Positions 1 through 64,000 of a stretch of 64,000 nucleotides of DNA are shown here, one piece after another. Position 1 is the first letter of the stretch. Each line of letters begins with the position of its first letter. The notes beneath the pieces are model-generated. The model did no database searches and had not been told where the DNA came from. It worked only from the letters and a program-made list of their open reading frames with translations. Made by a program: the position numbers and the translations under genes. The stretch comes from Armatimonadota bacterium (GTDB taxonomy: Bacteria; Armatimonadota; UBA5829; DTJY01). Location: positions 2,711,217 to 2,775,216 of the forward strand of contig OY760504.1 in the NCBI GenBank assembly GCA_963663705.1. The letters run 5' to 3'.

Positions 1-1
1 C

Positions 2-310
2 GAACGAAACGGCATTACAGCGATAATGGCGCGTAACGATATATTAGCTATAGGCGCAGTCAAAGCCATCGTCGAAGCAGGCCTGTCGATACCGGGCGAT
101 ATCTCTGTGCTTGGCTACAACGACACGCTAGTGGCTCGGTGTGCTATGCCGGCGTTGACCTCTATACGCACCCCGATCGCCGAAGCAGGTGAGAGAGCGG
201 TAGAGGTCTTGATACAGGCTATCGAGGCGAAGGACAAGCGTGAAGACTTCCCCGGTGTGTCGTTCGCGCCGACGATTACTGAACGAGCGTCATGTGCGCC
301 TCCCAAATAG
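2..310 (+). CDS. LacI-family transcriptional regulator, C-terminal effector-binding domain; 5' end lies outside the window
   Basis: The reading frame is open from the window edge. The sequence TAIMARNDILAIGAVKAIVEAGLSIPGDISVLGYNDT is typical of the periplasmic-binding-protein-like domain of LacI/GalR repressors. Confidence 0.55.
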   Translation, partial: ERNGITAIMARNDILAIGAVKAIVEAGLSIPGDISVLGYNDTLVARCAMPALTSIRTPIAEAGERAVEVLIQAIEAKDKREDFPGVSFAPTITERASCAPPK

Positions 311-359
311 CGCATGACTATTATTGAAAATTTGGTCCTATAAGCTTTCTTGTGGGTGA

Positions 360-650
360 ATCTTCAGATTGCACTGATTCGGCCCTCGCCCCAACCAATT
401 TTGGGCGAGCGCGTTTTTGTTCCGCTTATCCCGAGTAGCCCACAGGGCATATCGAGGGACGGTACATGTCTACCAGGCTTCGGCAGCGGCGTCTTCGACT
501 CTGCAACCGAAGCATCTACGCACCCGTGAAGGGTGTGCCTACATATAGTCGGCGCAGGGCGGCTTCGTGTTTTTGTTGCCGCGAATTTATTCGCACGGTT
601 ATTGGAACACTGTCGCTATCCACAAACTTTCTTATAGAGCCTTAAATTGT
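360..650. repeat. About 290-bp non-coding element with a GC-rich hairpin and two conserved blocks; an inverted copy lies at 61340-61810
   Basis: Direct comparison: 420-512 matches the reverse complement of 61620-61712 over about 93 nt with 2 mismatches. 551-640 matches the reverse complement of 61341-61430 over about 88 nt with 4 mismatches. A hairpin ctcgccc...gggcgag sits at 386-414. Confidence 0.7.
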
Positions 651-687
651 TTAAACTGATATACAGATAAACGCAGAAAGGCACAAA

Positions 688-1827
688 ATGTCACTGATAA
701 GAATCGGCTTCATCGGCGCGGGCTGGATGGGGTCTGTGCAGATGAAGAGAATAACCGAGCGAAACGACGCAGAGATCGTCGCGCTCTATGAGGCCAACCA
801 GGAGCGAGGCAGAGAAGTGCTCACAAACCTCGGCCTCTCCCCCGACATACTCGTAGACAATTACGAAGCGATCATCAACAACTCGGATGTCGATGCTGTC
901 TGGGTAGTGAGCCCGAACGCCTTCCACGCAGGACAGGCCATCGCAGCCATGAGAGCCGGGAAGCACGTCTTCTGCGAGAAACCGGCCGCCACAACCTTTG
1001 CCGACTACTGCGCCGAGATAGAGGCGGAGCGTGCGCACCCCGAGCTCATAACCTACGTAGACTACATACTCTACTTCGACAGCATGGAAGATCACCTTCG
1101 CCGTATGGTCGCAGGCGGCGAGTTCGGGGACGTCACCCAGATACAGGTGAACTACCGCCACCCCATAAATATCTCCGGCGACAAGGTCTGGAAGCTCAAA
1201 AAAGAGATCATGGGCGACGCCATCGGCATGGGAATAAACCACTCCATCTCCGTAATGGTAAACGTCATGAGCTCCCAGGCTAAACCTGCAGCAGTCTATG
1301 CCACCAGTACCCCCGCAAAGGTGCGGGGCTTCGAAGCAGACCCGGTCTGGAACATCATGGTTAAGTTCGACAACGGGGCGACCGGCTTCTGTGCGGGAAA
1401 CATTGACAACGGCAACGGGTATGACGCCTACCACAACATCTTCGGGACAGACGGCGGCTTCGTCTTCGACTCACAGCTTGAGAGGACACACAAAGTGCGC
1501 TACTGGTCCGCCAAGTCCACCGAAGGCAAGTGGGTCTACCCGCTCGATCCCGAAAAGTGCAAAGTGGAGGGACAGGAGGCGCTCATCTGGCCTGCGGACA
1601 CAACCACACCAGACAGCGGAAACGTTGTAGAGCACCAGACCGGCGCATGCGTCGGGCACTTCATAGAGTGCGTGAAGAGCGGGCAGAAGTCGCCGCTTTC
1701 GTTCGTGAACTCGTCGATCATAGCAGAGATCGGCTGGGCAGCGCAGATCTCCGCCAAGACAGGCAGTGAAGTACCTCTTCCGCTCGACTGGGCTGCGGCG
1801 AAGAAGTTTTTCGAGGCACAGCAGTGA
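688..1827 (+). CDS. Gfo/Idh/MocA family NAD(P)-dependent oxidoreductase
   Basis: N-terminal Rossmann motif IGFIGAGWMG; downstream EKP motif (FCEKPAA) typical of the family; 379 aa. Confidence 0.8.
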   Translation: MSLIRIGFIGAGWMGSVQMKRITERNDAEIVALYEANQERGREVLTNLGLSPDILVDNYEAIINNSDVDAVWVVSPNAFHAGQAIAAMRAGKHVFCEKPAATTFADYCAEIEAERAHPELITYVDYILYFDSMEDHLRRMVAGGEFGDVTQIQVNYRHPINISGDKVWKLKKEIMGDAIGMGINHSISVMVNVMSSQAKPAAVYATSTPAKVRGFEADPVWNIMVKFDNGATGFCAGNIDNGNGYDAYHNIFGTDGGFVFDSQLERTHKVRYWSAKSTEGKWVYPLDPEKCKVEGQEALIWPADTTTPDSGNVVEHQTGACVGHFIECVKSGQKSPLSFVNSSIIAEIGWAAQISAKTGSEVPLPLDWAAAKKFFEAQQ

Positions 1828-3113
1828 TTCAGATAAGAAGAACCAACAGCAATTTCGAGAGAGAACCTCTCACCGCACCATTCGGCTTCAAAGGCGGCTA
1901 CCTCTCCGAACTCTGGCAGAGTGTAGCACTCCTGGAGAGCGAGAACGGGCTCAAAGGCCTCGGCCTTGGCACGCAGAGCACACTTTGGTCGGACGCGGGG
2001 ATATTCACAAGCACCGCAGAATCAGCAGGAAACAGCCTGATGTATCTCATGACCGCATACGCGCTGAAACAGGCAGAAGGCATGGAGTTCAACACTCCCA
2101 TCGACCTGCTCGAACGTCTCCTCCCGATAACCTACGAATACGGGCAGAAGATCACAGGGAGGGATGACCTCCGTCTCACATTCGCCTTGAACGCGCTAGT
2201 GGCAGTAGACAACGCCGCCTGGCAGCTCTACGCGGCAGAGGGAGGCATCGCAATTTTCGATGATATGATCCCCGCTGATATCCGCCCTGCGCTCTCGCAT
2301 AGACACAGGGAACTCGCCAGCATCCCGCTCATGAGCTATGGGGTGCCGCTTCCCGGCATAATGCAGGCAGTGGAAGACGGATACTTCTTCCTCAAGATAA
2401 AGATCGGCTCCGACCCGAAGAAGGACGGCGACCGCGATAAGATGCTCGAGTGGGACAAGGCGAGGCTTGAGTCGATCCACAACGCCGTAAAAGACATAGC
2501 AACCCCATACACAGAGCACGGGCATATCCCGTACTACCTCGACGCAAACGGCAGGTACGATAGCAAAGACCGCCTGATGAGGTTTCTGGATCACGCGGAG
2601 CGGATCGGAGCGCTAGAGCGCATAATGATCATGGAAGAGCCGTTCCCGGAAGAGTATAGTGAAGATGTGCGAGACATCCCTGTGCGGCTCGCGGCGGACG
2701 AGAGCGCGCATTCAGATAAGGATGCAGCCGAGCGGATAGAGATGGGCTATGGTGCAATCGCCCTGAAGCCCATCGCGAAGACCATGAGCATGAGCCTCTT
2801 GATCGCAAAGCTCGCGCACGAGAAGGGAATCCCGTGCTTCTGCGCAGACCTCACCGTGAACCCTATACTCGTGGATTGGAACAAGAACGTTGCCGCCCGA
2901 CTCGCGCCGCTCCCGGGGATGAAGATCGGAGTGCTCGAATCGAACGGCCACCAGAACTACGCCCGGTGGGATGAGATGAAGTCATACCACCCATGTGCAG
3001 GGGCATCGTGGATGAACGCAGATAGAGGACTGTTCCATGCAGACTATGATTTCTATGCCCACAGCGGCGGAATCTTTGAGATGAGCGAGCACTATTGGAG
3101 GTTTGGGAAATGA
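1824..3113 (+). CDS. Enolase-superfamily enzyme (mandelate racemase / muconate lactonizing enzyme fold), putative sugar-acid dehydratase or epimerase
   Basis: GTG start overlaps the upstream stop (GTGA). KxK motif (KIKIG), metal ligands DANG, EEP and ADES at the expected spacing; 429 aa. Confidence 0.65.
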   Translation: MIQIRRTNSNFEREPLTAPFGFKGGYLSELWQSVALLESENGLKGLGLGTQSTLWSDAGIFTSTAESAGNSLMYLMTAYALKQAEGMEFNTPIDLLERLLPITYEYGQKITGRDDLRLTFALNALVAVDNAAWQLYAAEGGIAIFDDMIPADIRPALSHRHRELASIPLMSYGVPLPGIMQAVEDGYFFLKIKIGSDPKKDGDRDKMLEWDKARLESIHNAVKDIATPYTEHGHIPYYLDANGRYDSKDRLMRFLDHAERIGALERIMIMEEPFPEEYSEDVRDIPVRLAADESAHSDKDAAERIEMGYGAIALKPIAKTMSMSLLIAKLAHEKGIPCFCADLTVNPILVDWNKNVAARLAPLPGMKIGVLESNGHQNYARWDEMKSYHPCAGASWMNADRGLFHADYDFYAHSGGIFEMSEHYWRFGK

Positions 3114-4747
3114 GAACTGTCAAAGGCATCACAATACTGTCTCTGGTACTGGCGGTACTGTTTGTTTTATCCTCGCCATGTTTTTCAAATGCTGTAATAT
3201 GGGTCAAGGCCGGCTCAAGCTGGAGCGTGACTGGTGGGGACGATCTTCAGCAGCTCAAGCATCTGGCTTCGGGTGTCGGTTGGGAGTTTGAGCCGAATGC
3301 CGATACGGATGCGGCTCTTCAGAGAGTCGGGATAAAGACGATCCGCTGCATCAACGTCGATCCGTTGGGCGGTAAGTTTGATGAGAAAGGCAATTTCATC
3401 GTCGGGACGAACGATAAGCTGGATGCACATCTGCGATTATGCCGCAAGATCGGGGCTAATCCGCATGTGATTATTGCGGTGACTCTGCACCCGGACCTAG
3501 CTCTGAAGGCGGAGGATGTTAAGGACAAGAGCGAGTCGATCATGGGATTGGTGAGTTCGGCTACGTTGGGTCCTACGAATTGGCCTAAGTTTCGGAACTA
3601 CATTGAGGCGTGCTTCGAGTATGTGATGGTCACTAACGGCTTCAAGGATGCGGAGTTCGAGGTGTCGAATGAGCCTGATACGGGTGGTAAAGTCTATCCA
3701 TATCCGCCTCTGCCCGCTCCCGGCTCAAGAGCGCTCTACGAAGCCTATTTCAACCTGTACAAGAACATTGCCATGGCTGCTGAGAGCTTTGAGGTGAAGC
3801 ATCAGGGGACGAATTTGAGGCTTGGCGGCCCGGCGCTGGCGTGGGCGTTTACTTATAAGTTCGGAGACTTCAACTGGGCAGAGCGGTTCATCCGTGATTG
3901 TGGCGAGCAGAAGGTAAAGCTCGACTTTGTCGGACTGCACTACTACGGCAATATATCTTCGCTGGATGGTCAGTATCCATCTATCTATCCTTCTTTCACG
4001 GATATGTACAGGGTCACCGAGAAGGCTCGGGATGAGTACTGTCCTGGGGTGCCTATATACTTCACGGAGTGGGGTCCGAGCTATATCACGGACAATTCCG
4101 AGCCCTCTGCCATAAATGCAAACAATATGGGTGCGGCGTGGTCGGCGGCGTTTCTGAACGTTATGCTCCAGTGCAAGGTGGACAGCGCGCTCTACCTTAC
4201 TACTACTGACTTGCGAGCGAGAGACAAAGATGGTAAGTGGGAGGATATCTGGGGATGGCCGACGATGTTCGTGAATCCGTCGGTATTGGGGACGTACCCC
4301 AAGGCTCCGTTCCATGTCTTTGACATGATATCGCGGATGCAAGGTCACCGGGTGGAGGCGACTCGCGGAAGCGACACAGTCAACTGCATCGCATCGGCCG
4401 ACGCAAATGAGAAGAAGGTCGCTATGCTCGTCTGGAACTACGGTGCCGTCATTCCCGAGCATGGTGCAGCCATAGAGAAGGCGAAGCAGGAAAAGGTGGC
4501 CGTGCGCATTCGTGATGCTGTCTCTTTCTTTGGCGCCAGGAACATTAAGGTCCAACGATGGCTTGTAAGCAAAGACACGAGCAATGCTCATTACCTTTTC
4601 AAGAAAGGCGTCAAGCTTGATGACACAAACACAGCGCTCAAGCAGATAGAGAACGTAACCTACAAGGTCAAGGATGGCAAGCTGGATTTCAGCATCGTGA
4701 TGCCACCATCGAGTGTGTCGCTGGTGACGCTAACGACAGCAAAATAA
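3110..4747 (+). CDS. Secreted clan GH-A glycoside hydrolase (GH39-like TIM barrel plus C-terminal beta-sandwich)
   Basis: ATG at 3110 overlaps the upstream stop (ATGA). Signal peptide ITILSLVLAVLFVLSSPCFSNA. Acid/base-like NEP (VSNEPDTG) and nucleophile-like FTEWG motifs about 115 aa apart. Confidence 0.5.
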   Translation: MRTVKGITILSLVLAVLFVLSSPCFSNAVIWVKAGSSWSVTGGDDLQQLKHLASGVGWEFEPNADTDAALQRVGIKTIRCINVDPLGGKFDEKGNFIVGTNDKLDAHLRLCRKIGANPHVIIAVTLHPDLALKAEDVKDKSESIMGLVSSATLGPTNWPKFRNYIEACFEYVMVTNGFKDAEFEVSNEPDTGGKVYPYPPLPAPGSRALYEAYFNLYKNIAMAAESFEVKHQGTNLRLGGPALAWAFTYKFGDFNWAERFIRDCGEQKVKLDFVGLHYYGNISSLDGQYPSIYPSFTDMYRVTEKARDEYCPGVPIYFTEWGPSYITDNSEPSAINANNMGAAWSAAFLNVMLQCKVDSALYLTTTDLRARDKDGKWEDIWGWPTMFVNPSVLGTYPKAPFHVFDMISRMQGHRVEATRGSDTVNCIASADANEKKVAMLVWNYGAVIPEHGAAIEKAKQEKVAVRIRDAVSFFGARNIKVQRWLVSKDTSNAHYLFKKGVKLDDTNTALKQIENVTYKVKDGKLDFSIVMPPSSVSLVTLTTAK

Positions 4748-4822
4748 TCCGCATTGTGCAAGGTAGACGCGAGCATTATTTGAACTTAGCGAAATAAGAA
4801 AACGGTAAGGAGTATATTTGGT

Positions 4823-7800
4823 ATGTCGCTATATTGGTTTAAGAGAAGTTTGGCGGTGGTACTCCTGGTACTCGCCGCATCCGCCTGCCTGGCGAGCCAG
4901 ACGGTAACTCTGGACAGATTTGAATATTCATCGCAGTGGTATTTCTCAAACGGCGGCGAGTTTCCCGGTGCGAATGGTTCTATTGCCTGCAAGTCTGACG
5001 GCAGGCTCTCGCTGAACTACGATTTCACGAAGGGCGGCGAGTACGTTGCTGCTGGATACAGCGGAAGTACGCCTCCCGAGATGCAGGAGTTCCGTGTAAA
5101 CATCTGGTCTACTAATGACTGCCGGATCTGCTACCGGATACTCGATGCAAACGGCAGGACGTTTCAGGGGGATTACAGGGACCTCAAGGCGAATACAAAG
5201 GTGGCTCTAACGCTTCCGGTATCGGGGCATTGGATAAATGCATGGGACGGCACTCCCACCCCACAGCCGGTGCTTCCCGTAAGACAGCTCTGCATAATGG
5301 CCTGCAATACCTCTGAGTACCCGAAAACTGGCGCCATCTTTCTTGGCAATCTGGAAGGTGTGAGCGCATCGGCCACAAAGCTCTACTCATCGCAGGAGAG
5401 GCGGGCGACTCCGCTCACTGCCGACAAGACCTCACGGCTCATGCAGAAGATGGCAAAGTCGCTCTACTACCCTGAGGCGAAGGTTGGAGAGATTTCCGCC
5501 ACCGTCGGGTACAACGGACCCGACGAAACGGTTGACGACGTCCGTGACTTGAGAGTCTACTGCAAGGACAAGCTCATCCTGGGTTACTGGGGGCGTATCG
5601 GGCTTACCGGCAAGACCGAGTACTACAATCCGATGAATATAAAGGTGCAATCCGCGAAGGTTAACGGCAGAGACGTTTGGCAGTGGGGGAACACCGACAG
5701 CCGGACCGGCTTTGCCCACATGTGCCGGACATCCATAGATGCAAAAGGCATCACATCTACAGTTTATTTTCGCTTTCTAAAAGCCCACGATGGAAAGGTT
5801 GTTCTGTCGTACTGCCCTCCCGAAGGCACGGTAAAGTACTTCGGCGGCACAGGTGCGGAAGGTGACGAGTACGGGCTCATCTTCCCGGAGGCCAATGCCT
5901 CCAAGGCAGAGTACGACCTGGGCGACCGGAAGCTTTCGTGCCTCTTCTCTGTTGCGAAGCCTGCGGGTATGACGTTGCACGACGGCGAGACGAGATGGTC
6001 GCACGTGATGGGAGGCTTTCACAAGTTCTCGTATATAGAAATCGCACCACCAAACGGTAAGGCATTTCCGGCCGGTTACGAGAACGCCGTGCAACTCCGT
6101 TCTGCGTGGGATGCATCTGCGAAGCACCCTGCATCCATTGAGGCGTGTACCTGGGATGATGGGGTGAATCTTTCCATCATGGAAAAAGACGGCGGAAAGT
6201 GGGTACTCCCGCAGACCCCTGAGCCGAGATATTTCTTCGCAGGCGACAAGAAAGAGATCGCGGTGATGCTTCACAACCTCTCTGACAAGTTCGGGCGGAG
6301 TGTGGTTCTCTCTTGCAGGGTGCGCGACAACCGAGATCGTGATACCTTTACGAAGACTCTGCGCGTATCTCTTGCTCCTTCCGAGATGCGGCAAGTGGTG
6401 ATCCCGCTGGCGGTCAAAGAGAAGGGCATCTACACCGTGATTCTATCTGCGGATAATGCGCAGAAGGTGAGCAGGTTTGCAGTGCTTCCGAAACCTGCCA
6501 CTGTTGCGGCGAAGGATTCGTTCTTTGGCGTGGACCCGGTTTTCTATCCCGGCACAGAAAAGGACATGGATATGCTTCGGGCGTTCGGTATCAGGATGCT
6601 GCGCCTCGGAGGAGGAGTGTGGCACCCCGGCAGCGTAGAGGATGCGAAGGCGTATCTGAGAAGCCTCGCAAAACACGACATAGACTACTTTCTACTCATT
6701 GCCGGCAGGGATGACGTCACGAGCGAATACAAGGAATTAGGAAAGAGTTGGGAGATCATAAACGAACCGAATAATGGCACTTGGCGGCCCGATCAGTACG
6801 CCGAAGAGGTGCGGGTGACGGTTGAGAAGATCAAAGCGGTCAACCCGAGTGCGATGGTGCTGGGCTGTGATGTGAGCGGCGGCGACAGTGACAGCGACTT
6901 CGCCTTCACCCGGAGGTTTCTCGTGTGTGGGGGTGGAAAGTACATCGACGTCATACCCTTCCATCCGTATTCGAGCATACGTCTCTTCGGCGATGGGCTA
7001 AATCCTATGAGCCCGGATGACAACCAGTTGCTTCCGAAGATGCTTCGTGCTCAGGAGTTGACTCGGGCGAACAACTTGCGGATGTGGATCGGGGAGGTCG
7101 GCTACATGCACCAGGGGATACTCGACTTTCCCGGTGCGAAGGTTGACGCGAACGAGCGTGTGATGGCAAACTACCTTGTGCGGCTCTACCTGCTTGCCCG
7201 ATGTGTTCCCGATATGGAGAAAGTCGTCTGGTTCGAGTTAAGCAAGGATGCTTCTACACAAGATTTTCATCCGGCAGAGAAGCTGAGCTACAGCCTGCTT
7301 GGTGCAGAGAACAACGTGACGCCGCAGATAGTCGCGTACGCCAACCTCGCGAGCCTGATCGACGGTGCGAAATTCGAGCGCAAGCTGAACTTCCCGATTG
7401 AGAGCTTATACGGTGTTCTGCATAGCCGGGGGGATAAGCAGATACTCGCCCTCTGGTCAGCGAGAGATCCCTACAGTCTGACCTTTGACAGCAAGAAGGC
7501 TCTCGACGTTACCTCGATAGTGGGTGCGGAGTCGAAAGTTAATCCCGTAAACGGGAAGATAACGCTCACACTCACCGGCGAGCCGTTCTACATCACAAGT
7601 GACGACGCGGGTCTGACTGAGCGGATAGAGAGGGCAGAGATCATCGTCAAAGAACCTGTCGAGATCGCTGACATCGCTATCGTCGGTACAAATCTTTCTG
7701 CCGTGCTCCGAAACAAAACGGCAAAGCCGCTCACCGCCAAGGTCGAGCTTGGGGACGAATCTTGGAGCGTCAAGTTAGCGGCAAGTGAACAGAAGGACTT

Positions 7801-8521
7801 CCTCTTCCCTGTGAAGCATGCCGGTCAGACGATAAAAGTCATCGTGGAGGCAGGAGGTAGCCGCATAGCAAAGACCAGGTCTGTATCGAAAGAGACGGTT
7901 AAGCCGGATATGGTCGCCTTACGAGCCGAAAAGCCCATCACAATCGACGGCGACTTGGTCGACTGGCAGGGTGCGTCTCCGATTGTCCTGGACAAGCACG
8001 AGCTCGTATCGCCACCGGATCCCGGGTTCTGGAAAGGACCGGAGGATCTCTCGGCTACCGGATACATTAAGTACGATGATCAGTACCTATACTTTGCCTG
8101 TGCCGTGAAGGATGACATGCAGACAAACGATGAACCCGCCGGAACGATTTGGGCGAAAGACAGCATCCAACTCGGGCTGGGGAACATGGAGTATCCAGAC
8201 GCATACACCGAGATCAGCTTCGGGCTCTCGTCTTCGGCAGGCGTTGTGCACTTCATGAACATGGGTGCTAATCAGGGAGTGCCGGTCGAGGGCATGAAGC
8301 TTGCCATCAAACGTAACCCTGGCGAGACCATCTACGAAGCCGCGATCCCGTTTACCGCGCTCAAAGGAGCCTTTATATACCCTGGATGCAATATCCGGCT
8401 TGCGTTCATAGTAAATGATGCCGATGACTTTGGCCGCAAGTGGATAGCCACCAAAGACCCATCGCTGATAGGCGGCACGAAGGATACGAAGGGCTTTCCA
8501 GTTCTCTACTTCAAACCTTAG
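4823..8521 (+). CDS. Large secreted multidomain glycoside hydrolase with a C-terminal CBM9-like carbohydrate-binding module
   Basis: Signal peptide LAVVLLVLAASACLA. Internal GH-A-like barrel (WEIINEPNNGTW ... IGEVGY). C-terminal DGDLVDWQGASPIVL ... YIKYDDQYLYFACAVKDD pattern is characteristic of CBM9/DOMON-like modules; 1232 aa. Confidence 0.5.
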   Translation: MSLYWFKRSLAVVLLVLAASACLASQTVTLDRFEYSSQWYFSNGGEFPGANGSIACKSDGRLSLNYDFTKGGEYVAAGYSGSTPPEMQEFRVNIWSTNDCRICYRILDANGRTFQGDYRDLKANTKVALTLPVSGHWINAWDGTPTPQPVLPVRQLCIMACNTSEYPKTGAIFLGNLEGVSASATKLYSSQERRATPLTADKTSRLMQKMAKSLYYPEAKVGEISATVGYNGPDETVDDVRDLRVYCKDKLILGYWGRIGLTGKTEYYNPMNIKVQSAKVNGRDVWQWGNTDSRTGFAHMCRTSIDAKGITSTVYFRFLKAHDGKVVLSYCPPEGTVKYFGGTGAEGDEYGLIFPEANASKAEYDLGDRKLSCLFSVAKPAGMTLHDGETRWSHVMGGFHKFSYIEIAPPNGKAFPAGYENAVQLRSAWDASAKHPASIEACTWDDGVNLSIMEKDGGKWVLPQTPEPRYFFAGDKKEIAVMLHNLSDKFGRSVVLSCRVRDNRDRDTFTKTLRVSLAPSEMRQVVIPLAVKEKGIYTVILSADNAQKVSRFAVLPKPATVAAKDSFFGVDPVFYPGTEKDMDMLRAFGIRMLRLGGGVWHPGSVEDAKAYLRSLAKHDIDYFLLIAGRDDVTSEYKELGKSWEIINEPNNGTWRPDQYAEEVRVTVEKIKAVNPSAMVLGCDVSGGDSDSDFAFTRRFLVCGGGKYIDVIPFHPYSSIRLFGDGLNPMSPDDNQLLPKMLRAQELTRANNLRMWIGEVGYMHQGILDFPGAKVDANERVMANYLVRLYLLARCVPDMEKVVWFELSKDASTQDFHPAEKLSYSLLGAENNVTPQIVAYANLASLIDGAKFERKLNFPIESLYGVLHSRGDKQILALWSARDPYSLTFDSKKALDVTSIVGAESKVNPVNGKITLTLTGEPFYITSDDAGLTERIERAEIIVKEPVEIADIAIVGTNLSAVLRNKTAKPLTAKVELGDESWSVKLAASEQKDFLFPVKHAGQTIKVIVEAGGSRIAKTRSVSKETVKPDMVALRAEKPITIDGDLVDWQGASPIVLDKHELVSPPDPGFWKGPEDLSATGYIKYDDQYLYFACAVKDDMQTNDEPAGTIWAKDSIQLGLGNMEYPDAYTEISFGLSSSAGVVHFMNMGANQGVPVEGMKLAIKRNPGETIYEAAIPFTALKGAFIYPGCNIRLAFIVNDADDFGRKWIATKDPSLIGGTKDTKGFPVLYFKP

Positions 8522-8526
8522 AAAAT

Positions 8527-8563
8527 ACTGTGGGGCATCCCATGTGGCGGGGTGTCCCACAGT
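8527..8563 (+). terminator. Possible hairpin terminator after the large hydrolase gene
   Basis: An 8-bp stem actgtggg / cccacagt with a 21-nt loop immediately 3' of the stop. It is followed by gtttcac, a weak T tract. Confidence 0.2.
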
Positions 8564-8743
8564 GTTTCACAAACATGCCCAAATAAGCGCTTGCAAGCCT
8601 GAGCTGTACAAACCTGAACCTGCTATTCTTTCTCTTGAATAGCAATATCGATTCACAGAGACGTCGACCCATATTGCGGGTTAAGTGAGGAGTTGTTCCT
8701 CATGGAGTAACAGATACCCTAACTTTTTATTTTGAGGTGCAAC

Positions 8744-9634
8744 ATGCAGATAATAACCGGGGCAACTGCCAATGATATAAAGCCTGCGAGCCTGATGATG
8801 TGGGAGGCGTTCAACTGCGCTGCCACGAATCGGGGGAAGGATTACTTCTACAACCTTATGACCAACGAGCCGTACTTCGAGCCGGAGCAATTGCGCCTGG
8901 TCAAGATTGATGGACGAATTGCGGCCACTGTTGTGGTGGCAATTCGTGCAGTCTTTACCGATGCGGAGATCCTGCTGCTTGGCGGAATCGGGAACGTCGC
9001 CGTCCATCCCGACTTTCGGGGGAGGGATCTCTCGCTCGTCATCCTGCAGAATGCGATAGAGTACATGACGCAGAGAGGCTTTCACGCCTCCATCCTATAT
9101 TCCGGGCACATCGGCCTCTACGAGAAGGTTAGATTTGAGCGCATGCAGCGGCACGGCCACGTCACCGGGCGTGTGCCAGGCGAGGCAGAGCCGCTTGTGA
9201 AGACAAAGGACTGGGCGCTCGCAAAGAGGCTCTACGATGGGAGTTTTGCAAGACTTTCGGGAGGGCTGGTTCGGTCCGAGGCATTTTGGGCGTCGTACAT
9301 AACCCGCCGCTGGCTCGCCGTTGCGGATATCGTTTACAGTAGTGACAGGAGCGCGTATGCGACGGTTGTTGTTGATTCTGAGGATGGTTCGGTCACTGTA
9401 GTAGATGCAGGATATAAAGACAACCCCGACCAGCTTACTAATCTCTTTGCGACCGAGTTTGCCGGTATGCGGATATCGACTACGTCCACCGATCTGACGA
9501 ACCCGCTGCTTGCTGCGATGGAGTCGGCAATCGGGGTGCCGTCGGTCGTGCCTTCGCAGGACATGATGGCGCGCGGTATAGGGGGAAACCCGGTGCCCGC
9601 ACATATCTTCGATATGGGCGTAGACCATTTCTAA
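8744..9634 (+). CDS. GNAT family N-acetyltransferase (Eis-like architecture)
   Basis: Acetyl-CoA binding core IGNVAVHPDFRGRDLSLVILQNAIEYMTQRGF. ATG at 8744 is preferred over TTG at 8732. Confidence 0.65.
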   Translation: MQIITGATANDIKPASLMMWEAFNCAATNRGKDYFYNLMTNEPYFEPEQLRLVKIDGRIAATVVVAIRAVFTDAEILLLGGIGNVAVHPDFRGRDLSLVILQNAIEYMTQRGFHASILYSGHIGLYEKVRFERMQRHGHVTGRVPGEAEPLVKTKDWALAKRLYDGSFARLSGGLVRSEAFWASYITRRWLAVADIVYSSDRSAYATVVVDSEDGSVTVVDAGYKDNPDQLTNLFATEFAGMRISTTSTDLTNPLLAAMESAIGVPSVVPSQDMMARGIGGNPVPAHIFDMGVDHF

Positions 9635-10194
9635 CTGGTAGAGGATCTGTTCAGCGGTGTACTTTTCTGCAACGTCCCCTGCCCATGTGGCGAATTGGCA
9701 TTGAAGGCGATAAGGGTGGCAAGCCTGTAGCTGTGTTAATGAGCAAGAAGAGGAATACTATTTTACGAATTGCTGCTCGATGAACTGGCTCTTTTGTCTG
9801 TAGCAATGGCGGCTCTTCAAGAAGCCGAGGAGACTCTATCCTGAGTCCCTGGGCCTTTTTTCGTGCCTCTCCGGATACACCGCCGTTTTCGGGTGTACTC
9901 AAACCGTATTTGACCTTTGCACCTGATATGAACACGCCAAATCACGTGACCGGACTTTGTCGGCAAAGGCACATCCTCCACACCTTTTCGATTTTGGAGG
10001 GTTCGCAAAATCGGCTATGCTTCCTCGGCCCTTTTAAGGATTGGGCATATTCCGTGGATGTAATGCGGTAATTACTTTTATCTTATAGCAATCATTTGAT
10101 TCATTGTACGTGCTAGCCAAGTGTCCGTAGAGAGTCCACTTTCCTAAACGACTCGAAACCTTTGGATAGGTTCCGAGTCGTTGCCTTGTGTGAA

Positions 10195-11154
10195 TTATAG
10201 ACCGTACATGAAGTCGAGTATCTTGTCGTCTACGCCGGGGAGACATTCGTGCCCGAAGTCGGGGTAGATCAGCATGTTTTTCTTCGATGTGATTTTGTTG
10301 TAGGCTGCGAATTGCGTGGATGGAGGGCAAATATCGTCTATCAATCCGGTTGTCATCAGCACTTCGGCTTTGATTCGGCTTGCCAGATGTTGATTGTCGA
10401 TATAACCTAGCTTTGTAAATATCTCATCTTTGTGTTCATGTAGGGGATCGGTCATCCTGAAGTACGTGCGCAGTTCCTCGTAAGCGTTTTTGTCCAGATC
10501 CATCTCCCATACACGCAAGTAATCGCAGAGAAACGGCATGAAAGGCGCTGCAAGTTTGATCCTGGGCTCGAGAGCAGCACAGGCGAGCGTGAGTCCGCCT
10601 CCCTGCGAACCGCCTGTCGCTCCTACTCTCGCAGGATCGACTTCCGGCATGCCCATCAGTATCCGAGCTAGTTCGGCGCAGTCCAGAAATACAGAGCGGA
10701 AGAAGAGCTTCTTAGGATCGCCGCTCAATCCACGGATTATGTGGCCTTTATAAGTGTTTCCTGTCACGCCGCCTATGTCTTCCGATAGACCGGCCTGACC
10801 CCGGCAGTCAAGCGCCGCTACGGAAAATCCCTGGCCTACCCAGCTCAGGTAGTTGATCCATTCTCCGCTGTCTCTCGTGTAGCCGTGAAAGAACAGTACT
10901 CCGGGATGAGGCTTGTCTGCTCCCTTGGGGCGGAGATACTTGGCGTGGATGCGCGCCCCGCCGACGCCGGTGAAGTAGAGATGATAGCCCTCTGCAAACG
11001 GATGCTTGTATTCGCTCGGCACCAACTCAACCTTGGGGTCTATGTTTTGCATTTCGGTAAGGCTGTCATCCCAGAACTTGTCGAAATCGGCCGGACGCGG
11101 ATTACGACCTTGATATTCCATCAATTCTTCGAGTGGCATGTCGATAATCGGCAT
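10195..11154 (-). CDS. axe: CE7 acetyl xylan esterase / cephalosporin-C deacetylase family
   Basis: N-terminus MPLEELMEYQGRNPRPADFDKFWDD and the nucleophile elbow GGSQGGGL are hallmarks of CE7 (AXE1) enzymes; 319 aa. Confidence 0.8.
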   Translation of the reverse strand: MPIIDMPLEELMEYQGRNPRPADFDKFWDDSLTEMQNIDPKVELVPSEYKHPFAEGYHLYFTGVGGARIHAKYLRPKGADKPHPGVLFFHGYTRDSGEWINYLSWVGQGFSVAALDCRGQAGLSEDIGGVTGNTYKGHIIRGLSGDPKKLFFRSVFLDCAELARILMGMPEVDPARVGATGGSQGGGLTLACAALEPRIKLAAPFMPFLCDYLRVWEMDLDKNAYEELRTYFRMTDPLHEHKDEIFTKLGYIDNQHLASRIKAEVLMTTGLIDDICPPSTQFAAYNKITSKKNMLIYPDFGHECLPGVDDKILDFMYGL

Positions 11155-11329
11155 TGGATAAGTTCCTCCATCATAATACCTATTGAATAGTAGTAAATAT
11201 TCTTAAACCATTATCGCTCGGTAGCCCGAATTCCTGCCAAATATAGAGCTTTTCTGAAAAATTAGTTACATGTCTATTCGGGGCCTTCTTCGGCGATGAA
11301 TATGGCTACATCAGTCAAAATGCAAGCGA

Positions 11330-11905
11330 AATTCTAGACGCTGTACTGTCCCTCGACGGTGATATTCAGCGGGATTTCTTTCAGCACTTGCAGGCCGGCT
11401 TTGTTGTATAAACTGCGGAAATCGGTAATAGCTGTAAGGGGGATGCTTGGGCTGTTGTACCATTCGCATGGTTACGATGACCATGGCGAACGTGGTCGAT
11501 AAAGGACAGTTGGTATTGGATCCGCGCTAAGTTCAGGATGCTGATTATGCATCCATTCCCACGCTCGACATTTCTTGAATTAGGGATAGCGGGCGGTGCA
11601 GCACTTGGATTGCGTTAGTGAGGTTTACATATGGATGTGTTGGTGCAGTCGGCGAGCCCTTAGTCCGTGAACTCCATTCTCCTCAAAGAACGGGATTACC
11701 CTATGCTCCTTACTCCCCCAGGTGAGATAAAGATGCCCTGTTTCTTCAACTCATTCGATACCCTAATCTGACCGCAGGCCGGTTTCTCAATAGCAAATAC
11801 AAGTACAGCCTCTTCGATGTAACCCTCTACTCGGTTCTTAAGAATCGGCTTCTTTCGGCTGATCTCAAGGAGCGCCATCTCACCGCCGGGCAACGTTTCC
11901 ATGTG
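11330..11905 (-). pseudogene. Degenerate DDE transposase remnant (IS481-like family), with multiple stops and frameshifts
   Basis: The N-terminal HTH segment is intact (MALLEISRKKP...IRVSNELKKQGIFISPGGVRSIG). Downstream frames carry recognisable but broken transposase segments (IQYQLSFIDHV ; LTAITDFRSLYNKAGLQVLKEI). Confidence 0.45.
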
Positions 11906-11959
11906 TTTTTGCCAATTCTATTAACCCGATTTTATTCCGTATTATCTTCTGTTCTGTTG

Positions 11960-12240
11960 TCATCTGACAAAACTTCAGCCTGATCAGGATTGACCGCAAA
12001 TATCCGACGGTCTTAGCAAGATATTACCCTTTACCGTTTGTATTATCCCCATTATAATTGTACATGTTAAGTGTTGATACCTAATCTATGTAGAAATGTT
12101 CACTGAAGAAGCCGCCCGACCGGAAGACATGGATTTCATCTCGATCGTTACCCCGAACTACATGCACTACCCGGTGGCGATCTCATCTCTCGATGCAGGG
12201 CTTTCCGTAGGGTGAGACAAACCGATGACGCTGACACTTT
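11960..12240 (+). pseudogene. Relic duplicate of the 19.5-20.9 kb locus: AraC 3' end, intergenic promoter region, and an internal fragment of a Gfo/Idh/MocA oxidoreductase
   Basis: 11976-12070 matches 19531-19620. Both encode ...PDQD-stop followed by ttagcaagatattaccctttacc. 12130-12216 encodes MDFISIVTPNYMHYPVAISSLDAGLSVG[12 protein letters not shown], matching [37 protein letters not shown] of the 20503..21654 gene. No start codon; there is an internal stop. Confidence 0.55.
12014..12058 (+). promoter_or_regulatory. Operator-like motif TAGCAAGATATTAC followed by a TTTACC-N17-TATAAT promoter (relic copy)
   Basis: Motif at 12014-12027, -35 at 12030-12035, -10 at 12053-12058. Confidence 0.4.
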
Positions 12241-12469
12241 GCGAGGCCAAGGGTGTTCGCAGAATGCAGATTGTCGACAGAAAAAGATATCTTGCCCGTC
12301 GAGCTTATCGTTCGAAAGTGCACAGGTTAGATTGGCTGATATATCGAAGAAAAGGTAATAGTTATGCCACAGATTTGTGGATGGTGTGTGGAGGAGGGAT
12401 GAAAATATGGCATAAGTAAAGTGTCCTGTTTCAAAGGTATTCCACATTTTATAATGAAAGGGCGGTTTT

Positions 12470-13174
12470 ATGATGAAAGAAAAAAGAGGTTTCACCCTGA
12501 TTGAATTGCTAGTTGTCATAGCTATAATAGCTATATTGGCAGCAATCCTGTTTCCTGTATTCGCAAAGGCAAGGGAGAAGGCACGGCAGGCATCATGCCA
12601 GAGCAATGTTAAGCAGTTGACTTTGGGCATGCTAATGTATACTCAGGATTATGATGAGACACTCCCTCCCTGGATTGTAGGAATGAGCGGTACATTTCCA
12701 AATGGTGACCCGGCAAGTAGTGGAGACCCGGCGGGCTATCAGATATGGCTGACATGTATCTATCCTTATGTTAAGAACAACAAAGTCTTTGTGTGCCCCA
12801 GCGCTGGCGGATTGGACTATACAGGAGGACAGTACTGGGGGGGAACGTTTGGGGCTAATAATCCGAAGATCGCTTCGTATGGTGCGAATTCGTGGATACT
12901 GTCGAGCATATACACCGGCGGTGTTACGATGTCAGATATAAAAATGCCGTCGGATACTCCTTTTATAGCCGATTGTGATTACTATATGGTTGGACCATAC
13001 ACGGGCGGCGATGCTTATAACACTAGGGTGCCTGCGGCACGGCACAATGATATGGTAAACATTGGGTTCGCGGATGGCCATGTAAAGACGTGTAAACAGG
13101 ATGCTTGGGTCACTTCGGGCGGTAAATCGTGGCGCGACCCTGTATGGGTGAAATGGTCGCCGGATCTTCAATAA
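12470..13174 (+). CDS. DUF1559 / H-X9-DG protein with a prepilin-type N-terminal cleavage-methylation domain
   Basis: N-terminus [40 protein letters not shown]; C-terminal GFADGHVKTC motif. Confidence 0.85.
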   Translation: MMKEKRGFTLIELLVVIAIIAILAAILFPVFAKAREKARQASCQSNVKQLTLGMLMYTQDYDETLPPWIVGMSGTFPNGDPASSGDPAGYQIWLTCIYPYVKNNKVFVCPSAGGLDYTGGQYWGGTFGANNPKIASYGANSWILSSIYTGGVTMSDIKMPSDTPFIADCDYYMVGPYTGGDAYNTRVPAARHNDMVNIGFADGHVKTCKQDAWVTSGGKSWRDPVWVKWSPDLQ

Positions 13175-13496
13175 TATTGTTCTGACACTAGATAAAGTGG
13201 TGATAGGTAAGCCTCCGGCAGATACGGGGGCTTACCTTCAAAGTAGTCCATCATACCAAACATGAACCTATCAACGTAAAGTGAAATCTGTTACAACCTC
13301 AATAGGCTAGTGGATGTTATTATGCAGGTCAGGGATAAGCGGGAAGACTTCTTCGGGCTGTTACTTGCAGACATGGATACCGGTAAAGGATCATCCCTCA
13401 TGTGATATGAAAACGAAAATGTAACAGACTGCACGAGCAGTCTATGGTAGTTGAGTAAAATACATACTTAAAGATACCCGATAGGAGCAATGATCA

Positions 13497-15539
13497 ATGG
13501 ATCTTAGATGCGAAAAATTGAGCCTTAGTGTAAACGGTCAAGGAATTGTGGAATCCGTACGACTTATCGATAAAGACTACGAGTTTATAACCGGTGCAGC
13601 AGGTTACTCGGCGGTCGAAGATTGCCTGCAGAATTCTATCAGCGGAGACCCTGATGGCGAGACTCCGCAGGCAGCGACCCGCGTAGAGAACGGCTCGATT
13701 TACGTCACGAGGTCATTTGCGAGCGGGCTTGTGATAGAAGATACCTTCTCATCCGATTCCGGTGCGGTCCGGTGGAGAGTGCATGTCTCTACTTCGGAAA
13801 AGACTCCTAGAACTGCGAATCTCTTTCTCGTTCTGCCGGTACTCGGGCAGGACCGGCACGTCTTCGTTACGCACAACGACGCACCGCTCTCGCCGGGGAA
13901 TTTCCGCCATGTGCGCTATGTGTACGGAGGCGATCAGTTCCGAGGCGAGCTGCACAGGGCTGTGGCTCTCCCAGTCGTTACGTTTTACAAGCGCGAGGCG
14001 GACGCCGGACTGACTTGTGCAGTACCCGCGGGCTTGCCTGTGCCTGCCATATGGTATTCGATGTTCCACGAGTCGGATAAGGTAGGCTTCGTGAGTAAAT
14101 TTGTGAACATGCGGCTCTCGGCCAAGCATCCGATCGAAGTTGAGATGCTCATACACGGGCATGGCGGCAACTGGCAGGACGGCTTGTCCTGGTATAGCGA
14201 CCGGTATCACGATTACTTCACGGTCAAGAACGAGGATGTCTACAGGACTGAGGGCGCTATGATCTGTTCGCACGTCCTGCACAGCGAAGATGAAATCAGG
14301 AGATGGAAGGCACAGGGCTTCGCATGGCAGGAACTTCATGCCAACATGCTCTCCTACTACGGAGAATACATGCCGGAGGGCGAGCGATGGGAGACGATCA
14401 ACTCCAAATACCTTGCCAAGAACTTGGACCTGCGGAAGCTCGCCGCTCTCGATCCCGTGGGCGTAGAGTACAACACGCTGACCCAGTGTGCGCCGGATCC
14501 GTATATGAGCAAGAACCGCCTGCGCGAGTACATCGATACTCTGCACAAGAACGGTGTGGCTGCTTTCATCTACTTTAACCCCGTACTCTGCGACAAACAG
14601 ATAGTGGGGAGGTTCGAGTCCGACATAGCTAGAAACGAAGACGGCACACCCTGTGCTAATGGATACTACTTTGGCGTAAGTATGAACCCGGACCCCAATG
14701 GAGGCTGGGGGCGTCATCTGATACAACAGGTCGAGCGCATGATGAGTGAGTTCCCGAACTGTGACGGCATATTCTACGATGAGGTGCATTACCGCCATTA
14801 CGATTTCGCCCACGACGACGGCATCACGATGGTTCACAACAAGCCATGCTCCATGATAGGCTTCGCGATGGCTGATCTGGCAGAGCGTATCTGCGGAATC
14901 GTGCATGCCGCCGGAAAAGTCGTTTGGGCAAACGGCCCGACAAGCCTGGAGGTTGTTAGATACCTGGACGGATGTATGGCCGAGCATAGCAGCACATGGA
15001 TGGGCACGGTGCAGTATTTCTGTCTGGAGAAGCCGATGGTGCTGCTCGCCGGCGGAGACCCTGTCGATAAGCTCTGGGACGGATTCAAAAAGTCATTGGT
15101 CTGCGGTGGGCAGCCGGACGTACTCTGGAAGCTCGATGAGCAGGCAATTTCCGGCGATAACAAGGAGAATCTCTCTCCGAAACCGGCCGACGATCCTGCT
15201 CGACAGGCGCTATGCACGGCGTTCAGACCTCTGCTCGATATGATCAAGGGGCGCAAGTGGGTGCTCCAGCCGAACGTGCTCGAACTACCTGAAGGCGTAG
15301 TCGGCAACTTTTTCGAACTCAGGGACGGCTCTATCGCCATACCTCTGGCTGTGGATCAGCCGCAGAGCAATGTAACGGTGAAGGTGAAGAATACACTTCT
15401 TCCCGAGTATGCAAAGGCTGAGGTAATTACAACGGAGGGCGCTATTGCATCAACTTTGCGTATCGGATCAGGGGATATGTATGCCTCGATAGACATACCT
15501 CTTCTCCAACATGCAGCAGTAATCCGTCTTAACAGCTGA
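13497..15539 (+). CDS. Conserved hypothetical cytoplasmic protein (680 aa), with a paralog at 62001
   Basis: Long ORF with a coding pattern and no signal peptide. It is highly similar to the 62001.. ORF. Conserved segments HGHGGNWQDG, YFNPVLCDK, VWANGPTS. No family assignable by eye. Confidence 0.6.
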   Translation: MDLRCEKLSLSVNGQGIVESVRLIDKDYEFITGAAGYSAVEDCLQNSISGDPDGETPQAATRVENGSIYVTRSFASGLVIEDTFSSDSGAVRWRVHVSTSEKTPRTANLFLVLPVLGQDRHVFVTHNDAPLSPGNFRHVRYVYGGDQFRGELHRAVALPVVTFYKREADAGLTCAVPAGLPVPAIWYSMFHESDKVGFVSKFVNMRLSAKHPIEVEMLIHGHGGNWQDGLSWYSDRYHDYFTVKNEDVYRTEGAMICSHVLHSEDEIRRWKAQGFAWQELHANMLSYYGEYMPEGERWETINSKYLAKNLDLRKLAALDPVGVEYNTLTQCAPDPYMSKNRLREYIDTLHKNGVAAFIYFNPVLCDKQIVGRFESDIARNEDGTPCANGYYFGVSMNPDPNGGWGRHLIQQVERMMSEFPNCDGIFYDEVHYRHYDFAHDDGITMVHNKPCSMIGFAMADLAERICGIVHAAGKVVWANGPTSLEVVRYLDGCMAEHSSTWMGTVQYFCLEKPMVLLAGGDPVDKLWDGFKKSLVCGGQPDVLWKLDEQAISGDNKENLSPKPADDPARQALCTAFRPLLDMIKGRKWVLQPNVLELPEGVVGNFFELRDGSIAIPLAVDQPQSNVTVKVKNTLLPEYAKAEVITTEGAIASTLRIGSGDMYASIDIPLLQHAAVIRLNS

Positions 15540-15818
15540 CTGTATGTCACTGATTCTGAATAGGGCCTCGATAAATAGACGCCATAAGGTAGGATGAAGA
15601 CAAAGCGCCGTGCAGAGGGCCTCGAGACTTTTGTCACGATAGATACCTGAGTGCTACATCATACAAAGTAAGTATGCTCAGGCTCTGATATGGCAAATGA
15701 ATGGATATAATTCGCCATAAGAATAGAAAACAACCATTTGCTAAGGTGAGGGCAAGACAAAAGAACTGCTTGCTAATTATGGAAGATATACAGCCTAAGT
15801 GCAATATATCGCCGGTTA

Positions 15819-15862
15819 TAGCAAGATATTACTCTTGAATCCCCACTGTGGAATGCTATACT
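15819..15862 (+). promoter_or_regulatory. Operator-like motif TAGCAAGATATTAC plus a TTGAAT-N16-TATACT promoter upstream of the aminotransferase operon
   Basis: Same 14-nt motif as at 12014 and 19565, abutting a putative -35. Confidence 0.4.
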
Positions 15863-15914
15863 TATTATGCAACAGCGAATCTGTATTTGCAACAAGATCA
15901 GGGGGATTACTAAA

Positions 15915-17189
15915 TTGGGTGATAAACTTGCACTTTTAGGTGGAAAACCGGCTGTAGACAAAGATGTAGAATTCAAAATATGGCCGGAAGTTACCAAAGA
16001 AGACGAAGAGTATGTGCTGGCATCTCTTCATCAGAACAATCATGCCTGGGGGCCCAACTGCATTGCGCTCCAGGATGAGTTTGCCGCATGGAATGGCAAC
16101 AAATTCTGCGCTGCCACAAACAGTGGCACGGCGGCGCTTCATATGGCGATAGCTGCATTTGGCATAGGCCCGGGCGATGAGGTGATTACCACCACACTCT
16201 CATGGACCTCCACTGCCACGTGTGTGATGCATCACAATGCCATCCCTATCTTTGTAGAAGTGGATTGGGATTCTATGCTGATAGATCCCAAAAAGATTGA
16301 AGCAGCCATCACCCCGAGGACCAAGGCCATTCTGCCAGTGCACTACTGGGGTGTGCCGTGCGACATGGACGCAATAATGGCAATTGCAAAGAAGCATGGG
16401 CTATATGTTTTGGAAGACGCGTGCCAGGGCCACGGTGCTACCTACAAGGGTCGGAAGACCGGTACTTTTGGGGAGTGTTCCGCCTTCAGTCTCAACCAGA
16501 ACAAAAACTTCTCCGCGGGTGAGGGCGGTCTATTTGTCACAGAGGATGAAAAACTGTTTGAGGCGGCACGTGCGCTGATGAGCTTTGGCGAGATGCGCGC
16601 TCCTGAATCGAATCGGGACTTCCACTCCTACGGCATGGGCTGGATGTATAGAACCGATGATATTTCAGCGGCATACGCCAGGAGTGCCCTTGCCAAACTG
16701 GATAAGACAAACGCGCAGGCCCGGGCAAATTTCGACCGTCTGCAAAACAGCCTGCAGGGCCTTAAGGGGATCGTACTGCCGTTTGACACCGAAGATCAGA
16801 AGAGTAACGGATATGCATATGTGATAAGGGTAGAACCGGAATCCGCAGGCTGGAACGGTAAAGCTTCGGAATTTCGCGATATCGTGATAAACGCACTTGC
16901 GGCCGAAGGCGTCCCGGTGGCGTCTGCCAGGTGGATGCTTCCCGCACATACGGTGTTTCAGGCGAAGAACGGTTACGGCAAAGGCTGCCCATGGGAGTGC
17001 CAGTACGCCCGGCAGGATATCGACTATTCTCTGGATCAGTATCCCATAACAAACCGCGTGGTGGACACCTGCATTCAGATAGCCATCAACGGGCATCGCC
17101 CCCCGAACGGCGGCGAACAGTTAGATGCGATAGCATCAGGTATCCGCAAAGTATTCGAGAACCTGGATCAGCTTCCGAGCGAAGCATAA
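15915..17189 (+). CDS. DegT/DnrJ/EryC1/StrS family PLP-dependent aminotransferase
   Basis: Family-typical blocks GDEVITTTLSW, AILPVHYWGVPCDMDAIMAIAKKHGLYVLEDACQGHG, SAFSLNQNKNFSAGEGG. TTG at 15915 has a GGGGG RBS and is preferred. The in-frame ATG at 15867 would sit at the predicted transcription start. Confidence 0.75.
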   Translation: MGDKLALLGGKPAVDKDVEFKIWPEVTKEDEEYVLASLHQNNHAWGPNCIALQDEFAAWNGNKFCAATNSGTAALHMAIAAFGIGPGDEVITTTLSWTSTATCVMHHNAIPIFVEVDWDSMLIDPKKIEAAITPRTKAILPVHYWGVPCDMDAIMAIAKKHGLYVLEDACQGHGATYKGRKTGTFGECSAFSLNQNKNFSAGEGGLFVTEDEKLFEAARALMSFGEMRAPESNRDFHSYGMGWMYRTDDISAAYARSALAKLDKTNAQARANFDRLQNSLQGLKGIVLPFDTEDQKSNGYAYVIRVEPESAGWNGKASEFRDIVINALAAEGVPVASARWMLPAHTVFQAKNGYGKGCPWECQYARQDIDYSLDQYPITNRVVDTCIQIAINGHRPPNGGEQLDAIASGIRKVFENLDQLPSEA

Positions 17190-17260
17190 AATATGCAGGC
17201 GGCGGAAGATACTCCTCGAAATCTTTCGCCGCTTACGTGAAAATAATGGGAGAGCACATC

Positions 17261-18556
17261 ATGAAAGTTGGAACCGCATGGGCGGATATCACCCCATCCG
17301 TCCCCATAGACATCGTAGGGCAAATGGTTGTGAGAAAAGGGAAGTACACCCACGACCCGATAACAGTGAATGCCGTAGTCTTTGAGAAAGATGACACAAA
17401 GGTGGCGCTGGTCTCCTGTGATCTCTGTTATATGGGGATTAATGTCATTGATGATGTTCAGACTTTGTGTGAAAAGGAACTAGGGATACCGGCGGCTTCG
17501 GTTATCATCGCCTGCACTCACACGCATCTGGCCCCTGCCACACGCGATACGTTGTATGGAGACGTAAACGAAAATTTTATAAAAACGTACAAAGAATCTG
17601 TGGTAGATATAGTCCGCAGAGCCCTGAAAAATGCAGAAGATGTCGATATCTACGCCGGAGCAGGATGGATCGATCAGATGGGATTCAACCGCCGGGGGAT
17701 TACCAAAGCCGGTCACGCGGAGATGTATTACGGCAGCTGGGAGGCAGACTTCGACAGGGTGGAAGGCCCGCGAGATGGTCAGGTCGGCGTTCTGTTTGCC
17801 CGCAGACCGGATGGTAGCATAAAAGCAGTGGTTACCTCATTCTCTACCCATCCGAATTCTATGGAAGGCGAAAGCTTCTACAGCGCAGATCTGGTAGGCG
17901 CTACAAGAAATTTCTTGCGGCAGAATCTCGGCGAAGATGTGGGCGTAGTCTATCTCACCGGCGCCGCAGGGGATACCGCTCCGAGCAAACTTGATGATAA
18001 CAAGAACGGTGAGATGCCGTGGCGTGGAGAGGAAGGATGGAAACGTTCGGGACTATATCTCGGCAGCGAGATACTAAAAACCATCGCAGGGACGATAAAA
18101 CCGATGCCTGATCCCCTCTTGCGTCTGGAGCAGGAGTCGGTACCCATAGCGATCCGTCCCTGGCCTAATTTGACCTGGATGTCGAACGACACCCTCAGCG
18201 ATGCCTTCCAGGACTTCTATAGTCTGGAGAAAGAACGCTGGCCCGAAGTCATACGCAAGGAAAGCCCAATGAAGGTTCGCATCAACGTTCTGCGCATAGG
18301 GGACGCGAGCATCTGTACAAACCCAGGAGAATTGTTCGTGGACTACGGGCTGCAGATCAAAAAGTCGTCCCCATCAAACATTACGCTCATCTCCGAGCTT
18401 ACGGACGGCAATGTCGGTTATGTTCCTACAGAAGAAGCTTTCCGGCACGGGGGATATGAAACAATGCCTGCAGAAAGCAGCTTACTTGACGAGCCCGCGG
18501 GAGGGATCATCGTACAAACCACCCTGAATCTACTGAACAAAGCCTTTACGGCATAA
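17261..18556 (+). CDS. Neutral/alkaline ceramidase-like N-terminal domain family hydrolase (putative)
   Basis: MKVGTAWADITPSVPIDIVGQMVVRKGKYTHDPITVNAVVFEKDDTKVALVSCDLCYM fits the G-A-x-DITPP...HDPL-A-A...LVSLDL pattern of bacterial ceramidase-like proteins. RBS GGAGAG 6 nt upstream. The listed ORF's 16931 start overlaps the previous gene. Confidence 0.45.
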   Translation: MKVGTAWADITPSVPIDIVGQMVVRKGKYTHDPITVNAVVFEKDDTKVALVSCDLCYMGINVIDDVQTLCEKELGIPAASVIIACTHTHLAPATRDTLYGDVNENFIKTYKESVVDIVRRALKNAEDVDIYAGAGWIDQMGFNRRGITKAGHAEMYYGSWEADFDRVEGPRDGQVGVLFARRPDGSIKAVVTSFSTHPNSMEGESFYSADLVGATRNFLRQNLGEDVGVVYLTGAAGDTAPSKLDDNKNGEMPWRGEEGWKRSGLYLGSEILKTIAGTIKPMPDPLLRLEQESVPIAIRPWPNLTWMSNDTLSDAFQDFYSLEKERWPEVIRKESPMKVRINVLRIGDASICTNPGELFVDYGLQIKKSSPSNITLISELTDGNVGYVPTEEAFRHGGYETMPAESSLLDEPAGGIIVQTTLNLLNKAFTA

Positions 18557-18683
18557 CACTTTCAAGAAGGAGATTTGCAGTCGAAGCTGGAAATTGGTTT
18601 TAGCAATAGAAAGTGCTAATCGACAGGAATCATCGCCGGCATCAACGGCGCTGACTGAGGTGCTTCCTCTTCGAGGAATGTAG

Positions 18684-19544
18684 ATGGCAGTAGATAAATT
18701 GGAATTCTTAACCGAAATGGGAGAATACCTCCCGGAAATCACATGCATCGGACGTTCTATCTTCGATCCTGTATATGCAGAGGAAGAACACGTTGATAAA
18801 TCGTCCGAGCTCATTCACTTTCTGCATGGGCGCGGGGAGGTTCGGACCCGTGATTTCACTATATACGGCAAAGAGGGTGATAGTATCTACCTGCCTGCCG
18901 ATGTGCCGCATCGCGACATATTTGAAAAAGGCTATGCATTTGAAGCGTACCTGGTCCAATTCCGCTGGGCAGGCGAAGAGAGTTTGCTCAAGGCGTTTCA
19001 TCCGTCGCAGCTGGCCGATATCTCGGAGCCGGGTAAGCTGCGGATCGCCGCGGAATTTCAAAGCCTCTTTAGCGATTTTTCCGATCATATGCCTTTTGGG
19101 GCAGAGATGACTAGCCTGAACATTCTGCGCATCATAGCCATCATGTGCAGAGAGGCTGGAAATATTGCAGGGATGGAAGATCTTCACTCAAGCGATGTGG
19201 GCAAACCGCGGCGCGTGCAGTTGATGATGCAGGCCAAGCGCATTATCATGGATAAGTTCAACGAACCCATAAACCTTGCTCTCATCGCATCGCAATTGAA
19301 TATCAGTTCATATTACCTCTCGAGAGTCTTCAGCGAAGAGAGCGGGTTCCGGCTGTCGAGCTATCTGACCCAGATTCGCATGGAAAAGGCTGTCGCGATG
19401 CTCGACGATTCCCGCCTCAACCTCGCTGAAGTCGGGCGGGCCGTTGGTTTTAGCGATAGCCACTACTTCGGGCAGGTCTTCAAGGCTTATTTTGGAATAT
19501 CCCCCAAAGTTTACAGGGCAAAACTTTTGCCTGATCAGGATTGA
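18684..19544 (+). CDS. AraC family transcriptional regulator
   Basis: C-terminal double HTH (SYYLSRVFSEESGFRLSSYLTQIRMEKAVAMLDDSRLNLAEVGRAVGFSDSHYFGQVFKAYFGISP) with an N-terminal sensing domain. Confidence 0.8.
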   Translation: MAVDKLEFLTEMGEYLPEITCIGRSIFDPVYAEEEHVDKSSELIHFLHGRGEVRTRDFTIYGKEGDSIYLPADVPHRDIFEKGYAFEAYLVQFRWAGEESLLKAFHPSQLADISEPGKLRIAAEFQSLFSDFSDHMPFGAEMTSLNILRIIAIMCREAGNIAGMEDLHSSDVGKPRRVQLMMQAKRIIMDKFNEPINLALIASQLNISSYYLSRVFSEESGFRLSSYLTQIRMEKAVAMLDDSRLNLAEVGRAVGFSDSHYFGQVFKAYFGISPKVYRAKLLPDQD

Positions 19545-19564
19545 CCGCAAATAACCAACCTTCT

Positions 19565-19609
19565 TAGCAAGATATTACCCTTTACCATATGTACCATCAA
19601 CACTATAAT
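19565..19609 (+). promoter_or_regulatory. Operator-like motif TAGCAAGATATTAC plus a TTTACC-N17-TATAAT promoter for the isomerase/oxidoreductase/xylA operon
   Basis: Motif at 19565-19578, -35 at 19581-19586, -10 at 19604-19609. The region starts inside the last codons of the AraC gene. Confidence 0.45.
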
Positions 19610-19666
19610 TATTGCATACCAAGCATTTTTTTGAGGCCTGCTTGCCAGGCGACTCTGGAGGAAACG

Positions 19667-20506
19667 ATGCGATATGCGATGATGTCTTACACAATGGCTA
19701 TTGGAGACTGGGGTAAAGATTGCGACGTTGCCGAACTGTGTCACATAACCTCAACGATGGGCATTGAAGGAATTGATTGGGTTACGACTTACGGTGTCTC
19801 CCCGCGAGAAGTGAAGATCCTCATGGATGATCATGGCCTGAAAACGGTCTGCTACACCTTCGATGTTGATGTGAACTTTCCCGAGAGGAGTGCACGACAG
19901 GCTGGTGTGGATGATATCAAACGTGGAATAGACACGGCGCTGATTCTGGGTACGGACAGGGTGATGCTGCCTTTTCCCGGCAAAGATGCGTTCTCCCGCG
20001 AGGAAAGCCGTGCGAATATCATTGCAGGGCTCAGCGATGCGATGGATTATGCCAAATCGTGCGGTGTAATGATAAGCACGGAGCACTTCTCAACGCCTAA
20101 TGCCCCATTCATAGTCTCGGCGGATATGAACGCCGCCATCCGCGAACTCCCCGACCTCAAGGTGACATTTGACAGTGGAAATGTCCTCATCGGTGGAGAG
20201 AACCCTGTTGATGGATTCCTCCGCAGCAAAGAGTCCATTGTGCATGTTCATTTCAAAGATTTCGCAGAGAACGGATGTCGCTTTACCGGGCTTGATGGGA
20301 GATTGTATGACGCTGCGCTGATAGGGGAAGGCATTGTCGATTACCCGCCGCTTGTTGCAGCCATGATAGACGCCGGATATGACGGCTGGATCAATATAGA
20401 GTACGAAAGCGGTGAATATCCCGCAGACAAGGCTGTGCGTAAAGCCATAGATTACCTGAAATCCATAGAAGACCGGCTCATGGAACCAGCTGGGAGCAAG
20501 CTATGA
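19667..20506 (+). CDS. Sugar phosphate isomerase/epimerase (xylose-isomerase-like TIM barrel)
   Basis: TIM-barrel family pattern. RBS GGAGGA before the ATG at 19667. The longer ORF start at 19589 lies upstream of the predicted -10. Confidence 0.65.
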   Translation: MRYAMMSYTMAIGDWGKDCDVAELCHITSTMGIEGIDWVTTYGVSPREVKILMDDHGLKTVCYTFDVDVNFPERSARQAGVDDIKRGIDTALILGTDRVMLPFPGKDAFSREESRANIIAGLSDAMDYAKSCGVMISTEHFSTPNAPFIVSADMNAAIRELPDLKVTFDSGNVLIGGENPVDGFLRSKESIVHVHFKDFAENGCRFTGLDGRLYDAALIGEGIVDYPPLVAAMIDAGYDGWINIEYESGEYPADKAVRKAIDYLKSIEDRLMEPAGSKL

Positions 20507-21654
20507 ATCGAAAGATCAGAATGGGTATGGTAGGCGGCGGAGTAGGTGCATTCATCGGTGGTGCACACCGCATGGCTGCGCAATTGGATGGACAGATAGA
20601 ACTGGTCTGCGGCGCGTTCAGCTCCGATCGCGATAAGTCGATGGCGAGCGGGCGTGCTTTGTATCTGCCTGATGACAGAATTTACGGTAGCTATCAGGAT
20701 ATGTTTGCGAAGGAATCAGCCCTGCCATCGAGTAAGCGGATGGATTTCGTCTCGATAGTCACTCCGAACCACATGCATTATCCGGTGGCAATGGCAGCCC
20801 TCGATGCAGGGTTTCCTGTGGTATGCGACAAGCCGATGACGCTGACTCTTGATGAGGCCAAAGCCCTCGCGAAAAAGGTTGAAGAGACAGGGCTCCTGTT
20901 CTGCCTCACCCATAATTATACGGGTTATCCTATGGTTAAAGAAGCTCGTGATCTGGTTAACGGCGGCGCATTAGGTGCAGTACGGCGCGTGGTGGTCGAG
21001 TACCCGCAGGGCTGGATGGCGACTTCCCTTGAATCGACTGGTCAGAAACAGGCAGATTGGAGAACCGACCCTGCACGTGCAGGCGCAAGCTTCACTATGG
21101 GCGATATAGGCAGCCACTGCGCAAATCTTGCCGAGTACATCACCGGTCTTGAGATTGAGCAGGTTTGCGCTGATCTCACATCGTTCGTGCCCGGCCGTGC
21201 GCTCGACGACGACGGCAGCGTGCTCCTTCGCCTGAGCGGTGGTGCAAAAGGCGTACTCTGGGCGAGCGATATTGCCGTTGGTGAAGAGAACGACCTGAAC
21301 ATCCGCGTCTACGCAGAAAAAGGCGCGATCGAGTGGCACCAGCATGATCCCAACACCCTCATCGTTCACTGGCTAGACAAGCCAAGTGAGATTCGGCGAA
21401 CATCCACCGGCTTCGTAGGCGCAAACGCAGCCTCGAACACGCGCCTTCCTGCCGGACATGTGGAAGGCTTCCTGGAAGCGTTCGGAAACATCTACAAAAA
21501 CTTCGCCGACACACTGACCAAGCGGCTTGAAGGCGATACATCCGCAACCGGCGACTTCCCCACTGTAGATGATGGCGTCCGTGGGATGGCCTTTATTCAA
21601 TCAGTGGTAGAGAGTTCGGCATCTAATCAAAAATGGATAAATATCAAAGCTTAA
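20503..21654 (+). CDS. Gfo/Idh/MocA family oxidoreductase
   Basis: [17 protein letters not shown] Rossmann N-terminus; CDKP motif; ATGA overlap with the upstream gene. Confidence 0.8.
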
Positions 21655-21665
21655 GGGGAATTGAA

Positions 21666-22661
21666 ATGAGCGCAAGATTAGTTACACTATTCACCGGACA
21701 ATTTGCAGATATACCGCTCGAGGAACTTGCAAAAAAGGCCTCTGGTTGGGGATTCGACGGGCTGGAACTGGCCTGCTGGGGTGATCACCTTGATGTCTTC
21801 CGAGCGGCAAGCGATAAGGACTATGCACAGGGACAGGTTGACCTCCTCGCTAAGCATGGGCTGAAGGTCAGGTCCATAAGCAACCATCTGGCAGGGCAGC
21901 TTATATGCGATTTGAACAACGACGCTCGATCAGACGCGTTTGCCCCCGCAGAGTACGCAGGCGATCCTGATGCAAAGCGTGCATGGGCTATCGAAAGCAT
22001 GAAATGCGCCGCCCGCGCAGCAAAGAATATGGGCGTCAAAGTGGTAAACGGCTTCACTGGATCATCCATCTGGCACCTCATCTACAGTTTTCCGCCAGTA
22101 AGCGAGGAGATGATACAGTCAGGTTTCGCCGACTTTGCAGCCAAGTGGAACCCGATTCTAGATGTATTCGATGAGTGTGGGGTCAAGTTTGCGCTTGAGG
22201 TACATCCTACAGAGATAGCGTTTGATATAGTTACCGCCAGGCGTGCACTGGCAGCAGTAGGGAACAGGGAAGCGTTCGGCTTCAACTTCGACCCAAGCCA
22301 TCTGCACTGGCAGATGGTCGATCCTGTAAAGTTCATACAGGCGTTTTCCGATCGTATATATCATGTGCATATGAAGGACGCAGCGCTTACTTTGGATGGA
22401 GAGGCCGGGATACTGGCGTCATACATGAACTTCGGCACGCCAGGCAGAGGCTGGGATTTCAGGAGCGTCGGGCGCGGTGAGGTCGACTTCGAATCGATCA
22501 TACGGGCGCTGAACGTCATAGGGTACGATGGTCCGCTGTCTGTTGAGTGGGAAGATGCTATGATGGACAGGGAGTTCGGCGCTGCCGAATCATGCCGTTT
22601 TACCAAGGACATCGACTTCCCGAAGTCTGACCGGGTATTTGACGAAGCCTTCGGTAAATAG
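21666..22661 (+). CDS. Sugar phosphate isomerase/epimerase (xylose-isomerase-like TIM barrel)
   Basis: RBS AAGGGG, then ATG at 21666. Family-typical His/Glu/Asp distribution (HVHMKD ; EWED). Confidence 0.65.
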
Positions 22662-22686
22662 GTTATCTAGCGCAGGAGAAGTTTAT

Positions 22687-23439
22687 ATGAAACCAATAGC
22701 AGTTCAATTGTATACCCTTCGTGCCGAAGCAGAGAAGGATTTCCCCGGCGTGCTTCGCAGGGTAGCGGATATCGGTTACAACGGCGTCGAAACAGCCGGA
22801 TTGCATGGCCATGATCCCAAAGAAATCGCCAAACTAATCAGCGATTTAGGGATGGTGGTGTGCAGTAGTCATACCGACCTTCCGAATCCAGACAACATAG
22901 GCGATATCGTGGAGACGGCACAGACCCTTGGTAACACAAGAATCGTAAGCGGTTTCGGCCCTGACGACTTTACGACACCGGATTCATGCAAGGAGATCGC
23001 AGCCAGATTCAGCCTTGCCGCCGAACTCCTCAAACCGTACGGCATGAGCTTTGGCTTCCATAATCACTGGTGGGAGTTCAGGTCCTTCGAAGGCAAATAC
23101 GCATACGACATCCTTATGGCCGAAGCCCCGAATGTGTTCAGCGAACTTGATGTATACTGGACGGCTTTCGCAAAAGCGGACCCGGTGAAGGTCGTCGCTA
23201 AGTATAAGTCCAGAATACCGCTTCTGCACCTTAAGGATGGCACGCTTCAGGAAGGTGTCCCCATGACGGCGGTCGGATCGGGAGTGGTTCCTATTCCCGA
23301 GATCGTAAATGCAGCCGATCCTGAATCACTCGAATGGTTGATAGTAGAGCTTGATGAATGTGCAAGCGACATGTTTGAAGCCGTTGAACAGAGCTACAAA
23401 TATCTTACTTCACAGAGGCTTGCATCAGGCATCAAATAG
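22687..23439 (+). CDS. Sugar phosphate isomerase/epimerase (xylose-isomerase-like TIM barrel)
   Basis: MKPIAVQLYTLRAE N-terminus typical of this family; RBS AGGAGAAG. Confidence 0.65.
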   Translation: MKPIAVQLYTLRAEAEKDFPGVLRRVADIGYNGVETAGLHGHDPKEIAKLISDLGMVVCSSHTDLPNPDNIGDIVETAQTLGNTRIVSGFGPDDFTTPDSCKEIAARFSLAAELLKPYGMSFGFHNHWWEFRSFEGKYAYDILMAEAPNVFSELDVYWTAFAKADPVKVVAKYKSRIPLLHLKDGTLQEGVPMTAVGSGVVPIPEIVNAADPESLEWLIVELDECASDMFEAVEQSYKYLTSQRLASGIK

Positions 23440-23538
23440 TACCAAATGGTAGCCCTGTATCGGCAGATTCACTCGATCAATGGCGCTCGTTTCGTTTCTG
23501 CCGATAAGGAAGCTATCTTAATGCAAACGGAGGTAATT

Positions 23539-24597
23539 ATGGCAGGGAAGTACAGATTTTCATTCGGACCTTGGAATATACATGAGGGGGCAGACCCATT
23601 CGGCCCTATGGTAAGGAGCCAGTTCTCGTTCAAAGAGAAGCTGGAATTTGCGGTAAAAGAAGGGTTTCAGGGCATCCAGTTCCACGACGACGATGCAGTT
23701 GATATAACACTCCCTATCGCAGAGCAGGACAAAAAGCTCGCGGAATTGAAGTCGATGCTGGACGGAATGGGGCTTGAGGCAGAGTTCCTTGCACCGAGAC
23801 TGTGGGAGCATCCGATGACAATCGACGGCGGCTGGACCTCAAACAGCGCCGCATGCAGACAGTATGCATACGATAGATCAAAGAGAACCGTCGATATCGC
23901 GAATGCGCTAGGCACAAAGCGGATAGTTCTTTGGCCGGCTAGAGAAGGCACATATATCCGCGAAGCCAAAGACCCAAAAGTAGCAATCGACAGATTTGTA
24001 GATTACATCAACATGCTCCTCGAGTATGACAAAGAGATAAAGGTCCTTGGTGAGATGAAACCGAACGAGCCCATGGACTCGACTTTCTGCCCGACGACCG
24101 GCCACTTCCTTGCGATCGGGTCAAGAACCATCGATCCTGAAAGGGTGGGGATTCTGATCGAGAGCGCGCATGCAATCCTCGCAAACCTCGAGCCGTCGGA
24201 AGAGATGGGATTTGCACTCTCCTTTGGCAAGCTATGGGGCGTTCACCTAAACGATCAGAACGGTCTCAAGTTCGACGAGGACAAGACCTTCGGCAGCGTG
24301 AACCTCGGTCGAGCGTTTTCTCAGGTATACATCCTCGATAAATACGGCTATGGACAGAACGGTGAATACGTAGGCCTCGACATCAAGGTGCTCAGAACAC
24401 AGGCGAAGGAAGTCTCAATGAAGCATCTCTCGAACAGCAAGAAGATATTCGAGATGCTTGTGGAGAAGGTTCATGCCTGCGATCACAATCTGATCGAGGA
24501 ACTTCGTGCGCAGCGTGACTACGAAGAGCTTAGTCTGTACATCACAAATATCCTGCTTGGGGCGGGGCCGGCCAATGCAGTTTTGCCGAAAGCATAG
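23539..24597 (+). CDS. xylA: Xylose isomerase, class I (short) type
   Basis: RFSFGPWNI...DPFG...IQFHDDD matches the class I XylA N-terminus RFTFGLWTV...DPFG...VTFHDDD. A catalytic KPNEP block (EMKPNEPMD) and an HLNDQNGLKFDEDKTFG metal-binding block are present; about 353 aa. Confidence 0.75.
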   Translation: MAGKYRFSFGPWNIHEGADPFGPMVRSQFSFKEKLEFAVKEGFQGIQFHDDDAVDITLPIAEQDKKLAELKSMLDGMGLEAEFLAPRLWEHPMTIDGGWTSNSAACRQYAYDRSKRTVDIANALGTKRIVLWPAREGTYIREAKDPKVAIDRFVDYINMLLEYDKEIKVLGEMKPNEPMDSTFCPTTGHFLAIGSRTIDPERVGILIESAHAILANLEPSEEMGFALSFGKLWGVHLNDQNGLKFDEDKTFGSVNLGRAFSQVYILDKYGYGQNGEYVGLDIKVLRTQAKEVSMKHLSNSKKIFEMLVEKVHACDHNLIEELRAQRDYEELSLYITNILLGAGPANAVLPKA

Positions 24598-24629
24598 TTC
24601 CCTCTGTAAAGTAGTTGGAGTCCAAAAAC

Positions 24630-24870
24630 ATTGATGCGTATGTCCTTCCCACCAGGCTCAAGCAGAGGAAGGCCGCAAGAAATACGGGGCTTCGCAAAGA
24701 GACTGTAGAGCCGGTCTTCGGGATAAAGGAATGCCGTGGTTTCCGCCGGCTTTTCGATGCGCGGAGTAGAGAAGTGTGAGAGGGAATGGAGTCTTGTCTG
24801 TACCGCGCACAATTTGCTGAAGTTGTTCCGCCATGGCGCCGCAGACAGGTTGAAGGCGGCAACGTCATGT
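24630..24870 (+). pseudogene. C-terminal remnant of an IS1182/IS5-like transposase (frameshifted)
   Basis: Frames encode KETVEPVFGIKECRGFRRLF and then, after a frame change, GVEKCEREWSLVCTAHNLLKL. This is the conserved C-terminal signature of IS1182-type transposases. No N-terminal part is present. Confidence 0.45.
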
Positions 24871-26385
24871 GGAAAACCAGCAAATATGATGCAATATCAA
24901 GCCTGCACCGCCTGATATTGCGTCTGCAGCAGACAAATTCACGCAGATTCGGACGATAGTCTCATGTTGGGCCTATCAAAAAAGAATCGGAATCTGTTCG
25001 GCTAGAGTATGGGAGGTATAGTATGAGGAACTCCGCCAATACTCGGACAGCCTCCTAGGGATACCACTGGAATCAATCCGGAATGCGTTACTACCGATGG
25101 GCTGGAATCATACCGCAGGGTGAAATGCCGAACATCGAACCAGCAAGTACATGGAACCATCGAATTGAACAGGATCACGAGGTATTAAATCATGCTATAA
25201 GCCTATGCTTGGTTTTAAGTCGTTCGTGTCTGCAGCCATATTTCGTCCGGCATATGATGTAGTACGTCAGTATTTTTCAACGTCTGTTTAAACGCAAGTC
25301 CTGCCGCCACACCGGCGCAATGGATATACGGAATCGGAATACACGTGTAACAAAAAAGTGAAAGGCCCATGTGCTTATTGATCCACACGGGGATGGGGGA
25401 TTATTTCGCCCCCAGCCCTCTGCGATCCGCCTGAGTGTCTCGTTAAGAGATGCAGTGTTCCACGAAGTATCCTCGAAACACCTATTCGTTGAAAACGCAA
25501 AGGGAAATGTCAGTAAGTGATCTGTTGTTGATGTGAAACTGTGCAAGAGCCCTGAATGAAGATCGGGTGATGCATCCCGGGCTACGGATTAAAGTGTACA
25601 AATCAAGGCGTGTTATTCTATGTCTAGCCTTGTTCGTTTGGTACTATTCATACTCTTCATCAAGTCTGTCCAGATAGTTGTTAAGGATTTGATCGTAGCA
25701 ATTATCAATTACTTCCTCGATACTTGCGAGTCTGCAATCAGCGCAGATCAAGCGGGTAATATGTGGAGGAGCTGACCCTTCATCCAAGAGTCTCCCCCTG
25801 ATATTTGTCGGTACTTGGCGCGGGGCTGATGCACGGACACATGGTGCCACGATTCGCTTTTGGGAAAGCTATTGGGCAATCGGTTGGCATAATCTTTATC
25901 TAGTAACAGGTAATATAGATTATTATTACTGCTTTTACAATACCCTTATGGCTTGTCTGAATTTGATTGATATTCAATCGGGGCGGGTGTATTTCTGCTA
26001 TACTCCAGAACCTGTAATTTATGACAATAGCCATCGTCAGGTAGCCGGTGAAACACATTTGCAGATTGCCGGCCCCGGATCGGGATTCGAGGCCGGCTGT
26101 GAGACGCATGAGGTCACAAAGCTTCTGGTGGATACAGTGTTATATAATGCCTACCTGTTTTGCGATAATGGGCACTGTAAAGGCTTGAATATCGAATGCG
26201 TAGAAGAAGGCGATTGTGTGAGTGTACGGCCGTTAAGCAAATTGCTCTCCAGTCTATTTATCAACAATTCATGCTTGGGTTATTCTTTGAATCTTGATGC
26301 TTGGGCAGGGAAAACGGTAATTTGGCATGGTTTGCCGGATCAGGATTAAGCAGGCTGGAGACAGATTGTGCTAATGTGTTTCGCG

Positions 26386-27984
26386 CTATAAACTCAGGAC
26401 ATGGCTTCTTGCGGCGTCTAGCCATTCTTCTGTTTTTGGAAAGTCATCATAGCCTTTAAGCGCAGAAAACAGATTGTCATCACGAGCAATCCCTGCCGTT
26501 TGCAGTAGAGAGTAGTCCTGCAAAGATTCGGCAAATATTTCCCATCGAATAGAGTCGATGGGACCATGCTCACCCGGATAGACCACGAATGTGTCTCCAT
26601 AAGGCCATTCGGGCCACGCCTGTCCTGATTGCTCCATAAACGGATCAATCAAACAATTTGCACCCCGCTTATACCAATAGTTATACCCCCAGTGTAAAAA
26701 ACCTTTGGCGCCCAGATGGTAGAATAACCATCCAGACATTCGTATTTTAGCCAGAGAAGTATCCATGAGGCGGTTCAGATAATTCCCCCGCGGCCCGCAG
26801 CAAAAGTAAGTCCAGGCTGGAATGCCCGCGTCTGCATAGTATCGAGCCGATTCTATGCTGGGGATAGGTATGTCAGTTAGTCCTTCTCTGCCGTAATTGA
26901 TATCGCTTAATGCATCTGCAATTTTCATCCAAGGCGCAAGTTCCTTCAGGATATTGCGTGCTTCTTTATAGTTTTGCAGATCATCTTTGCCCGGTTCATC
27001 GGAGAGATGGAAGAATGATTGTTCCACCAGGCGGTTAGATTGCAGAAATCTGTGAAACTCCGGTAGAAACTGAGCAAGAAATTTGCGGTAGGTTTCCGAG
27101 TTGGCTTCTGTTTCCGGTGGCCAGATCAGTGAATTGATATCCTGATTGTTGCGGTAGATACGTATACCGTACCGTGCGCCCCATTGCGAGAAGAGATGTG
27201 TCCATTCGAAGTATTTCGCTCCATGCTTTTTTGCCAACTGCACCCACCGCTGTACATCGCTGAAATCAAATAAATACTTGTCTGGTCCAGTGGTAGTAAC
27301 TCTGAGCAATTGTGTCGGACGTTTCACCCCGTCGGTGGGAGGCGTGAACAAGGGTACGTACAGGCAGTTGTTTCCATGCTCAACCAGATTTTTTAGATAT
27401 TGCTCAGCGATAGCCCAGAATCTTTCATCAAATGGCTCTGCGCTATACCAGTCGCAAATGGCATCTGCGTATATCCAATGAGTTACTGGAAAGTTATGGC
27501 TGGGCTGAGATGTGAACGGATATACAGTTATGTTAGCTGTTAATGTACATTCTACAGTGTCTCCATCGATAAATTGAATATTAAGCGTACGAATCCCGGG
27601 TTGCAAATTAGGAGGTATAGATACCGTAATCCAGAATGCATGAGATTCAAATGGGCCAAGAGTTGCAGTTTCTTCTGGAAACAAGGGGTCTGGCACGTAG
27701 CCTGGTATATGTCCAACCCCGTCAAGTTCCGATTCATTGGTATCCGTATTGTGGTGGCGTACCAGCACATAGCCTACTCGCCTAACCTGAATTCCCAAAT
27801 CTTTCGGTCCTGATACTGATATCCGTGTATTAATCTGCACTGGCGTTAGATTGCGCAGGCATGCTTGAAACGATATCCGTTCGTTGCCTGCTCCATGGAT
27901 GCAAATGTTTTTTTTGTTGGATGCAGGGGAGTTTGGAAAAACTCGCATCAACGAACTTTGTAACCAATAAACTATATTATCCAT
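26386..27984 (-). CDS. Putative glycoside hydrolase, DUF4091 / GH123-like
   Basis: 532 aa with an N-terminal beta-sandwich and a TIM-barrel-like region containing a HLSDEP block. GC and codon usage are visibly lower than in neighbouring genes. Confidence 0.4.
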   Translation of the reverse strand: MDNIVYWLQSSLMRVFPNSPASNKKNICIHGAGNERISFQACLRNLTPVQINTRISVSGPKDLGIQVRRVGYVLVRHHNTDTNESELDGVGHIPGYVPDPLFPEETATLGPFESHAFWITVSIPPNLQPGIRTLNIQFIDGDTVECTLTANITVYPFTSQPSHNFPVTHWIYADAICDWYSAEPFDERFWAIAEQYLKNLVEHGNNCLYVPLFTPPTDGVKRPTQLLRVTTTGPDKYLFDFSDVQRWVQLAKKHGAKYFEWTHLFSQWGARYGIRIYRNNQDINSLIWPPETEANSETYRKFLAQFLPEFHRFLQSNRLVEQSFFHLSDEPGKDDLQNYKEARNILKELAPWMKIADALSDINYGREGLTDIPIPSIESARYYADAGIPAWTYFCCGPRGNYLNRLMDTSLAKIRMSGWLFYHLGAKGFLHWGYNYWYKRGANCLIDPFMEQSGQAWPEWPYGDTFVVYPGEHGPIDSIRWEIFAESLQDYSLLQTAGIARDDNLFSALKGYDDFPKTEEWLDAARSHVLSL

Positions 27985-28575
27985 TATATTATTCCTTGAT
28001 GCGTGTGCAGGGTGATAAACTATGATATATCGGATTGAGGCGTTTGAGCGTCACAAAATTTCGCATGGAATTTGCACGAACATGCGGAAGCGTGTAAGCT
28101 CCCTCATGTTCGATTTGTAATCATAATTTGCTATGTATGCCAGGCGTCAATTATTAATCTATCGATGCCTTCTAAGGAACATTAGCCCTGGCTTAACGCT
28201 GCTTATTAACCCGTCGAGCATTACTATACTTAGTCCCGAGGGCTCAGGTACGGGTGCTGCCGGTGATATGGCGATAAAGGTAGGCGCACCCACCGGATGA
28301 TCTGCTATTGCGGTAATTATATACCATGGCAACAGGATATTGTCAAGTAATAATGCAATAAATTGTTACTGTCCAGCGACTTTGTCCCGGTTAATTGTCC
28401 AGCGATTATGTCCCATCCAGATACCGTGAAAAATCAAAAACAATGGTGAAATTCTCCATTCACACGGTGTGCTGAAGATGGTAAACTTTGCTCATGATAC
28501 AGCCTCGATGTGATGAGTGCTTATCTGCAAGCGGGTTTTGCGGTGATATTTCGTCAAAGAACGAGGAGGACTAAG

Positions 28576-29187
28576 GTGAAGAGCAGGAGAGGTTTTACGC
28601 TGATCGAACTCCTAGTCGTCATAGCTATAATAGCTATTCTGGCGGCGATATTGTTCCCGGTTTTCGCCAAAGCACGCGAGAAGGCTCGGCAGGTCACCTG
28701 CCTGAGCAATCTGAAGCAGATCGGCACTGCAACGATGATGTATGTGCAGGACTACGATGAGCACTTTCCTCTCTTTGGCGGAGCAATCCGTTTCCCCGGT
28801 ACGATAAGCTGGGCTACGGCGATCTCACCGTATGTTAAGAACACACAGGTCTTTCACTGCCCGAGCGATAATCTGCCTGGTTCTACCTGTACTTATGGCA
28901 ACAACTACCAGCTAGCCGCATACACCTATCCGGAACGGTCGGTAGGGTCGATAATGCGCCCATCTTCGGTGATACTCTGGTACGAGAGCAACTACACGGA
29001 TACGAACTACCGGAAAATCGAGCAGAACGATTGGTCCGAAGGGTTCGGATTCGTCAATGGAAATGCCCATGCGAACGGCGCGAACTTCTGTTTTGCAGAC
29101 GGACACGCGAAATGGTATCCGGCAAAGACCGAGGCCGCCTGGACGCAGAACGGCATAAGCTTCAACCCGGATAACGATAGCATTTAG
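28576..29187 (+). CDS. DUF1559 / H-X9-DG prepilin-type N-terminal domain protein
   Basis: GTG start after RBS AGGAGGA; [36 protein letters not shown]; C-terminal FADGHAKWY. Confidence 0.85.
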
Positions 29188-29335
29188 CCATTAGCGTTTA
29201 TCCGTTCACGGCCTGCCCGGCAGGTCATGAACGGATAATAAAGTCCCGGGACAAAGGCAAGCCGCCGGGGTATTCGGCCGGCGAGGTAATGAAGCAAGAC
29301 GTAGTGATGCTACGAACAAAACGAGGAGGATTATT

Positions 29336-29947
29336 ATGAGGAATAGGAAAGGTTTCACGCTGATCGAGCTCTTAGTAGTAATAGCCATAATAGCGATACT
29401 GGCGGCTATACTCTTCCCGGTCTTCGCGAAGGCTAGGGAGAAGGCCCGACAGACCGCTTGTGCGAGCAATCTGAAGCAGATCGCCACCGCTACGCTGATG
29501 TACGTGCAGGACTACGACGAGTCTTTCCCCCTGTTCGGTGCAGGGAATCGCTTCCCGACGACAATAAGCTGGGCTATGGCAGTCTCGCCTTATGTTAAGA
29601 ACAGACAGGTATTTAGATGTCCGAGCGACGGGCGCAGTGGTATTACATGCAGCTATGGCAATAATTACAATCTAGCGCCGTACAACTTGTCGGCTCGGAT
29701 GCTCGGTTCGGTGCTGCGTCCGTCTTCCATAATACTCTGGTACGAGAGCAACTTCTGGAATTCGGATTACTGGCTGATCGAGCAGCATGACTGGGCGAAT
29801 GATTTCTCGACCGTCAATACAACGATCCATTCGGACGGTGCGAACTTCGCTTTTGTCGACGGGCATGTGAAGTGGTATCGCGTCGGCAGAACCGGCGATT
29901 GGACGCAGAACGGCATCAGCTACAATCCCGACAACGACAGTCTCTAG
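29336..29947 (+). CDS. DUF1559 / H-X9-DG prepilin-type N-terminal domain protein (tandem paralog)
   Basis: [39 protein letters not shown]; C-terminal FVDGHVKWY. High similarity to 28576..29187. Confidence 0.85.
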   Translation: MRNRKGFTLIELLVVIAIIAILAAILFPVFAKAREKARQTACASNLKQIATATLMYVQDYDESFPLFGAGNRFPTTISWAMAVSPYVKNRQVFRCPSDGRSGITCSYGNNYNLAPYNLSARMLGSVLRPSSIILWYESNFWNSDYWLIEQHDWANDFSTVNTTIHSDGANFAFVDGHVKWYRVGRTGDWTQNGISYNPDNDSL

Positions 29948-30096
29948 TTTAGCAACTGTGGAGTATATCTGCCGGTGTCGGTTGGCGGATATACTCCACC
30001 ACCGAGTCACTTTGGCCAAAGTGCAGAAGATCGTATCGAAGAAACGGCAGCCATCATCTGAGATGCAAAGAGTTCTAAGGTAAACGGAGGATAAAA

Positions 30097-31167
30097 ATGA
30101 AGGAAATCAGAGTGGGCATTCTGGGACAGGGGCGTAGCGGCTATGGAATTCATGCCTGCGCTATTGCAAAACTTCCGGAGTGCTATGAGATCGTGGCCGT
30201 GGCGGATGCGATTCCCGAGCGGCGTGACAGGGCCAGGGCTGAGTTCGGATGCGACGTGTACGGCAAGCCGGAGGAACTGCTCGTTCGGAGCGATATAGAC
30301 CTGATCGTGAACGCTACGCCGAGCCAGATGCATGTTCCGCTATCGAAGAAGTTCCTCGATAACGGGTTTCATGTGCTCTGCGAGAAGCCGCTTACGGCCT
30401 GTCTTGCGGATGCCGAGAGTTTGGTCGCTAAGGGGCGGGAGAAGGGTAAGCTGCTCGCGGTGTTCCACCAGCACCGTTTCTCTCCGTACTTCCGGCAGAT
30501 GAAGAAGGTTATCGATTCTGGCGTGCTGGGTCGGGTGGTTATGTTCAAGGTTTACGAGACCTCGTTTGCGCGCCGGTGGGACTGGCAAACGCTTCGCGAG
30601 TTCAACGGCGGGAGTCTGCTGAATAACGGCGTGCACCTGCTCGATATGGCTCTGCAGATCTACGGGTCGAGCGATATGCCGATGGTGAAGTGCTGTATGG
30701 ATAGCGCCAACTCGTTCGGCGACGCCGAGGACCACGTGAAAGTGCTCCTGCAGCGCGAGAACCGTCCGGTCATCGACCTGGAGGTCTCGTCGTGCTGCGC
30801 GTACCCCGGCAGCACGTTCCAGATATACGCAACCTGCGGCGGACTCACCGGAAGCGATGAGCATATGGAGTGGAAGTACTTTAAGCCAGAGGAGGCGCCT
30901 GAGCAGAGGATTATCAAAACCGCCATGGATGGTTACTGCTCCGAAGATCTCAAATGGTACGAAGAGTCCTGGGATCTTCCCGCTGAGCAGGGAGACTGGG
31001 ACACGTCGATGAAGGTGGCATACTACGAGAACCTATACCGCGCCATTACAGAGGGGACTCCGCTCGAGGTGAAGCCCGAGCAGGTTCTCCAGCAAGTCGC
31101 CGCTCTTGAGGAGTGCTTAGCCCAGAACGGCGTGCGCTGCCTTGCATGTGCGGGAACTAACATCTGA
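30097..31167 (+). CDS. Gfo/Idh/MocA family oxidoreductase
   Basis: VGILGQGRSG Rossmann N-terminus; CEKP motif. Confidence 0.8.
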   Translation: MKEIRVGILGQGRSGYGIHACAIAKLPECYEIVAVADAIPERRDRARAEFGCDVYGKPEELLVRSDIDLIVNATPSQMHVPLSKKFLDNGFHVLCEKPLTACLADAESLVAKGREKGKLLAVFHQHRFSPYFRQMKKVIDSGVLGRVVMFKVYETSFARRWDWQTLREFNGGSLLNNGVHLLDMALQIYGSSDMPMVKCCMDSANSFGDAEDHVKVLLQRENRPVIDLEVSSCCAYPGSTFQIYATCGGLTGSDEHMEWKYFKPEEAPEQRIIKTAMDGYCSEDLKWYEESWDLPAEQGDWDTSMKVAYYENLYRAITEGTPLEVKPEQVLQQVAALEECLAQNGVRCLACAGTNI

Positions 31168-31191
31168 TTATAGATTCGGAGGAATAAGAAG

Positions 31192-32085
31192 TTGACCGGC
31201 AAAGATATCAAAGTCGCCCTGATAGGGTTGGACACAAGCCATACTATCGAGTTCGCTAAACGCATGCAGTCGCCGGACTGCCCGAAATCCGAGAGGGTGG
31301 ACGGAATGCGTGCAGTAAGCTGCCTACGGTTCTCGACGCCTTTCCAGAGCGAGGAGGGGCTGAACGCGCGCCAGCAGCAGCTCACGGCGTGGGGAATACC
31401 GGTAATGACGAGCTTCGATGAAGCCGTTGCCGATTGTGACGCCGTGATGCTCGAGATCAACGACCCATCGCTGCACCTGGAGTACGTGAAGAGGTGCGCA
31501 GATCTTGGGAAGCCTATCTTCCTGGACAAGCCGCTCGCAGACAACCTTGAAAACGGCAGGGAGATCGGCCGGATCGCATCCGAGCGGAATCTCCGCATGT
31601 TCACCTCGTCATCGCTCCGGTTCGTGCCGGAGGTCCGCACGGCGTGCGCGGCGATGCCGAATCCGTCGTATTCGTATGCGTATGGTATTCTCGGCAAGGC
31701 GGCGGCCGGAAGCTCTATCATCTGGTACGGCATACACTCGTTCGAGATGCTGCAGATGATGATGGGGAACGGTGCGGCGAAGGTGACGACGACACCGGAT
31801 TCGTCCGGGGTAGTCGTGGTCGTCGAGTACGTGGACGGGCGTCGCGGTGTGGTCGAGCTGACGGTAGGTGCTGGGATATTCGGCGGAATGCTCAAGACCG
31901 GCGAGCATGCGGTGCCGTTTGCTATCGTCGACGACGGGCGTGATTACACCGAACTTGTGAGAGCGGTAGCTAAGTTCTTCAGCGGTGGAGAAGCACCGGT
32001 CGGGCTCGAAGCGAGCCTCGAGATCATCGCCATGCTCGATGCGGCGGAGCGTTCTCTGCAGGAGAAGAAGAGCATCTCTCTCTAG
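31192..32085 (+). CDS. Divergent Gfo/Idh/MocA-like oxidoreductase
   Basis: TTG start after RBS GGAGGA; KVALIGLDTSHTIEF NAD-binding-like N-terminus; LDKP motif. Confidence 0.6.
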   Translation: MTGKDIKVALIGLDTSHTIEFAKRMQSPDCPKSERVDGMRAVSCLRFSTPFQSEEGLNARQQQLTAWGIPVMTSFDEAVADCDAVMLEINDPSLHLEYVKRCADLGKPIFLDKPLADNLENGREIGRIASERNLRMFTSSSLRFVPEVRTACAAMPNPSYSYAYGILGKAAAGSSIIWYGIHSFEMLQMMMGNGAAKVTTTPDSSGVVVVVEYVDGRRGVVELTVGAGIFGGMLKTGEHAVPFAIVDDGRDYTELVRAVAKFFSGGEAPVGLEASLEIIAMLDAAERSLQEKKSISL

Positions 32086-32116
32086 TGGAATTGGATATCA
32101 GGTGAGGAGTCGTAGA

Positions 32117-33265
32117 ATGATCGAATGTGTTCGTCTGGGAGTCGTAGGGCTTGGTGGCATGGGTGGTTATCATGCTTCCTATGTGGGCGACGGGGAGATA
32201 CAAGGGTGTAATCTCTCCGCCGTCTGCGATCCCGATCAGAAAAAGCTGAAGAAATTCGAGAACGTGCATACGTATATGGACAGCCGGGAGATGCTTCGCT
32301 CCGGCGAGGTCGATGCGGTGCTGATCGCGACTCCTCACTATCTCCACACGAGCATCGGCATAGATGCGCTCGAACACGGTCTGCACGTTCTTGTCGAGAA
32401 GCCGATCTCCGTGCACAAGGCGGACTGTAAGCGTCTGCTCTCCGCACATAAGGGGCAGGTCTTTGCGGCGATGTTCGATCTGCGTACTGACCCGTTGTAT
32501 GTGAAACTGAAAGACCTTATCCAAAAGGGTGAGCTTGGAAAGATAACGAGAGTCAACTGGATACTCACGGATTGGTTCCGAACGAACGCGTACTATGCGA
32601 GCAGCGCGTGGCGTGGGACCTGGGAGGGCGAGGGCGGGGGGGTGCTGATCAACCAGTGTCCGCATCAGCTCGATCTGCTCTGCTGGTTCTTCGGCATGCC
32701 GAGGCGCGTCCGGGCGTTCTGCGGGTTTGGGGCTTGCCACGATATCGAGGTCGAGGATGCGGTGACGGCCGTTCTGGAGTACCCCGATGGCGCAACCGGG
32801 GTTTTCATCGCCGGAACGGGAGAGTGCCCTGGCACCAACCGGCTGGAGATAGTCGGAGATATCGGCCGGTGCGTAGTTGAGGACGGAGAGATTTCCATGA
32901 TCCGAAATGAGGTCTCGTCGAGGGCGTACATCCGGAACTCACCTTCCGGGTTCGAGAAGCCCGACCGGTGGGACATACGGATACCGGTCGGCGGCAGAGT
33001 CGACGGGCAGAAGGCGATCACCCAGAACTTCGTCGATGCCATAACCGAGGGAGCAGAGTTGATAGCTCCGGCGAGAGACGGGATCAACTCCGTCGAGCTC
33101 GCCAACGCGATGGTCTACTCGTCGATGATCGACGATAACGTGGAGCTGCCGCTCGACGGAGAGAAGTACGAGCGCATGCTGAATGACCTTGTGGCGAAAT
33201 CGTGCTTCGTCAAAAAGACGATGACGGTGGAGACTTCCGACTTCACGAAGTCGTTTCACGGGTAG
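32117..33265 (+). CDS. Gfo/Idh/MocA family oxidoreductase
   Basis: LGVVGLGGMGGYH N-terminus and VEKP motif. The ATG at 32117 follows RBS GGTGAGGAG. The listed ORF's 31985 start overlaps the previous gene. Confidence 0.8.
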   Translation: MIECVRLGVVGLGGMGGYHASYVGDGEIQGCNLSAVCDPDQKKLKKFENVHTYMDSREMLRSGEVDAVLIATPHYLHTSIGIDALEHGLHVLVEKPISVHKADCKRLLSAHKGQVFAAMFDLRTDPLYVKLKDLIQKGELGKITRVNWILTDWFRTNAYYASSAWRGTWEGEGGGVLINQCPHQLDLLCWFFGMPRRVRAFCGFGACHDIEVEDAVTAVLEYPDGATGVFIAGTGECPGTNRLEIVGDIGRCVVEDGEISMIRNEVSSRAYIRNSPSGFEKPDRWDIRIPVGGRVDGQKAITQNFVDAITEGAELIAPARDGINSVELANAMVYSSMIDDNVELPLDGEKYERMLNDLVAKSCFVKKTMTVETSDFTKSFHG

Positions 33266-33291
33266 GAAGAGCATATAAGAAGGGTGAATAT

Positions 33292-34167
33292 ATGTACTAT
33301 ACAGGTTTTGCCGATGAGGCTGCGGACGATATCGACGGGCAGATACGCGCCACGTGTGAGCTCGGCTGGCGGCACATCGAGGCGAGAAGCATCAACGGCA
33401 CGAATATCAACGATATTCCCGAGCCGGAGTTCGATCGTGTCTGCGGCAAGCTGGTGGATGCCGGCATCAGCGTGAACTGCCTGGGTTCGACTATCGCCAA
33501 CTGGGGAAAGTGCGTCGATGCCCCGTTCGAGCTCTCGCTGGAAGAGGTCAAGCGTGCAATTCCCCGGATGCAGCGGCTCGGCACGAAGATGATCCGCATC
33601 ATGAGCTACGCCGTCATGCCTGACCGCGAGCCGAACGACCAGATGGAGAGAGAGCGGTTCAGGAAGCTCCGGGAGATTCAGAGCATCTTTACCGACGCGG
33701 GCATCACCCCCCTGCACGAGAACTGCATGAACTATGGCGGAATGGGTTGGCCGTACACGATCAAGCTGCTCGAAAACGTCGAAGGGCTGAAGCTGGTCTT
33801 CGACACCGGGAACCCAGTCTTTACCGATGACCGGAGCAAGCTGAAACCGTACCCCAAGCAGTCAGCGTGGGAGTTCTACCAGCATATCCGGTATCACGTG
33901 GCCTACATCCATATAAAAGACGGCTACTACGACGCTTCGATGGATAAAGAGGTCTTCACGTTTCCCGGCGAAGGGAAGGCAGAAGTGCGCCGAATCCTGG
34001 AAGACCTGCTGAAAAACGGCTATGATGGTGGTATATCAATCGAGCCGCACATGGCGGCCGTCTTTCACGACGCATCGGTTCGGTCGGAAGATGACGTCAG
34101 ATATGCAAACTATATCGAGTATGGCCGCAGGGTTATGCGGCTGGTCGAGTCCATAAAAGAAGGGTAA
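33292..34167 (+). CDS. Sugar phosphate isomerase/epimerase (xylose-isomerase-like TIM barrel)
   Basis: Family pattern; RBS AAGGGTG. Confidence 0.65.
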   Translation: MYYTGFADEAADDIDGQIRATCELGWRHIEARSINGTNINDIPEPEFDRVCGKLVDAGISVNCLGSTIANWGKCVDAPFELSLEEVKRAIPRMQRLGTKMIRIMSYAVMPDREPNDQMERERFRKLREIQSIFTDAGITPLHENCMNYGGMGWPYTIKLLENVEGLKLVFDTGNPVFTDDRSKLKPYPKQSAWEFYQHIRYHVAYIHIKDGYYDASMDKEVFTFPGEGKAEVRRILEDLLKNGYDGGISIEPHMAAVFHDASVRSEDDVRYANYIEYGRRVMRLVESIKEG

Positions 34168-34172
34168 GTAAT

Positions 34173-35656
34173 TTGAAACGATCGGTTGTACTCTGTGCAC
34201 TATCGGCTCTCCTGGCGACCTGCGGGTCTGCGCGGGCGGTGACGGTCAGGGATTTCCTCGGCACTAACCAGGCGGGCGGGAACTTCACGAACCTGGCCGA
34301 ACTCGGTCTGGGATGGGACAGGGAGCATTTCTACGACCAGGGCTGGCCGCTGGAGGCTGGAAGTGGTTACGACTTCTCCGTATCGGACAAGGAGATCCTT
34401 GCTGCGCAGAAAGAAGGCGTAGCGGTACTGCCGATCCTTGCGTACGTCGCACCCTGGGCGGCGCAGACGCACAGCTGCGACTTCGACTACAAAGGCATCC
34501 ACTACCGAGTGCTCGTCACAAAAGACCCGAATAGCCCCGGTGGATACAGGCGGGTGCGCATCGGCACAGACTCCACCGGCAAAGAAGTCAGCCGGCAGGT
34601 TATGAGCAACGAGCGGAGTTCGCCGCAACGGGAACTCTGGGAGGAGTACGTGGAGCGGCTCGTCTCCCACTACTCCAAACCGCCGTACAACGTCAAGTAC
34701 TGGCAGATATGGAACGAAGGGACGATGGAATCCGGCTGCTTCTGGGACGAGAACATCGAGAACTACGTGGACAACGTCCATATCCCGGCAGCGAAGATCA
34801 TCCGGAAGTACGGCGGCAAAGTGGTCTGGGGTGGTTGGCCGGACTGTAACCCGCTCTCCGAGTACGACAAGGCACTCGCGTGTCATGATGCATGGAAGTA
34901 CACCGACATCCTCGATGTCCACTACCTCCCGCCGGTGGCGTTCGACTACCTCTACAAACGCTGGGTAGGGAACGGCAAGTGCGAAGGGATATGGATGACG
35001 GAGATCGGCTTCACTCAGAACTTCAACCAGATAGCCAATACCTATCCACGGATGTTCTACTGGGCGCTGACGCACAAGTTCGACGACCCGGAGAAGTACA
35101 AAGTCTTCTGGTTCGCCAGATGGAGTCCGGACGACCCGAAGGCGTATGGGTACAACTGCAGCCTGATGAAAGGCCAGACACCTACCGACCACGGCCTGCA
35201 GATTCACCAGTTCTCAGAACTCTTGCGCGGGCAGAAGGTAGAGGCCTTCACGCAGTACAGCACTGACCTGAACATAGGCTTCAGCCTCGACGAGAGAGCG
35301 GCCCGGCCTCGGTCGAAGGTTTCCATGCTGACGACCGGTACGTCTTTGCATTCCATATTCCGGTCACCTCGTCCGGGCACTGGATAGACCGGAAAACCGG
35401 GGACACCCGCCACATGGCGTTCAACAACCACGCGAGGCTCGTGCTGAAACTGAAGCATCCGGGAGAGTACACGGCGAAAGCCCTCCCGCTGCAGGGGCGT
35501 GATGAGTATGCGGCGAAGACCACGATCACCGATTCGGGCGTAACGGTGGACTTCGACATGCCGATAGGTTGCGGCGACTCCGTGAAACGCCCGATGGGTG
35601 ATGAGGCGATTTTTTACGTGGTCGTCCAGCCGCAAACAGGCGGCGAGAAGCTGTAG
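34173..35656 (+). CDS. Secreted glycoside-hydrolase-like protein with an apparent -1 frameshift near 35290-35320
   Basis: Signal peptide VLCALSALLATCGSARA. GH-A-like WQIWNEG and IWMTEIGF blocks. Frame 0 ends at 35387 after unnatural sequence. The -1 frame is open from 35267 to 35656 and reads as natural protein (FHADDRYVFAFHIPVTSSGHWIDRK...). Confidence 0.5.
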
Positions 35657-36660
35657 TGAATGTGGGGAAGAATGTGGTTTGTGCTAAAAACGGATTTGTA
35701 GATTTGCAGGTCAACGGGCTTAAGAGGCTGGATATCTCACAGCCCGGCCTGACATTTGAAAGCGTTCGGTGGCTTACGGAGAGCCTGGTCGGGCTCGGCA
35801 CGGTGGCGTACTGCCCAACGCTGGTAACTGCTCCCATGGACGTCTACCGGGAGAACCTCTCGGTGCTCTCGAGCGCGATGGATTCCCCCGAACTCTCGCC
35901 GCACCTGCTCGGAATCCACCTGGAAGGCCCGTTCATCTCGCCGATGCCGGGTGCTCGAGGCGGACATCAGGCGGAGTACGTGCGGCTGCCATCCGTGGAG
36001 GATTTCGATCGCTTGCAGGAATGGGCTTGCGGGAAGATCAGAATGCTGACGGTAGCGCCGGAGATGCCCGATGCCGCCGCTCTGATCCGTCACGCGTCGT
36101 CACGCGGGGTGCTGGTCTCGCTTGGGCATCACTATGCGGACCGGGATGCGATGCAGCGGGCGGTCGATGCAGGTGCGAGGTGTGCCACGCACGTCGGCAA
36201 CGGCATCCCGAATGCGATCGACCGTCACCACAACCCCCTATGGTGGCAACTGGCGTGCGACGATCTGATGTGCACGTTTATAACCGACGGGCATCACCTG
36301 CCTGCCGATTTTATCAAAACGGCGCTGCGTACGAAGGGCGTGGAGCGGTTTGTGGCCGTGAGCGATGCGTCACCTCTCGCCGCCCTGCCTCCGGGAGAGT
36401 ACCAATATCTTGGGAAAAGGATGCAGATCGAGCTTACCGGCCGCATATTCTGCCCAGAGAGCGGCGGACTGGGAGGGTCTCACAGCACGATGCTCGAGTG
36501 CATGAACCATCTGGCGTCCTTGGGACTGCTGTCTGAAGATGAGCTGTGGCAGGTCGGTTACTCGAATCCACTCAGCCTTCTGGGCACTGCCCCCTGTGCC
36601 GCGAATGGAATAACGCCTCCCTCATTGACTTTTGGGAGTTGCGGATTTGCGTTTCTGTGA
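35656..36660 (+). CDS. nagA: NagA-family amidohydrolase (N-acetylglucosamine-6-phosphate deacetylase-like), N-terminally short
   Basis: DLQVNG, IHLEGPFISP...GARGGH, TVAPE, SLGHH, ATHVGNGI blocks match NagA motifs. The GTG start overlaps the upstream stop. About 40 N-terminal residues found in canonical NagA are missing. Confidence 0.55.
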   Translation: MNVGKNVVCAKNGFVDLQVNGLKRLDISQPGLTFESVRWLTESLVGLGTVAYCPTLVTAPMDVYRENLSVLSSAMDSPELSPHLLGIHLEGPFISPMPGARGGHQAEYVRLPSVEDFDRLQEWACGKIRMLTVAPEMPDAAALIRHASSRGVLVSLGHHYADRDAMQRAVDAGARCATHVGNGIPNAIDRHHNPLWWQLACDDLMCTFITDGHHLPADFIKTALRTKGVERFVAVSDASPLAALPPGEYQYLGKRMQIELTGRIFCPESGGLGGSHSTMLECMNHLASLGLLSEDELWQVGYSNPLSLLGTAPCAANGITPPSLTFGSCGFAFL

Positions 36661-36712
36661 TTAGAATGATGTATCCTACAACCCTTTCCACAAGATAGAG
36701 GAGGAAGCTGTT

Positions 36713-37555
36713 TTGCAAATATCAGAGATATCGGCTGTGGTACGTTCGGGCTGCGGCAAGCATATTTTGGAACTGATGACGAACAACGGCGTCGATCCTC
36801 ATATGAGAGACCATGACATCCAGCTGGTCTACAAAGGCCGCGGTAAGATGTTCATCGGGGATAGGGTGATACCTCTTGAAAAGGGGGATATCATCACAAT
36901 ATTTCCAGGCGAGTCCTTCTGTGTGGAGTCGACGAGCAACGAGCAACTCTGTCGATACTATATACACATGGACTTCTTCAGCGGCTCGGAAGAGCGTCTG
37001 ATTACGCCGACCCTCGATGACGGCTCTCGCTGGCCGAGGCTGGTGCATATGGTAGACGATGTCGATGCAAGGCTTCTCTGCGTCGATATAATTCTGCAGA
37101 GTCTGGACGACCACAATCCCGCAGCGTCACGGATAATCGCAAACGGAAAGCTTCTTACCCTGATCGGCCTGATACTCAAGCGGCATATGGATTCGCAGCC
37201 GGATATCAGACCCCAGCACATGAAGAGTCGCCGTGGGATTCTGAAGGCCCAGAAGCACATCATGGAGAACTACGCCATGGACCTCTCGCTCGAGACCCTC
37301 GCCGCGGTTGCCGGTCTTAGCCCGAGCTATTTCGGGAGCGTCTTCAAGGCGATTCTGGGTAAGTCTCCGATAGACTATCTTACGGATTACCGCATATCTC
37401 TCGCCAAGAAGTACCTGCTCGAGACCGGGTACAACGTCTGCCAGGTCGCCAACCTGGTTGGGTATGAGGACGTCTACTACTTCAGCAGCGTCTTCAAACA
37501 TCGGACGGGGATAAGCCCTTCACAGTTTATGGCAAGTATCATCGTCGATGAGTAG
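36713..37555 (+). CDS. AraC family transcriptional regulator
   Basis: TTG start after GAGGAGGAAG; cupin-like N-terminal domain; C-terminal AraC-type HTH (SPSYFGSVFKAILGKSPIDYLTDYRISLAKKYLLETGYNVCQVANLVGYED). Confidence 0.75.
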   Translation: MQISEISAVVRSGCGKHILELMTNNGVDPHMRDHDIQLVYKGRGKMFIGDRVIPLEKGDIITIFPGESFCVESTSNEQLCRYYIHMDFFSGSEERLITPTLDDGSRWPRLVHMVDDVDARLLCVDIILQSLDDHNPAASRIIANGKLLTLIGLILKRHMDSQPDIRPQHMKSRRGILKAQKHIMENYAMDLSLETLAAVAGLSPSYFGSVFKAILGKSPIDYLTDYRISLAKKYLLETGYNVCQVANLVGYEDVYYFSSVFKHRTGISPSQFMASIIVDE

Positions 37556-37578
37556 CATCGGAAAGGGAACGAGTAGAG

Positions 37579-39525
37579 ATGAGATTAGGCAGAATAGTCA
37601 ATGTTACGGCAGCTTTGGTACTGTTTTCCAGTATGGCGTTCGCTCAAGCGTCGCCTGCGAAGATCAAAGGGACGGAGTATTTCGACCCCGGGGTCGTCTG
37701 GTACACGCCGAAGGACAAAGATAAGATCGCAAGTGAGCTAGAGAAGGTCAAGGCGGATGGCTACAAGCACATCGCCATCTCTTCATGGATGTGGACTCTC
37801 CCGTCGCCCGGTTCTGATCTGCGCGAGAACACCGACTTTCTGCTCGACTGGTGTGACAAGAACGGCATCGGTGTGCTGCTGCATCACAACATCCAGTACA
37901 ACGAAGGCTGGAATTCCGAATATTTCGATAATATCTACGTCGATCCGGCCAAATATTTCCGGCAGCATCTCGTGGACTGGGTCGATACACTCAAAGGCCA
38001 TTCGTGTGTGATAGGGATGGAACTCGGAAACGAGGTCGGCATCGGGCGTGTGCCGGGTGATGCGGTGGACATACCTCACTATGCTGAAGGATTTCGCAAA
38101 TGGGTGGTCGACTACCACGGGAGTCTCGATAAGCTGAACGCCGCCTGGGGTACTCAGTACAAGATCCCCTCGGAGATCGATTTTCCGAACGAGAAAGCCC
38201 CCGGCTACGTCGATCTGCGGCGATTTCAGATGCTGCAGTTCGGCCGGTTCTATGGAGAGCTCTTCGATAAGGTCGTGAAGCCGGAACTCGGCGACAACCT
38301 GATATACACAACCAAGACGGGCCGAAACCCGTACTCGTACCGCGACTACCCGAGCGCCACGGTCATAGGGTGGGACGATCTGATGGCTAATTACCCGCTG
38401 TGGGGCATAAAGCTCACAGCGGATGTCGATCCGCGCCCCTCGTACAACTCGGAGCTGCATCTCTACCATGACGATTTCCAGTTCTTCCCTTCCATCGAGC
38501 TGGTGAGGTACAGGTATCTGACCAGTGTGCTGAATGGAGAGCTTACGACCGCGAGCTTCAGTTGGGGCAGCTGGAACAAGCCAGCGATCGCGAAGATCCA
38601 CAGCCAAACGCCGGATACTCTGAAGGAGGCAGATCGGCTGACTCCGTACCTCCAGCGCTTCCACGAGGCCGAGCTGAAGAGCCGCATCGGAGTACTGGTG
38701 ACTGAACCTCAGTACCGCGATTGCATGGAGAACTTCGCCGATGTGCGTGCCTATAACGGCATGGGAGTGAAAGAGACGAAGCACAGCACCGACATGAAGG
38801 GTGTGGACGACAAGACGGCCGCATACGGCCTTGCCTACGCTGCGCTCGGGTCTACTGGCCGTCCGTGGCGCTACGTGCTCGATCTCGATCTCTCCAAAGA
38901 GGCCTCGAGTTTGGACACGCTGGTCATCTGGACGAGCTCGCAGATGCCCGCAAGAACGCTTACACAGGTGCTGAATCTTCCGGCGAGTGTGAAGATCTAC
39001 TGGGTGGGTCCCTGGGCGAGCACCGACGAGTATGGGTATAAGCTTTCTGCAGCCGATTTCTCTGCACTGAAGAAGAGGGCGAAACAGCTCGACGATGGTG
39101 AGGAACTCACTGATGCCCTGCAAGATAAGGATCTGCCTGATTTCTACAATGCATACGGCAAAGTCTCCTACGGATGGTATGAACCGCAGAAAGGGCACTA
39201 CACATTCGACATGATCTACCCTCGTATAGAAGCGAGATACATCGACGGCCCTGACGGTGAGAAGGACGTTCTGCTCATCAACCACACCCGCGACATAGTC
39301 ACGCTTCCGTACGGCAACGTCCTGCCGTGGCTGAATGTCGATACCATGCAGGCCATCGACATCACGGGTGAATCTCCGACTTTGGCCTCGCCGAAGTACG
39401 TGCGGTTCGGGCAGGTCGCAGACAGGGAGAAGACGGAGCGGATAGTGATGGGTCCCTTCGACGTCCGCGTCTTCAGATACCTGCCGAAGGATAAGGTAGA
39501 TCTCGGCAGCTTTGCGTCGAAATAA
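37579..39525 (+). CDS. Secreted TIM-barrel glycoside-hydrolase-like protein (GH42/GH-A-like)
   Basis: Signal peptide AALVLFSSMAFAQA; GMELGNEVG block; 648 aa. Confidence 0.4.
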   Translation: MRLGRIVNVTAALVLFSSMAFAQASPAKIKGTEYFDPGVVWYTPKDKDKIASELEKVKADGYKHIAISSWMWTLPSPGSDLRENTDFLLDWCDKNGIGVLLHHNIQYNEGWNSEYFDNIYVDPAKYFRQHLVDWVDTLKGHSCVIGMELGNEVGIGRVPGDAVDIPHYAEGFRKWVVDYHGSLDKLNAAWGTQYKIPSEIDFPNEKAPGYVDLRRFQMLQFGRFYGELFDKVVKPELGDNLIYTTKTGRNPYSYRDYPSATVIGWDDLMANYPLWGIKLTADVDPRPSYNSELHLYHDDFQFFPSIELVRYRYLTSVLNGELTTASFSWGSWNKPAIAKIHSQTPDTLKEADRLTPYLQRFHEAELKSRIGVLVTEPQYRDCMENFADVRAYNGMGVKETKHSTDMKGVDDKTAAYGLAYAALGSTGRPWRYVLDLDLSKEASSLDTLVIWTSSQMPARTLTQVLNLPASVKIYWVGPWASTDEYGYKLSAADFSALKKRAKQLDDGEELTDALQDKDLPDFYNAYGKVSYGWYEPQKGHYTFDMIYPRIEARYIDGPDGEKDVLLINHTRDIVTLPYGNVLPWLNVDTMQAIDITGESPTLASPKYVRFGQVADREKTERIVMGPFDVRVFRYLPKDKVDLGSFASK

Positions 39526-39584
39526 TGCAGAAATATATCATTACTTGTACAATACAAACGCACGTGCCTCGGGGATCCTCGTCA

Positions 39585-39830
39585 AAGCAGTGCACCGACT
39601 TTCCCTGGTTTTTTGCACGCATCGGCTGCTCGTACGATCCGTGCCTTGTATGCCGCCGAGAATCTCCTGCGTCCACTCGTCGCCGATACCTTCGGATCGG
39701 GAGTGTTTACAGATGCCGGATTACCTGATGCATCTAACTTGTTTGAATCCATTCCATGCCTCCTCGCCCTCTACACTAATTATACACTGGAGGCTGTTTC
39801 ATATATATTGACACAGAGGGTAGGCCCGAT
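39585..39830 (-). repeat. 245-bp direct duplicate of the IS3 5' terminus plus the first 56 codons of orfA (a second copy is at 40983-41218)
   Basis: Near-identical nucleotide runs, aagcagtgcaccgact ... ggctgtttcatatatattgacacagaggg, in both places. Confidence 0.8.
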
Positions 39831-40773
39831 CAAGCGTTTCGTTGCGAGCCTGGCTGACCGATTCGGCCATGCCATAGTGAACCATCTCCGGCGTCAGCAG
39901 GGCTATCCTGGAGTGATGATGCTCCTGATTATACCAATCGAAGAAGGTACCGCAGAATCCTCGTGCATCTTCGATGCTGCCGAATCTCTCCGGAAACTCC
40001 GGCCGGTATTTCATCGTCTTGAAATGGCTCTCCGAGAACGGGTTGTCATTTGATGTATACGGTCGGCTGTGCGTCTTGGTCGCCCCAAGGTCCGAGGGTA
40101 GCATCGCTACACATTTCGATCTCATAGATGAGCCTCGATCGGCATGGAGCGTGAGCTGCTTCGGGTCTGCTTCCTGTTTCCGTATAGTTTCACTTATCAG
40201 ATGCTTTGCCAACTCTGCGTTCTCCCTATATGCGATCATCCAGCCCACTACGTATCTGCTGAATACGTCGATGATCACGTAGAGATAGAAGTAGGTCCAC
40301 TTTGCAGGGCCTTTGAGTTTGGTTATATCCCAACTCCAGAGCTCGTTCGGCCGGGTGGCAAGCAACTCGGGTTTGGCATATTCTCCATGCTTTGTCTGGT
40401 TTCTGCGTTCACGGACTTCTTCGTTCTTATTGAGAATCCGATACATCGTGCTGATCGAGCAGAGGTAGACGCCTTCATCGAGAAGTGTGGCGTAGATCTC
40501 TGATGGTGGCATGTCCACGAACCTCTCGGAGTGCAAAACATCCAGAATGTGATCCCTTTCATTGTCAGATAGGGCACGCTCAGGCGTGATCGACTCTCTT
40601 GGTGGGACTGGATTGTCTTTGCGCTTCCAGAACCGATATGCCGATGCACGTGCGATACCCAACGCCCGACAAGCCTTTGTCCAGTTTGTAATGGAAGCCA
40701 GTCTCTTCGCAGCTTCCATTATTTCTCCTCTTCGGTCGAGATGCTCGTCGGAGCTATTCCAAGAATCTCGCAC
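39799..40773 (-). CDS. IS3-family transposase OrfB (integrase core), expressed as an OrfAB fusion by -1 frameshifting
   Basis: 324 aa; DDE motif. It overlaps orfA by 55 nt in the -1 frame. Confidence 0.85.
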   Translation of the reverse strand: MRDSWNSSDEHLDRRGEIMEAAKRLASITNWTKACRALGIARASAYRFWKRKDNPVPPRESITPERALSDNERDHILDVLHSERFVDMPPSEIYATLLDEGVYLCSISTMYRILNKNEEVRERRNQTKHGEYAKPELLATRPNELWSWDITKLKGPAKWTYFYLYVIIDVFSRYVVGWMIAYRENAELAKHLISETIRKQEADPKQLTLHADRGSSMRSKCVAMLPSDLGATKTHSRPYTSNDNPFSESHFKTMKYRPEFPERFGSIEDARGFCGTFFDWYNQEHHHSRIALLTPEMVHYGMAESVSQARNETLDRAYPLCQYI

Positions 40774-41150
40774 AAGTTTTTTTGGAACTCGATGATGAGC
40801 TCTGCCCCTTTGAGCTTCCTCTGCGTCCGTTCAAGTTCTCGGCGCAGTTTTTCAACTTCGGGAAGAAGCGGGTTCTTCGTCGGCTTCCGCCCGCGCTTGT
40901 CGTCGGTGAGTGCGACTTCGGCTCCATGCCGATATTCTCTGCGCCATTTCGTCAGATTAGAAGAATACAGTCCTTCTCGCCGAAGCAGTGCACCGACTTC
41001 CCCTGGCTTTTTGCACGCATCGGCTGCTCGTACGATCCGCGCCTTGTATGCCGCCGAGAATCTCCTGCGCCCACTCGTCGCCGATACCTCCGGATCGGGA
41101 GCGTTTACACATGCCGGTTTACCTGACGTATCTAACTTGCTTGAATCCAT
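40719..41150 (-). CDS. IS3-family transposase OrfA (HTH)
   Basis: 143 aa; typical IS3/IS911 OrfA with a leucine-zipper-like C-terminus. Confidence 0.85.
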   Translation of the reverse strand: MDSSKLDTSGKPACVNAPDPEVSATSGRRRFSAAYKARIVRAADACKKPGEVGALLRREGLYSSNLTKWRREYRHGAEVALTDDKRGRKPTKNPLLPEVEKLRRELERTQRKLKGAELIIEFQKNLCEILGIAPTSISTEEEK

Positions 41151-41220
41151 TCCATGCCTCCTCGCCCTCTACACTAATTATACACTAGAGGCTGTTTCAT
41201 ATATATTGACACAGAGGGGA

Positions 41221-41340
41221 GTGCGCAGCATATGGCTCAGGAACGATCTTGAAACTTTCAAGAAAAGACTCGCAGCACTTTCCGCCAAAGTAGCCCAGGA
41301 GAACTACATTCTCACTGAAGATTGGACCGGCACTCTCAAA
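41221..41340 (+). pseudogene. Fragment of an IS481-like transposase, cut by the IS3 insertion
   Basis: It begins exactly at the IS3 end with GVRSIWLRNDLETFKKRLAALSAKVAQE. This continues the HTH region of the family represented at 11696..11902. Confidence 0.4.
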
Positions 41341-41344
41341 CGGA

Positions 41345-42490
41345 CACTTTATCAGGCAACTTTCACGGCATCGGCTTCAAACTCCACCGGGCTCTTGTAT
41401 CCAAGGTATGAGTGCATCCGTTGCCTGTTATAGAACACTTCTATAAAGTTGAAGATTTCCCTTCTTGCCTCATCTCGGGTAGTGAACTTCTTTCTGTATA
41501 TCAGTTCTTTTTTCAGGGTGCAGAAGAAGCTCTCTGCCACGGAATTGTCCCATGGATCTCCTTTCCTGCTCATAGAACACCTCATCTGGTGATTCTTAAG
41601 CAGTCTCTGATACTCCTTGCATGCATATTGGCCCCCTCGATCCGAATGGTGGATCAATCCTTCTTTCGGTCGCCGCGTTGTTACCGCCATTGCGAGCGCA
41701 TCCTGGGCGATCCTGCTCCTGAGACTTTTGCCCATAGACCAGCCGATTACCCGGCGTGAATACAGATCTATCACGCTCGAAAGAAACAGCCATCCTTCAT
41801 CTGTCCATATGTACGTGATATCGCTTACCCATACCTTGTTTGCGGCATCCACACGGAAGTCGCGCATCAGCAGGTTCGGATATACTTGGAATCTATGGTT
41901 TGAATCGGTTGTTATTCGGAAACGCCGCCGTCGCCTTGGGGCTATCCCAAGCTTACGCATAATCTTGCATATACGCCGCCTGCTGCAGTGTATGCATTCT
42001 CTTCGCATCTGTCGGCAAATTCTTCGGCTGCCGTACCTATCCCACTGTTTTTGAATATCGCAAGTACTTTGGAGCAAAGCATTTCTTCCTGTGCATCTTT
42101 TCGATTGGCAGCTATTGCCCATTGATAGTAGCCGCTTTTCGAAACTTTCAGCACTTTACACATGACGACGATATGGAACTGCTTGCTGTTTTGGCTGATG
42201 AACCGGTATCTCATCGCAGTTCCTTCGAGAAGATACCGATTGCTTTTTTTAGTATATCCCGCTCTTCAGTGACGCGGGCGAGCTTACGTCTCAGTCGAAT
42301 CAGTTCTTCGTGTTCGCTTGGCGCAATAGGCTTTTTGCCGTCCGGCCTTGTGCCGAACTCTCTCACCCATCGGCTCAGGACGTTCGGTGCGACCCCCAGT
42401 TCCCTGGCAATTTGGGATGTGCTCTGGTCACTTTGTTCTACAAGTCGGACCGATTCTGCTTTGAATTCATTTGTCTATTGTCTTTTTTTC
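41345..42490 (-). mobile_element. Second, different IS3-family element; degenerate (orfA start frameshifted, orfB split)
   Basis: orfB core 41352..42122 has DRGGQY and GDPWDNSVAESFFCTLKKE. The orfB N-terminal part (CKVLKVSKSGYYQW) is in another frame at 41942..42214. The orfA-like VEQSDQSTSQIARELGVAPNVLSRWVREFG lies at 42250-42455 and has no in-frame start. Confidence 0.7.
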
Positions 42491-42499
42491 ACTTGGTTT

Positions 42500-44003
42500 C
42501 CTCGCTCATATTATACGACTCTTTCCAAGTGTCCGTTTTAGGGGTTCCTTTCCAGAACTGACCGGTTTCCCTGGCGAGCCAAATCTTTTGTCGGTGGAAG
42601 GCCGGGTCATTTGCGATTCGTTGAGCCGTTCGGGAGATTTCTCATGCGCGGACAGCCTGGTCAATCAGATTTACCACAATATCTACTGGAGCGTCAGGGG
42701 TAACTACAGAAGCATACCGACAGATTGCCCTCAGAGAGATGAACGCCAGGGATGGTTTGGAGATAGATGCCAGGTATCCAGGGGGGAAATGTACCTTTTC
42801 GATACGGCGGCGATGCATACGAAATGGTTGAGAGACATAGAAGATTCTCAGCGTGAAGATGGTTCTCTTCCAGATCTGGCTCCGGCTTATTGGGCCATCT
42901 ACTCTGGCAGTATAACCTTCCCGGTTACCTTCGTGGCAATAGCGGGGCATCTGTATGATCTATATGGCGATACCCGCATCATTGAGACTCATTATCCTGC
43001 AATGAAAAAGTGGGTGGAGTCGATAAGTCTGAAAATGAAGGATTTCCTAATGCCGGATGACACCTATGGCGATTGGTGCGTTCCTCCGGAGTCTCTTGAC
43101 ATAATATGGTCAGAAGATCCGGAGCGAGTAACGGACAGGTCCTTGGTTTCTACCGCATATTTCTACAAAACCTTGAATTTGCTTTCTGGATATGCAAATA
43201 TTCTTGGAAAATCTGAAGACGCGGCGGAGTTCTCAGATTTGGCAGCAAAGGTCAAAGCCGCCTTTAACGGAAAGTATTTCAATAACGATGGGAATTTCTA
43301 CGGTAACAACAATACTCAGTCTTCAGGCATACTAACCTTGGCTTTTGGGCTTGTGAATGAGGAGCAGAAGCAAGCAGTTGTGGAAAATCTTGTAAGCAAT
43401 ATCCTGGTAAAGAATGAATGCCATATAGGCGCCGGTATGATGGGCGCTCAATGGATGATGCGCGCGCTCTCCGACAATGACAGGTCCGACATAGCTTGCA
43501 AGCTTCTATTCCAGACGACATATCCCGGCTGGGGATATATGCTTGGCGCAGGCGCGACCACCTTCTGGGAATTGTGGAATGGAGATAAGGGCGATCCGCT
43601 TATGAACTCCGGCAACCACGTTATGCAAATAGGCGACCTGTGCATTTGGTTGTACGAATACGTTGCAGGCATTGCGCCCGATAAATCAAAACCCGGTTTT
43701 AAACATATCATTATGAATCCCATAGCATTAGAGGAATTCAGTTCTGCAAAAGCTTCCCATAAATCCATGTATGGCAATATAACAAGCGAATGGAAGATCG
43801 TAAAGTCCTCTTTCGAGTGGGAAATCTGCATACCGGTGAATACATCGGCCACTGTCTATCTGCCAGCGAAAAATCCAGAATGCGTTGCCGAAAGCGGAAA
43901 CTCTTTAGCAGATGTGGAAGGCGTACGTTTTGTCGAAATGTCTGGAGACCGCAGTGTTCTTGAATTAGGCTCGGGTTGTTACTCATTCGTATCCGAATTT
44001 TAA
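42500..44003 (+). pseudogene. 5'-truncated GH78 alpha-L-rhamnosidase (C-terminal catalytic half only)
   Basis: The diagnostic SIPTDCPQRDERQGWFGD motif is present. Homology starts right at the IS3 boundary. The roughly 400-aa N-terminal part is absent. The ATG at 42471 is a spurious start. Confidence 0.7.
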
Positions 44004-44302
44004 TATAGACCTTGCCGGCGAATTGTCTGAATATTCTGCGATTTGCAGGCAATCATATGGAACCCCGCCCGCCTATGGGACGGCTTGCCCGGTCGGCAAC
44101 GTGAGTTCTTCTTACGCGGGAACTCTTCTGATCCACGCTGGATATGATCGCATACCAGTCGGCAATATTCAGAATCGCACCGTATCCATTAGGGATATAA
44201 GCATTATGCGGTCATACGGCCTTTGGAGTCGAAGGCCGGTAACCAAGCAAACTGTAATGGAATTTCATTTTGGCCGAAAAGCACACGATCTAAGATACTT
44301 CT

Positions 44303-45214
44303 CTACAGTTCGACCTTCAGCAGCCCTTCGAATGCCGGGTAGTTCTTCTTCACATGCAGTTCTTCCATCCACTTGCGCACGACTAGTGACAGCCATGGGC
44401 CTGTATTCACACCCTTGCCAGAATCGTTGTTCCACAGCCACTCGGGAGCAGGGGTAAGGCAGTACTTGGGGCTCACCGCCTTGTAAACATCTTGGAGCAC
44501 ACCGGTCTGTCCGTGGTGAGCCATCTGCACGTAATCAGATTTCAGGTATTTGGCATACGGACTTACTAAAAGCTTCTTACCACCCTCGACACCGAGGTCT
44601 CCGAGGAAGAGAACGGACTTCTTGCCTGCGATCATCTTCACGACAAGACTCGACTCGTTGTAGGCATTTCCGGTGAACTCAGGGTTCTTCGCACTGAGGA
44701 CCGTAAACCTTACACCGTCTACGACAAACTTCATGCCAGGCTGAACATCAGTGACCGGTATCCCTGATTTAGTAACGTTTGCGTAGAACTCTTCGGTGAA
44801 GGGCATGTATTCGGGCTCGACTTTCGTGTACCAGTCACGGTCGAAGATCGATTCGTAGATGCGGTCAATCTTGAGATCGTTCTGCGCTTTCAGGATATCG
44901 TTCAGAACCCCTGCGTGGTCGGGGTGCGGGTGGGTCACGATCCAAGCATCCACTCTGTTTCCCATCGCCGCTAGAAACCCGCGCAGGTAAAGTGCTTCCT
45001 GTGGGAAACCGCCGTCTACGACTACAATGCGGGCGTTTTCCGTGCGTATGACATACGACATAGATGGGCCCATTGGGCTGCTCTCCGGCAATTGCCACAT
45101 GGTTACCCCAGACTTTCCGCCGATTACCGGAGCACTGATAGCCAAAGATCCTAAGGAGGCTACGCAGGCTACAAACATGGCAACAAGCACTGCATATTTT
45201 GAAATCCGTCTCAT
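44303..45214 (-). CDS. Secreted MBL-fold metallo-hydrolase
   Basis: HxHxDH motif (THPHPDHAG). Signal peptide MRRISKYAVLVAMFVACVASLGSLAISA. Confidence 0.7.
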   Translation of the reverse strand: MRRISKYAVLVAMFVACVASLGSLAISAPVIGGKSGVTMWQLPESSPMGPSMSYVIRTENARIVVVDGGFPQEALYLRGFLAAMGNRVDAWIVTHPHPDHAGVLNDILKAQNDLKIDRIYESIFDRDWYTKVEPEYMPFTEEFYANVTKSGIPVTDVQPGMKFVVDGVRFTVLSAKNPEFTGNAYNESSLVVKMIAGKKSVLFLGDLGVEGGKKLLVSPYAKYLKSDYVQMAHHGQTGVLQDVYKAVSPKYCLTPAPEWLWNNDSGKGVNTGPWLSLVVRKWMEELHVKKNYPAFEGLLKVEL

Positions 45215-45325
45215 GTTTGTTCCTTCCACAAAGTCTCTACAGGCGCAAAGCATCTTTCTACAATTTTCTGATTCGTGTTTATAAGGCTCAGTTCTCATGG
45301 TGGGTCATATAACCCGCAAACACTG

Positions 45326-46159
45326 TTATTGTTTCATGCCGGTCATGGTCATGCCCTGGATAAACGTCTTTTGTGCGAAAAAGAAAATCACTATTATAGG
45401 GAGTACGAAGAGCGTCGACATAGCCATCAGCCGTCCGAAGTACGATCCGAATTGCCCCATGAACATCTGCAAGCCGAGCGTAAGAGGGTAGCGTGACTCG
45501 TCGAACAGGTATATCAACGGCTGCAGGAACTCGTTCCACATCCCCATGAACGTGAAGAGCCCAACCGTAGCGAGCGCCGGTTTTGCGAGCGGCAGCATAA
45601 TCAACCTGTATATCTGAAACTCGCTGCATCCGTCGAGCCTTGCGGCTTCGCTCAAGCCCTGTGGTATCGTCATAAAGAACTGCCGGAGCAGGAAGATGTA
45701 GAACGGAGTGCCGAAGAACGCAGGTACTATCATCGGCAGGTATGTGTCTACCCAACCCAGTTTTGTAAATATATTGAATAACGGCACCATAACTACCTGA
45801 TACGGAATAATCATCGTAGAGAGCAGTACCCAGAAGATCGGCTCCCGAGCCTTCCACTGTATTCGTGAAAGCCCGTAAGCGACTAGCGAACATGAGATCA
45901 GCGTCCCTATGACGGTCGGGATGCATATCAGCAGGGTGTTTGCGAGATACAGACCGAACGGTATGCTCTCGAGCCCCTTTTTGTAGTGTTCCATCGTAAC
46001 CGGATGAGGTACTATCTGCGGCGGCCAGATGTTTATGTTGGCATTGGTCTTGAAGGATGTCGACACCAGCCAGTAGAACGGTATCGCAAAGATAAGGCTC
46101 ATCAGTATGAGGGCTGTATATGAGCCGATTTTCGCGGAGAGGGACATCTTCCTGCCCAT
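45326..46159 (-). CDS. Carbohydrate ABC transporter permease (MalG-like)
   Basis: EAA loop GLSEAARLDGCSEFQIYRLIMLP; six TM-like hydrophobic stretches. Confidence 0.8.
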   Translation of the reverse strand: MGRKMSLSAKIGSYTALILMSLIFAIPFYWLVSTSFKTNANINIWPPQIVPHPVTMEHYKKGLESIPFGLYLANTLLICIPTVIGTLISCSLVAYGLSRIQWKAREPIFWVLLSTMIIPYQVVMVPLFNIFTKLGWVDTYLPMIVPAFFGTPFYIFLLRQFFMTIPQGLSEAARLDGCSEFQIYRLIMLPLAKPALATVGLFTFMGMWNEFLQPLIYLFDESRYPLTLGLQMFMGQFGSYFGRLMAMSTLFVLPIIVIFFFAQKTFIQGMTMTGMKQ

Positions 46160-47059
46160 TTAACTTCCCCCTTGATAGTAGATGTGTTTCGACGACGTCT
46201 TGAAGATGATGATAGTCGCGGCGAGCACCACCAGAAAGAGTAACCACGCCATCGCACAAGCATACCCCATTTTGAAGAAATGGAAGGCGTTCTGGAAGAG
46301 GTACATCGCATAAAAGAGAGTCGAGTTTGCAGGCGCTCCTGTCCCGGAGGTCATGACGTACGCTTGTGTGAAATACTGAAACGAACCGATGACTCCCATC
46401 ACGAATATAAAGAATATATGCGGGCTCATGAACGGAAGCGTTATGTGCCGCATCCGGCTGAACGAGGACGCACCGTCGAGTTCCGCCGCCTCGTAGAGCT
46501 CCTGAGGAACGTCCTGCAGCCCGGCAAGGAATATGATCATCGACGACCCGACACCCCAGGTGCTCATCAGTACAAGCGCCGGTTTCGCCCAGAGCGGGTC
46601 TGACATCCAGCCGGGGCCGCTGATATGTGCGAGGCGCAGCAGCCCGTTCAGTATCCCGTACTGCGGGTTCATCACCCACATCCAGAGCACCGAACTCGCG
46701 ACTATGGGTACGATGCTCGGCAGGTAGAATATCGTCCGAAAGAACGCGAGGCCTTTCACTCTCTGGTTGAGCAGGAGCGCGAGAAAAAAAGCCACTGCAA
46801 TCCCGAGCGGCACGGAGCCAATCGCATATATGAGAGTGTTCATGATCGACTTAACGATGAGTGGATCGTGAGTCATCTGCTTGTAGTTCGCCAGGCCGAT
46901 CCACGTAGGGGGCTTGAGCCCGGAGTAGTTGCAGAAGCTGTAGTAGATCGATATAGCTATCGGATAGACCATGAACACCAGCAAACCAATAATCGAAGGC
47001 ATGGTAAAAAGAAGTCCGTTTATCGTATTTCGGCGTTCGGTACTGGAGATCTTTGTCAT
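46160..47059 (-). CDS. Carbohydrate ABC transporter permease (MalF-like)
   Basis: EAA loop ELYEAAELDGASSFSRMRHITLPF. Confidence 0.8.
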   Translation of the reverse strand: MTKISSTERRNTINGLLFTMPSIIGLLVFMVYPIAISIYYSFCNYSGLKPPTWIGLANYKQMTHDPLIVKSIMNTLIYAIGSVPLGIAVAFFLALLLNQRVKGLAFFRTIFYLPSIVPIVASSVLWMWVMNPQYGILNGLLRLAHISGPGWMSDPLWAKPALVLMSTWGVGSSMIIFLAGLQDVPQELYEAAELDGASSFSRMRHITLPFMSPHIFFIFVMGVIGSFQYFTQAYVMTSGTGAPANSTLFYAMYLFQNAFHFFKMGYACAMAWLLFLVVLAATIIIFKTSSKHIYYQGGS

Positions 47060-47069
47060 TCTCTTCCTC

Positions 47070-48428
47070 TTATCGTCCGGAGAGCTTCAGGTCGAGTTCG
47101 TGCTGCGTCTCGACGGTAGCATCGTCTAGTGCCTGCTTCGGGGTCTTCAATCCATAGAGCGCAGCGCTCACTGCACGATCCAGCGCTCCGGTGTAGTATG
47201 CCTGAGCAGGCATCACCGGGCGCTGATGCTTGCATCGCTGCATTATCTCAATAAATCTAGCATATTTGGAGTTCGCATGGACCTCCGTGAAGTAGGGCGA
47301 TTTTCGGTAACCCGGAAGGATTGCCATAGATCGGCCTACAGTCGAAGTTCCCTTCGGGTCGGCGCACATCCAGCGGATGAACTCCCACCCGAGTTCCGGA
47401 TGCTTGCACCCCTTCGGCAGGGCAAGACACCACCCGCCAATCCAGGACGATCCCGTTTCGCCTCCCGCAGGACCAGGCACAAGCCCTAACCCGTAGTCGA
47501 GGTTCGGGGCGTAGATCTCGGCATCCTTTACGGAGCCCATCATATAGCAGGTCATAGCAACCTGCCCAATGCAGAACGGGTCTTTATCGAGAGTCCCGAA
47601 GCCCTGCTGCATGCTACTTACTTTCGTTACATCGTACTTCTTGGCGTAAGAGCACATCCAGGCCAACGCGCGGACGATCTTCGGATCGTTTGCGGTGATC
47701 TTGTGACGTTCCTCATCGTAGAAGCTCCCCACGAACGCCCAGCCCCACGTGTACAGCGAGTTAGCTAGTCCAGCTTGGTTCCACGGTATGATGGCCATCG
47801 ACTTCAGGTCGCTTGAATCTCTCCTAGTCAACCGATCGGATATGCGGTCGAGCTCTTCGATCGTCGCAGGCGGTTTATTCGGGTCAAGACCGGCTTTCCG
47901 AAACGATTCCTTGTTCCAGGCAAAAGCAAAGTTCGGATCAGCACAGAACGTTGCAGCCCAGGTGTGTCCGTTGTAGTTGCACTGCTTCCAGCAAGGTGGA
48001 AAATAGTCGTCGCTTGTTATGCCTTCCTTTGCCATGAAAGCATCAAGAGGTTGGATTGCGCCCTGTTCCGCCCACTCTGCTACCTGTGGGCCGTCTACAA
48101 AGGTAACATCCGGCGCTTTTCCCGCGGCTATCGCCGTAAAAAACTTCTGGCTGTTCGATGTGTCGTTTGGAGTAAAGACCAAACGTACCTTGATACCTGG
48201 ATGAGCGGCCTCAAAACCTCGAACCGCTTTCTCCAGGTTCTCTTTATACGTGCCGCCGAAGACCTGCCAGACCACTAGTTCGTTCGCTGGTGCTTCTCCT
48301 ATTCCAAGTAGCCGCGACGAAAGAAAGGATGATACCTCTGACCACCCAAACCGCAGAGTTATCATACTAAAAACGACTATTATGATGATCGGCCAGCAAT
48401 ATATCTTTGTTTTCATGAGCAACTCCAC
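47070..48428 (-). CDS. ABC transporter extracellular solute-binding protein (family 1, sugar)
   Basis: N-terminal hydrophobic anchor; 452 aa; sits upstream of the two permeases. Confidence 0.75.
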   Translation of the reverse strand: MELLMKTKIYCWPIIIIVVFSMITLRFGWSEVSSFLSSRLLGIGEAPANELVVWQVFGGTYKENLEKAVRGFEAAHPGIKVRLVFTPNDTSNSQKFFTAIAAGKAPDVTFVDGPQVAEWAEQGAIQPLDAFMAKEGITSDDYFPPCWKQCNYNGHTWAATFCADPNFAFAWNKESFRKAGLDPNKPPATIEELDRISDRLTRRDSSDLKSMAIIPWNQAGLANSLYTWGWAFVGSFYDEERHKITANDPKIVRALAWMCSYAKKYDVTKVSSMQQGFGTLDKDPFCIGQVAMTCYMMGSVKDAEIYAPNLDYGLGLVPGPAGGETGSSWIGGWCLALPKGCKHPELGWEFIRWMCADPKGTSTVGRSMAILPGYRKSPYFTEVHANSKYARFIEIMQRCKHQRPVMPAQAYYTGALDRAVSAALYGLKTPKQALDDATVETQHELDLKLSGR

Positions 48429-48601
48429 GAATTGAGCATAATCGCTATTTCACGCTGCCAAGTGAGTTGAAACGGTCCTCTGGTCAACCATCAAGGACAA
48501 AGATGGCTCACTTCTGCGCTGACACAACTGATCAGGTTGAAGGCAAATTCCAGACCGGCGCAAGCAGTATTGAGACATCGCCTTACGCACAGGAAGATGG
48601 G

Positions 48602-49351
48602 TTATAGCCAGCTTGCCAGTACAGCTGCGTCCTGAAGAAACATTGCAGGATCGTCATCTTTGACAAATTCTATCAAAGCAAAATGATCCTGGTCGTCGGA
48701 TACAAGTTCTGAGAGGTAAGTTTGCCATTCAGTCTGTCCTTCTCCAAGCATGAGGCGAGTGCAATCGTATTCCCAGGAGAAAACATGCACATTCGTAAGC
48801 CAGGGTAGAACTGTTCTCAAACCATCCAGACGGTATTCGAATCCCTTCCCGACCGGTGGCTGCCAGTATGCCTTGACGGCACGATGATCGATTGATGTCA
48901 ACAACCTTACAGCCGAAGCGTTTGTATCGGTCAGCGTATTTCCGTGGAATTCAAAGGAAACCGTGATACCCAGAGCCGCCGCCATATCTCCAATCCTGCG
49001 AGATTCGGCGACTATGGTATTCCAATACGCCTCATCTGCTTGGGCCGAACTCCGGTCTCCCGCCCAGACGCGTATGGTAGGAGCATTAAGCTCAGCCGCC
49101 GTCTCAAGCACAGCATCAAACGATATACTTGATTCGCTTCCCACACAATAGTAGGAGCCATAGGCTGCCACGCGAAGCCCGGCATGCTGGGTCATGAGGC
49201 CTACTTCACGCGCAGTATGTAAATCACCGTGCGGAACATGGATATCTCCACCCCACTCAATCGCCGACAATCCTGATGTTGAAACCAGATCCACTATTTC
49301 GGCTGATGATAGCTGTCGAAATGTTACCGAAACCAGGCCTGCTTTTACCAT
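48602..49351 (-). CDS. Sugar phosphate isomerase/epimerase (xylose-isomerase-like TIM barrel)
   Basis: Family pattern, 249 aa. Confidence 0.65.
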   Translation of the reverse strand: MVKAGLVSVTFRQLSSAEIVDLVSTSGLSAIEWGGDIHVPHGDLHTAREVGLMTQHAGLRVAAYGSYYCVGSESSISFDAVLETAAELNAPTIRVWAGDRSSAQADEAYWNTIVAESRRIGDMAAALGITVSFEFHGNTLTDTNASAVRLLTSIDHRAVKAYWQPPVGKGFEYRLDGLRTVLPWLTNVHVFSWEYDCTRLMLGEGQTEWQTYLSELVSDDQDHFALIEFVKDDDPAMFLQDAAVLASWL

Positions 49352-49366
49352 AATAGCTAATCACTC

Positions 49367-50359
49367 TCACGCAAGTATTTTTGACTTCTCTCTATCAATA
49401 GACCAGATTAGCTTCTTGCCGTTCAGGTAACGCTTCAATTCTTCCACCATATAGCGTCCCATGCGTCTGCACTCCGCACCTAGTGAACCTGCGATGTGTG
49501 GAGTGAGAACCACATTAGGCAGCGTATAGAGAAGCGAACCATCCGTCGGAGGCTCAGGCCATGTCACATCCAGCACGGCTACGATATCCTGACGATTCTT
49601 CAGTACCTCGATCATCTCTTCCTCACGAACCACGGCGCCTCTTGCTGTGTTTATAAAACTGGCATAGGGTTTCATGGATTCAAAATGTCGTCCTGAGATC
49701 ATTCCTTCCGTATCTTTAATCCACGGGGTGTGGACAGAGACAACATCAGATGTCTCGAAGACTTCGTCAAGTGAACCCAGCTTGGCCTTCGAATTCGGGA
49801 GATCTCTTTCGCTTGCATACGGATCGAATGCGATTATATTCACATCGAAGTTTGAGAGTAGTTCGCAAACACGACGGCCGATCATACCCAGTGAGAGAAT
49901 CCCTACGGTACTCCCATATGCTCCGGCAGTTTGAATCGAAATGGGGTACTTATGATCTCGTTTAATGGCAAGCATATGATGCCAGCCGCACTTAAGGCAA
50001 AAGAGAATCTGTGACAGCGCGAACTCGGCGACTGGCAAGGCGTTCGCAGCATAGGCACTCGTAATTACTACACCCCTGTTCCAGAACGCTTCAGAGACCA
50101 TATCCCGTATCGACCCTGCACCATAGAATACCGCCTTGAGGTTTGGGGCTGCGTTCAGAAACTCTTCGTCTATGGGCGGAGCACTCCATGTTGTGAAAAT
50201 AAGCTCCACATCTCGCAGAACCAAAGGATCTTTCTTGATAGAATAACTATTCTGAACTGGGGCGTAAATATCGACCAAGCTTTCTATTTCTTCTCTTTCA
50301 GCTTTTCCATACACGAGGTCAAATATATCGGAATTCATTATATAGAGGGCCTTAAGCAT
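49367..50359 (-). CDS. D-isomer-specific 2-hydroxyacid dehydrogenase family, NAD-binding
   Basis: GILSLGMIGRRV Rossmann motif; catalytic-domain pattern. Confidence 0.8.
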   Translation of the reverse strand: MLKALYIMNSDIFDLVYGKAEREEIESLVDIYAPVQNSYSIKKDPLVLRDVELIFTTWSAPPIDEEFLNAAPNLKAVFYGAGSIRDMVSEAFWNRGVVITSAYAANALPVAEFALSQILFCLKCGWHHMLAIKRDHKYPISIQTAGAYGSTVGILSLGMIGRRVCELLSNFDVNIIAFDPYASERDLPNSKAKLGSLDEVFETSDVVSVHTPWIKDTEGMISGRHFESMKPYASFINTARGAVVREEEMIEVLKNRQDIVAVLDVTWPEPPTDGSLLYTLPNVVLTPHIAGSLGAECRRMGRYMVEELKRYLNGKKLIWSIDREKSKILA

Positions 50360-50402
50360 AACATATCTCCTTGCAGTACTGCCAGGAATCTTTCTCTGGA
50401 GT

Positions 50403-51044
50403 CTATATTTGACTAACCTTGGCTGAATCTAGTAGAGACATAATTTCAACTGCTAATGTCCGTATGCTGGCGTAATCTTCACGGGCAATCGATTCTTTGG
50501 GAGCAAGATTTGTTCCTAAGCCAACAGCCATTGCTCCAGCCGCAAACCACTCCCTGATGTTATTTCTGTCTACTCCGCCGGTTGGCACTATATTGATTCC
50601 TGGGAACGGTCCACGGAGCGACTTCATATGCCCGATACATCCAGTAGAACCGGGGAACAACTTATAGACTTTCGTCTCAAGCCTCATCGCTTGGTAGACC
50701 TCTGTCGGAGTAAACACACCCGGCATCACCAGGATGTTGTTGTCATTCCCCCACGTCACTATCTCTGGAACTAAACACGGGCTTACGATATACTTCGCCC
50801 CAGCAGCTACTGCATCCTTTGCATCTTTGAGGTTAAGCACAGTTCCTGCCCCGATTACTATATCATCACAGCCTGCACACTTCTCGATAATTCTCAACGG
50901 GGCTTCGTTTGTGAATGTCACCTCTATAAGATTCACTCCACCGTCGATAAGTGCATCGACGGTTCGTATCACCTTTTCCGTCGAATTTCCTCGCAACACA
51001 GCGATTATTTTTCCATGCTTTATCAGTTTAATAATGTTTTCCAT
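50403..51044 (-). CDS. eda: KDPG / 4-hydroxy-2-oxoglutarate aldolase (Eda family)
   Basis: IIAVLRG ... GVNLIEVTF ... IGAGTVL ... SPGL-like blocks. The alternative start at 51077 would overlap the upstream gene. Confidence 0.75.
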   Translation of the reverse strand: MENIIKLIKHGKIIAVLRGNSTEKVIRTVDALIDGGVNLIEVTFTNEAPLRIIEKCAGCDDIVIGAGTVLNLKDAKDAVAAGAKYIVSPCLVPEIVTWGNDNNILVMPGVFTPTEVYQAMRLETKVYKLFPGSTGCIGHMKSLRGPFPGINIVPTGGVDRNNIREWFAAGAMAVGLGTNLAPKESIAREDYASIRTLAVEIMSLLDSAKVSQI

Positions 51045-51048
51045 AGTA

Positions 51049-53016
51049 TTATTTATATATCCAGATTTCTCCTTCACGGTAATCTATCCAAGCGGTCTCA
51101 AACCAGCTTACATCCTCGGGTATAGGCTTGATATTTTCATCGACAACAGAAATATCGGGTCCAATCACCTTTACTCTTTGCTTGCGATCCGCCATGCGTT
51201 CCATGCGATAGGAAAAGAGTATCCCGGCACTGCTCTCAACAGGAATCATATTTGGCCCCACATCTTTTACTAAGTACGAACCCCTGCTTCCACCGCCATT
51301 CTCAATATACCGGTCTGCTGAGGAGAGGAAGGCCAGATGAGCGAGCATCAGATTCTTCGTTATCCATGCCTCTACCAAATGCGAGCAGTTTTCTGCTGAG
51401 ATTTTGATATTTTGCTCGAGTTGTGCTTCAGCAAGTGTAGATCGGAGGGTTTCCGGCTCACGGATGAACCCACAGGCACTGTTCATCCTGCTCTGTATAT
51501 TGGCGCGAATGGAGACATGATTCGTTCCGCCGGCGCCAAGCATCCTGCGGCTTTCATTGAGAGCAGCCTTTGCCGCTTCTTCTATTATGGAAGACGTATC
51601 TTCGGCATGAGTCTCATTCTTCCGACTGCTGATATACTGTGCAACCCTTATACCACCTACCTGCCCGGAGTTCAGCGCTGATCCTCCCGGACGTGCCACC
51701 CCGTGTACTCCTGCCACTTCACCTATGGCGAAAAGGTTTGCGATATCGGTCTGGTAAAGGCTGTTTACCCTAAGTCCGCCATTGTTGTGTTGGAAAGATA
51801 CAGCTATCTCAAGCGGTTCGCGCAGGTCGATGCCATTCTCACTATAGATGTCGATGCTCATGGGGTTCATATGCAGTAGACGCTCGTACGGAGTTGGCTG
51901 CAGGGCTCCGGACGCGCTAAGGTAGTCTCTAGCCTCGGGGACCATGGCTTGTATATCGAAGATCTCATCGCCATATTTCGGATTTTCCATGAAGTCCATG
52001 TATACACGCCTGCCTGCTCGGAGTTCTAGCTCTACCGCAATATCCACGAGTGATGAACCGAAGTTATGGGCTCGGTTGGCCGAGAACGGCCACTGATAGC
52101 CTTTAAGGAAGATGTTTGACGCCATTTCGGGGAGGTCACGGTAGTAGTCTGCAAGGAAGTTGTAGCATCGTCCTTCCGAGTCTTCACTGAAGTAGGATGG
52201 TACGACCTGCTGATACGTGCCGGACAGGTTCCACCGGAACTTTGCGGATGTTATTCCAAATTGAGACTCGCCGAGGTTTACTGCGCTGGCGCCTGCCTCA
52301 AGCGCGACCCCATGTAAGCTTACCTGGCCACGCGGATATACGGATGATGAGTAAAGTTCGCCCGGTCCACCGGTAGCCAGTATGATATTCTCAGCGCAAA
52401 ATAGCGTCATCCCCATGTGTTCTCTATCAACTTCCTTTGAGTTGATTGCAACCAGTCCGCAGATCCGCTTGTCTTTTTCTCCTGTGGTCACCAGCTTTAC
52501 GACTGTCATATCTTCAAGCACAGGGATGTTGCTCTCCCGGGTTTTGCGAAGGGATGTTTCTACCATAAATTTTGATGTTTTGGGCCCGGCACTTGTTGCT
52601 CTCTGCCTGGGGTCATGATCGGTCTTGTAGCCTACGAATGCCCCATAGGAGTTGAATGGGAATGGCACGCCATTCTCCACAAGGTGAAAGAACGCAGGGA
52701 GTGAGTAAAGGCTTTCGATGTATGCTAGATCCCCATCCATACATCCGCCATCGAAGAGACTATGCGCCATCTCAGCGGGGCTGTCCGTCACATCTCCAAA
52801 GACGCTCATTTTGTAATATGTTTGCTTGTCTGAACCTGAACAGTAAGATGTTCCACCGTACAGGTTGGATGTGATAATGACAACATCTGTTACTCCGGCA
52901 TTATACAACCGTTCGGCACAGTTCAATCCGGCTGCACCACTGCCTACCACCAGGGTATGGCACGTGTACATATCGAGCCACAGTCCATTCTCCAATTCAA
53001 TTCGAATCTTTTCCAT
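51049..53016 (-). CDS. FAD-dependent oxidoreductase, succinate dehydrogenase / fumarate reductase flavoprotein-like
   Basis: HTLVVGSGAAGLNCA dinucleotide-binding motif; 655 aa with FrdA/SdhA/NadB-like architecture. Confidence 0.6.
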   Translation of the reverse strand: MEKIRIELENGLWLDMYTCHTLVVGSGAAGLNCAERLYNAGVTDVVIITSNLYGGTSYCSGSDKQTYYKMSVFGDVTDSPAEMAHSLFDGGCMDGDLAYIESLYSLPAFFHLVENGVPFPFNSYGAFVGYKTDHDPRQRATSAGPKTSKFMVETSLRKTRESNIPVLEDMTVVKLVTTGEKDKRICGLVAINSKEVDREHMGMTLFCAENIILATGGPGELYSSSVYPRGQVSLHGVALEAGASAVNLGESQFGITSAKFRWNLSGTYQQVVPSYFSEDSEGRCYNFLADYYRDLPEMASNIFLKGYQWPFSANRAHNFGSSLVDIAVELELRAGRRVYMDFMENPKYGDEIFDIQAMVPEARDYLSASGALQPTPYERLLHMNPMSIDIYSENGIDLREPLEIAVSFQHNNGGLRVNSLYQTDIANLFAIGEVAGVHGVARPGGSALNSGQVGGIRVAQYISSRKNETHAEDTSSIIEEAAKAALNESRRMLGAGGTNHVSIRANIQSRMNSACGFIREPETLRSTLAEAQLEQNIKISAENCSHLVEAWITKNLMLAHLAFLSSADRYIENGGGSRGSYLVKDVGPNMIPVESSAGILFSYRMERMADRKQRVKVIGPDISVVDENIKPIPEDVSWFETAWIDYREGEIWIYK

Positions 53017-53049
53017 TTTCTACCTTACTAATCTGCTTTTTCGATATGC

Positions 53050-53817
53050 CTAAAGCCGTCTCAGATGAAACCCGCCATCTATGTTGAAAACCTGCCCGGT
53101 GGAGTAGGCGAACGCCTCGCGAGCGATTGCCAGAACTGCCTCAGCGATGTCCTCCGGTTCGCCCCACCGGCGTATAGGGAGCAAGTTCTCCTCACCAATT
53201 AATTCGTCGTACCTGGCGCTGACTGTATCGGTCATAGGGGTTCGTATTATTCCCGGTCGAAGCTCGTAGACGTTTATTCCATATTCTGCAAGACGGTCGG
53301 CAAAGAGCTTTGTCATCATGCTCACGCCTGCTTTGGAGATACAGTATTCGCCTCTTGATACCGACGATGTGTATGCGGACATGGAGGATATGTTGACGAT
53401 TTTTGGATTCGTCACTATTTGACCTGCCACTAATTCGATCATGCATTTCGAAAGGAGTTGTGTCAGGAAGAACGGACCTTTCAGGTTGATTGCCATGACC
53501 CGATCGTAGCTTTCCTCTATCATCGCAAGGATGTCCATTCGCTTTGCTGGCGCTACTCCGGCGTTGTTGACGAGGAGATCGAGCCTGCCAAAGTTATCCA
53601 TGATCTCCCCGGCAATTCTTTCTCTGTCCTCGCTGCTGCTTATATCCGCATGGATGTAGACATGTTTTTCTCCGGCAATCTCTTTCAGAGTGCCTGCGAT
53701 CTCAGATTCATCTCTCAAATCGACTATCGCTATGTGAAATCCATCGGCGGCTAGTGCCTTTGCAATGGCAAATCCGATCCCTGATGCTGCACCCGTAACG
53801 CATGCTACCTTATTCAT
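53050..53817 (-). CDS. SDR family short-chain dehydrogenase/reductase
   Basis: [20 protein letters not shown] cofactor motif; YxxxK (YCISK) catalytic motif. Confidence 0.85.
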
Positions 53818-54940
53818 TCCAGTGGCCTTCCTTCAATATGCAGGCAACAAGCCCATCATATGGGTCTAGTATCAACTTATGGAAGACTTTCTCCAATTTC
53901 GAACCACTCGATTTCGCAAATGGTTTGTCAACCCTGCCCATGACATAGCTCAAGATCTGAACATTCTCTGCTCCAGCCTTCATATACTCATAGACATCTC
54001 TACCGGAGTAGACTCCTCCTGTTGCGGAGATCGGTAATTTTGGAAAACTATCTCTTATCGTACGAATCTGTTTAAGATTCCTTTGTCTCAATTCTTCACC
54101 ACCATGCCCCGACTTGTACTCGGGATTGTATATTCTGTTGCCAACCACCAGCCCATCTGCTCCACCTTCGATAGCGGCTTCAGCCATACTGGTCTGAAAT
54201 CCTATGCCCCACTCAAGGTTCAGGATTTTGGGAAAGACTTTCATATCGGGAACTGCGCGTTTGATGTATGATGTACATGTTCTGTACCAGCGAAGTACAT
54301 TTTCCTGGTCTGCTGTATAGTTATCGCCGAGGAGAAACGGGCAGAAGTCGATCTCTACATGCTTGTATCCGATTTCCCGATACAACGCACTCGTATATGT
54401 CCATTCGTCCTCGATAAAGTCTTCACCCGGGAACGGCAGGTGGCACAAGAAGGATGCTATCACGAAGAACCTGTTTGACTCTTCGTGAGCTTTTGCATTC
54501 CCTGCGAATTCCTTGTACTCATGCAAGCACCGGTCGTCGAGCCTCCCATCCCAATGAATTATCGGGCGTTCTCCGGCAGTATCACCTGGATTGAAGAATG
54601 TACGGACGACACTGGGTTTCTTTCGCTGGACGATCATCGAGCATCTGCCGTCTGCTCCCTCGCCGACCACGGACTTGAGTACGGCGCCCGCATATCCGGA
54701 ATGTTTGATAGCTTGCATCTGCGTTAGATTGACTGTCATAGATCCTGGAGCGATAAGCAGGGGGTTCCTGATTGGGATATCCAGGTACCTGCTTCCCAGA
54801 GAAATTCCGTATGCCTGCTCGACGGCATCGACGCAGCCATCTAACGGGTGCACGGTGTAGTATCTAAACAAATCTTTTAAAAACCTGATGTTCCTCGACA
54901 TATAAAACGCCAAAATCGGCAATTGGCCGATCTCCTCCAA
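53810..54940 (-). CDS. Dihydroorotate dehydrogenase / dihydropyrimidine dehydrogenase-like flavin TIM-barrel oxidoreductase
   Basis: [28 protein letters not shown] (compare the NLSCPN motif) and [28 protein letters not shown] blocks mirror class 1 DHOD/PreA. Confidence 0.55.
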
Positions 54941-54967
54941 TGTTTTGCTAGTAACCCATGTTACGCG

Positions 54968-55017
54968 CCAGCCGTAAGTTCTTAAAGCTACTTGTAAGCG
55001 CTTGCTAGTGCAGAGCG
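54968..55017. promoter_or_regulatory. Conserved about 50-nt intergenic block containing the AAGCGCTT palindrome (paralogous block at 59721-59770)
   Basis: gccagccgtaagttcttRaagctRNttgtaagcgcttgctagYgcaga is shared by the two sites. The core TAAGCGCTTGC also occurs at 8583-8593. Confidence 0.4.
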
Positions 55018-55251
55018 GTACAGCTTGGCCTTCACGGCAAAATGGTTCAACCTGTGCGCTGTGCTAAGAATTGCCAGCTTTGCGTAAGCGTATATGCTGG
55101 CGAAGAAATGGTTGCCTTGAGTCGTCACCGTTTTTGTCGGTGATTTTGCAAACGATGCGTTGGATTTTTTGGAGTTGTGATACTCTTCGACCTTATCGCA
55201 ACCCCCATCGGCTTGTTCGAACCTATTTTCCAGTCATTACATATCGCCTGC

Positions 55252-55288
55252 TGGTTGGCTAACCTGCAGGCGATATGCGCAACGTGAG
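55252..55288. promoter_or_regulatory. Perfect 12-bp inverted repeat, catatcgcctgc-N13-gcaggcgatatg; a degenerate copy lies at 59894-59930
   Basis: Seen directly. It lies 32 nt 3' of the minus-strand 55320 gene stop and about 310 nt upstream of the 54940 operon start. Confidence 0.4.
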
Positions 55289-55319
55289 TTACCTCATTCT
55301 TAGAGATCGTTCAATCTTT

Positions 55320-58300
55320 CTACAAACGTGTGAGCGATACATCATGCAGGCCATGCAAGTCCAGTTGGAACGAAATATTACCTCCCGCACCGGCAGTGAT
55401 CCGCTTTGCAACGCCATCGACGGTCAGCGTGTATTCGGCCTTCGGTTTCACGGAGAAGTCTCCGGTTTTGACCGTGAGATTCGCCCTGTCCTTCCCGTTC
55501 AGCTGAATCTTGATTCCCCTGTCGTCGTACTGAGTGCAGGAGACATTCACCCTGCCGTCCGTCTTCATGGAGATGGGGATCTTCTTCACCACTGCTGATT
55601 CGGAGTCCTTCAGTGCAACCATCGTGCGGACGCCCTTGCGGTCTGCGGTCGTCACGAAGTCGGGAGTGACGGAAACGCCCCGCGGGTCGTACTTGTAGCC
55701 AAAGTGAAGGCTGTTGTCGCCCGGCCATCCGTAGACTCCCGAGTTCATGGTGACTATCCGCTCCCGGCCCTTCACACAGCCGGAGTGTATCTCCTCGAAA
55801 GTGATCGGGAACATCTGCTGTGCAAGCGATGGGTATTTAAGTATGTTATCGCCTGTAGCATACAAAAACATGAGCTCGCCCCACTTGAGCTTGTCGAGCG
55901 CATCTCGGTAGATATCGACATCGTTCTGGATATTGTACATATTCGAGAGAGCGATCGATGTGGGGGCGAGATGCGTATCGGGATTTGCAACCACTTCCTT
56001 GTCATGGATGATCTTCTGCTTGCCGATGGTACGGGTGATCACGGAGTTGTTCGCTATCACCGTCGCACCCTTCGCGTGCACCTTATCTACGAACTGAACC
56101 AGCGAAGGCTGTGACAGGAGGAGCACCGAGCCCATCTTGCGCTTTATGGTCTTGGTCGCTGGGTCGATCTCCACCGAGTGGTTGTCCCAGCGGTCGTAGG
56201 TATACTTGCCCGTGTAGCCCACCATATATCCATCCAGGAAGAAGCAGTTGTAGCCACACTCGTCCATGTACACGTCGGCGCTCTTCATCAGCGCATTGTG
56301 GAAGCTGTTGCCCGGAGTCGGATAGTATGTATAAGCGTTCCAGCCCTCGTCAAGTCTCTTCTGACTTATCCACGGCGGATTCTCAGGCCATAGCGCCTGG
56401 TTCCCGGACTTATCGATCACCCGTGAATCCGCGAACGTCTCGCTCGGCTTGTTTGTGATATACAGGCTGTGCGCTATGTGGAAGAAGCACTCCATTCCCG
56501 GATGCGCTTTCGTCGTCTTGTCGGCCAACTCCCTGTTGAACTGAATAGCCTTGGGGTAGTTCATAAAATCGATCCCCTCTAACGAAAGCTCTGGATCATC
56601 AGCCAACCCGGCGAATGAACCGGGACCGAAGTATTTGATATTCCCATTTTCAAAGAACTCATCGCTCGGCAATTTTCCAGACTTGTCGAACGGGCCGTTC
56701 GGCCAGCATGCCCACTGCCCCTCGACCGTCACGCCGTTTCGGCCTTCGTCTCTCCGCACAGCGTTTATAAAGTCGTAGTAGTCGCCGGTGCTGTTCGGAT
56801 AGACTGCCCATTCGAGCGTGTACGATGCCTTGCCGGCGAGTCCGAACTTGTTTGAGCTGACACCAATCCGTCCATTCTGATTGAAAACCTGAGACTGAAT
56901 AACATAAACATCGTCCAGAGGAAGGATACCAATCCCCAGATCTTTTCTTCCCACGAAGACACTCGGGCTGAGAGTCTCCTCCTGCATTCCGGCACCTTTG
57001 TAGCCGGAGAGGTACGAGTTGCTGAACTCCTGCCTCGACAGGCCCATATGGTTGCTAAGTATTATACCGATGTCTTCCGAGGTGTTGTTGGTGATCCTGT
57101 CCTTCACCGACACTCTATTCTGGAAGAGCTGGATATTCCGCTCTATCGTGTAGTACGCACCCTTCGCGACGACCCTGTAGTGTGAGTCATCAAGCCGCTT
57201 TGTGGAGACATTCCAGGAGGATTCGCCGTCGCTGCTTGCTCCGGTAACGGCCAGACGGTTCTCTCCGCCCCTGGGGTACGAATACGTTGACTCTACAGGG
57301 TACTTGGTGCCGTCAATATTAAGATCGAAACCTCCACCGGTGGATAGGTCGAACTTGTACTTCGCCGTTTTCGAAAGTTTTGGGAGGATCGGCGCATAGC
57401 GTGTGTCCGGCGACGCCAGCTTGACCGCCGATCTCGTGTACGGGAAGGAGACCCTCTCCTCGGGACGCACGCCCCGGTCATCGGTGAAGACTGCACGCGC
57501 CTCATATGTCCCGGGCTGGAAGCCTGCAGTATCGAAGGAGGCTTCCTTCTCGCCCTTGCGCGTCAGGCCCGACAGCTCGGCGGTTCGAATGGCGGTCTGC
57601 TCTCCCGGCTTCGCCAGCTGTACCTGCACGCGGCAATCTCCCGCGAGAGGGAGAAGCCCCCTGTAGTCGACGTCTACGACGATCTGTCCTCTGTCGGGAT
57701 ATGCGTAAGGGATCAGACGCACGCGGTTGAACCAGACGGGGTCGGAGAACTTCTTGAGCCCGTCCCTGAAATGGGCGGTAACTTCATCCGGCAAGAGCGC
57801 CCGGTTGTAGACCTTCACGCCGCCGATCATCCCGAGAAACGGGCGAACGACCCCATAAGCCGGGTCGGGAGCATCCGGATTGGCGAGTATCTTACCGATA
57901 TAGAAGTTCTTTCCGGGATTTGCGGAAGGGATCTTGGTCGGGGATTCGGCGATTTTCACCCCGTCGGCGTACAGCTTCAACACTTTCCCGTCGAATGTGC
58001 CGATTATGTGCACCCACTTATCGAACTCGATCAGGCCGAAGCAGCCGTTGCAGCCGCTGGAGATGTACCACCACGCGCCGCCCTCGCGCCCGTAGGTCAG
58101 CGCGTAGTTGTCGTAGTACTTGCCGACGATGCCTGCGGCGTCGCTGGGCTTGGCGGCAGCCCGCATCCAGACCTCGAGACTCAGCTGATCCTTGAGGTTC
58201 AGACTCGGCGTGTCCCCGCAATCGACGCAATCGTCCTCACCGTCGAATTTCAATGCATAGCCGTTTCCGACCTTCACCCATTCGGCGCCCTGTATCCTGC

Positions 58301-58451
58301 CGTCGTTTCCGTTTCCGCTCGAATCCTTCAGCACCGAGCCAGAACCTTCGCCGAAGGTGTAGTCGGCGATCAGTCCATCGTCAGCTCTCACAGCGCTCAT
58401 TCCCGCGACAAGCATACAGATCAAAATACCCCAAAAGATGCGCACACGCAT
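55320..58451 (-). CDS. Large secreted protein with an N-terminal LamG/concanavalin-A-like lectin domain
   Basis: Signal peptide MRVRIFWGILICMLVAGMSAVRA. LamG-like stretch DGRIQGAEWVKVGNGYALKFDGEDDCVDCGD...LSLEVWM...GKYYD. The remaining about 800 aa are unassigned. Confidence 0.5.
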   Translation of the reverse strand: MRVRIFWGILICMLVAGMSAVRADDGLIADYTFGEGSGSVLKDSSGNGNDGRIQGAEWVKVGNGYALKFDGEDDCVDCGDTPSLNLKDQLSLEVWMRAAAKPSDAAGIVGKYYDNYALTYGREGGAWWYISSGCNGCFGLIEFDKWVHIIGTFDGKVLKLYADGVKIAESPTKIPSANPGKNFYIGKILANPDAPDPAYGVVRPFLGMIGGVKVYNRALLPDEVTAHFRDGLKKFSDPVWFNRVRLIPYAYPDRGQIVVDVDYRGLLPLAGDCRVQVQLAKPGEQTAIRTAELSGLTRKGEKEASFDTAGFQPGTYEARAVFTDDRGVRPEERVSFPYTRSAVKLASPDTRYAPILPKLSKTAKYKFDLSTGGGFDLNIDGTKYPVESTYSYPRGGENRLAVTGASSDGESSWNVSTKRLDDSHYRVVAKGAYYTIERNIQLFQNRVSVKDRITNNTSEDIGIILSNHMGLSRQEFSNSYLSGYKGAGMQEETLSPSVFVGRKDLGIGILPLDDVYVIQSQVFNQNGRIGVSSNKFGLAGKASYTLEWAVYPNSTGDYYDFINAVRRDEGRNGVTVEGQWACWPNGPFDKSGKLPSDEFFENGNIKYFGPGSFAGLADDPELSLEGIDFMNYPKAIQFNRELADKTTKAHPGMECFFHIAHSLYITNKPSETFADSRVIDKSGNQALWPENPPWISQKRLDEGWNAYTYYPTPGNSFHNALMKSADVYMDECGYNCFFLDGYMVGYTGKYTYDRWDNHSVEIDPATKTIKRKMGSVLLLSQPSLVQFVDKVHAKGATVIANNSVITRTIGKQKIIHDKEVVANPDTHLAPTSIALSNMYNIQNDVDIYRDALDKLKWGELMFLYATGDNILKYPSLAQQMFPITFEEIHSGCVKGRERIVTMNSGVYGWPGDNSLHFGYKYDPRGVSVTPDFVTTADRKGVRTMVALKDSESAVVKKIPISMKTDGRVNVSCTQYDDRGIKIQLNGKDRANLTVKTGDFSVKPKAEYTLTVDGVAKRITAGAGGNISFQLDLHGLHDVSLTRL

Positions 58452-58886
58452 ATGCCTTACCCTCCCAAATGCATATCTATCAAGAAGCTTATGTAGTACG
58501 GAGCGTGAATCGCAAGGAGATTGCTGCCCCTGCGCCTCATAGAAACATTGTACCACTTGACACGGCCGTCACCCAAAACACATTGTCGCACCCATTGTGC
58601 CTGTCACCCTGCGGAAGATATCAACGGCATTCCTCACATCGTTTCCACACATGCTGCATTTCTCCGATCTCGGTCTCAAGGGTTCCGGTGCGGTGGAGTA
58701 AAGGGTACAAAACCTCCACCGCACCGAACTATCATATATTACGGCTTTGTAGCCGCACCATCGTACGACGGAGTCATGCTTATGGGAAAAATCCGCCGTT
58801 TGGATGATTGCTTTCGTCCTAAATTCGAATGCTGCCGGCCACCCAGCCGGGCCGGCAGCAGAGAGTCCAACTAAGGAGGGTCAGTT

Positions 58887-59549
58887 CTAGTCCCCCTCAT
58901 AGTTGATCAGGAAGCTTATGTGGTACGGAGCGTGAATCGTTGCGTCGGTACGGGGATCGTTGATAACTCCCTGTGCCTCAGCGAGATTTTTGTACCATTT
59001 GACATGACCGTCACCGAAGACGATATTGTCGCCGCCGCTGTGCCTGTCCCCCTGGCAGTAAGCGAAATTGTTACAGTAGTTTGGCATGTCCAATGTGTTC
59101 GCCCAACGCCACCACGGCTCGTCGTCTTCCAGCATCACTACCCACTGCGCGGGGCATTTGACGGCCGAAAGGGGCACCCCGTCAATAGCCACACCCATGG
59201 GGAACTGTCCGACGCTCTGGTTCGGAAGATAACTCAGGTAGCCGCTCGAATCTGTTGCATAAGGATCGCTCGGGCAGCGTTTTAAGCCCTTGCTTTTTAT
59301 GTACGGTTCGAGAACGACCGCCCACGACGGGCTGGAGCCACCGCAGGGGAAGAACTTCTCGTCGTAATCCTGCAGGTACATCATGGTAGCAGTACCTATC
59401 TGCTTCATGTTGCTCTGACAACTCACTTGCCTTGCCTTCTCTCTGGCCTTGGCAAATACAGGGAAGAGAATTGCTGCCAGGATTGCTATAATAGCAATTA
59501 CGACTAGCAACTCAATGAGAGTGAAACCTTTTCTTCTTGTACACTTCAT
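58887..59549 (-). CDS. DUF1559 / H-X9-DG prepilin-type N-terminal domain protein
   Basis: [41 protein letters not shown]; C-terminal FGDGHVKWY. Confidence 0.85.
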
Positions 59550-60073
59550 TTCTTTTCCTCCATTTCGTAGTGTGAATTACTGTTCCGAAAAACCATTACT
59601 ATGCCGGTTTTTTCTACTCTGCCACCCCCTTTCCCAAAACCTTGCCATATCCTTTGCCGAATCGTTTTGGCAAAAATAGCTAAATAACTTACGTTAAGCG
59701 CCAGATAGGTTCGTAGTCATGCCAGCCGTAAGTTCTTGAAGCTGATTGTAAGCGCTTGCTAGCGCAGAAAGCCCTGTGGCCGTAGTGGCGTCAAAGGAAC
59801 AGATAAGATAGTCAGAGTATAGATCGAGCATGTGTGCTTCATATAACTATTTTATCACAACGCCAACTGGCTGTTCCACCGATTTTCTAGTCATTACATA
59901 TCGCCTGCTGCTGGCTAACCTGCCAGACAGGTGCGTAGCGAGCTAGTAAATCAATTATAGGTTCATATCGCTATATGCACAATAGTCGATATTTAGTTTG
60001 GACATATTTTTTGTTTGTTGACTAATCTTCATTTTTGTCTATAATTTACATAGGTGTTTTGAAGAGAGTTTAT

Positions 60074-60919
60074 ATGGAGAGAAAGACCATGTTGAAAGCA
60101 AGCACGGCTTGGGATGATTTGCTTTTGGAATTTCGAAATCCCACCTTCATCTTCGGAGAAGAGATCCTGCAAGAGCGGATGCACAGTATAGCTGAGCATA
60201 AGCACGATTATTATCAAATGGATTACTTCAATCACGGTCGAGGCAGGATTGCTATTGCAGGCAAAGAGTATATTGTCATGGCGGGCGACATCTTTATCTG
60301 TAACCCAGGAGACAGACATGAGATTTGTTGTTTCAAGTCAGAGCCTGTCGAACGCATTATGGTAAAATTCAATCCATCGGTGGGTGACGCTAAGAATCAT
60401 GTTTTTCCAAACTATATCGGCAACTTGGGTCTACTGCCGCACGACCAGCAGAAGGAATTGGAACACAATCTGCGTCGGGCATGTATAGAGGCAAATAAGG
60501 ATAATGTCTTATTATCCATAGCTCTTTTCACCGTATTCTTCCTGTCCATGATCAGTTACCTCCGAGATGCCTCTCTATTGGTGAAGTCGGGTTGCATCGA
60601 GGGCCGAAACCATCGCATCATGGATTACCTGAAACGAAATTACAACAGACCGATTACTCTTTCAGACCTGTCAAATCTGACCGGCTTGCATCCTCAATAT
60701 CTCTGTCACCAGTTCTCTATGGAGATGGGTATCCCTCCGATGGCTGCACTCACCAGACACAGGATACAGGTCTCCAAGAAACTACTTATCAATACCAATC
60801 TGCCGATCAACGAGATAGCTGTCAGAGTTGGCTGCGAAGATGTGTACAACTTTTCCAAACGATTCAAGATGATAGAGGGTCTTTCTCCACTAAACTGGAG
60901 AAAAAAACATTCCAGTTGA
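60074..60919 (+). CDS. AraC family transcriptional regulator (cupin plus HTH)
   Basis: C-terminal AraC HTH (LTGLHPQYLCHQFSMEMGIPPMAALTRHRIQVSKKLLINTNLPINEIAVRVGCED). GC is lower than in surrounding genes. Confidence 0.75.
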   Translation: MERKTMLKASTAWDDLLLEFRNPTFIFGEEILQERMHSIAEHKHDYYQMDYFNHGRGRIAIAGKEYIVMAGDIFICNPGDRHEICCFKSEPVERIMVKFNPSVGDAKNHVFPNYIGNLGLLPHDQQKELEHNLRRACIEANKDNVLLSIALFTVFFLSMISYLRDASLLVKSGCIEGRNHRIMDYLKRNYNRPITLSDLSNLTGLHPQYLCHQFSMEMGIPPMAALTRHRIQVSKKLLINTNLPINEIAVRVGCEDVYNFSKRFKMIEGLSPLNWRKKHSS

Positions 60920-61339
60920 ACCATTTTATACTCATTGCTGGGATAATCTAACGTTTCTGCTTTGTCTGAGCCGCTACTAGATGAAAGAGCCTTCTCCCCC
61001 GAACTTCGGTTTACATAAACGGCAGCACAAGCTGTTTCCAAGATGTCTCGGCATTCTGTCGATATGCTCGTCTTGAGCGTGCGATGAAATTCACCATCGG
61101 CATATTGTCCATCCTATGGCAACTTTCGTCCGTACTATCACCCCTGAAGAAGACTCCAAACTCAAGGGACTCATGGTTTCTGACGACCTGACAAGCTGGC
61201 ATGCCCACCGCATCCTCCTGTCGGCCAAGGGAAAGACTACTATCCAAATCGCTGAGATGCCTGGAATCTCGGAAGAATAGCAAAGGAGTGACTGATTAAG
61301 CCACCCCTTTGTACACCGCAAATATCCGATTTTGACGCC

Positions 61340-61810
61340 TGATTCTTAATAAAAAAATGGCTCCATAAGAAAGTTTGTGGATAGCGACAGTGTTCCGACA
61401 ACCGTGCGAGTAAATTCGCGGCAACAAAAACACGAAGCCGCCCTGCGCAGACTCAAAAATACCCCAACTGTATCATAGCTGTCCAAAATCCCCTCACCCC
61501 AACCCTCTCCCGAAATCGGGCGAGGGAGAAGTCTTATCGATATGAGTTCGTACTTCACACTTTCCCCATACCAAACAATGTCATTCTGAGCGTAGCGAAT
61601 CTTCTTCCTAATGAGATCCTTTGAGGTTGATGCTTCGGTTGCAGAGTCGACGACGCCGCTGCCGAAGCCTGGCAGACATGTACCGTCCCTCGATATGCCC
61701 TGTGGGCTACTCGGGATAAGCGGCATCTCCCCTCGCCCGAAATCGGGAGAGGGCGAATCAGATTCACCCACAAGAAAGCTAATAGAGCCATTGAATTTAT
61801 GGTGGCCGGT
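61340..61810. repeat. Inverted, expanded copy of the 360-650 element, carrying two GC-rich hairpins
   Basis: Blocks A and B are conserved. There is an about 190-nt insertion between them. Hairpins ccctctcccgaaatcgggcgaggg (61513-61536) and ccctcgcccgaaatcgggagaggg (61727-61750). Confidence 0.7.
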
Positions 61811-62000
61811 CATTATTCAAGGTTGGTGGAACTAGAGAAGTCATGGCAGACAATATTATAACAAGTGTGAGGGATGTTACCTGGGGGTTGCCATCGAGAA
61901 TTTGGAATAAAAGAATCTAAGGAGAATACTAAACTGTTGTCGGTTTCCAAATATGTCAGATTAACGCTATGCATGCTTAATTCGTGGGGAGGAATTATCT

Positions 62001-64000
62001 ATGGAACTTAAAAGTGAAAACCTAAGCATTTCTGTAAGTGAGTTGGGAATTGTGGAGTCTATCCGGCTCATTGATAGAGAATATGAATTTATCTCGGGAG
62101 CTCCGGGTTATTCGGCGGTTGAAGATTGCATGAAGGAACGTATCATCGGGGGGCCAGACTGCGAAACTCCGCAGGTGGAGACTCGAGTGGAAAATAGCGC
62201 GATTTTCATTTCGAGGCTCTTCCCGAGCAGCGGACTGACTATAGAAGATATCTTTTCATGTGATTCAGGAGCCATAAGGTGGAAAGTACGTGTATCTACT
62301 TGCGATGAAGTTCCTCGAACTGCACATGTCTATATGGTTCTGCCTGTATTGGGACAGGACCGCCATGTCTTCGTTGCTCACAATGATGCTCCACTGGCGC
62401 CACAGAATTTTCGCCATCTGCGGTATGTATACGGCGGAGATATGTTCAGAGGCGAACTGCATAGGGCTGTCGCATTACCTGTCGTTACGTTTTATCAGCC
62501 CCAAGCAGATGCGGGTTTGACGTGCGCCGTACCTGCGGGATCGTCTGTGCCGATCATATGGTATTCTATGTTCCACGAGTCAGATAAGGTCGGTTTTGTG
62601 AGCAAGTTTACCAATATGCGGCTCTCTGCCAATTGTCAGATCGAGATTGATATGCTCATACATGGGCATGGTGGAAACTGGCAGGATGGTTTGGCATGGT
62701 ACAGCGAAAGATATCACGACTACTTCACGGTCAAGAACGAGGATGTCTACAAATCAGAGGGAGCTATGCTCTGCTCTCATGTTTTGCACACCGAGGACGA
62801 GATCAAGAGATGGAATCGGCAGGGATTTGCATGGCAGGAATTGCATGCTAACATGCTCTCTTTCTATGGTGAATATATGCCGGAGGAAGATTCTTGGGAG
62901 ACAATCAACTCCCGATACCTGGCTAGAAACCTTGACCTCGGAAAATTGGCTCTCCTTGATCCTCTCGGCGGAGAGTATGACGCGTTAGTTCAGGATGCGC
63001 CCGATCCGTATCTGAGCAAAGACAGGCTGCGCGACTATATCGATCTTCTGCACAAAAACGGCGTGGCTGCTTTCATCTACTTTAACCCCGTTCTCTGCGA
63101 TAAACATATCGTCGGACAATTTGAGTCCGATATCGCCAGAAACTAAGATGGTACTCCTTGCGGTGATGGATACTACTTTGGCGTAAGCATGAACCCTGAT
63201 CCGAACGGATGCTGGGGTCGGTACTTGATCGCACAGGTAGAGCGTATGATGCTCGAGTTCCCGAACTGCGATGGCATATTCTACGATGAGGCACATTACC
63301 GCCACTACGATTTCGCCCATGATGATGGCATCACCATGGTTCATAACAAATCATGCTGTATGCTAGGCTTTCCCATGGTTGAAATGGCCGAGCGTATCTG
63401 CGGAATCGTCCATGCTGCAGGAAAGGTTGTATGGGCTAACGGCCCGACGAGTATTGAGATAGCCAAATATTTGGATGGATTCATGGCCGAGCACAGCAGT
63501 GTATGGATGGGTACAGTTCAGTATTTTGGCTTGGAGAAACCGATGGTGCTGCTTGCCGGTGGAGATTCTATCGATGAACTCTGGAACGGATTCAAAAAAG
63601 CGCTGATATGTGGAGGACAGCCGGACGTACTGTGGCAACTTGATGAGAGCGCCATTCCTGGCGATTCTAAGGAAAGCTTTGCACCTAAACCGGCCGATGA
63701 TCCTGATCGCCAGGCGCTTTGCATGGCTTTCAGGCCTCTACTGGATCTGATTAAAGGACGCAAATGGATACTCCTGCCAAGCCTACTCGAATTACCGGAA
63801 GGCGTAATCGGCAATTGTTTCAAACTTAGGGATGGCTCTATTGCGATACCGTTGGCGGTGGACCGGCCGCTGAGCAATATAACGATAAGGCTCAAGAATA
63901 CGCTTCTGTCTGATCATGCGAAAGCTGAGATTATTACAACGGAGGATGCATTTGCATCGAATGTATCGATTATATCTGGTGATAGATATGCATCGATCGA
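62001..64000 (+). pseudogene. Paralog of 13497..15539 interrupted by an in-frame TAA at 63144-63146; 3' end lies beyond the window
   Basis: DIARN-TAA-DGTPCGDGYYFGVSMN here against DIARNEDGTPCANGYYFGVSMN in the paralog. Homology continues in the same frame to the window end. Confidence 0.55.

Follow-up and report, generated by a model that had tools for sequence, protein, structure and literature searches.

Canonical unsaturated-uronate catabolism requires no flavoenzymes. The described system closest to the locus presented here is the KduI-KduD-KdgK-Eda pathway, which resembles it in having an Eda-type aldolase at the end, in an SDR that is broadly KduD-related, in a PfkB (KdgK-like) kinase gene that adjoins a key flavoprotein gene in related clusters, and in an association with polysaccharide lyases whose products are 4,5-unsaturated uronates. 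By contrast, KduI/DhuI is absent here, the SDR fails the KduD models (162 to 166 bits; cut-offs, 339 to 369), and two flavoenzymes are the most conserved components. One of these resembles PyrD, PreA and DPD; the other resembles SdhA, FrdA and NadB, including the soluble fumarate and urocanate reductases. By analogy only, the 7-alpha-dehydroxylation of bile acids (Bai) and the 3-keto-glycoside/inosose dehydratase pathways share an oxidation-elimination-reduction logic, with a set that comprises an SDR, an OYE-type FMN/Fe-S enoate reductase, an FAD_binding_2-type flavoprotein, a beta-hydroxy-ketone dehydratase, and an AP_endonuc_2 TIM-barrel eliminase; however, they act on another substrate class and have no sequence orthology to the proteins described here, the product of which would go to a pyruvate aldolase.

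Layout of the operon

We analyzed a 64,000-nucleotide stretch of contig OY760504.1 from an Armatimonadota bacterium (the window). Ten ORFs, all on the minus strand, lie between positions 44303 and 54940, and an independent public gene call for an identical contig (L134) contains the same genes. These genes form an operon; the order given in a first-pass annotation is correct, and every family call made there is supported by Pfam and NCBIfam. The order, from the promoter-proximal end, is a DHOD/DPD-like FMN TIM-barrel protein (DHODl), an SDR, an FAD flavoprotein, an Eda-type aldolase, a 2-hydroxyacid dehydrogenase, a TIM-barrel enzyme, an ABC substrate-binding protein (SBP), two ABC permeases, and a metallo-beta-lactamase-fold (MBL) hydrolase. 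For DHODl, the ATG near 54901 is the most likely start codon (363 aa), ahead of the TTG at 54940 that was used earlier. Because the Eda gene probably begins 5 nt past the stop of the FAD gene, the 8-nt overlap of the DHODl and SDR genes is the one true overlap left of the several proposed earlier; the permease genes merely abut. A gap of ~175 to 185 nt separates the TIM-barrel and SBP genes, and the operon contains no ABC ATPase gene.

The upstream intergenic region of ~420 nt (54902 to 55319), which extends from the stop of a 1078-aa ORF to the DHODl start, presumably contains the sites from which the operon is transcribed and regulated (promoter and operator). Consensus scans for promoters and terminators scored no better than shuffled sequence, with no convincing sigma-70 consensus upstream of DHODl. 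AraC-family genes adjoin related clusters, and another is located at 60035 to 60919 in the window. The island around the operon is rich in glycoside hydrolases; upstream lies the gene for the 1078-aa LamG protein, and a GH78 gene adjoins the operon downstream. The suggested link to neighboring secreted hydrolases is not supported; neither the LamG gene nor the GH78 gene accompanies the module in related loci.

The two flavoenzymes and the SDR

DHODl (53810 to 54901) matches Pfam DHO_dh weakly (39 bits), and the sequence match is confined to the C-terminal phosphate-binding part. The best Foldseek matches of its AF2 model (pLDDT 94.8) are the DPD FMN domain and DHODs (TM 0.63 to 0.65; 18 to 20% identity). 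As in PyrD, PreA and DPD, the protein has a TIM-barrel fold, FMN-binding Lys residues, GG and TGG phosphate motifs, and a Cys at the catalytic-base position in a strand of the form E-x-D/N-x-(S)-C-P. In the alignment, K76 is equivalent to DHODA K43, C187 to C130 (placed by an hhalign match with 78% probability), K225 to the conserved FMN Lys, and N255 to N193/DPD N736. Three of the four substrate (pyrimidine-binding) Asn residues are replaced, with D185 in place of N127 and G119-x-x-D122-x-R124 in place of the GLPN67 segment, and the invariant Arg residues R93, R124, and R256 have been gained. Judged by its sequence, DHODl still has the FMN scaffold and the catalytic Cys typical of class-1 DHOD/DPD but no longer the pyrimidine-binding Asn residues. 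Unlike PyrD, PreA and DPD, it has no PyrK/PreT partner and no Fe-S domain, and its context is sugar catabolism. A housekeeping PyrD/PreA is contradicted by the scores (~40 bits against curated cut-offs of 200 to 619; best NCBIfam score, 42 with a cut-off of 303) and by the conserved non-canonical contexts. The DHODl subfamily is rare and has no characterized member; it comprises 35 representatives among 1.84 billion at E<=1e-30, all from uncultured lineages.

The 655-aa flavoprotein of the SdhA/FrdA/NadB superfamily (51049 to 53016; the FAD protein) scores 79 bits against Pfam FAD_binding_2 and is far under the cut-off for all NCBIfam SdhA, FrdA, NadB, and TfrA models. As anticipated for both flavoenzymes in the first-pass annotation, it is not a housekeeping enzyme, in this case NadB/SdhA (94 to 122 bits against curated cut-offs of 450 to 930; conserved non-canonical contexts). 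Its AF2 model (pLDDT 87.9) matches FrdA/SdhA best in Foldseek (TM ~0.67; 17% identity) and has the four-domain fold of the superfamily. The FAD protein retains the carboxylate pair H355/R390 of FrdA; the residues in question, H410 and R442, correspond to NadB H351 and R386, and both are invariant. However, G254 stands in place of NadB H244/FrdA H232, the covalent-FAD His (RSHT) is absent in the alignment with FrdA and NadB, and the start of the capping domain is not alignable by sequence to either protein. The FAD protein is cytoplasmic and has no heme, FMN_bind, or Fe-S domain; its gene lacks an Fe-S, heme, or FMN_bind partner and is always paired with an alcohol dehydrogenase gene. The family is very large (>8000 homologous clusters), and we found no characterized member in the subfamily.

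The classical SDR (53050 to 53817) belongs to the NF009386 (PRK12745) family (315 bits; cut-off, 250) and is 58 to 68% identical across related loci, Bathyarchaeia included. It is the obligate partner of the FAD protein; among 88 loci, 50 have an SDR gene immediately preceding the FAD gene.

Genomic contexts of the module

Only the six promoter-proximal genes recur elsewhere. Accordingly, the idea of a conserved neighborhood holds for a six-gene enzyme unit and fails for the ten-gene unit, as the transporter and MBL genes lack counterparts in related loci. The DHODl-SDR-FAD triad recurs in Armatimonadota, unclassified bacterial MAGs, an 8.2-Mb genome, and Bathyarchaeia; Eda, the TIM-barrel enzyme, and the 2-hydroxyacid dehydrogenase join it variably, and across phyla and domains the gene order is partly shuffled while membership is kept. 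In the 88 loci, the neighbors of the FAD gene include the SDR (50), Eda-like (28), PfkB (21), and BNR_4 (15) genes, while FMN ene-reductase-type neighbors are either OYE-like (37) or DHODl (9), never both; recurrent operons read OYE-FeS-NADH SDR Eda BNR4 FAD PfkB and PfkB Eda SDR FAD DHODl. A C=C-redox-type FMN enzyme and a FrdA-like enzyme beside an Eda aldolase, the combination that had first drawn attention to the locus, form a recurrent cross-phylum pattern. We found no publication on this flavoenzyme module and no characterized homologue.

These contexts bear on two alternatives. Housekeeping PyrD or NadB/SdhA paralogues might lie by chance beside a standard sugar-uptake and Entner-Doudoroff operon, with no pathway shared between them; weakly in line with this, the enzymes are not accompanied by the ABC transporter and MBL genes in related loci, and the gap between the TIM-barrel and SBP genes could house a second promoter. 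However, both proteins fall far short of the curated PyrD, PreA, NadB, SdhA, and FrdA models, the triad, like the wider module, reappears across phyla and domains, and there are no pyr or nad genes nearby. The model misses and the recurrence of the module largely refute chance juxtaposition, which we regard as highly improbable.

It also seems quite unlikely that the flavoenzymes are a soluble enoate/fumarate-reductase-like system outside the carbon pathway, with the sugar genes merely co-regulated and a lyase-derived unsaturated acid or fumarate serving as terminal acceptor to reoxidize NAD(P)H in fermentation. Single operons repeatedly show the flavoprotein genes closely interspersed among those for SDR, Eda, and PfkB, which argues for consecutive steps; moreover, the FAD protein has no domain of the heme, FMN_bind, or Fe-S type to take electrons and has lost the equivalent of FrdA H232, which is needed to bind fumarate. 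On the other hand, the hosts are mostly anoxic-habitat, uncultured anaerobe-rich lineages, an 882-aa OYE variant has its own NAD(P)H/Fe-S input module, and there are general precedents: fumarate is the acceptor for class 1A DHODs, and soluble reductases of the FrdA type, e.g., urocanate and fumarate reductases, serve as electron sinks.

A related operon is present in 3153 of 5426 complete Escherichia coli genomes. This uncharacterized accessory operon in the ytfB-rplI interval (TetR, SDR, TIM-barrel protein, enoyl-CoA hydratase, CoA transferase, FAD protein, and TRAP transporter), on which we found no publication, encodes an SDR (NF009386, 419 bits) that is 40% identical to the window SDR and an FAD protein that is 40% identical over 98% of the length; the two are orthologous to the window pair. 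In contrast to the window, the CoA transferase and hydratase replace Eda, DHODl, and the 2-hydroxyacid dehydrogenase, the TIM-barrel protein is unrelated, and the transporter is TRAP rather than ABC. In both E. coli and Rhizobium, the SDR/GFO-FAD pair keeps company with CoA transferase and enoyl-CoA hydratase genes instead of Eda, so the shared step may act on a non-sugar acid.

The remaining four genes of the window operon are local additions. The CUT1-type SBP (47070 to 48428; SBP_bac_1, 112 bits) has an N-terminal signal/anchor and matches 4r9f (MBP1) best in the PDB (E=7e-46). As we take this closest solved relative to bind neutral manno-oligosaccharides, the SBP does not indicate an acidic substrate. 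The MalF/UgpA-like (46160 to 47059) and MalG/UgpE-like (45326 to 46159) permeases both match BPD_transp_1. The secreted MBL hydrolase (44303 to 45298; Lactamase_B, 50 bits; ComEC_Rec2, 54 bits with a cut-off of 190) has an HxHxDH motif, is similar to the ComEC C-terminal domain, and has a signal peptide following M28. No homologue of this hydrolase, the SBP, or the permeases was found in related loci.

A candidate route for an acidic sugar

The Eda-type class I KDPG/KHG aldolase (50403 to 51044; PF01081, 167 bits; TIGR01182, 194 bits with a cut-off of 156) is 213 to 224 aa long depending on the start (213 aa in the public gene call) and 50 to 61% identical to counterparts in two related loci (L002 and L007). 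The D-isomer-specific 2-hydroxyacid dehydrogenase (49367 to 50359; PF02826, 151 bits) reaches no NCBIfam equivalog cut-off and has a 39% identical homologue in the L007/L014 cluster. The xylose-isomerase-like TIM-barrel enzyme (48602 to 49351; 249 aa; PF01261 [AP_endonuc_2], 47 bits) has no NCBIfam match, is 59% identical to its L001 counterpart, and shares a BLAST cluster with TIM genes beside DHDPS (aldolase)-DHODl in ~13 loci. Its sole PDB sequence match is AsbF, a 3-dehydroshikimate dehydratase (E=1.6e-6, 31 bits), and we infer that it is a beta-eliminase/dehydratase or an isomerase.

The AsbF match is also a reason to consider that the substrate of the module is not a sugar but a carboxylated cyclitol, e.g., quinate, shikimate, or dehydroshikimate, or a carbocyclic or phenolic acid akin to these. 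The SDR would then be a quinate/shikimate-type dehydrogenase and the TIM-barrel enzyme a dehydroshikimate-type dehydratase, while saturation or desaturation of the cyclohexene-carboxylate ring would fall to the FrdA-like and DHOD-like enzymes, with ring opening and aldol cleavage to follow. This would agree with the FrdA-type His/Arg carboxylate binding of the FAD protein, with OYE-type enzymes, which classically reduce cyclic enones, as alternative partners, with the TRAP (organic-acid) transporter, CoA transferase, and enoyl-CoA hydratase of the homologous E. coli operon, and with URO-D-family genes beside DHODl-SDR in bathyarchaeal loci. However, the AsbF match is weak at 31 bits, the window operon has a CUT1 sugar-type ABC system within a glycoside-hydrolase-rich island, the commonest metagenome partners are PfkB kinases, Eda, and PL42-like lyases, and related loci showed no genes of aromatic-ring metabolism or the shikimate pathway. 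We consider this alternative unlikely.

Our favored, though tentative, reading is that genes 1 to 6 are a conserved cytoplasmic module by which a carboxylated sugar, or a ring acid resembling one, released from glycans is broken down through oxidation, elimination, and flavin-dependent C=C reduction to a 2-keto-3-deoxy acid, with genes 7 to 10 as a lineage-specific front end made up of the CUT1 ABC uptake system and the secreted MBL hydrolase. The SDR would turn a hydroxyl on the ring or chain into a ketone, and the TIM-barrel enzyme would eliminate water or a 4-O substituent, leaving a C=C in conjugation with the ketone, the carboxylate, or both; its only PDB relative is a dehydratase on a cyclic beta-hydroxy-ketone carboxylate. 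Both flavoenzymes would perform C=C redox chemistry adjacent to a carboxylate, as argued from fold and retained residues because neither family has a characterized enzyme. The FrdA-like enzyme may bind the carboxylate via its His/Arg pair, which in FrdA and NadB binds the substrate carboxylate, while FMN and Cys187 of DHODl may act on an orotate-like enone-carboxylate, e.g., the keto-derivative of a lyase-generated 4,5-unsaturated uronate. The resulting 2-keto-3-deoxy acid would be phosphorylated by a PfkB kinase, which is found in related clusters and would have to be encoded elsewhere in this genome. The window operon has no kinase, lyase, or GH88/GH105 gene, which counts against this reading, as does canonical unsaturated-uronate catabolism, which proceeds with no flavoenzyme. 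From the phosphorylated acid, Eda would yield pyruvate and a C3 fragment, and the 2-hydroxyacid dehydrogenase may interconvert a 2-oxo and a 2-hydroxy acid en route. The step order, the direction of the flavin chemistry, and the substrate are those that we infer.

The PL42 L-Rha-alpha-1,4-GlcA lyase, which yields unsaturated GlcA, falls into Pfam family BNR_4 (PMC8377490). PL42-like lyases are frequent neighbors in FAD loci, and related loci also hold PL26-like PcRGLX, GH106, RhaT, Hepar_II_III_C, UxaE, and altronate-dehydratase genes; the large neighbors of FAD homologues are heterogeneous, with uronate-specific genes in the minority. The frequent PL42-like and PL26-like neighbors are in keeping with a putative reductive pathway for an unsaturated sugar acid, and the source glycans are most likely uronate- and rhamnose-containing, of the gum-arabic/AGP, RG-I, or ulvan type. 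Altogether, our findings partly support the earlier interpretation of the locus, and we conclude that the six-enzyme set probably breaks down an acidic sugar via an undescribed route.

Gene content of the operon and its surroundings

The operon at 44303-54940 comprises ten ORFs, all on the minus strand. Using Pfam and NCBIfam, we confirmed each of the gene families named in the first-pass annotation, i.e., a DHO_dh-like protein (DHODl; 53810..54901), an SDR, a 655-aa FAD_binding_2 flavoprotein (the FAD protein; 51049..53016), Eda, a D-2-hydroxyacid dehydrogenase (2HADH), an AP_endonuc_2 TIM-barrel enzyme (TIM; 48602..49351), an SBP_bac_1 binding protein (SBP), two BPD_transp_1 permeases, and an MBL-fold protein with a signal peptide. 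An independent gene call on L134, a public contig identical to that of the window, gives the same genes. Based on this gene call and the sequence, the start of DHODl was placed at the ATG near 54901, giving a protein of 363 aa, and the start of eda directly 3' of the FAD stop; with these revised starts, the overlap between DHODl and the SDR gene (8 nt) is the sole true overlap in the operon. The remaining intergenic gaps are 0-43 nt, except for ~175-185 nt 5' of the SBP gene. Upstream, ~420 nt of non-coding DNA are followed by a gene for a secreted 1078-aa LamG-domain protein; downstream lies a convergent GH78 gene. Scans of the operon for promoter and terminator consensus sequences performed no better than scans of shuffled sequence. 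The operon encodes the binding protein and both permeases of a CUT1 importer and lacks an ATPase gene; CUT1 systems often share an ATPase encoded at a distance. By PDB sequence match, the SBP resembles 4r9f, deposited as 'MBP1', which we take to be a binder of neutral manno-oligosaccharides.

Eda passes its curated score (TIGR01182, 194.4 versus a cut-off of 156.05; PF01081, 166.8). The SDR passes NCBIfam NF009386 (PRK12745) with 315 bits versus a cut-off of 250; the name of this model, '3-ketoacyl-ACP reductase', is an annotation rather than a demonstrated function. The SDR is not KduD, as judged from its scores with TIGR01832 (162 versus 338.85) and NF005390 (165.8 versus 369), and the canonical KduI/KduD pathway was ruled out based on these misses and the lack of KduI. 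The sole solved sequence relative of TIM is AsbF, which dehydrates a cyclic β-hydroxy-ketone carboxylate; hydroxypyruvate isomerase and an OtnI-type enzyme were rejected as identities for TIM, which has zero NCBIfam matches.

The GH78 ORF (42471-44003; TTG start, 510 aa) contains only the six-hairpin and C-terminal domains. Because no N-terminal GH78 domain is encoded just upstream, this gene may be 5'-truncated by insertion. Minus-strand IS-type integrase (rve) ORFs (39799-40773 and 41352-42122) are located between it and a GH42-like gene. A second catabolic cluster on the plus strand (15867-24597) encodes a DegT-type aminotransferase, a ceramidase_alk-like amidase and an AraC protein, followed by a TIM-barrel protein, a GFO/IDH/MocA protein and three more AP_endonuc_2 proteins; a gene for an AXE1 esterase is at 10195-11154. 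In loci of Omnitrophota and Ratteibacteria, for example L004, DHDPS-DHODl is likewise flanked by members of the aminotransferase, ceramidase-like, AXE1, GFO and TIM families. The regions 688-8521 and 26386-39525 constitute a glycan-utilisation island with at least four GFO/IDH/MocA proteins, an enolase-superfamily protein, a GH39-like protein, a 1232-aa CBM9 protein, GH123, the GH42-like protein and two further AraC proteins. Four small DUF1559/N-terminal-methylation (type IV pilin-like) proteins are encoded among the glycan genes (12470-13174, 28510-29187, 29336-29947 and 58887-59549); scattered proteins of this type are a hallmark of PVC-group genomes, in line with the taxonomic guess of the first-pass annotation. 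The ORFs at 13497-15539, 34173-35387, 35656-36660 and 62001-63146 have no Pfam match.

The two flavoproteins and their housekeeping relatives

Curated scores, residues and gene context all argue against DHODl and the FAD protein being housekeeping pyrimidine or aspartate enzymes, in agreement with the first-pass annotation, and the explanation that they are housekeeping paralogues juxtaposed by chance is essentially excluded. The only score threshold that DHODl clears is that of the generic Pfam model DHO_dh (39.2 versus a gathering score of 27). It is not PyrD, because all NCBIfam PyrD models were missed (19-39 bits versus cut-offs of 200-619), and it is not PreA (NF006183, 40 versus a cut-off of 335); together, the PyrD and PreA models gave 19-42 bits. 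DHODl has no C-terminal 4Fe-4S domain, with no Fer4 Pfam match and C187 as the sole invariant Cys, and Pfam identified no PreT-like gene within the operon. The best PDB sequence match has an E-value of ~1e-3. In fold, the AF2 model (pLDDT 94.8) is closest to DHODs and to the pig DPD FMN domain (TM 0.63-0.65, 18-20% identity).

Based on profile alignments, K76 of DHODl corresponds to DHODA K43 and DPD K574, and K225 to the conserved FMN Lys, as in PfDHODH; the phosphate-binding GG/TGG motifs (G267-G268 and T294-G295-G296) are invariant. In DHODs, the catalytic base is located on the β4 loop and is Cys in class 1 and Ser in class 2. C187, an invariant residue of the 'EIDFCP' stretch, lines up with Cys130, the catalytic residue within 'ELNLSCP' of L. 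lactis DHODA (hhalign probability 78%; DHODA reference sequence verified against 1DOR). From the orotate-binding Asn set (DHODA N67, N127, N132 and N193), DHODl retains only N255 (equivalent to N193 and DPD N736); D185 stands at the N127 position, G119/D122/R124 take the place of the N67 region, and the N132 position is not Asn. Several Arg residues are invariant across the DHODl family. Judged from its sequence, DHODl probably retains the hydride and proton transfer of DHOD/DPD and acts on a different, probably anionic, substrate. In a word-indexed search, we found 92 clusters of DHODl homologues, every one labelled hypothetical; DHODl is rare: when 1.84 billion representatives were searched exhaustively by HMM, 35 matched at E<=1e-30. 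Among 185,579 species genomes, it occurs in MAGs only, from TA06, Omnitrophota, Ratteibacteria, Latescibacterota and Bathyarchaeia.

The FAD protein is not SdhA/FrdA (TIGR01812, 84.5 versus 567): its 'GGTSYCSGSDKQ' segment has no His, the covalent-FAD His is absent, the operon contains no SdhB/FrdB-like gene, and the nearby genes encode neither an Fe-S nor a heme partner. NadB was also ruled out (TIGR00551, 93.5 versus 452.75), the neighbours being SDR and Eda, with neither nadA nor nadC near the FAD gene; on NadB and TfrA models, the protein scores 94-122 bits versus cut-offs of 450-720. The AF2 model (pLDDT 87.9) has the SdhA/FrdA architecture (TM ~0.67, 17% identity), and the family is strongly conserved internally (58% mean column identity). 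H410 and R442 are invariant and equivalent to NadB H351/R386 and FrdA H355/R390. The position of FrdA H232 and NadB H244 is G254 in the FAD protein; FrdA R287 falls within the capping domain, and the start of this domain in the FAD protein is not alignable by sequence. The retention of the His/Arg pair argues that the substrate carries a carboxylate. The FAD family has >8000 homologous clusters, including ones in Planctomycetota, Armatimonadota and Omnitrophota. We found no published characterisation of either flavoprotein family in the literature.

Conserved neighbourhoods of the flavoprotein genes

The DHODl loci have two layouts. In arrangement B, which is that of the window, DHODl-SDR-FAD is accompanied variably by Eda, a TIM barrel, 2HADH and a BNR_4 protein, and the hosts are an Armatimonadota MAG, two unclassified bacterial MAGs, an 8.2-Mb genome and a Bathyarchaeon. 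Arrangement A (~17 loci) consists of TIM-DHDPS-DHODl followed by DUF4838, PL26-like PcRGLX, two GFO/IDH/MocA genes and a ceramidase-like amidase. TIM of the window and TIM of arrangement A belong to one BLAST cluster; therefore, TIM, a pyruvate aldolase and DHODl form a DHODl-centred core. The first-pass annotation had described a ten-gene operon as a candidate novel catabolic pathway, and this is partly supported. A conserved enzyme module is present, but it comprises six genes rather than ten: the enzyme genes recur, whereas the other DHODl loci lack counterparts of the genes for the transporter, MBL, LamG and GH78 proteins. CO-dehydrogenase/acetyl-CoA-synthase genes on the opposite strand beside DHODl (loci L017, L020 and L026) were judged to reflect lineage synteny with no functional link. 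Genes of the URO-D family (uroporphyrinogen-decarboxylase/MtaA-like) adjoin DHODl-SDR in loci L006, L039, L042 (Bathyarchaeia) and L002, twice in archaeal loci; one possibility is that their products O-demethylate or decarboxylate the substrate.

For the FAD family, we clustered the neighbours in 88 loci, made up of a sample of 80 metagenomic loci (L052-L131; >588 are detectable in metagenomes) and eight further loci. Among these phylogenetically related loci, for which the neighbour counts represent non-independent events, an SDR gene is located directly upstream of the FAD gene in 50 and a Zn-ADH gene occupies this slot in nine; an Eda-like aldolase is encoded in 28, a PfkB kinase directly downstream of FAD in 21, a BNR_4 protein in 15 and an AP_endonuc_2 protein in nine. 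An OYE-like FMN protein (450 aa, with a Cys-rich tail) is present in 22 of the 88 loci, a fusion of OYE to Fer4_20 and Pyr_redox_2 (an NAD(P)H module; 882 aa) in 15, and DHODl in nine. OYE-type proteins (37 loci: 22 stand-alone and 15 fused) and DHODl never occur in the same locus, and no window protein matches PF00724 of the OYE ene-reductases. This distribution suggests a non-orthologous displacement of a single catalytic role; the two types of protein share the same operon slot, and their relationship is one of functional analogy only. Recurrent operons are 'OYE-FeS-NADH SDR Eda BNR4 FAD PfkB', 'TIM OYE FAD SDR' and 'PfkB Eda SDR FAD DHODl', and the DHODl-linked FAD proteins span 43-61% identity to that of the window. 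The interleaving of the two flavoprotein genes with those for SDR, Eda and PfkB makes it less likely that the flavoenzymes serve purely as an electron sink.

The PL42 L-rhamnose-α-1,4-glucuronate lyase FoRham1, which leaves unsaturated glucuronate, belongs to the Pfam family BNR_4 (PMC8377490). Among 61 large neighbours of FAD homologues surveyed with Pfam, no single CAZyme family was dominant. The inositol (Iol) pathway was rejected: the downstream ThDP enzyme in some loci is IlvB-like by motifs and not IolD, and because it co-occurs with UvrA, we regard it as lineage synteny. An IF-2B/MtnA-like gene is present in only one locus set (~43% FAD identity) and was treated as possibly syntenic rather than as a member of the module.

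Using tblastn (plasmid records), we identified FAD homologues with 40% identity in Rhizobium and E. coli. The E. coli operon is located between ytfB and rplI (e.g., locus L132, NZ_CP135245.1 179692-188615) in 3153 of 5426 complete genomes and contains a divergent TetR gene and genes for an SDR, a TIM barrel, an enoyl-CoA hydratase, a YdiF/FadX-like CoA transferase, the FAD protein and a TRAP transporter. Its SDR is the NF009386 prototype (419 bits) and is 40% identical to the window SDR; in contrast, the TIM proteins of the two operons are unrelated. The E. coli TIM barrel matches the structural-genomics entries 3qc0 and 3ju2 (E ~1e-84). In Rhizobium, the FAD gene is flanked by a GFO/IDH/MocA gene and by genes for a sugar kinase and an FBP-type aldolase; genes for a CoA transferase and a hydratase are close by. 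The dehydrogenase-FAD pair is kept in the E. coli and Rhizobium loci and is thus the universal core, and the processing downstream of this pair differs by lineage. We found no publication on either of these FAD operons in the literature.

A candidate route for acidic sugars

We consider the operon a candidate sugar-acid catabolic operon that feeds an Entner-Doudoroff-type aldolase and is built on two families without a characterised member. All of the chemistry is inferred from the family memberships, retained residues and conserved neighbourhoods that we observed. The alcohol dehydrogenase gene preceding that of the FrdA-like enzyme (SDR, 50/88; Zn-ADH, 9/88) would account for an oxidation as the first step; TIM, by its likeness to AsbF, may carry out a β-elimination after the oxidation; the interchangeable FMN partner (OYE or DHOD/DPD), which reduces an activated C=C, would perform flavin C=C redox; and the route would end with a KDG-kinase-like PfkB and Eda via a 2-keto-3-deoxy acid. 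These gene partners suggest the order oxidation, β-elimination, flavin C=C redox and 2-keto-3-deoxy acid. A keto-derivative of a 4,5-unsaturated uronate has the motif O-C(COO-)=CH-C(=O), which is isosteric with N-C(COO-)=CH-C(=O) of orotate; we reason that this could explain why a DHOD fold was recruited and why Arg residues replace Asn in it. The PL42-like, PL26-like and heparinase-II/III-like lyases among the neighbours, together with rhamnosidase, RhaT, UxaE and altronate dehydratase, give a loose indication that the source glycans contain uronate and rhamnose.

Tentatively, we speculate that these genes define a widespread flavin-dependent route for acidic sugars, in which an SDR, the FrdA-like protein and an interchangeable FMN ene-reductase (OYE-type or the new DHOD-like family) might convert lyase-made uronates in unsaturated or keto form, or ring acids related to them, to a 2-keto-3-deoxy acid for KDG-kinase/Eda, replacing the textbook isomerase and dehydratase steps. 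Several observations count against this sugar-acid route: two flavoenzymes are present and the need for both is without explanation, the window operon contains no kinase or lyase gene, the SBP resembles 'MBP1', and the proteobacterial versions involve CoA chemistry. The strongest alternative is a pathway for cyclitol acids of the quinate/shikimate type, which is favoured by the AsbF match of TIM, the TRAP and CoA genes in the E. coli operon and the URO-D genes in the archaeal loci.

The candidate route is not paradigm-changing; it is widespread, extends to an operon common in E. coli and is directly testable. Members of the FrdA-like family number in the thousands, spread over Planctomycetota, Armatimonadota, Omnitrophota, archaea, rhizobia and most E. 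coli, and the family has no assigned reaction; the E. coli homologue opens the core step to genetics in a model organism. If the sugar-acid route is correct, DHODl would be the first enzyme with a DHOD/DPD fold to act on a carbohydrate, extending DHOD/DPD chemistry beyond pyrimidines, and the core SDR-FAD step would also run in most strains of E. coli. New biocatalysts that reduce or desaturate the C=C of sugar acids are a potential yield. Altogether, defining this pathway would close a gap that recurs when the metabolism of uncultured glycan-degrading bacteria is reconstructed, and assign a function to a common accessory operon of E. coli.

What the first reader, a model, noticed from the sequence alone, without database searches (positions are those of the whole stretch)
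63100..63200. Single in-frame TAA in the second paralog (GAA to TAA) with intact downstream homology
At 63144-63146 the codon corresponding to Glu in DIARNEDGTPC is TAA. The frame and the similarity continue unchanged to the window edge. This is a very recent pseudogenisation, a sequencing error, or a split gene whose two halves are still expressed.
Basis: seen in the sequence. Interest (0 to 1): 0.5.

Follow-up and report, generated by a model that had tools for sequence, protein, structure and literature searches.

The report
Real nonsense mutation in duplicated glycosidase-like gene
One of two old copies of an uncharacterised sugar-cleaving-enzyme-like gene carries a single genuine premature stop codon, seen in three separate assemblies; this is an ordinary, very young pseudogene, not a sequencing error or a deliberately split gene.

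Summary
ORF 62001-63146 (+) ends in TAA at 63144-63146. The intact paralog (13497-15539, 680 aa) has GAA (Glu) at the aligned codon. The same frame stays open for all 284 remaining codons of the window, at 78.5% amino-acid identity.

The T is not a sequencing error. An ENA contig (L087) and a short-read Logan contig (L089, the same contig in 3 samples) match the window without a single substitution and both carry the TAA.

TAA is a normal terminator in this genome. No family member in 82 related loci has a stop there.

The stop lies in a loop of a predicted (beta/alpha)8 barrel, after strand 3. All 23 family-invariant residues of the C-terminal part are lost.

The first in-frame restart is ATG 63189, a conserved family Met, and it has no Shine-Dalgarno sequence. 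No RNA structure, suppressor tRNA or recoding signal was found.

dN/dS between the paralogs is about 0.09 upstream and 0.08 downstream, with dS about 1.5. There is no second lesion and no significant rate acceleration, so the lesion is young: under about 0.1 substitutions per site of neutral time.

Verdict: a real, recent nonsense pseudogene, or a loss-of-function allele, of a redundant paralog. Low interest.

The parts
62001..63143 (+). 5' part of paralog 2 (codons 1-381): N-terminal beta-sandwich plus roughly the first three strands of the (beta/alpha)8 barrel
   Evidence: ORF list and translation. 76.6% aa identity to paralog 1. Domain layout taken from the AF2 model of paralog 1.
61986..61993 (+). 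Shine-Dalgarno GGGGAGGA of paralog 2, in front of ATG 62001
   Evidence: Sequence. Anti-SD duplex of -11.4 kcal/mol, among the strongest in the window.
63144..63146 (+). Premature in-frame TAA, codon 382, aligned with GAA/Glu of paralog 1
   Evidence: Also present in L087 (4715-4717) and L089 (423-425).
63147..64000 (+). 3' part of paralog 2 (codons 383-666 inside the window): still an open frame, covering barrel strands 4-8 and the C-terminal beta-sandwich. It continues 46 nt beyond the window to a TAA.
   Evidence: No stop in frame. 78.5% aa identity to paralog 1. 22 of 23 family-invariant residues retained. 3' end read from L087 and L089.
63189..63191 (+). First in-frame start codon after the stop (Met of the conserved MNPDP motif); not a credible independent start
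   Evidence: SD duplex of only -3.1 kcal/mol. This Met is nearly invariant in the family. A gene caller used it on L089 for a 285-aa product.
13497..15539 (+). Intact paralog 1 (680 aa), used as the reference copy
   Evidence: AF2 model with pLDDT 84 and pTM 0.87.
14637..14639 (+). GAA (Glu381) of paralog 1, homologous to the TAA
   Evidence: Codon alignment.
60089..60919 (+). AraC-family regulator upstream of paralog 2 (context only). Its product was the handle that retrieved contig L087.
   Evidence: Pfam HTH_18 and AraC_binding. Exact look-up.

Best explanation
A genuine G-to-T transversion turned Glu codon 382 (GAA) of the second copy of a glycoside-hydrolase-like gene into the ochre stop TAA. 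Translation from the strong SD and ATG at 62001 ends at 63146. The 381-residue product has the N-terminal beta-sandwich and only about three of the eight barrel strands, and it lacks every conserved C-terminal residue (MNPDP, DGIFxD, DFAHDDGITM, NGP, MAE), so it should be catalytically dead. The 3' 300 codons are now untranslated, or translated only in traces. The lesion is evolutionarily very young, because nothing else in the gene has decayed. The loss is plausibly tolerated because the intact paralog 1 (77% identical) remains in the genome. Shown here: the stop itself, that it is real in three assemblies, that TAA terminates genes in this genome, that there is no restart signal, and that the rest of the frame is intact. 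Inferred: loss of activity, tolerance through redundancy, and GAA as the ancestral codon.
For: 1. Anatomy of the stop.
2. The same T is in L087 (ENA ERZ21878447 ctg36551l: 0 mismatches and 13 single-base indels over 5572 nt) and in L089 (Logan ERR12015701_197603: 100% over 1279 nt, the same contig in 3 samples).
3. Intact 681-aa versions with E, Q, K or Y at position 382 are absent from a collection of about 15 billion proteins, while the 381-aa, 266-aa and 285-aa fragments are present.
4. TAA ends 18 of 51 long ORFs. The AXE1 gene 10195-11154 ends at TAA exactly at the end of its Pfam profile.
5. NG86 omega is 0.095 upstream and 0.079 downstream, with dS about 1.5.
6. The relative-rate tests against four outgroups are mostly non-significant.
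7. There is no second stop or frameshift, which bounds neutral time at under about 0.10 substitutions per site.
8. The AF2 model places residue 381 in a loop between helix 370-376 and strand 393-396 of the barrel. 23 invariant columns lie downstream of it.
9. The restart ATG 63189 lacks an SD.
10. The local RNA fold has z = -0.58.
11. None of 83 HSPs in 82 related loci has an in-frame stop, and 79 span the site unbroken.
Against: No expression or proteomic data are available, so residual function cannot be excluded.

The downstream frame is perfectly preserved. That fits a young pseudogene, but it is also what a still-functional gene would show.

The stop falls in a poorly conserved, low-pLDDT surface loop, which is the kind of place where a protein split is most tolerable.

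The three assemblies may all derive from one culture or site, so they show that the base is real but not that it is fixed in the species. There are weak hints of acceleration in the 3' half of paralog 2. At positions invariant in the four outgroups downstream of the stop it departs at 6 sites against 1 for paralog 1, and one of four single-outgroup tests gives 4 against 18 (p = 0.004). A family-invariant Pro is Ser in paralog 2. Most tests are not significant. These hints would point to pseudogene decay, not against it.
Confidence: 0.85

Rival explanations
1. Sequencing or assembly error: the true base at 63144 is G and the gene is intact.
For: A single-base substitution in an otherwise perfect gene is what an error would look like. 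The collection holds no sufficiently close relative to compare with: the best hits are 53% and 34% identical.
Against: T is present in three assemblies with different error profiles: the 3.78-Mb source contig, L087 (indel-rich, 0 substitutions) and L089 (short-read Logan contig, in 3 samples). Logan contigs match the window at 100% over about 9.3 kb of unique window sequence. The paralogs are only about 76% identical at the DNA level, so paralog collapse is implausible. No intact version is on record.
Confidence: 0.02
2. Functional split gene: the 381-aa N-fragment and a separately initiated C-fragment are both made and assemble into an active two-piece barrel.
For: The stop lies in a variable surface loop with pLDDT about 65. 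The downstream frame is fully intact, with 22 of 23 invariant residues kept. An in-frame ATG lies 42 nt after the stop, within range for termination-reinitiation. Gene callers do call a 285-aa or 266-aa C-terminal product.
Against: ATG 63189 is an ancestral conserved Met, not a new start. It has no SD (-3.1 kcal/mol). It removes 15 residues including most of strand 4. No non-canonical start lies between the stop and that ATG. No other family member is split here. There is no sign of adaptation to a split.
Confidence: 0.05
3. Stop-codon read-through or recoding: UAA is decoded at useful frequency (by a suppressor tRNA, programmed read-through or a reassigned code), giving full-length enzyme.
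For: Frame and homology continue in frame 0 directly after the stop, so read-through alone would restore the protein.
Against: By established knowledge, UAA is not the codon used by the known bacterial recoding systems: Sec uses UGA and Pyl uses UAG. TAA is a regular terminator here, and the AXE1 gene ends at the end of its Pfam profile. There is no tRNA in the window. The local RNA shows no exceptional structure, z = -0.58. There is no Rfam hit. The stop does not recur in homologues.
Confidence: 0.03
4. The truncated N-terminal product has a function of its own, for example as a carbohydrate-binding beta-sandwich protein, so the stop is adaptive rather than degenerative.
For: The N-terminal 222 residues form a complete beta-sandwich domain in the model, and the gene keeps a strong SD.
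Against: The fragment also carries about 160 residues of an incomplete barrel, which would be expected to misfold. No homologue of that length exists among the 14 database relatives or the 82 loci. Nothing indicates selection for truncation.
Confidence: 0.03

Closest known systems
Young bacterial pseudogenes created by a single nonsense substitution in a redundant paralog
   Same: There is one in-frame stop relative to intact homologues, the rest of the ORF is undamaged, the signature of long-term purifying selection is still visible, and an intact paralog remains in the same genome.
   Different: Nothing substantive. The only particular point is that the gene family itself is uncharacterised.
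Naturally split (two-ORF) enzymes and fragment-complementing (beta/alpha)8 barrels
   Same: The break lies in a surface loop of a (beta/alpha)8 barrel, and both parts remain open reading frames.
   Different: There is no start codon or RBS at the break. The nearest start deletes 15 residues, including strand 4. The split is not conserved in any relative.
Programmed stop-codon recoding (selenocysteine at UGA with SECIS, pyrrolysine at UAG, reassigned-stop genetic codes)
   Same: An in-frame stop is followed by continued homology in the same frame.
   Different: The codon is UAA. There is no structured element, TAA is used as an ordinary terminator across the window, and the site is not shared by homologues.
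GH129 / GH36 / GH66 / GH101-type glycoside hydrolases (fold neighbours of the encoded protein)
   Same: The predicted three-domain layout is an N-terminal beta-sandwich, a (beta/alpha)8 barrel and a C-terminal beta-sandwich. Foldseek E-values are 2e-18 to 1e-13 with TM about 0.5-0.58.
   Different: Sequence identity is about 10%. No hit passes the thresholds in Pfam or NCBIfam, and there is no sequence hit in the PDB. The catalytic residues have not been mapped.

Membership tests
Nonsense-mutation pseudogene | Premature in-frame stop relative to full-length homologues | tested here: met
   TAA at codon 382 of 681. Paralog 1 and the 14 database homologues reach 552-1027 aa, and all 14 continue through this position.
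Nonsense-mutation pseudogene | The stop codon is a true terminator in this organism's genetic code | tested here: met
   18 of 51 long ORFs end in TAA. The AXE1 gene ends at TAA at position 318 of 321 of its Pfam profile.
Nonsense-mutation pseudogene | The lesion is real in the DNA, not an assembly artefact | tested here: met
   An identical TAA is in L087 (ENA) and L089 (Logan, 3 samples), with 0 substitutions against the window.
Nonsense-mutation pseudogene | The truncated product lacks parts essential for function | tested here: met
   The stop comes after about strand 3 of the barrel, and 23 invariant columns lie downstream. That these residues are catalytic is inferred, not shown.
Nonsense-mutation pseudogene | Relaxed selection or further decay after the lesion | tested here: inconclusive
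   There is no second lesion. omega is 0.079 downstream against 0.095 upstream. Most relative-rate tests are non-significant, with a slight excess of paralog-2 changes downstream and Pro to Ser at one invariant site. This fits a very young lesion.
Nonsense-mutation pseudogene | Loss of expression or activity | not testable with these tools
   Needs transcript, proteome or enzyme data.
Functional split gene | Downstream ORF has its own start codon and ribosome-binding site at the break | tested here: not met
   The first in-frame start is ATG 63189, 42 nt after the stop, with an SD duplex of -3.1 kcal/mol against -11.4 for the gene's own start.
Functional split gene | The split is conserved in relatives | tested here: not met
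   None of 83 HSPs in 82 loci has a stop, and 79 span residues 370-395 unbroken. No relative closer than 53% identity is available.
Programmed stop-codon recoding | Codon type and cis element of a known system (UGA with SECIS, or UAG with PYLIS), or a reassigned code | tested here: not met
   The codon is UAA. Fold z = -0.58. No Rfam family is hit. TAA terminates other genes.
Programmed stop-codon recoding | Cognate suppressor tRNA in the genome | not testable with these tools
   There is no tRNA in the 64-kb window.
GH129/GH36-like glycoside hydrolases (the protein family) | (beta/alpha)8 catalytic barrel flanked by N- and C-terminal beta-sandwich domains | tested here: met
   AF2 model with pLDDT 84 and pTM 0.87. 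Foldseek against 5opq gives E 2.3e-18 and TM 0.57, with further matches to GH36, GH66 and GH101.
GH129/GH36-like glycoside hydrolases (the protein family) | Sequence membership in a curated family | tested here: not met
   Only sub-threshold GHL6 (19 bits against a cut-off of 35), GH66 and GH29 matches. There are no NCBIfam or PDB sequence hits.
GH129/GH36-like glycoside hydrolases (the protein family) | Catalytic nucleophile and acid/base carboxylates at the ends of barrel strands | tested here: inconclusive
   Invariant D428, D436, D441, E485 and D491 are candidates, but no residue-level structural superposition was available.

The most novel reading that the evidence does not exclude
The interrupted gene may still yield active enzyme. 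One route is termination-reinitiation at ATG 63189, followed by non-covalent assembly of the two barrel fragments. The other is low-level UAA read-through. Either would make it a naturally occurring two-piece, or leaky, member of an uncharacterised GH129-like glycosidase family.
Probability: 0.04. Interest if true: 0.45.

Novelty: new member of a known kind. Interest (0 to 1): 0.12.

Why it matters
It matters little beyond annotation. The 381-aa ORF and the 266/285-aa ORF called on this locus should be merged and flagged as one pseudogene, not kept as separate hypothetical proteins.

The case is a clean example of a very young pseudogene, with one lesion and no other decay, in a genome that keeps an intact paralog.

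The more useful by-product is the gene family. It is rare, with 14 hits among 5.8 billion proteins, and uncharacterised. It has a GH129/GH36-like fold and sits next to a GFO/IDH/MocA dehydrogenase and an MR/MLE-type enzyme. That family could deserve biochemical attention independently of the stop codon.

Tried and rejected
1. Exact look-ups of the 381-aa ORF, of paralog 1 and of the DUF1559 neighbour found nothing. The source contig appears to be withheld from that tool. A first guess at the AraC start also failed.
2. The homologue search returned nothing closer than 53% identity. The scans of genome contigs and metagenome contigs found no orthologue of paralog 2; the best hits were 53% and 34%. 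A dN/dS estimate restricted to the time since the lesion was therefore impossible.
The work-around was listing of cluster members on reconstructed sequences, followed by a look-up of P0028.
4. No flank homology was found between the two paralog loci inside the window. The duplication of neighbouring genes became visible only beyond the window end, through L087.
5. The idea that ORF 61116-61280 is an IS630-type HTH remnant rests on memory only. Pfam and NCBIfam gave no hit.
6. Rfam searches of the window and of 60920-62000 found nothing.
7. The promoter and terminator scan was at chance level.
8. A literature search for the run and assembly accessions found nothing.
9. Paralog collapse or gene conversion as the source of the T was considered and rejected, because the copies are only about 76% identical in DNA and paralog 1 has G at that position.

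Full report
OBSERVATION

The window holds an ORF at 62001-63146 (+, 381 aa) that ends in TAA at 63144-63146. A tblastn of the read-through translation against the window finds one paralog, 13497-15539 (+, 680 aa, intact).

In a codon-aware alignment the TAA pairs with GAA (Glu) at 14637-14639, inside DIARN-E-DGTPC. The flanking codons differ only synonymously.

After the stop the same frame stays open for all 284 remaining codons. The other two frames of that stretch carry 13 and 22 stops, and none of 20000 shuffles gave an open frame. Amino-acid identity to paralog 1 is 76.6% before and 78.5% after the stop.

IS THE BASE REAL?

The source is a 3,780,622-bp NCBI/ENA contig, on which the 381-aa product is on record.

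An exact look-up of the neighbouring AraC regulator (60089-60916) retrieved ENA contig ERZ21878447 ctg36551l (L087). It aligns to window 58441-64000 with 0 substitutions and 13 single-base indels, so it is a separate and noisier assembly. It carries the TAA.

I then rebuilt the full protein from the window plus the L087 tail and queried exact sequences. Intact 681-aa versions with E, Q, K or Y at position 382 are not in the collection of about 15 billion proteins. A 285-aa product starting at ATG 63189 is on record in Logan.

Its contig (L089, ERR12015701_197603, 1540 nt, the same contig in 3 samples) is 100% identical to window 62722-64000 and has TAA at 423-425. Other Logan contigs match the window at 100% elsewhere.

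A sequencing error is thus essentially excluded. Whether the allele is fixed in the population cannot be told from consensus contigs.

IS TAA A STOP HERE?

Yes. 18 of 51 long ORFs end in TAA. The acetyl-xylan-esterase gene 10195-11154 ends at TAA exactly where its Pfam profile ends.

There is no tRNA in the window and no Rfam hit. The RNA around the stop folds no better than shuffles, z = -0.58. Among 82 related loci, none of 83 HSPs contains an in-frame stop and 79 run unbroken through the site.

By established knowledge, the known bacterial recoding systems use UGA (Sec) or UAG (Pyl), not UAA.

WHAT THE GENE IS

The family is rare and uncharacterised. There are only 14 hits among 5.8 billion proteins, the best at 53% identity. 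They are 552-1027 aa long, and four of them are fused to PF06439. No Pfam, NCBIfam or PDB sequence match passes thresholds.

An AlphaFold2 model of paralog 1 (pLDDT 84, pTM 0.87) shows three domains:
- an N-terminal beta-sandwich, residues 1-222
- a (beta/alpha)8 barrel, about residues 226-582
- a C-terminal beta-sandwich, residues 600-680

Foldseek's best PDB neighbours are GH129 (5opq, E 2e-18, TM 0.57; NagBb 5wzn), GH36, GH66, GH101 and GH31.

Residue 381 lies in a variable loop of lower confidence, between helix 370-376 and strand 393-396. That places it after about the third barrel strand.

There are 12 family-invariant columns upstream of the stop and 23 downstream (N397, P400, D428, D436, H439, D441, N479, E485, D491 and others). 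Paralog 2 keeps 22 of the 23 downstream ones. The 381-aa product therefore lacks most of the barrel. That this abolishes activity is inferred.

HOW OLD IS THE LESION?

NG86 estimates between the paralogs give omega 0.095 upstream and 0.079 downstream, with dS about 1.5, which is saturated. Both halves were therefore under strong purifying selection for nearly all of their history.

Relative-rate tests with four outgroups (P0001-P0004) show symmetric change upstream. Downstream there is only a weak excess of paralog-2 changes:
- With at least 3 of 4 outgroups agreeing, the downstream counts are 5 changes in paralog 1 against 8 in paralog 2.
- At positions invariant in all four outgroups, paralog 2 departs at 6 sites against 1 for paralog 1.
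- One single-outgroup test (P0002) gives 4 against 18, p = 0.004.
- Most of the tests are not significant.
- One family-invariant Pro (in NKPC) is Ser in paralog 2.

About 3.7% of possible substitutions in the downstream 284 codons would create a stop. The absence of any second stop bounds neutral drift to under about 0.10 substitutions per site at 95%, which is a small fraction of the divergence between the paralogs. The lesion is young.

SPLIT-GENE TEST

The first in-frame start after the stop is ATG 63189, 42 nt downstream. No in-frame GTG or TTG comes before it, and none of the intervening codons is an alternative start.

Its upstream region pairs with the anti-SD at only -3.1 kcal/mol. 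The gene's own start scores -11.4, and well-supported starts in the window range from about -0.7 to -11.8, with roughly half at -6 or stronger.

This ATG is the nearly invariant Met of the MNPDP motif, present in all relatives. It is therefore not a newly evolved start. Using it would delete 15 residues, including most of strand 4.

Gene callers do emit 285-aa or 266-aa C-terminal 'proteins'. That is a mechanical consequence of the open frame.

CONTEXT

L087 and L089 give the missing 3' end (...DRYASIDIPLIKHGAVIRLYS, then TAA; 681 codons).

Downstream of paralog 2 lie intact GFO/IDH/MocA (379 aa) and MR/MLE (429 aa) genes. They are 86% and 84% identical to window genes 688-1827 and 1824-3113, with omega 0.08 and 0.05 and dS 1.1-1.9. 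The paralogy therefore extends to a three-gene module, and only the glycosidase-like member of locus B is broken.

The surrounding window is rich in carbohydrate-active genes: GH39, GH123, CBM9, AXE1, LamG, AraC regulators and DUF1559/prepilin-type proteins.

CONCLUSION

This is a real and recent G-to-T nonsense mutation that inactivates one of two old paralogs: an ordinary young pseudogene or loss-of-function allele.

Its 'sequencing error' option is refuted by independent assemblies. Its 'split gene' option has no support.

Residual possibilities (reinitiation with fragment complementation, leaky read-through, a functional N-fragment) together get about 10% and need expression data to close.

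Noticed in passing
window 61359-61785 (+) and 338-641 (-): A repeated element of about 300-430 nt occurs in inverted orientation at both ends of the window. The segments are 95% (95 nt) and 81% (182 nt, with indels) identical, which is more alike than the neighbouring paralogous genes (about 76-80% nt). Its ends resemble imperfect terminal inverted repeats (CTATAAGAAAGTTTGTGG ... CCACAAGAAAGCTTATAG). It has an internal 28-nt hairpin-like sub-repeat at 61503-61530 and 61730-61757. There is no Rfam hit. It is possibly a MITE-like mobile element or a conserved regulatory or ncRNA element upstream of the paralogous modules. Short-read contig L088 ends at 61305, 54 nt before the element.
   Followed up: partly
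L087 5791-8216 (beyond the window end) compared with window 688-3113: Paralog 2 is followed by intact GFO/IDH/MocA (379 aa) and MR/MLE (429 aa) genes, 86% and 84% aa identical to the first two genes of the window. The two loci thus share a three-gene set of glycosidase-like gene, dehydrogenase and MR/MLE enzyme, although at the first locus paralog 1 lies about 10 kb from the other two. From memory, untested: a glycosidase with a GH129-like fold next to a dehydrogenase and a cycloisomerase recalls anhydro-sugar (3,6-anhydrogalactose) catabolic clusters.
   Followed up: partly
window 13497-15539 and 62001-64000: The encoded family is very rare (14 hits in 5.8 billion proteins) and has no Pfam, NCBIfam or PDB sequence match. 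A confident AF2 model nevertheless shows a GH129/GH36-like three-domain glycosidase fold. It may be an undescribed glycoside-hydrolase family. Some members are fused to a 3-keto-disaccharide-hydrolase-like domain (PF06439).
   Followed up: partly
window 61116-61280 (+): A 54-aa ORF (MATFVRTITPEEDSKLKGLM...ILLSAKGKTTIQIAEMPGISEE) looks from memory like the N-terminal HTH of an IS630-type transposase, cut short. Pfam and NCBIfam gave no hit, so this is unconfirmed.
   Followed up: partly
L020 1487-2293 and L021 363-1169: Two metagenome contigs carry a 268-aa ORF that matches only the C-terminal part of the family (from about residue 428, 42% identity). In L020 the upstream DNA is unrelated and AT-rich. 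This is a truncated family member elsewhere, at a different break point.
   Followed up: partly
L057 1049-2592: A metagenomic family member has its match split into two HSPs in different frames at residues 285/286. This is a likely frameshift, either an assembly error or another pseudogene.
   Followed up: no
L087 (ENA ERZ21878447 ctg36551l) compared with window 58441-64000: This public contig differs from the window by 13 single-base indels (12 insertions and 1 deletion) and no substitutions. The deletion at window 62351 further splits paralog 2 into 172-aa and 192-aa calls. These are assembly noise, not biology.
   Followed up: yes
window 15867-17189 and 16931-18556 (+): Two long same-strand ORFs, a DegT-type aminotransferase and a ceramidase-like protein, overlap by 259 nt in the mechanical ORF list. 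The ceramidase Pfam match begins only at residue 113, so the overlap is probably an over-extended start rather than a real feature.
   Followed up: no
window 11155-12469 and 24884-25947: Two stretches of more than 1 kb have no long ORF in an otherwise densely coding window. They were not examined for decayed genes or RNAs beyond the window-wide Rfam scan, which found nothing.
   Followed up: no
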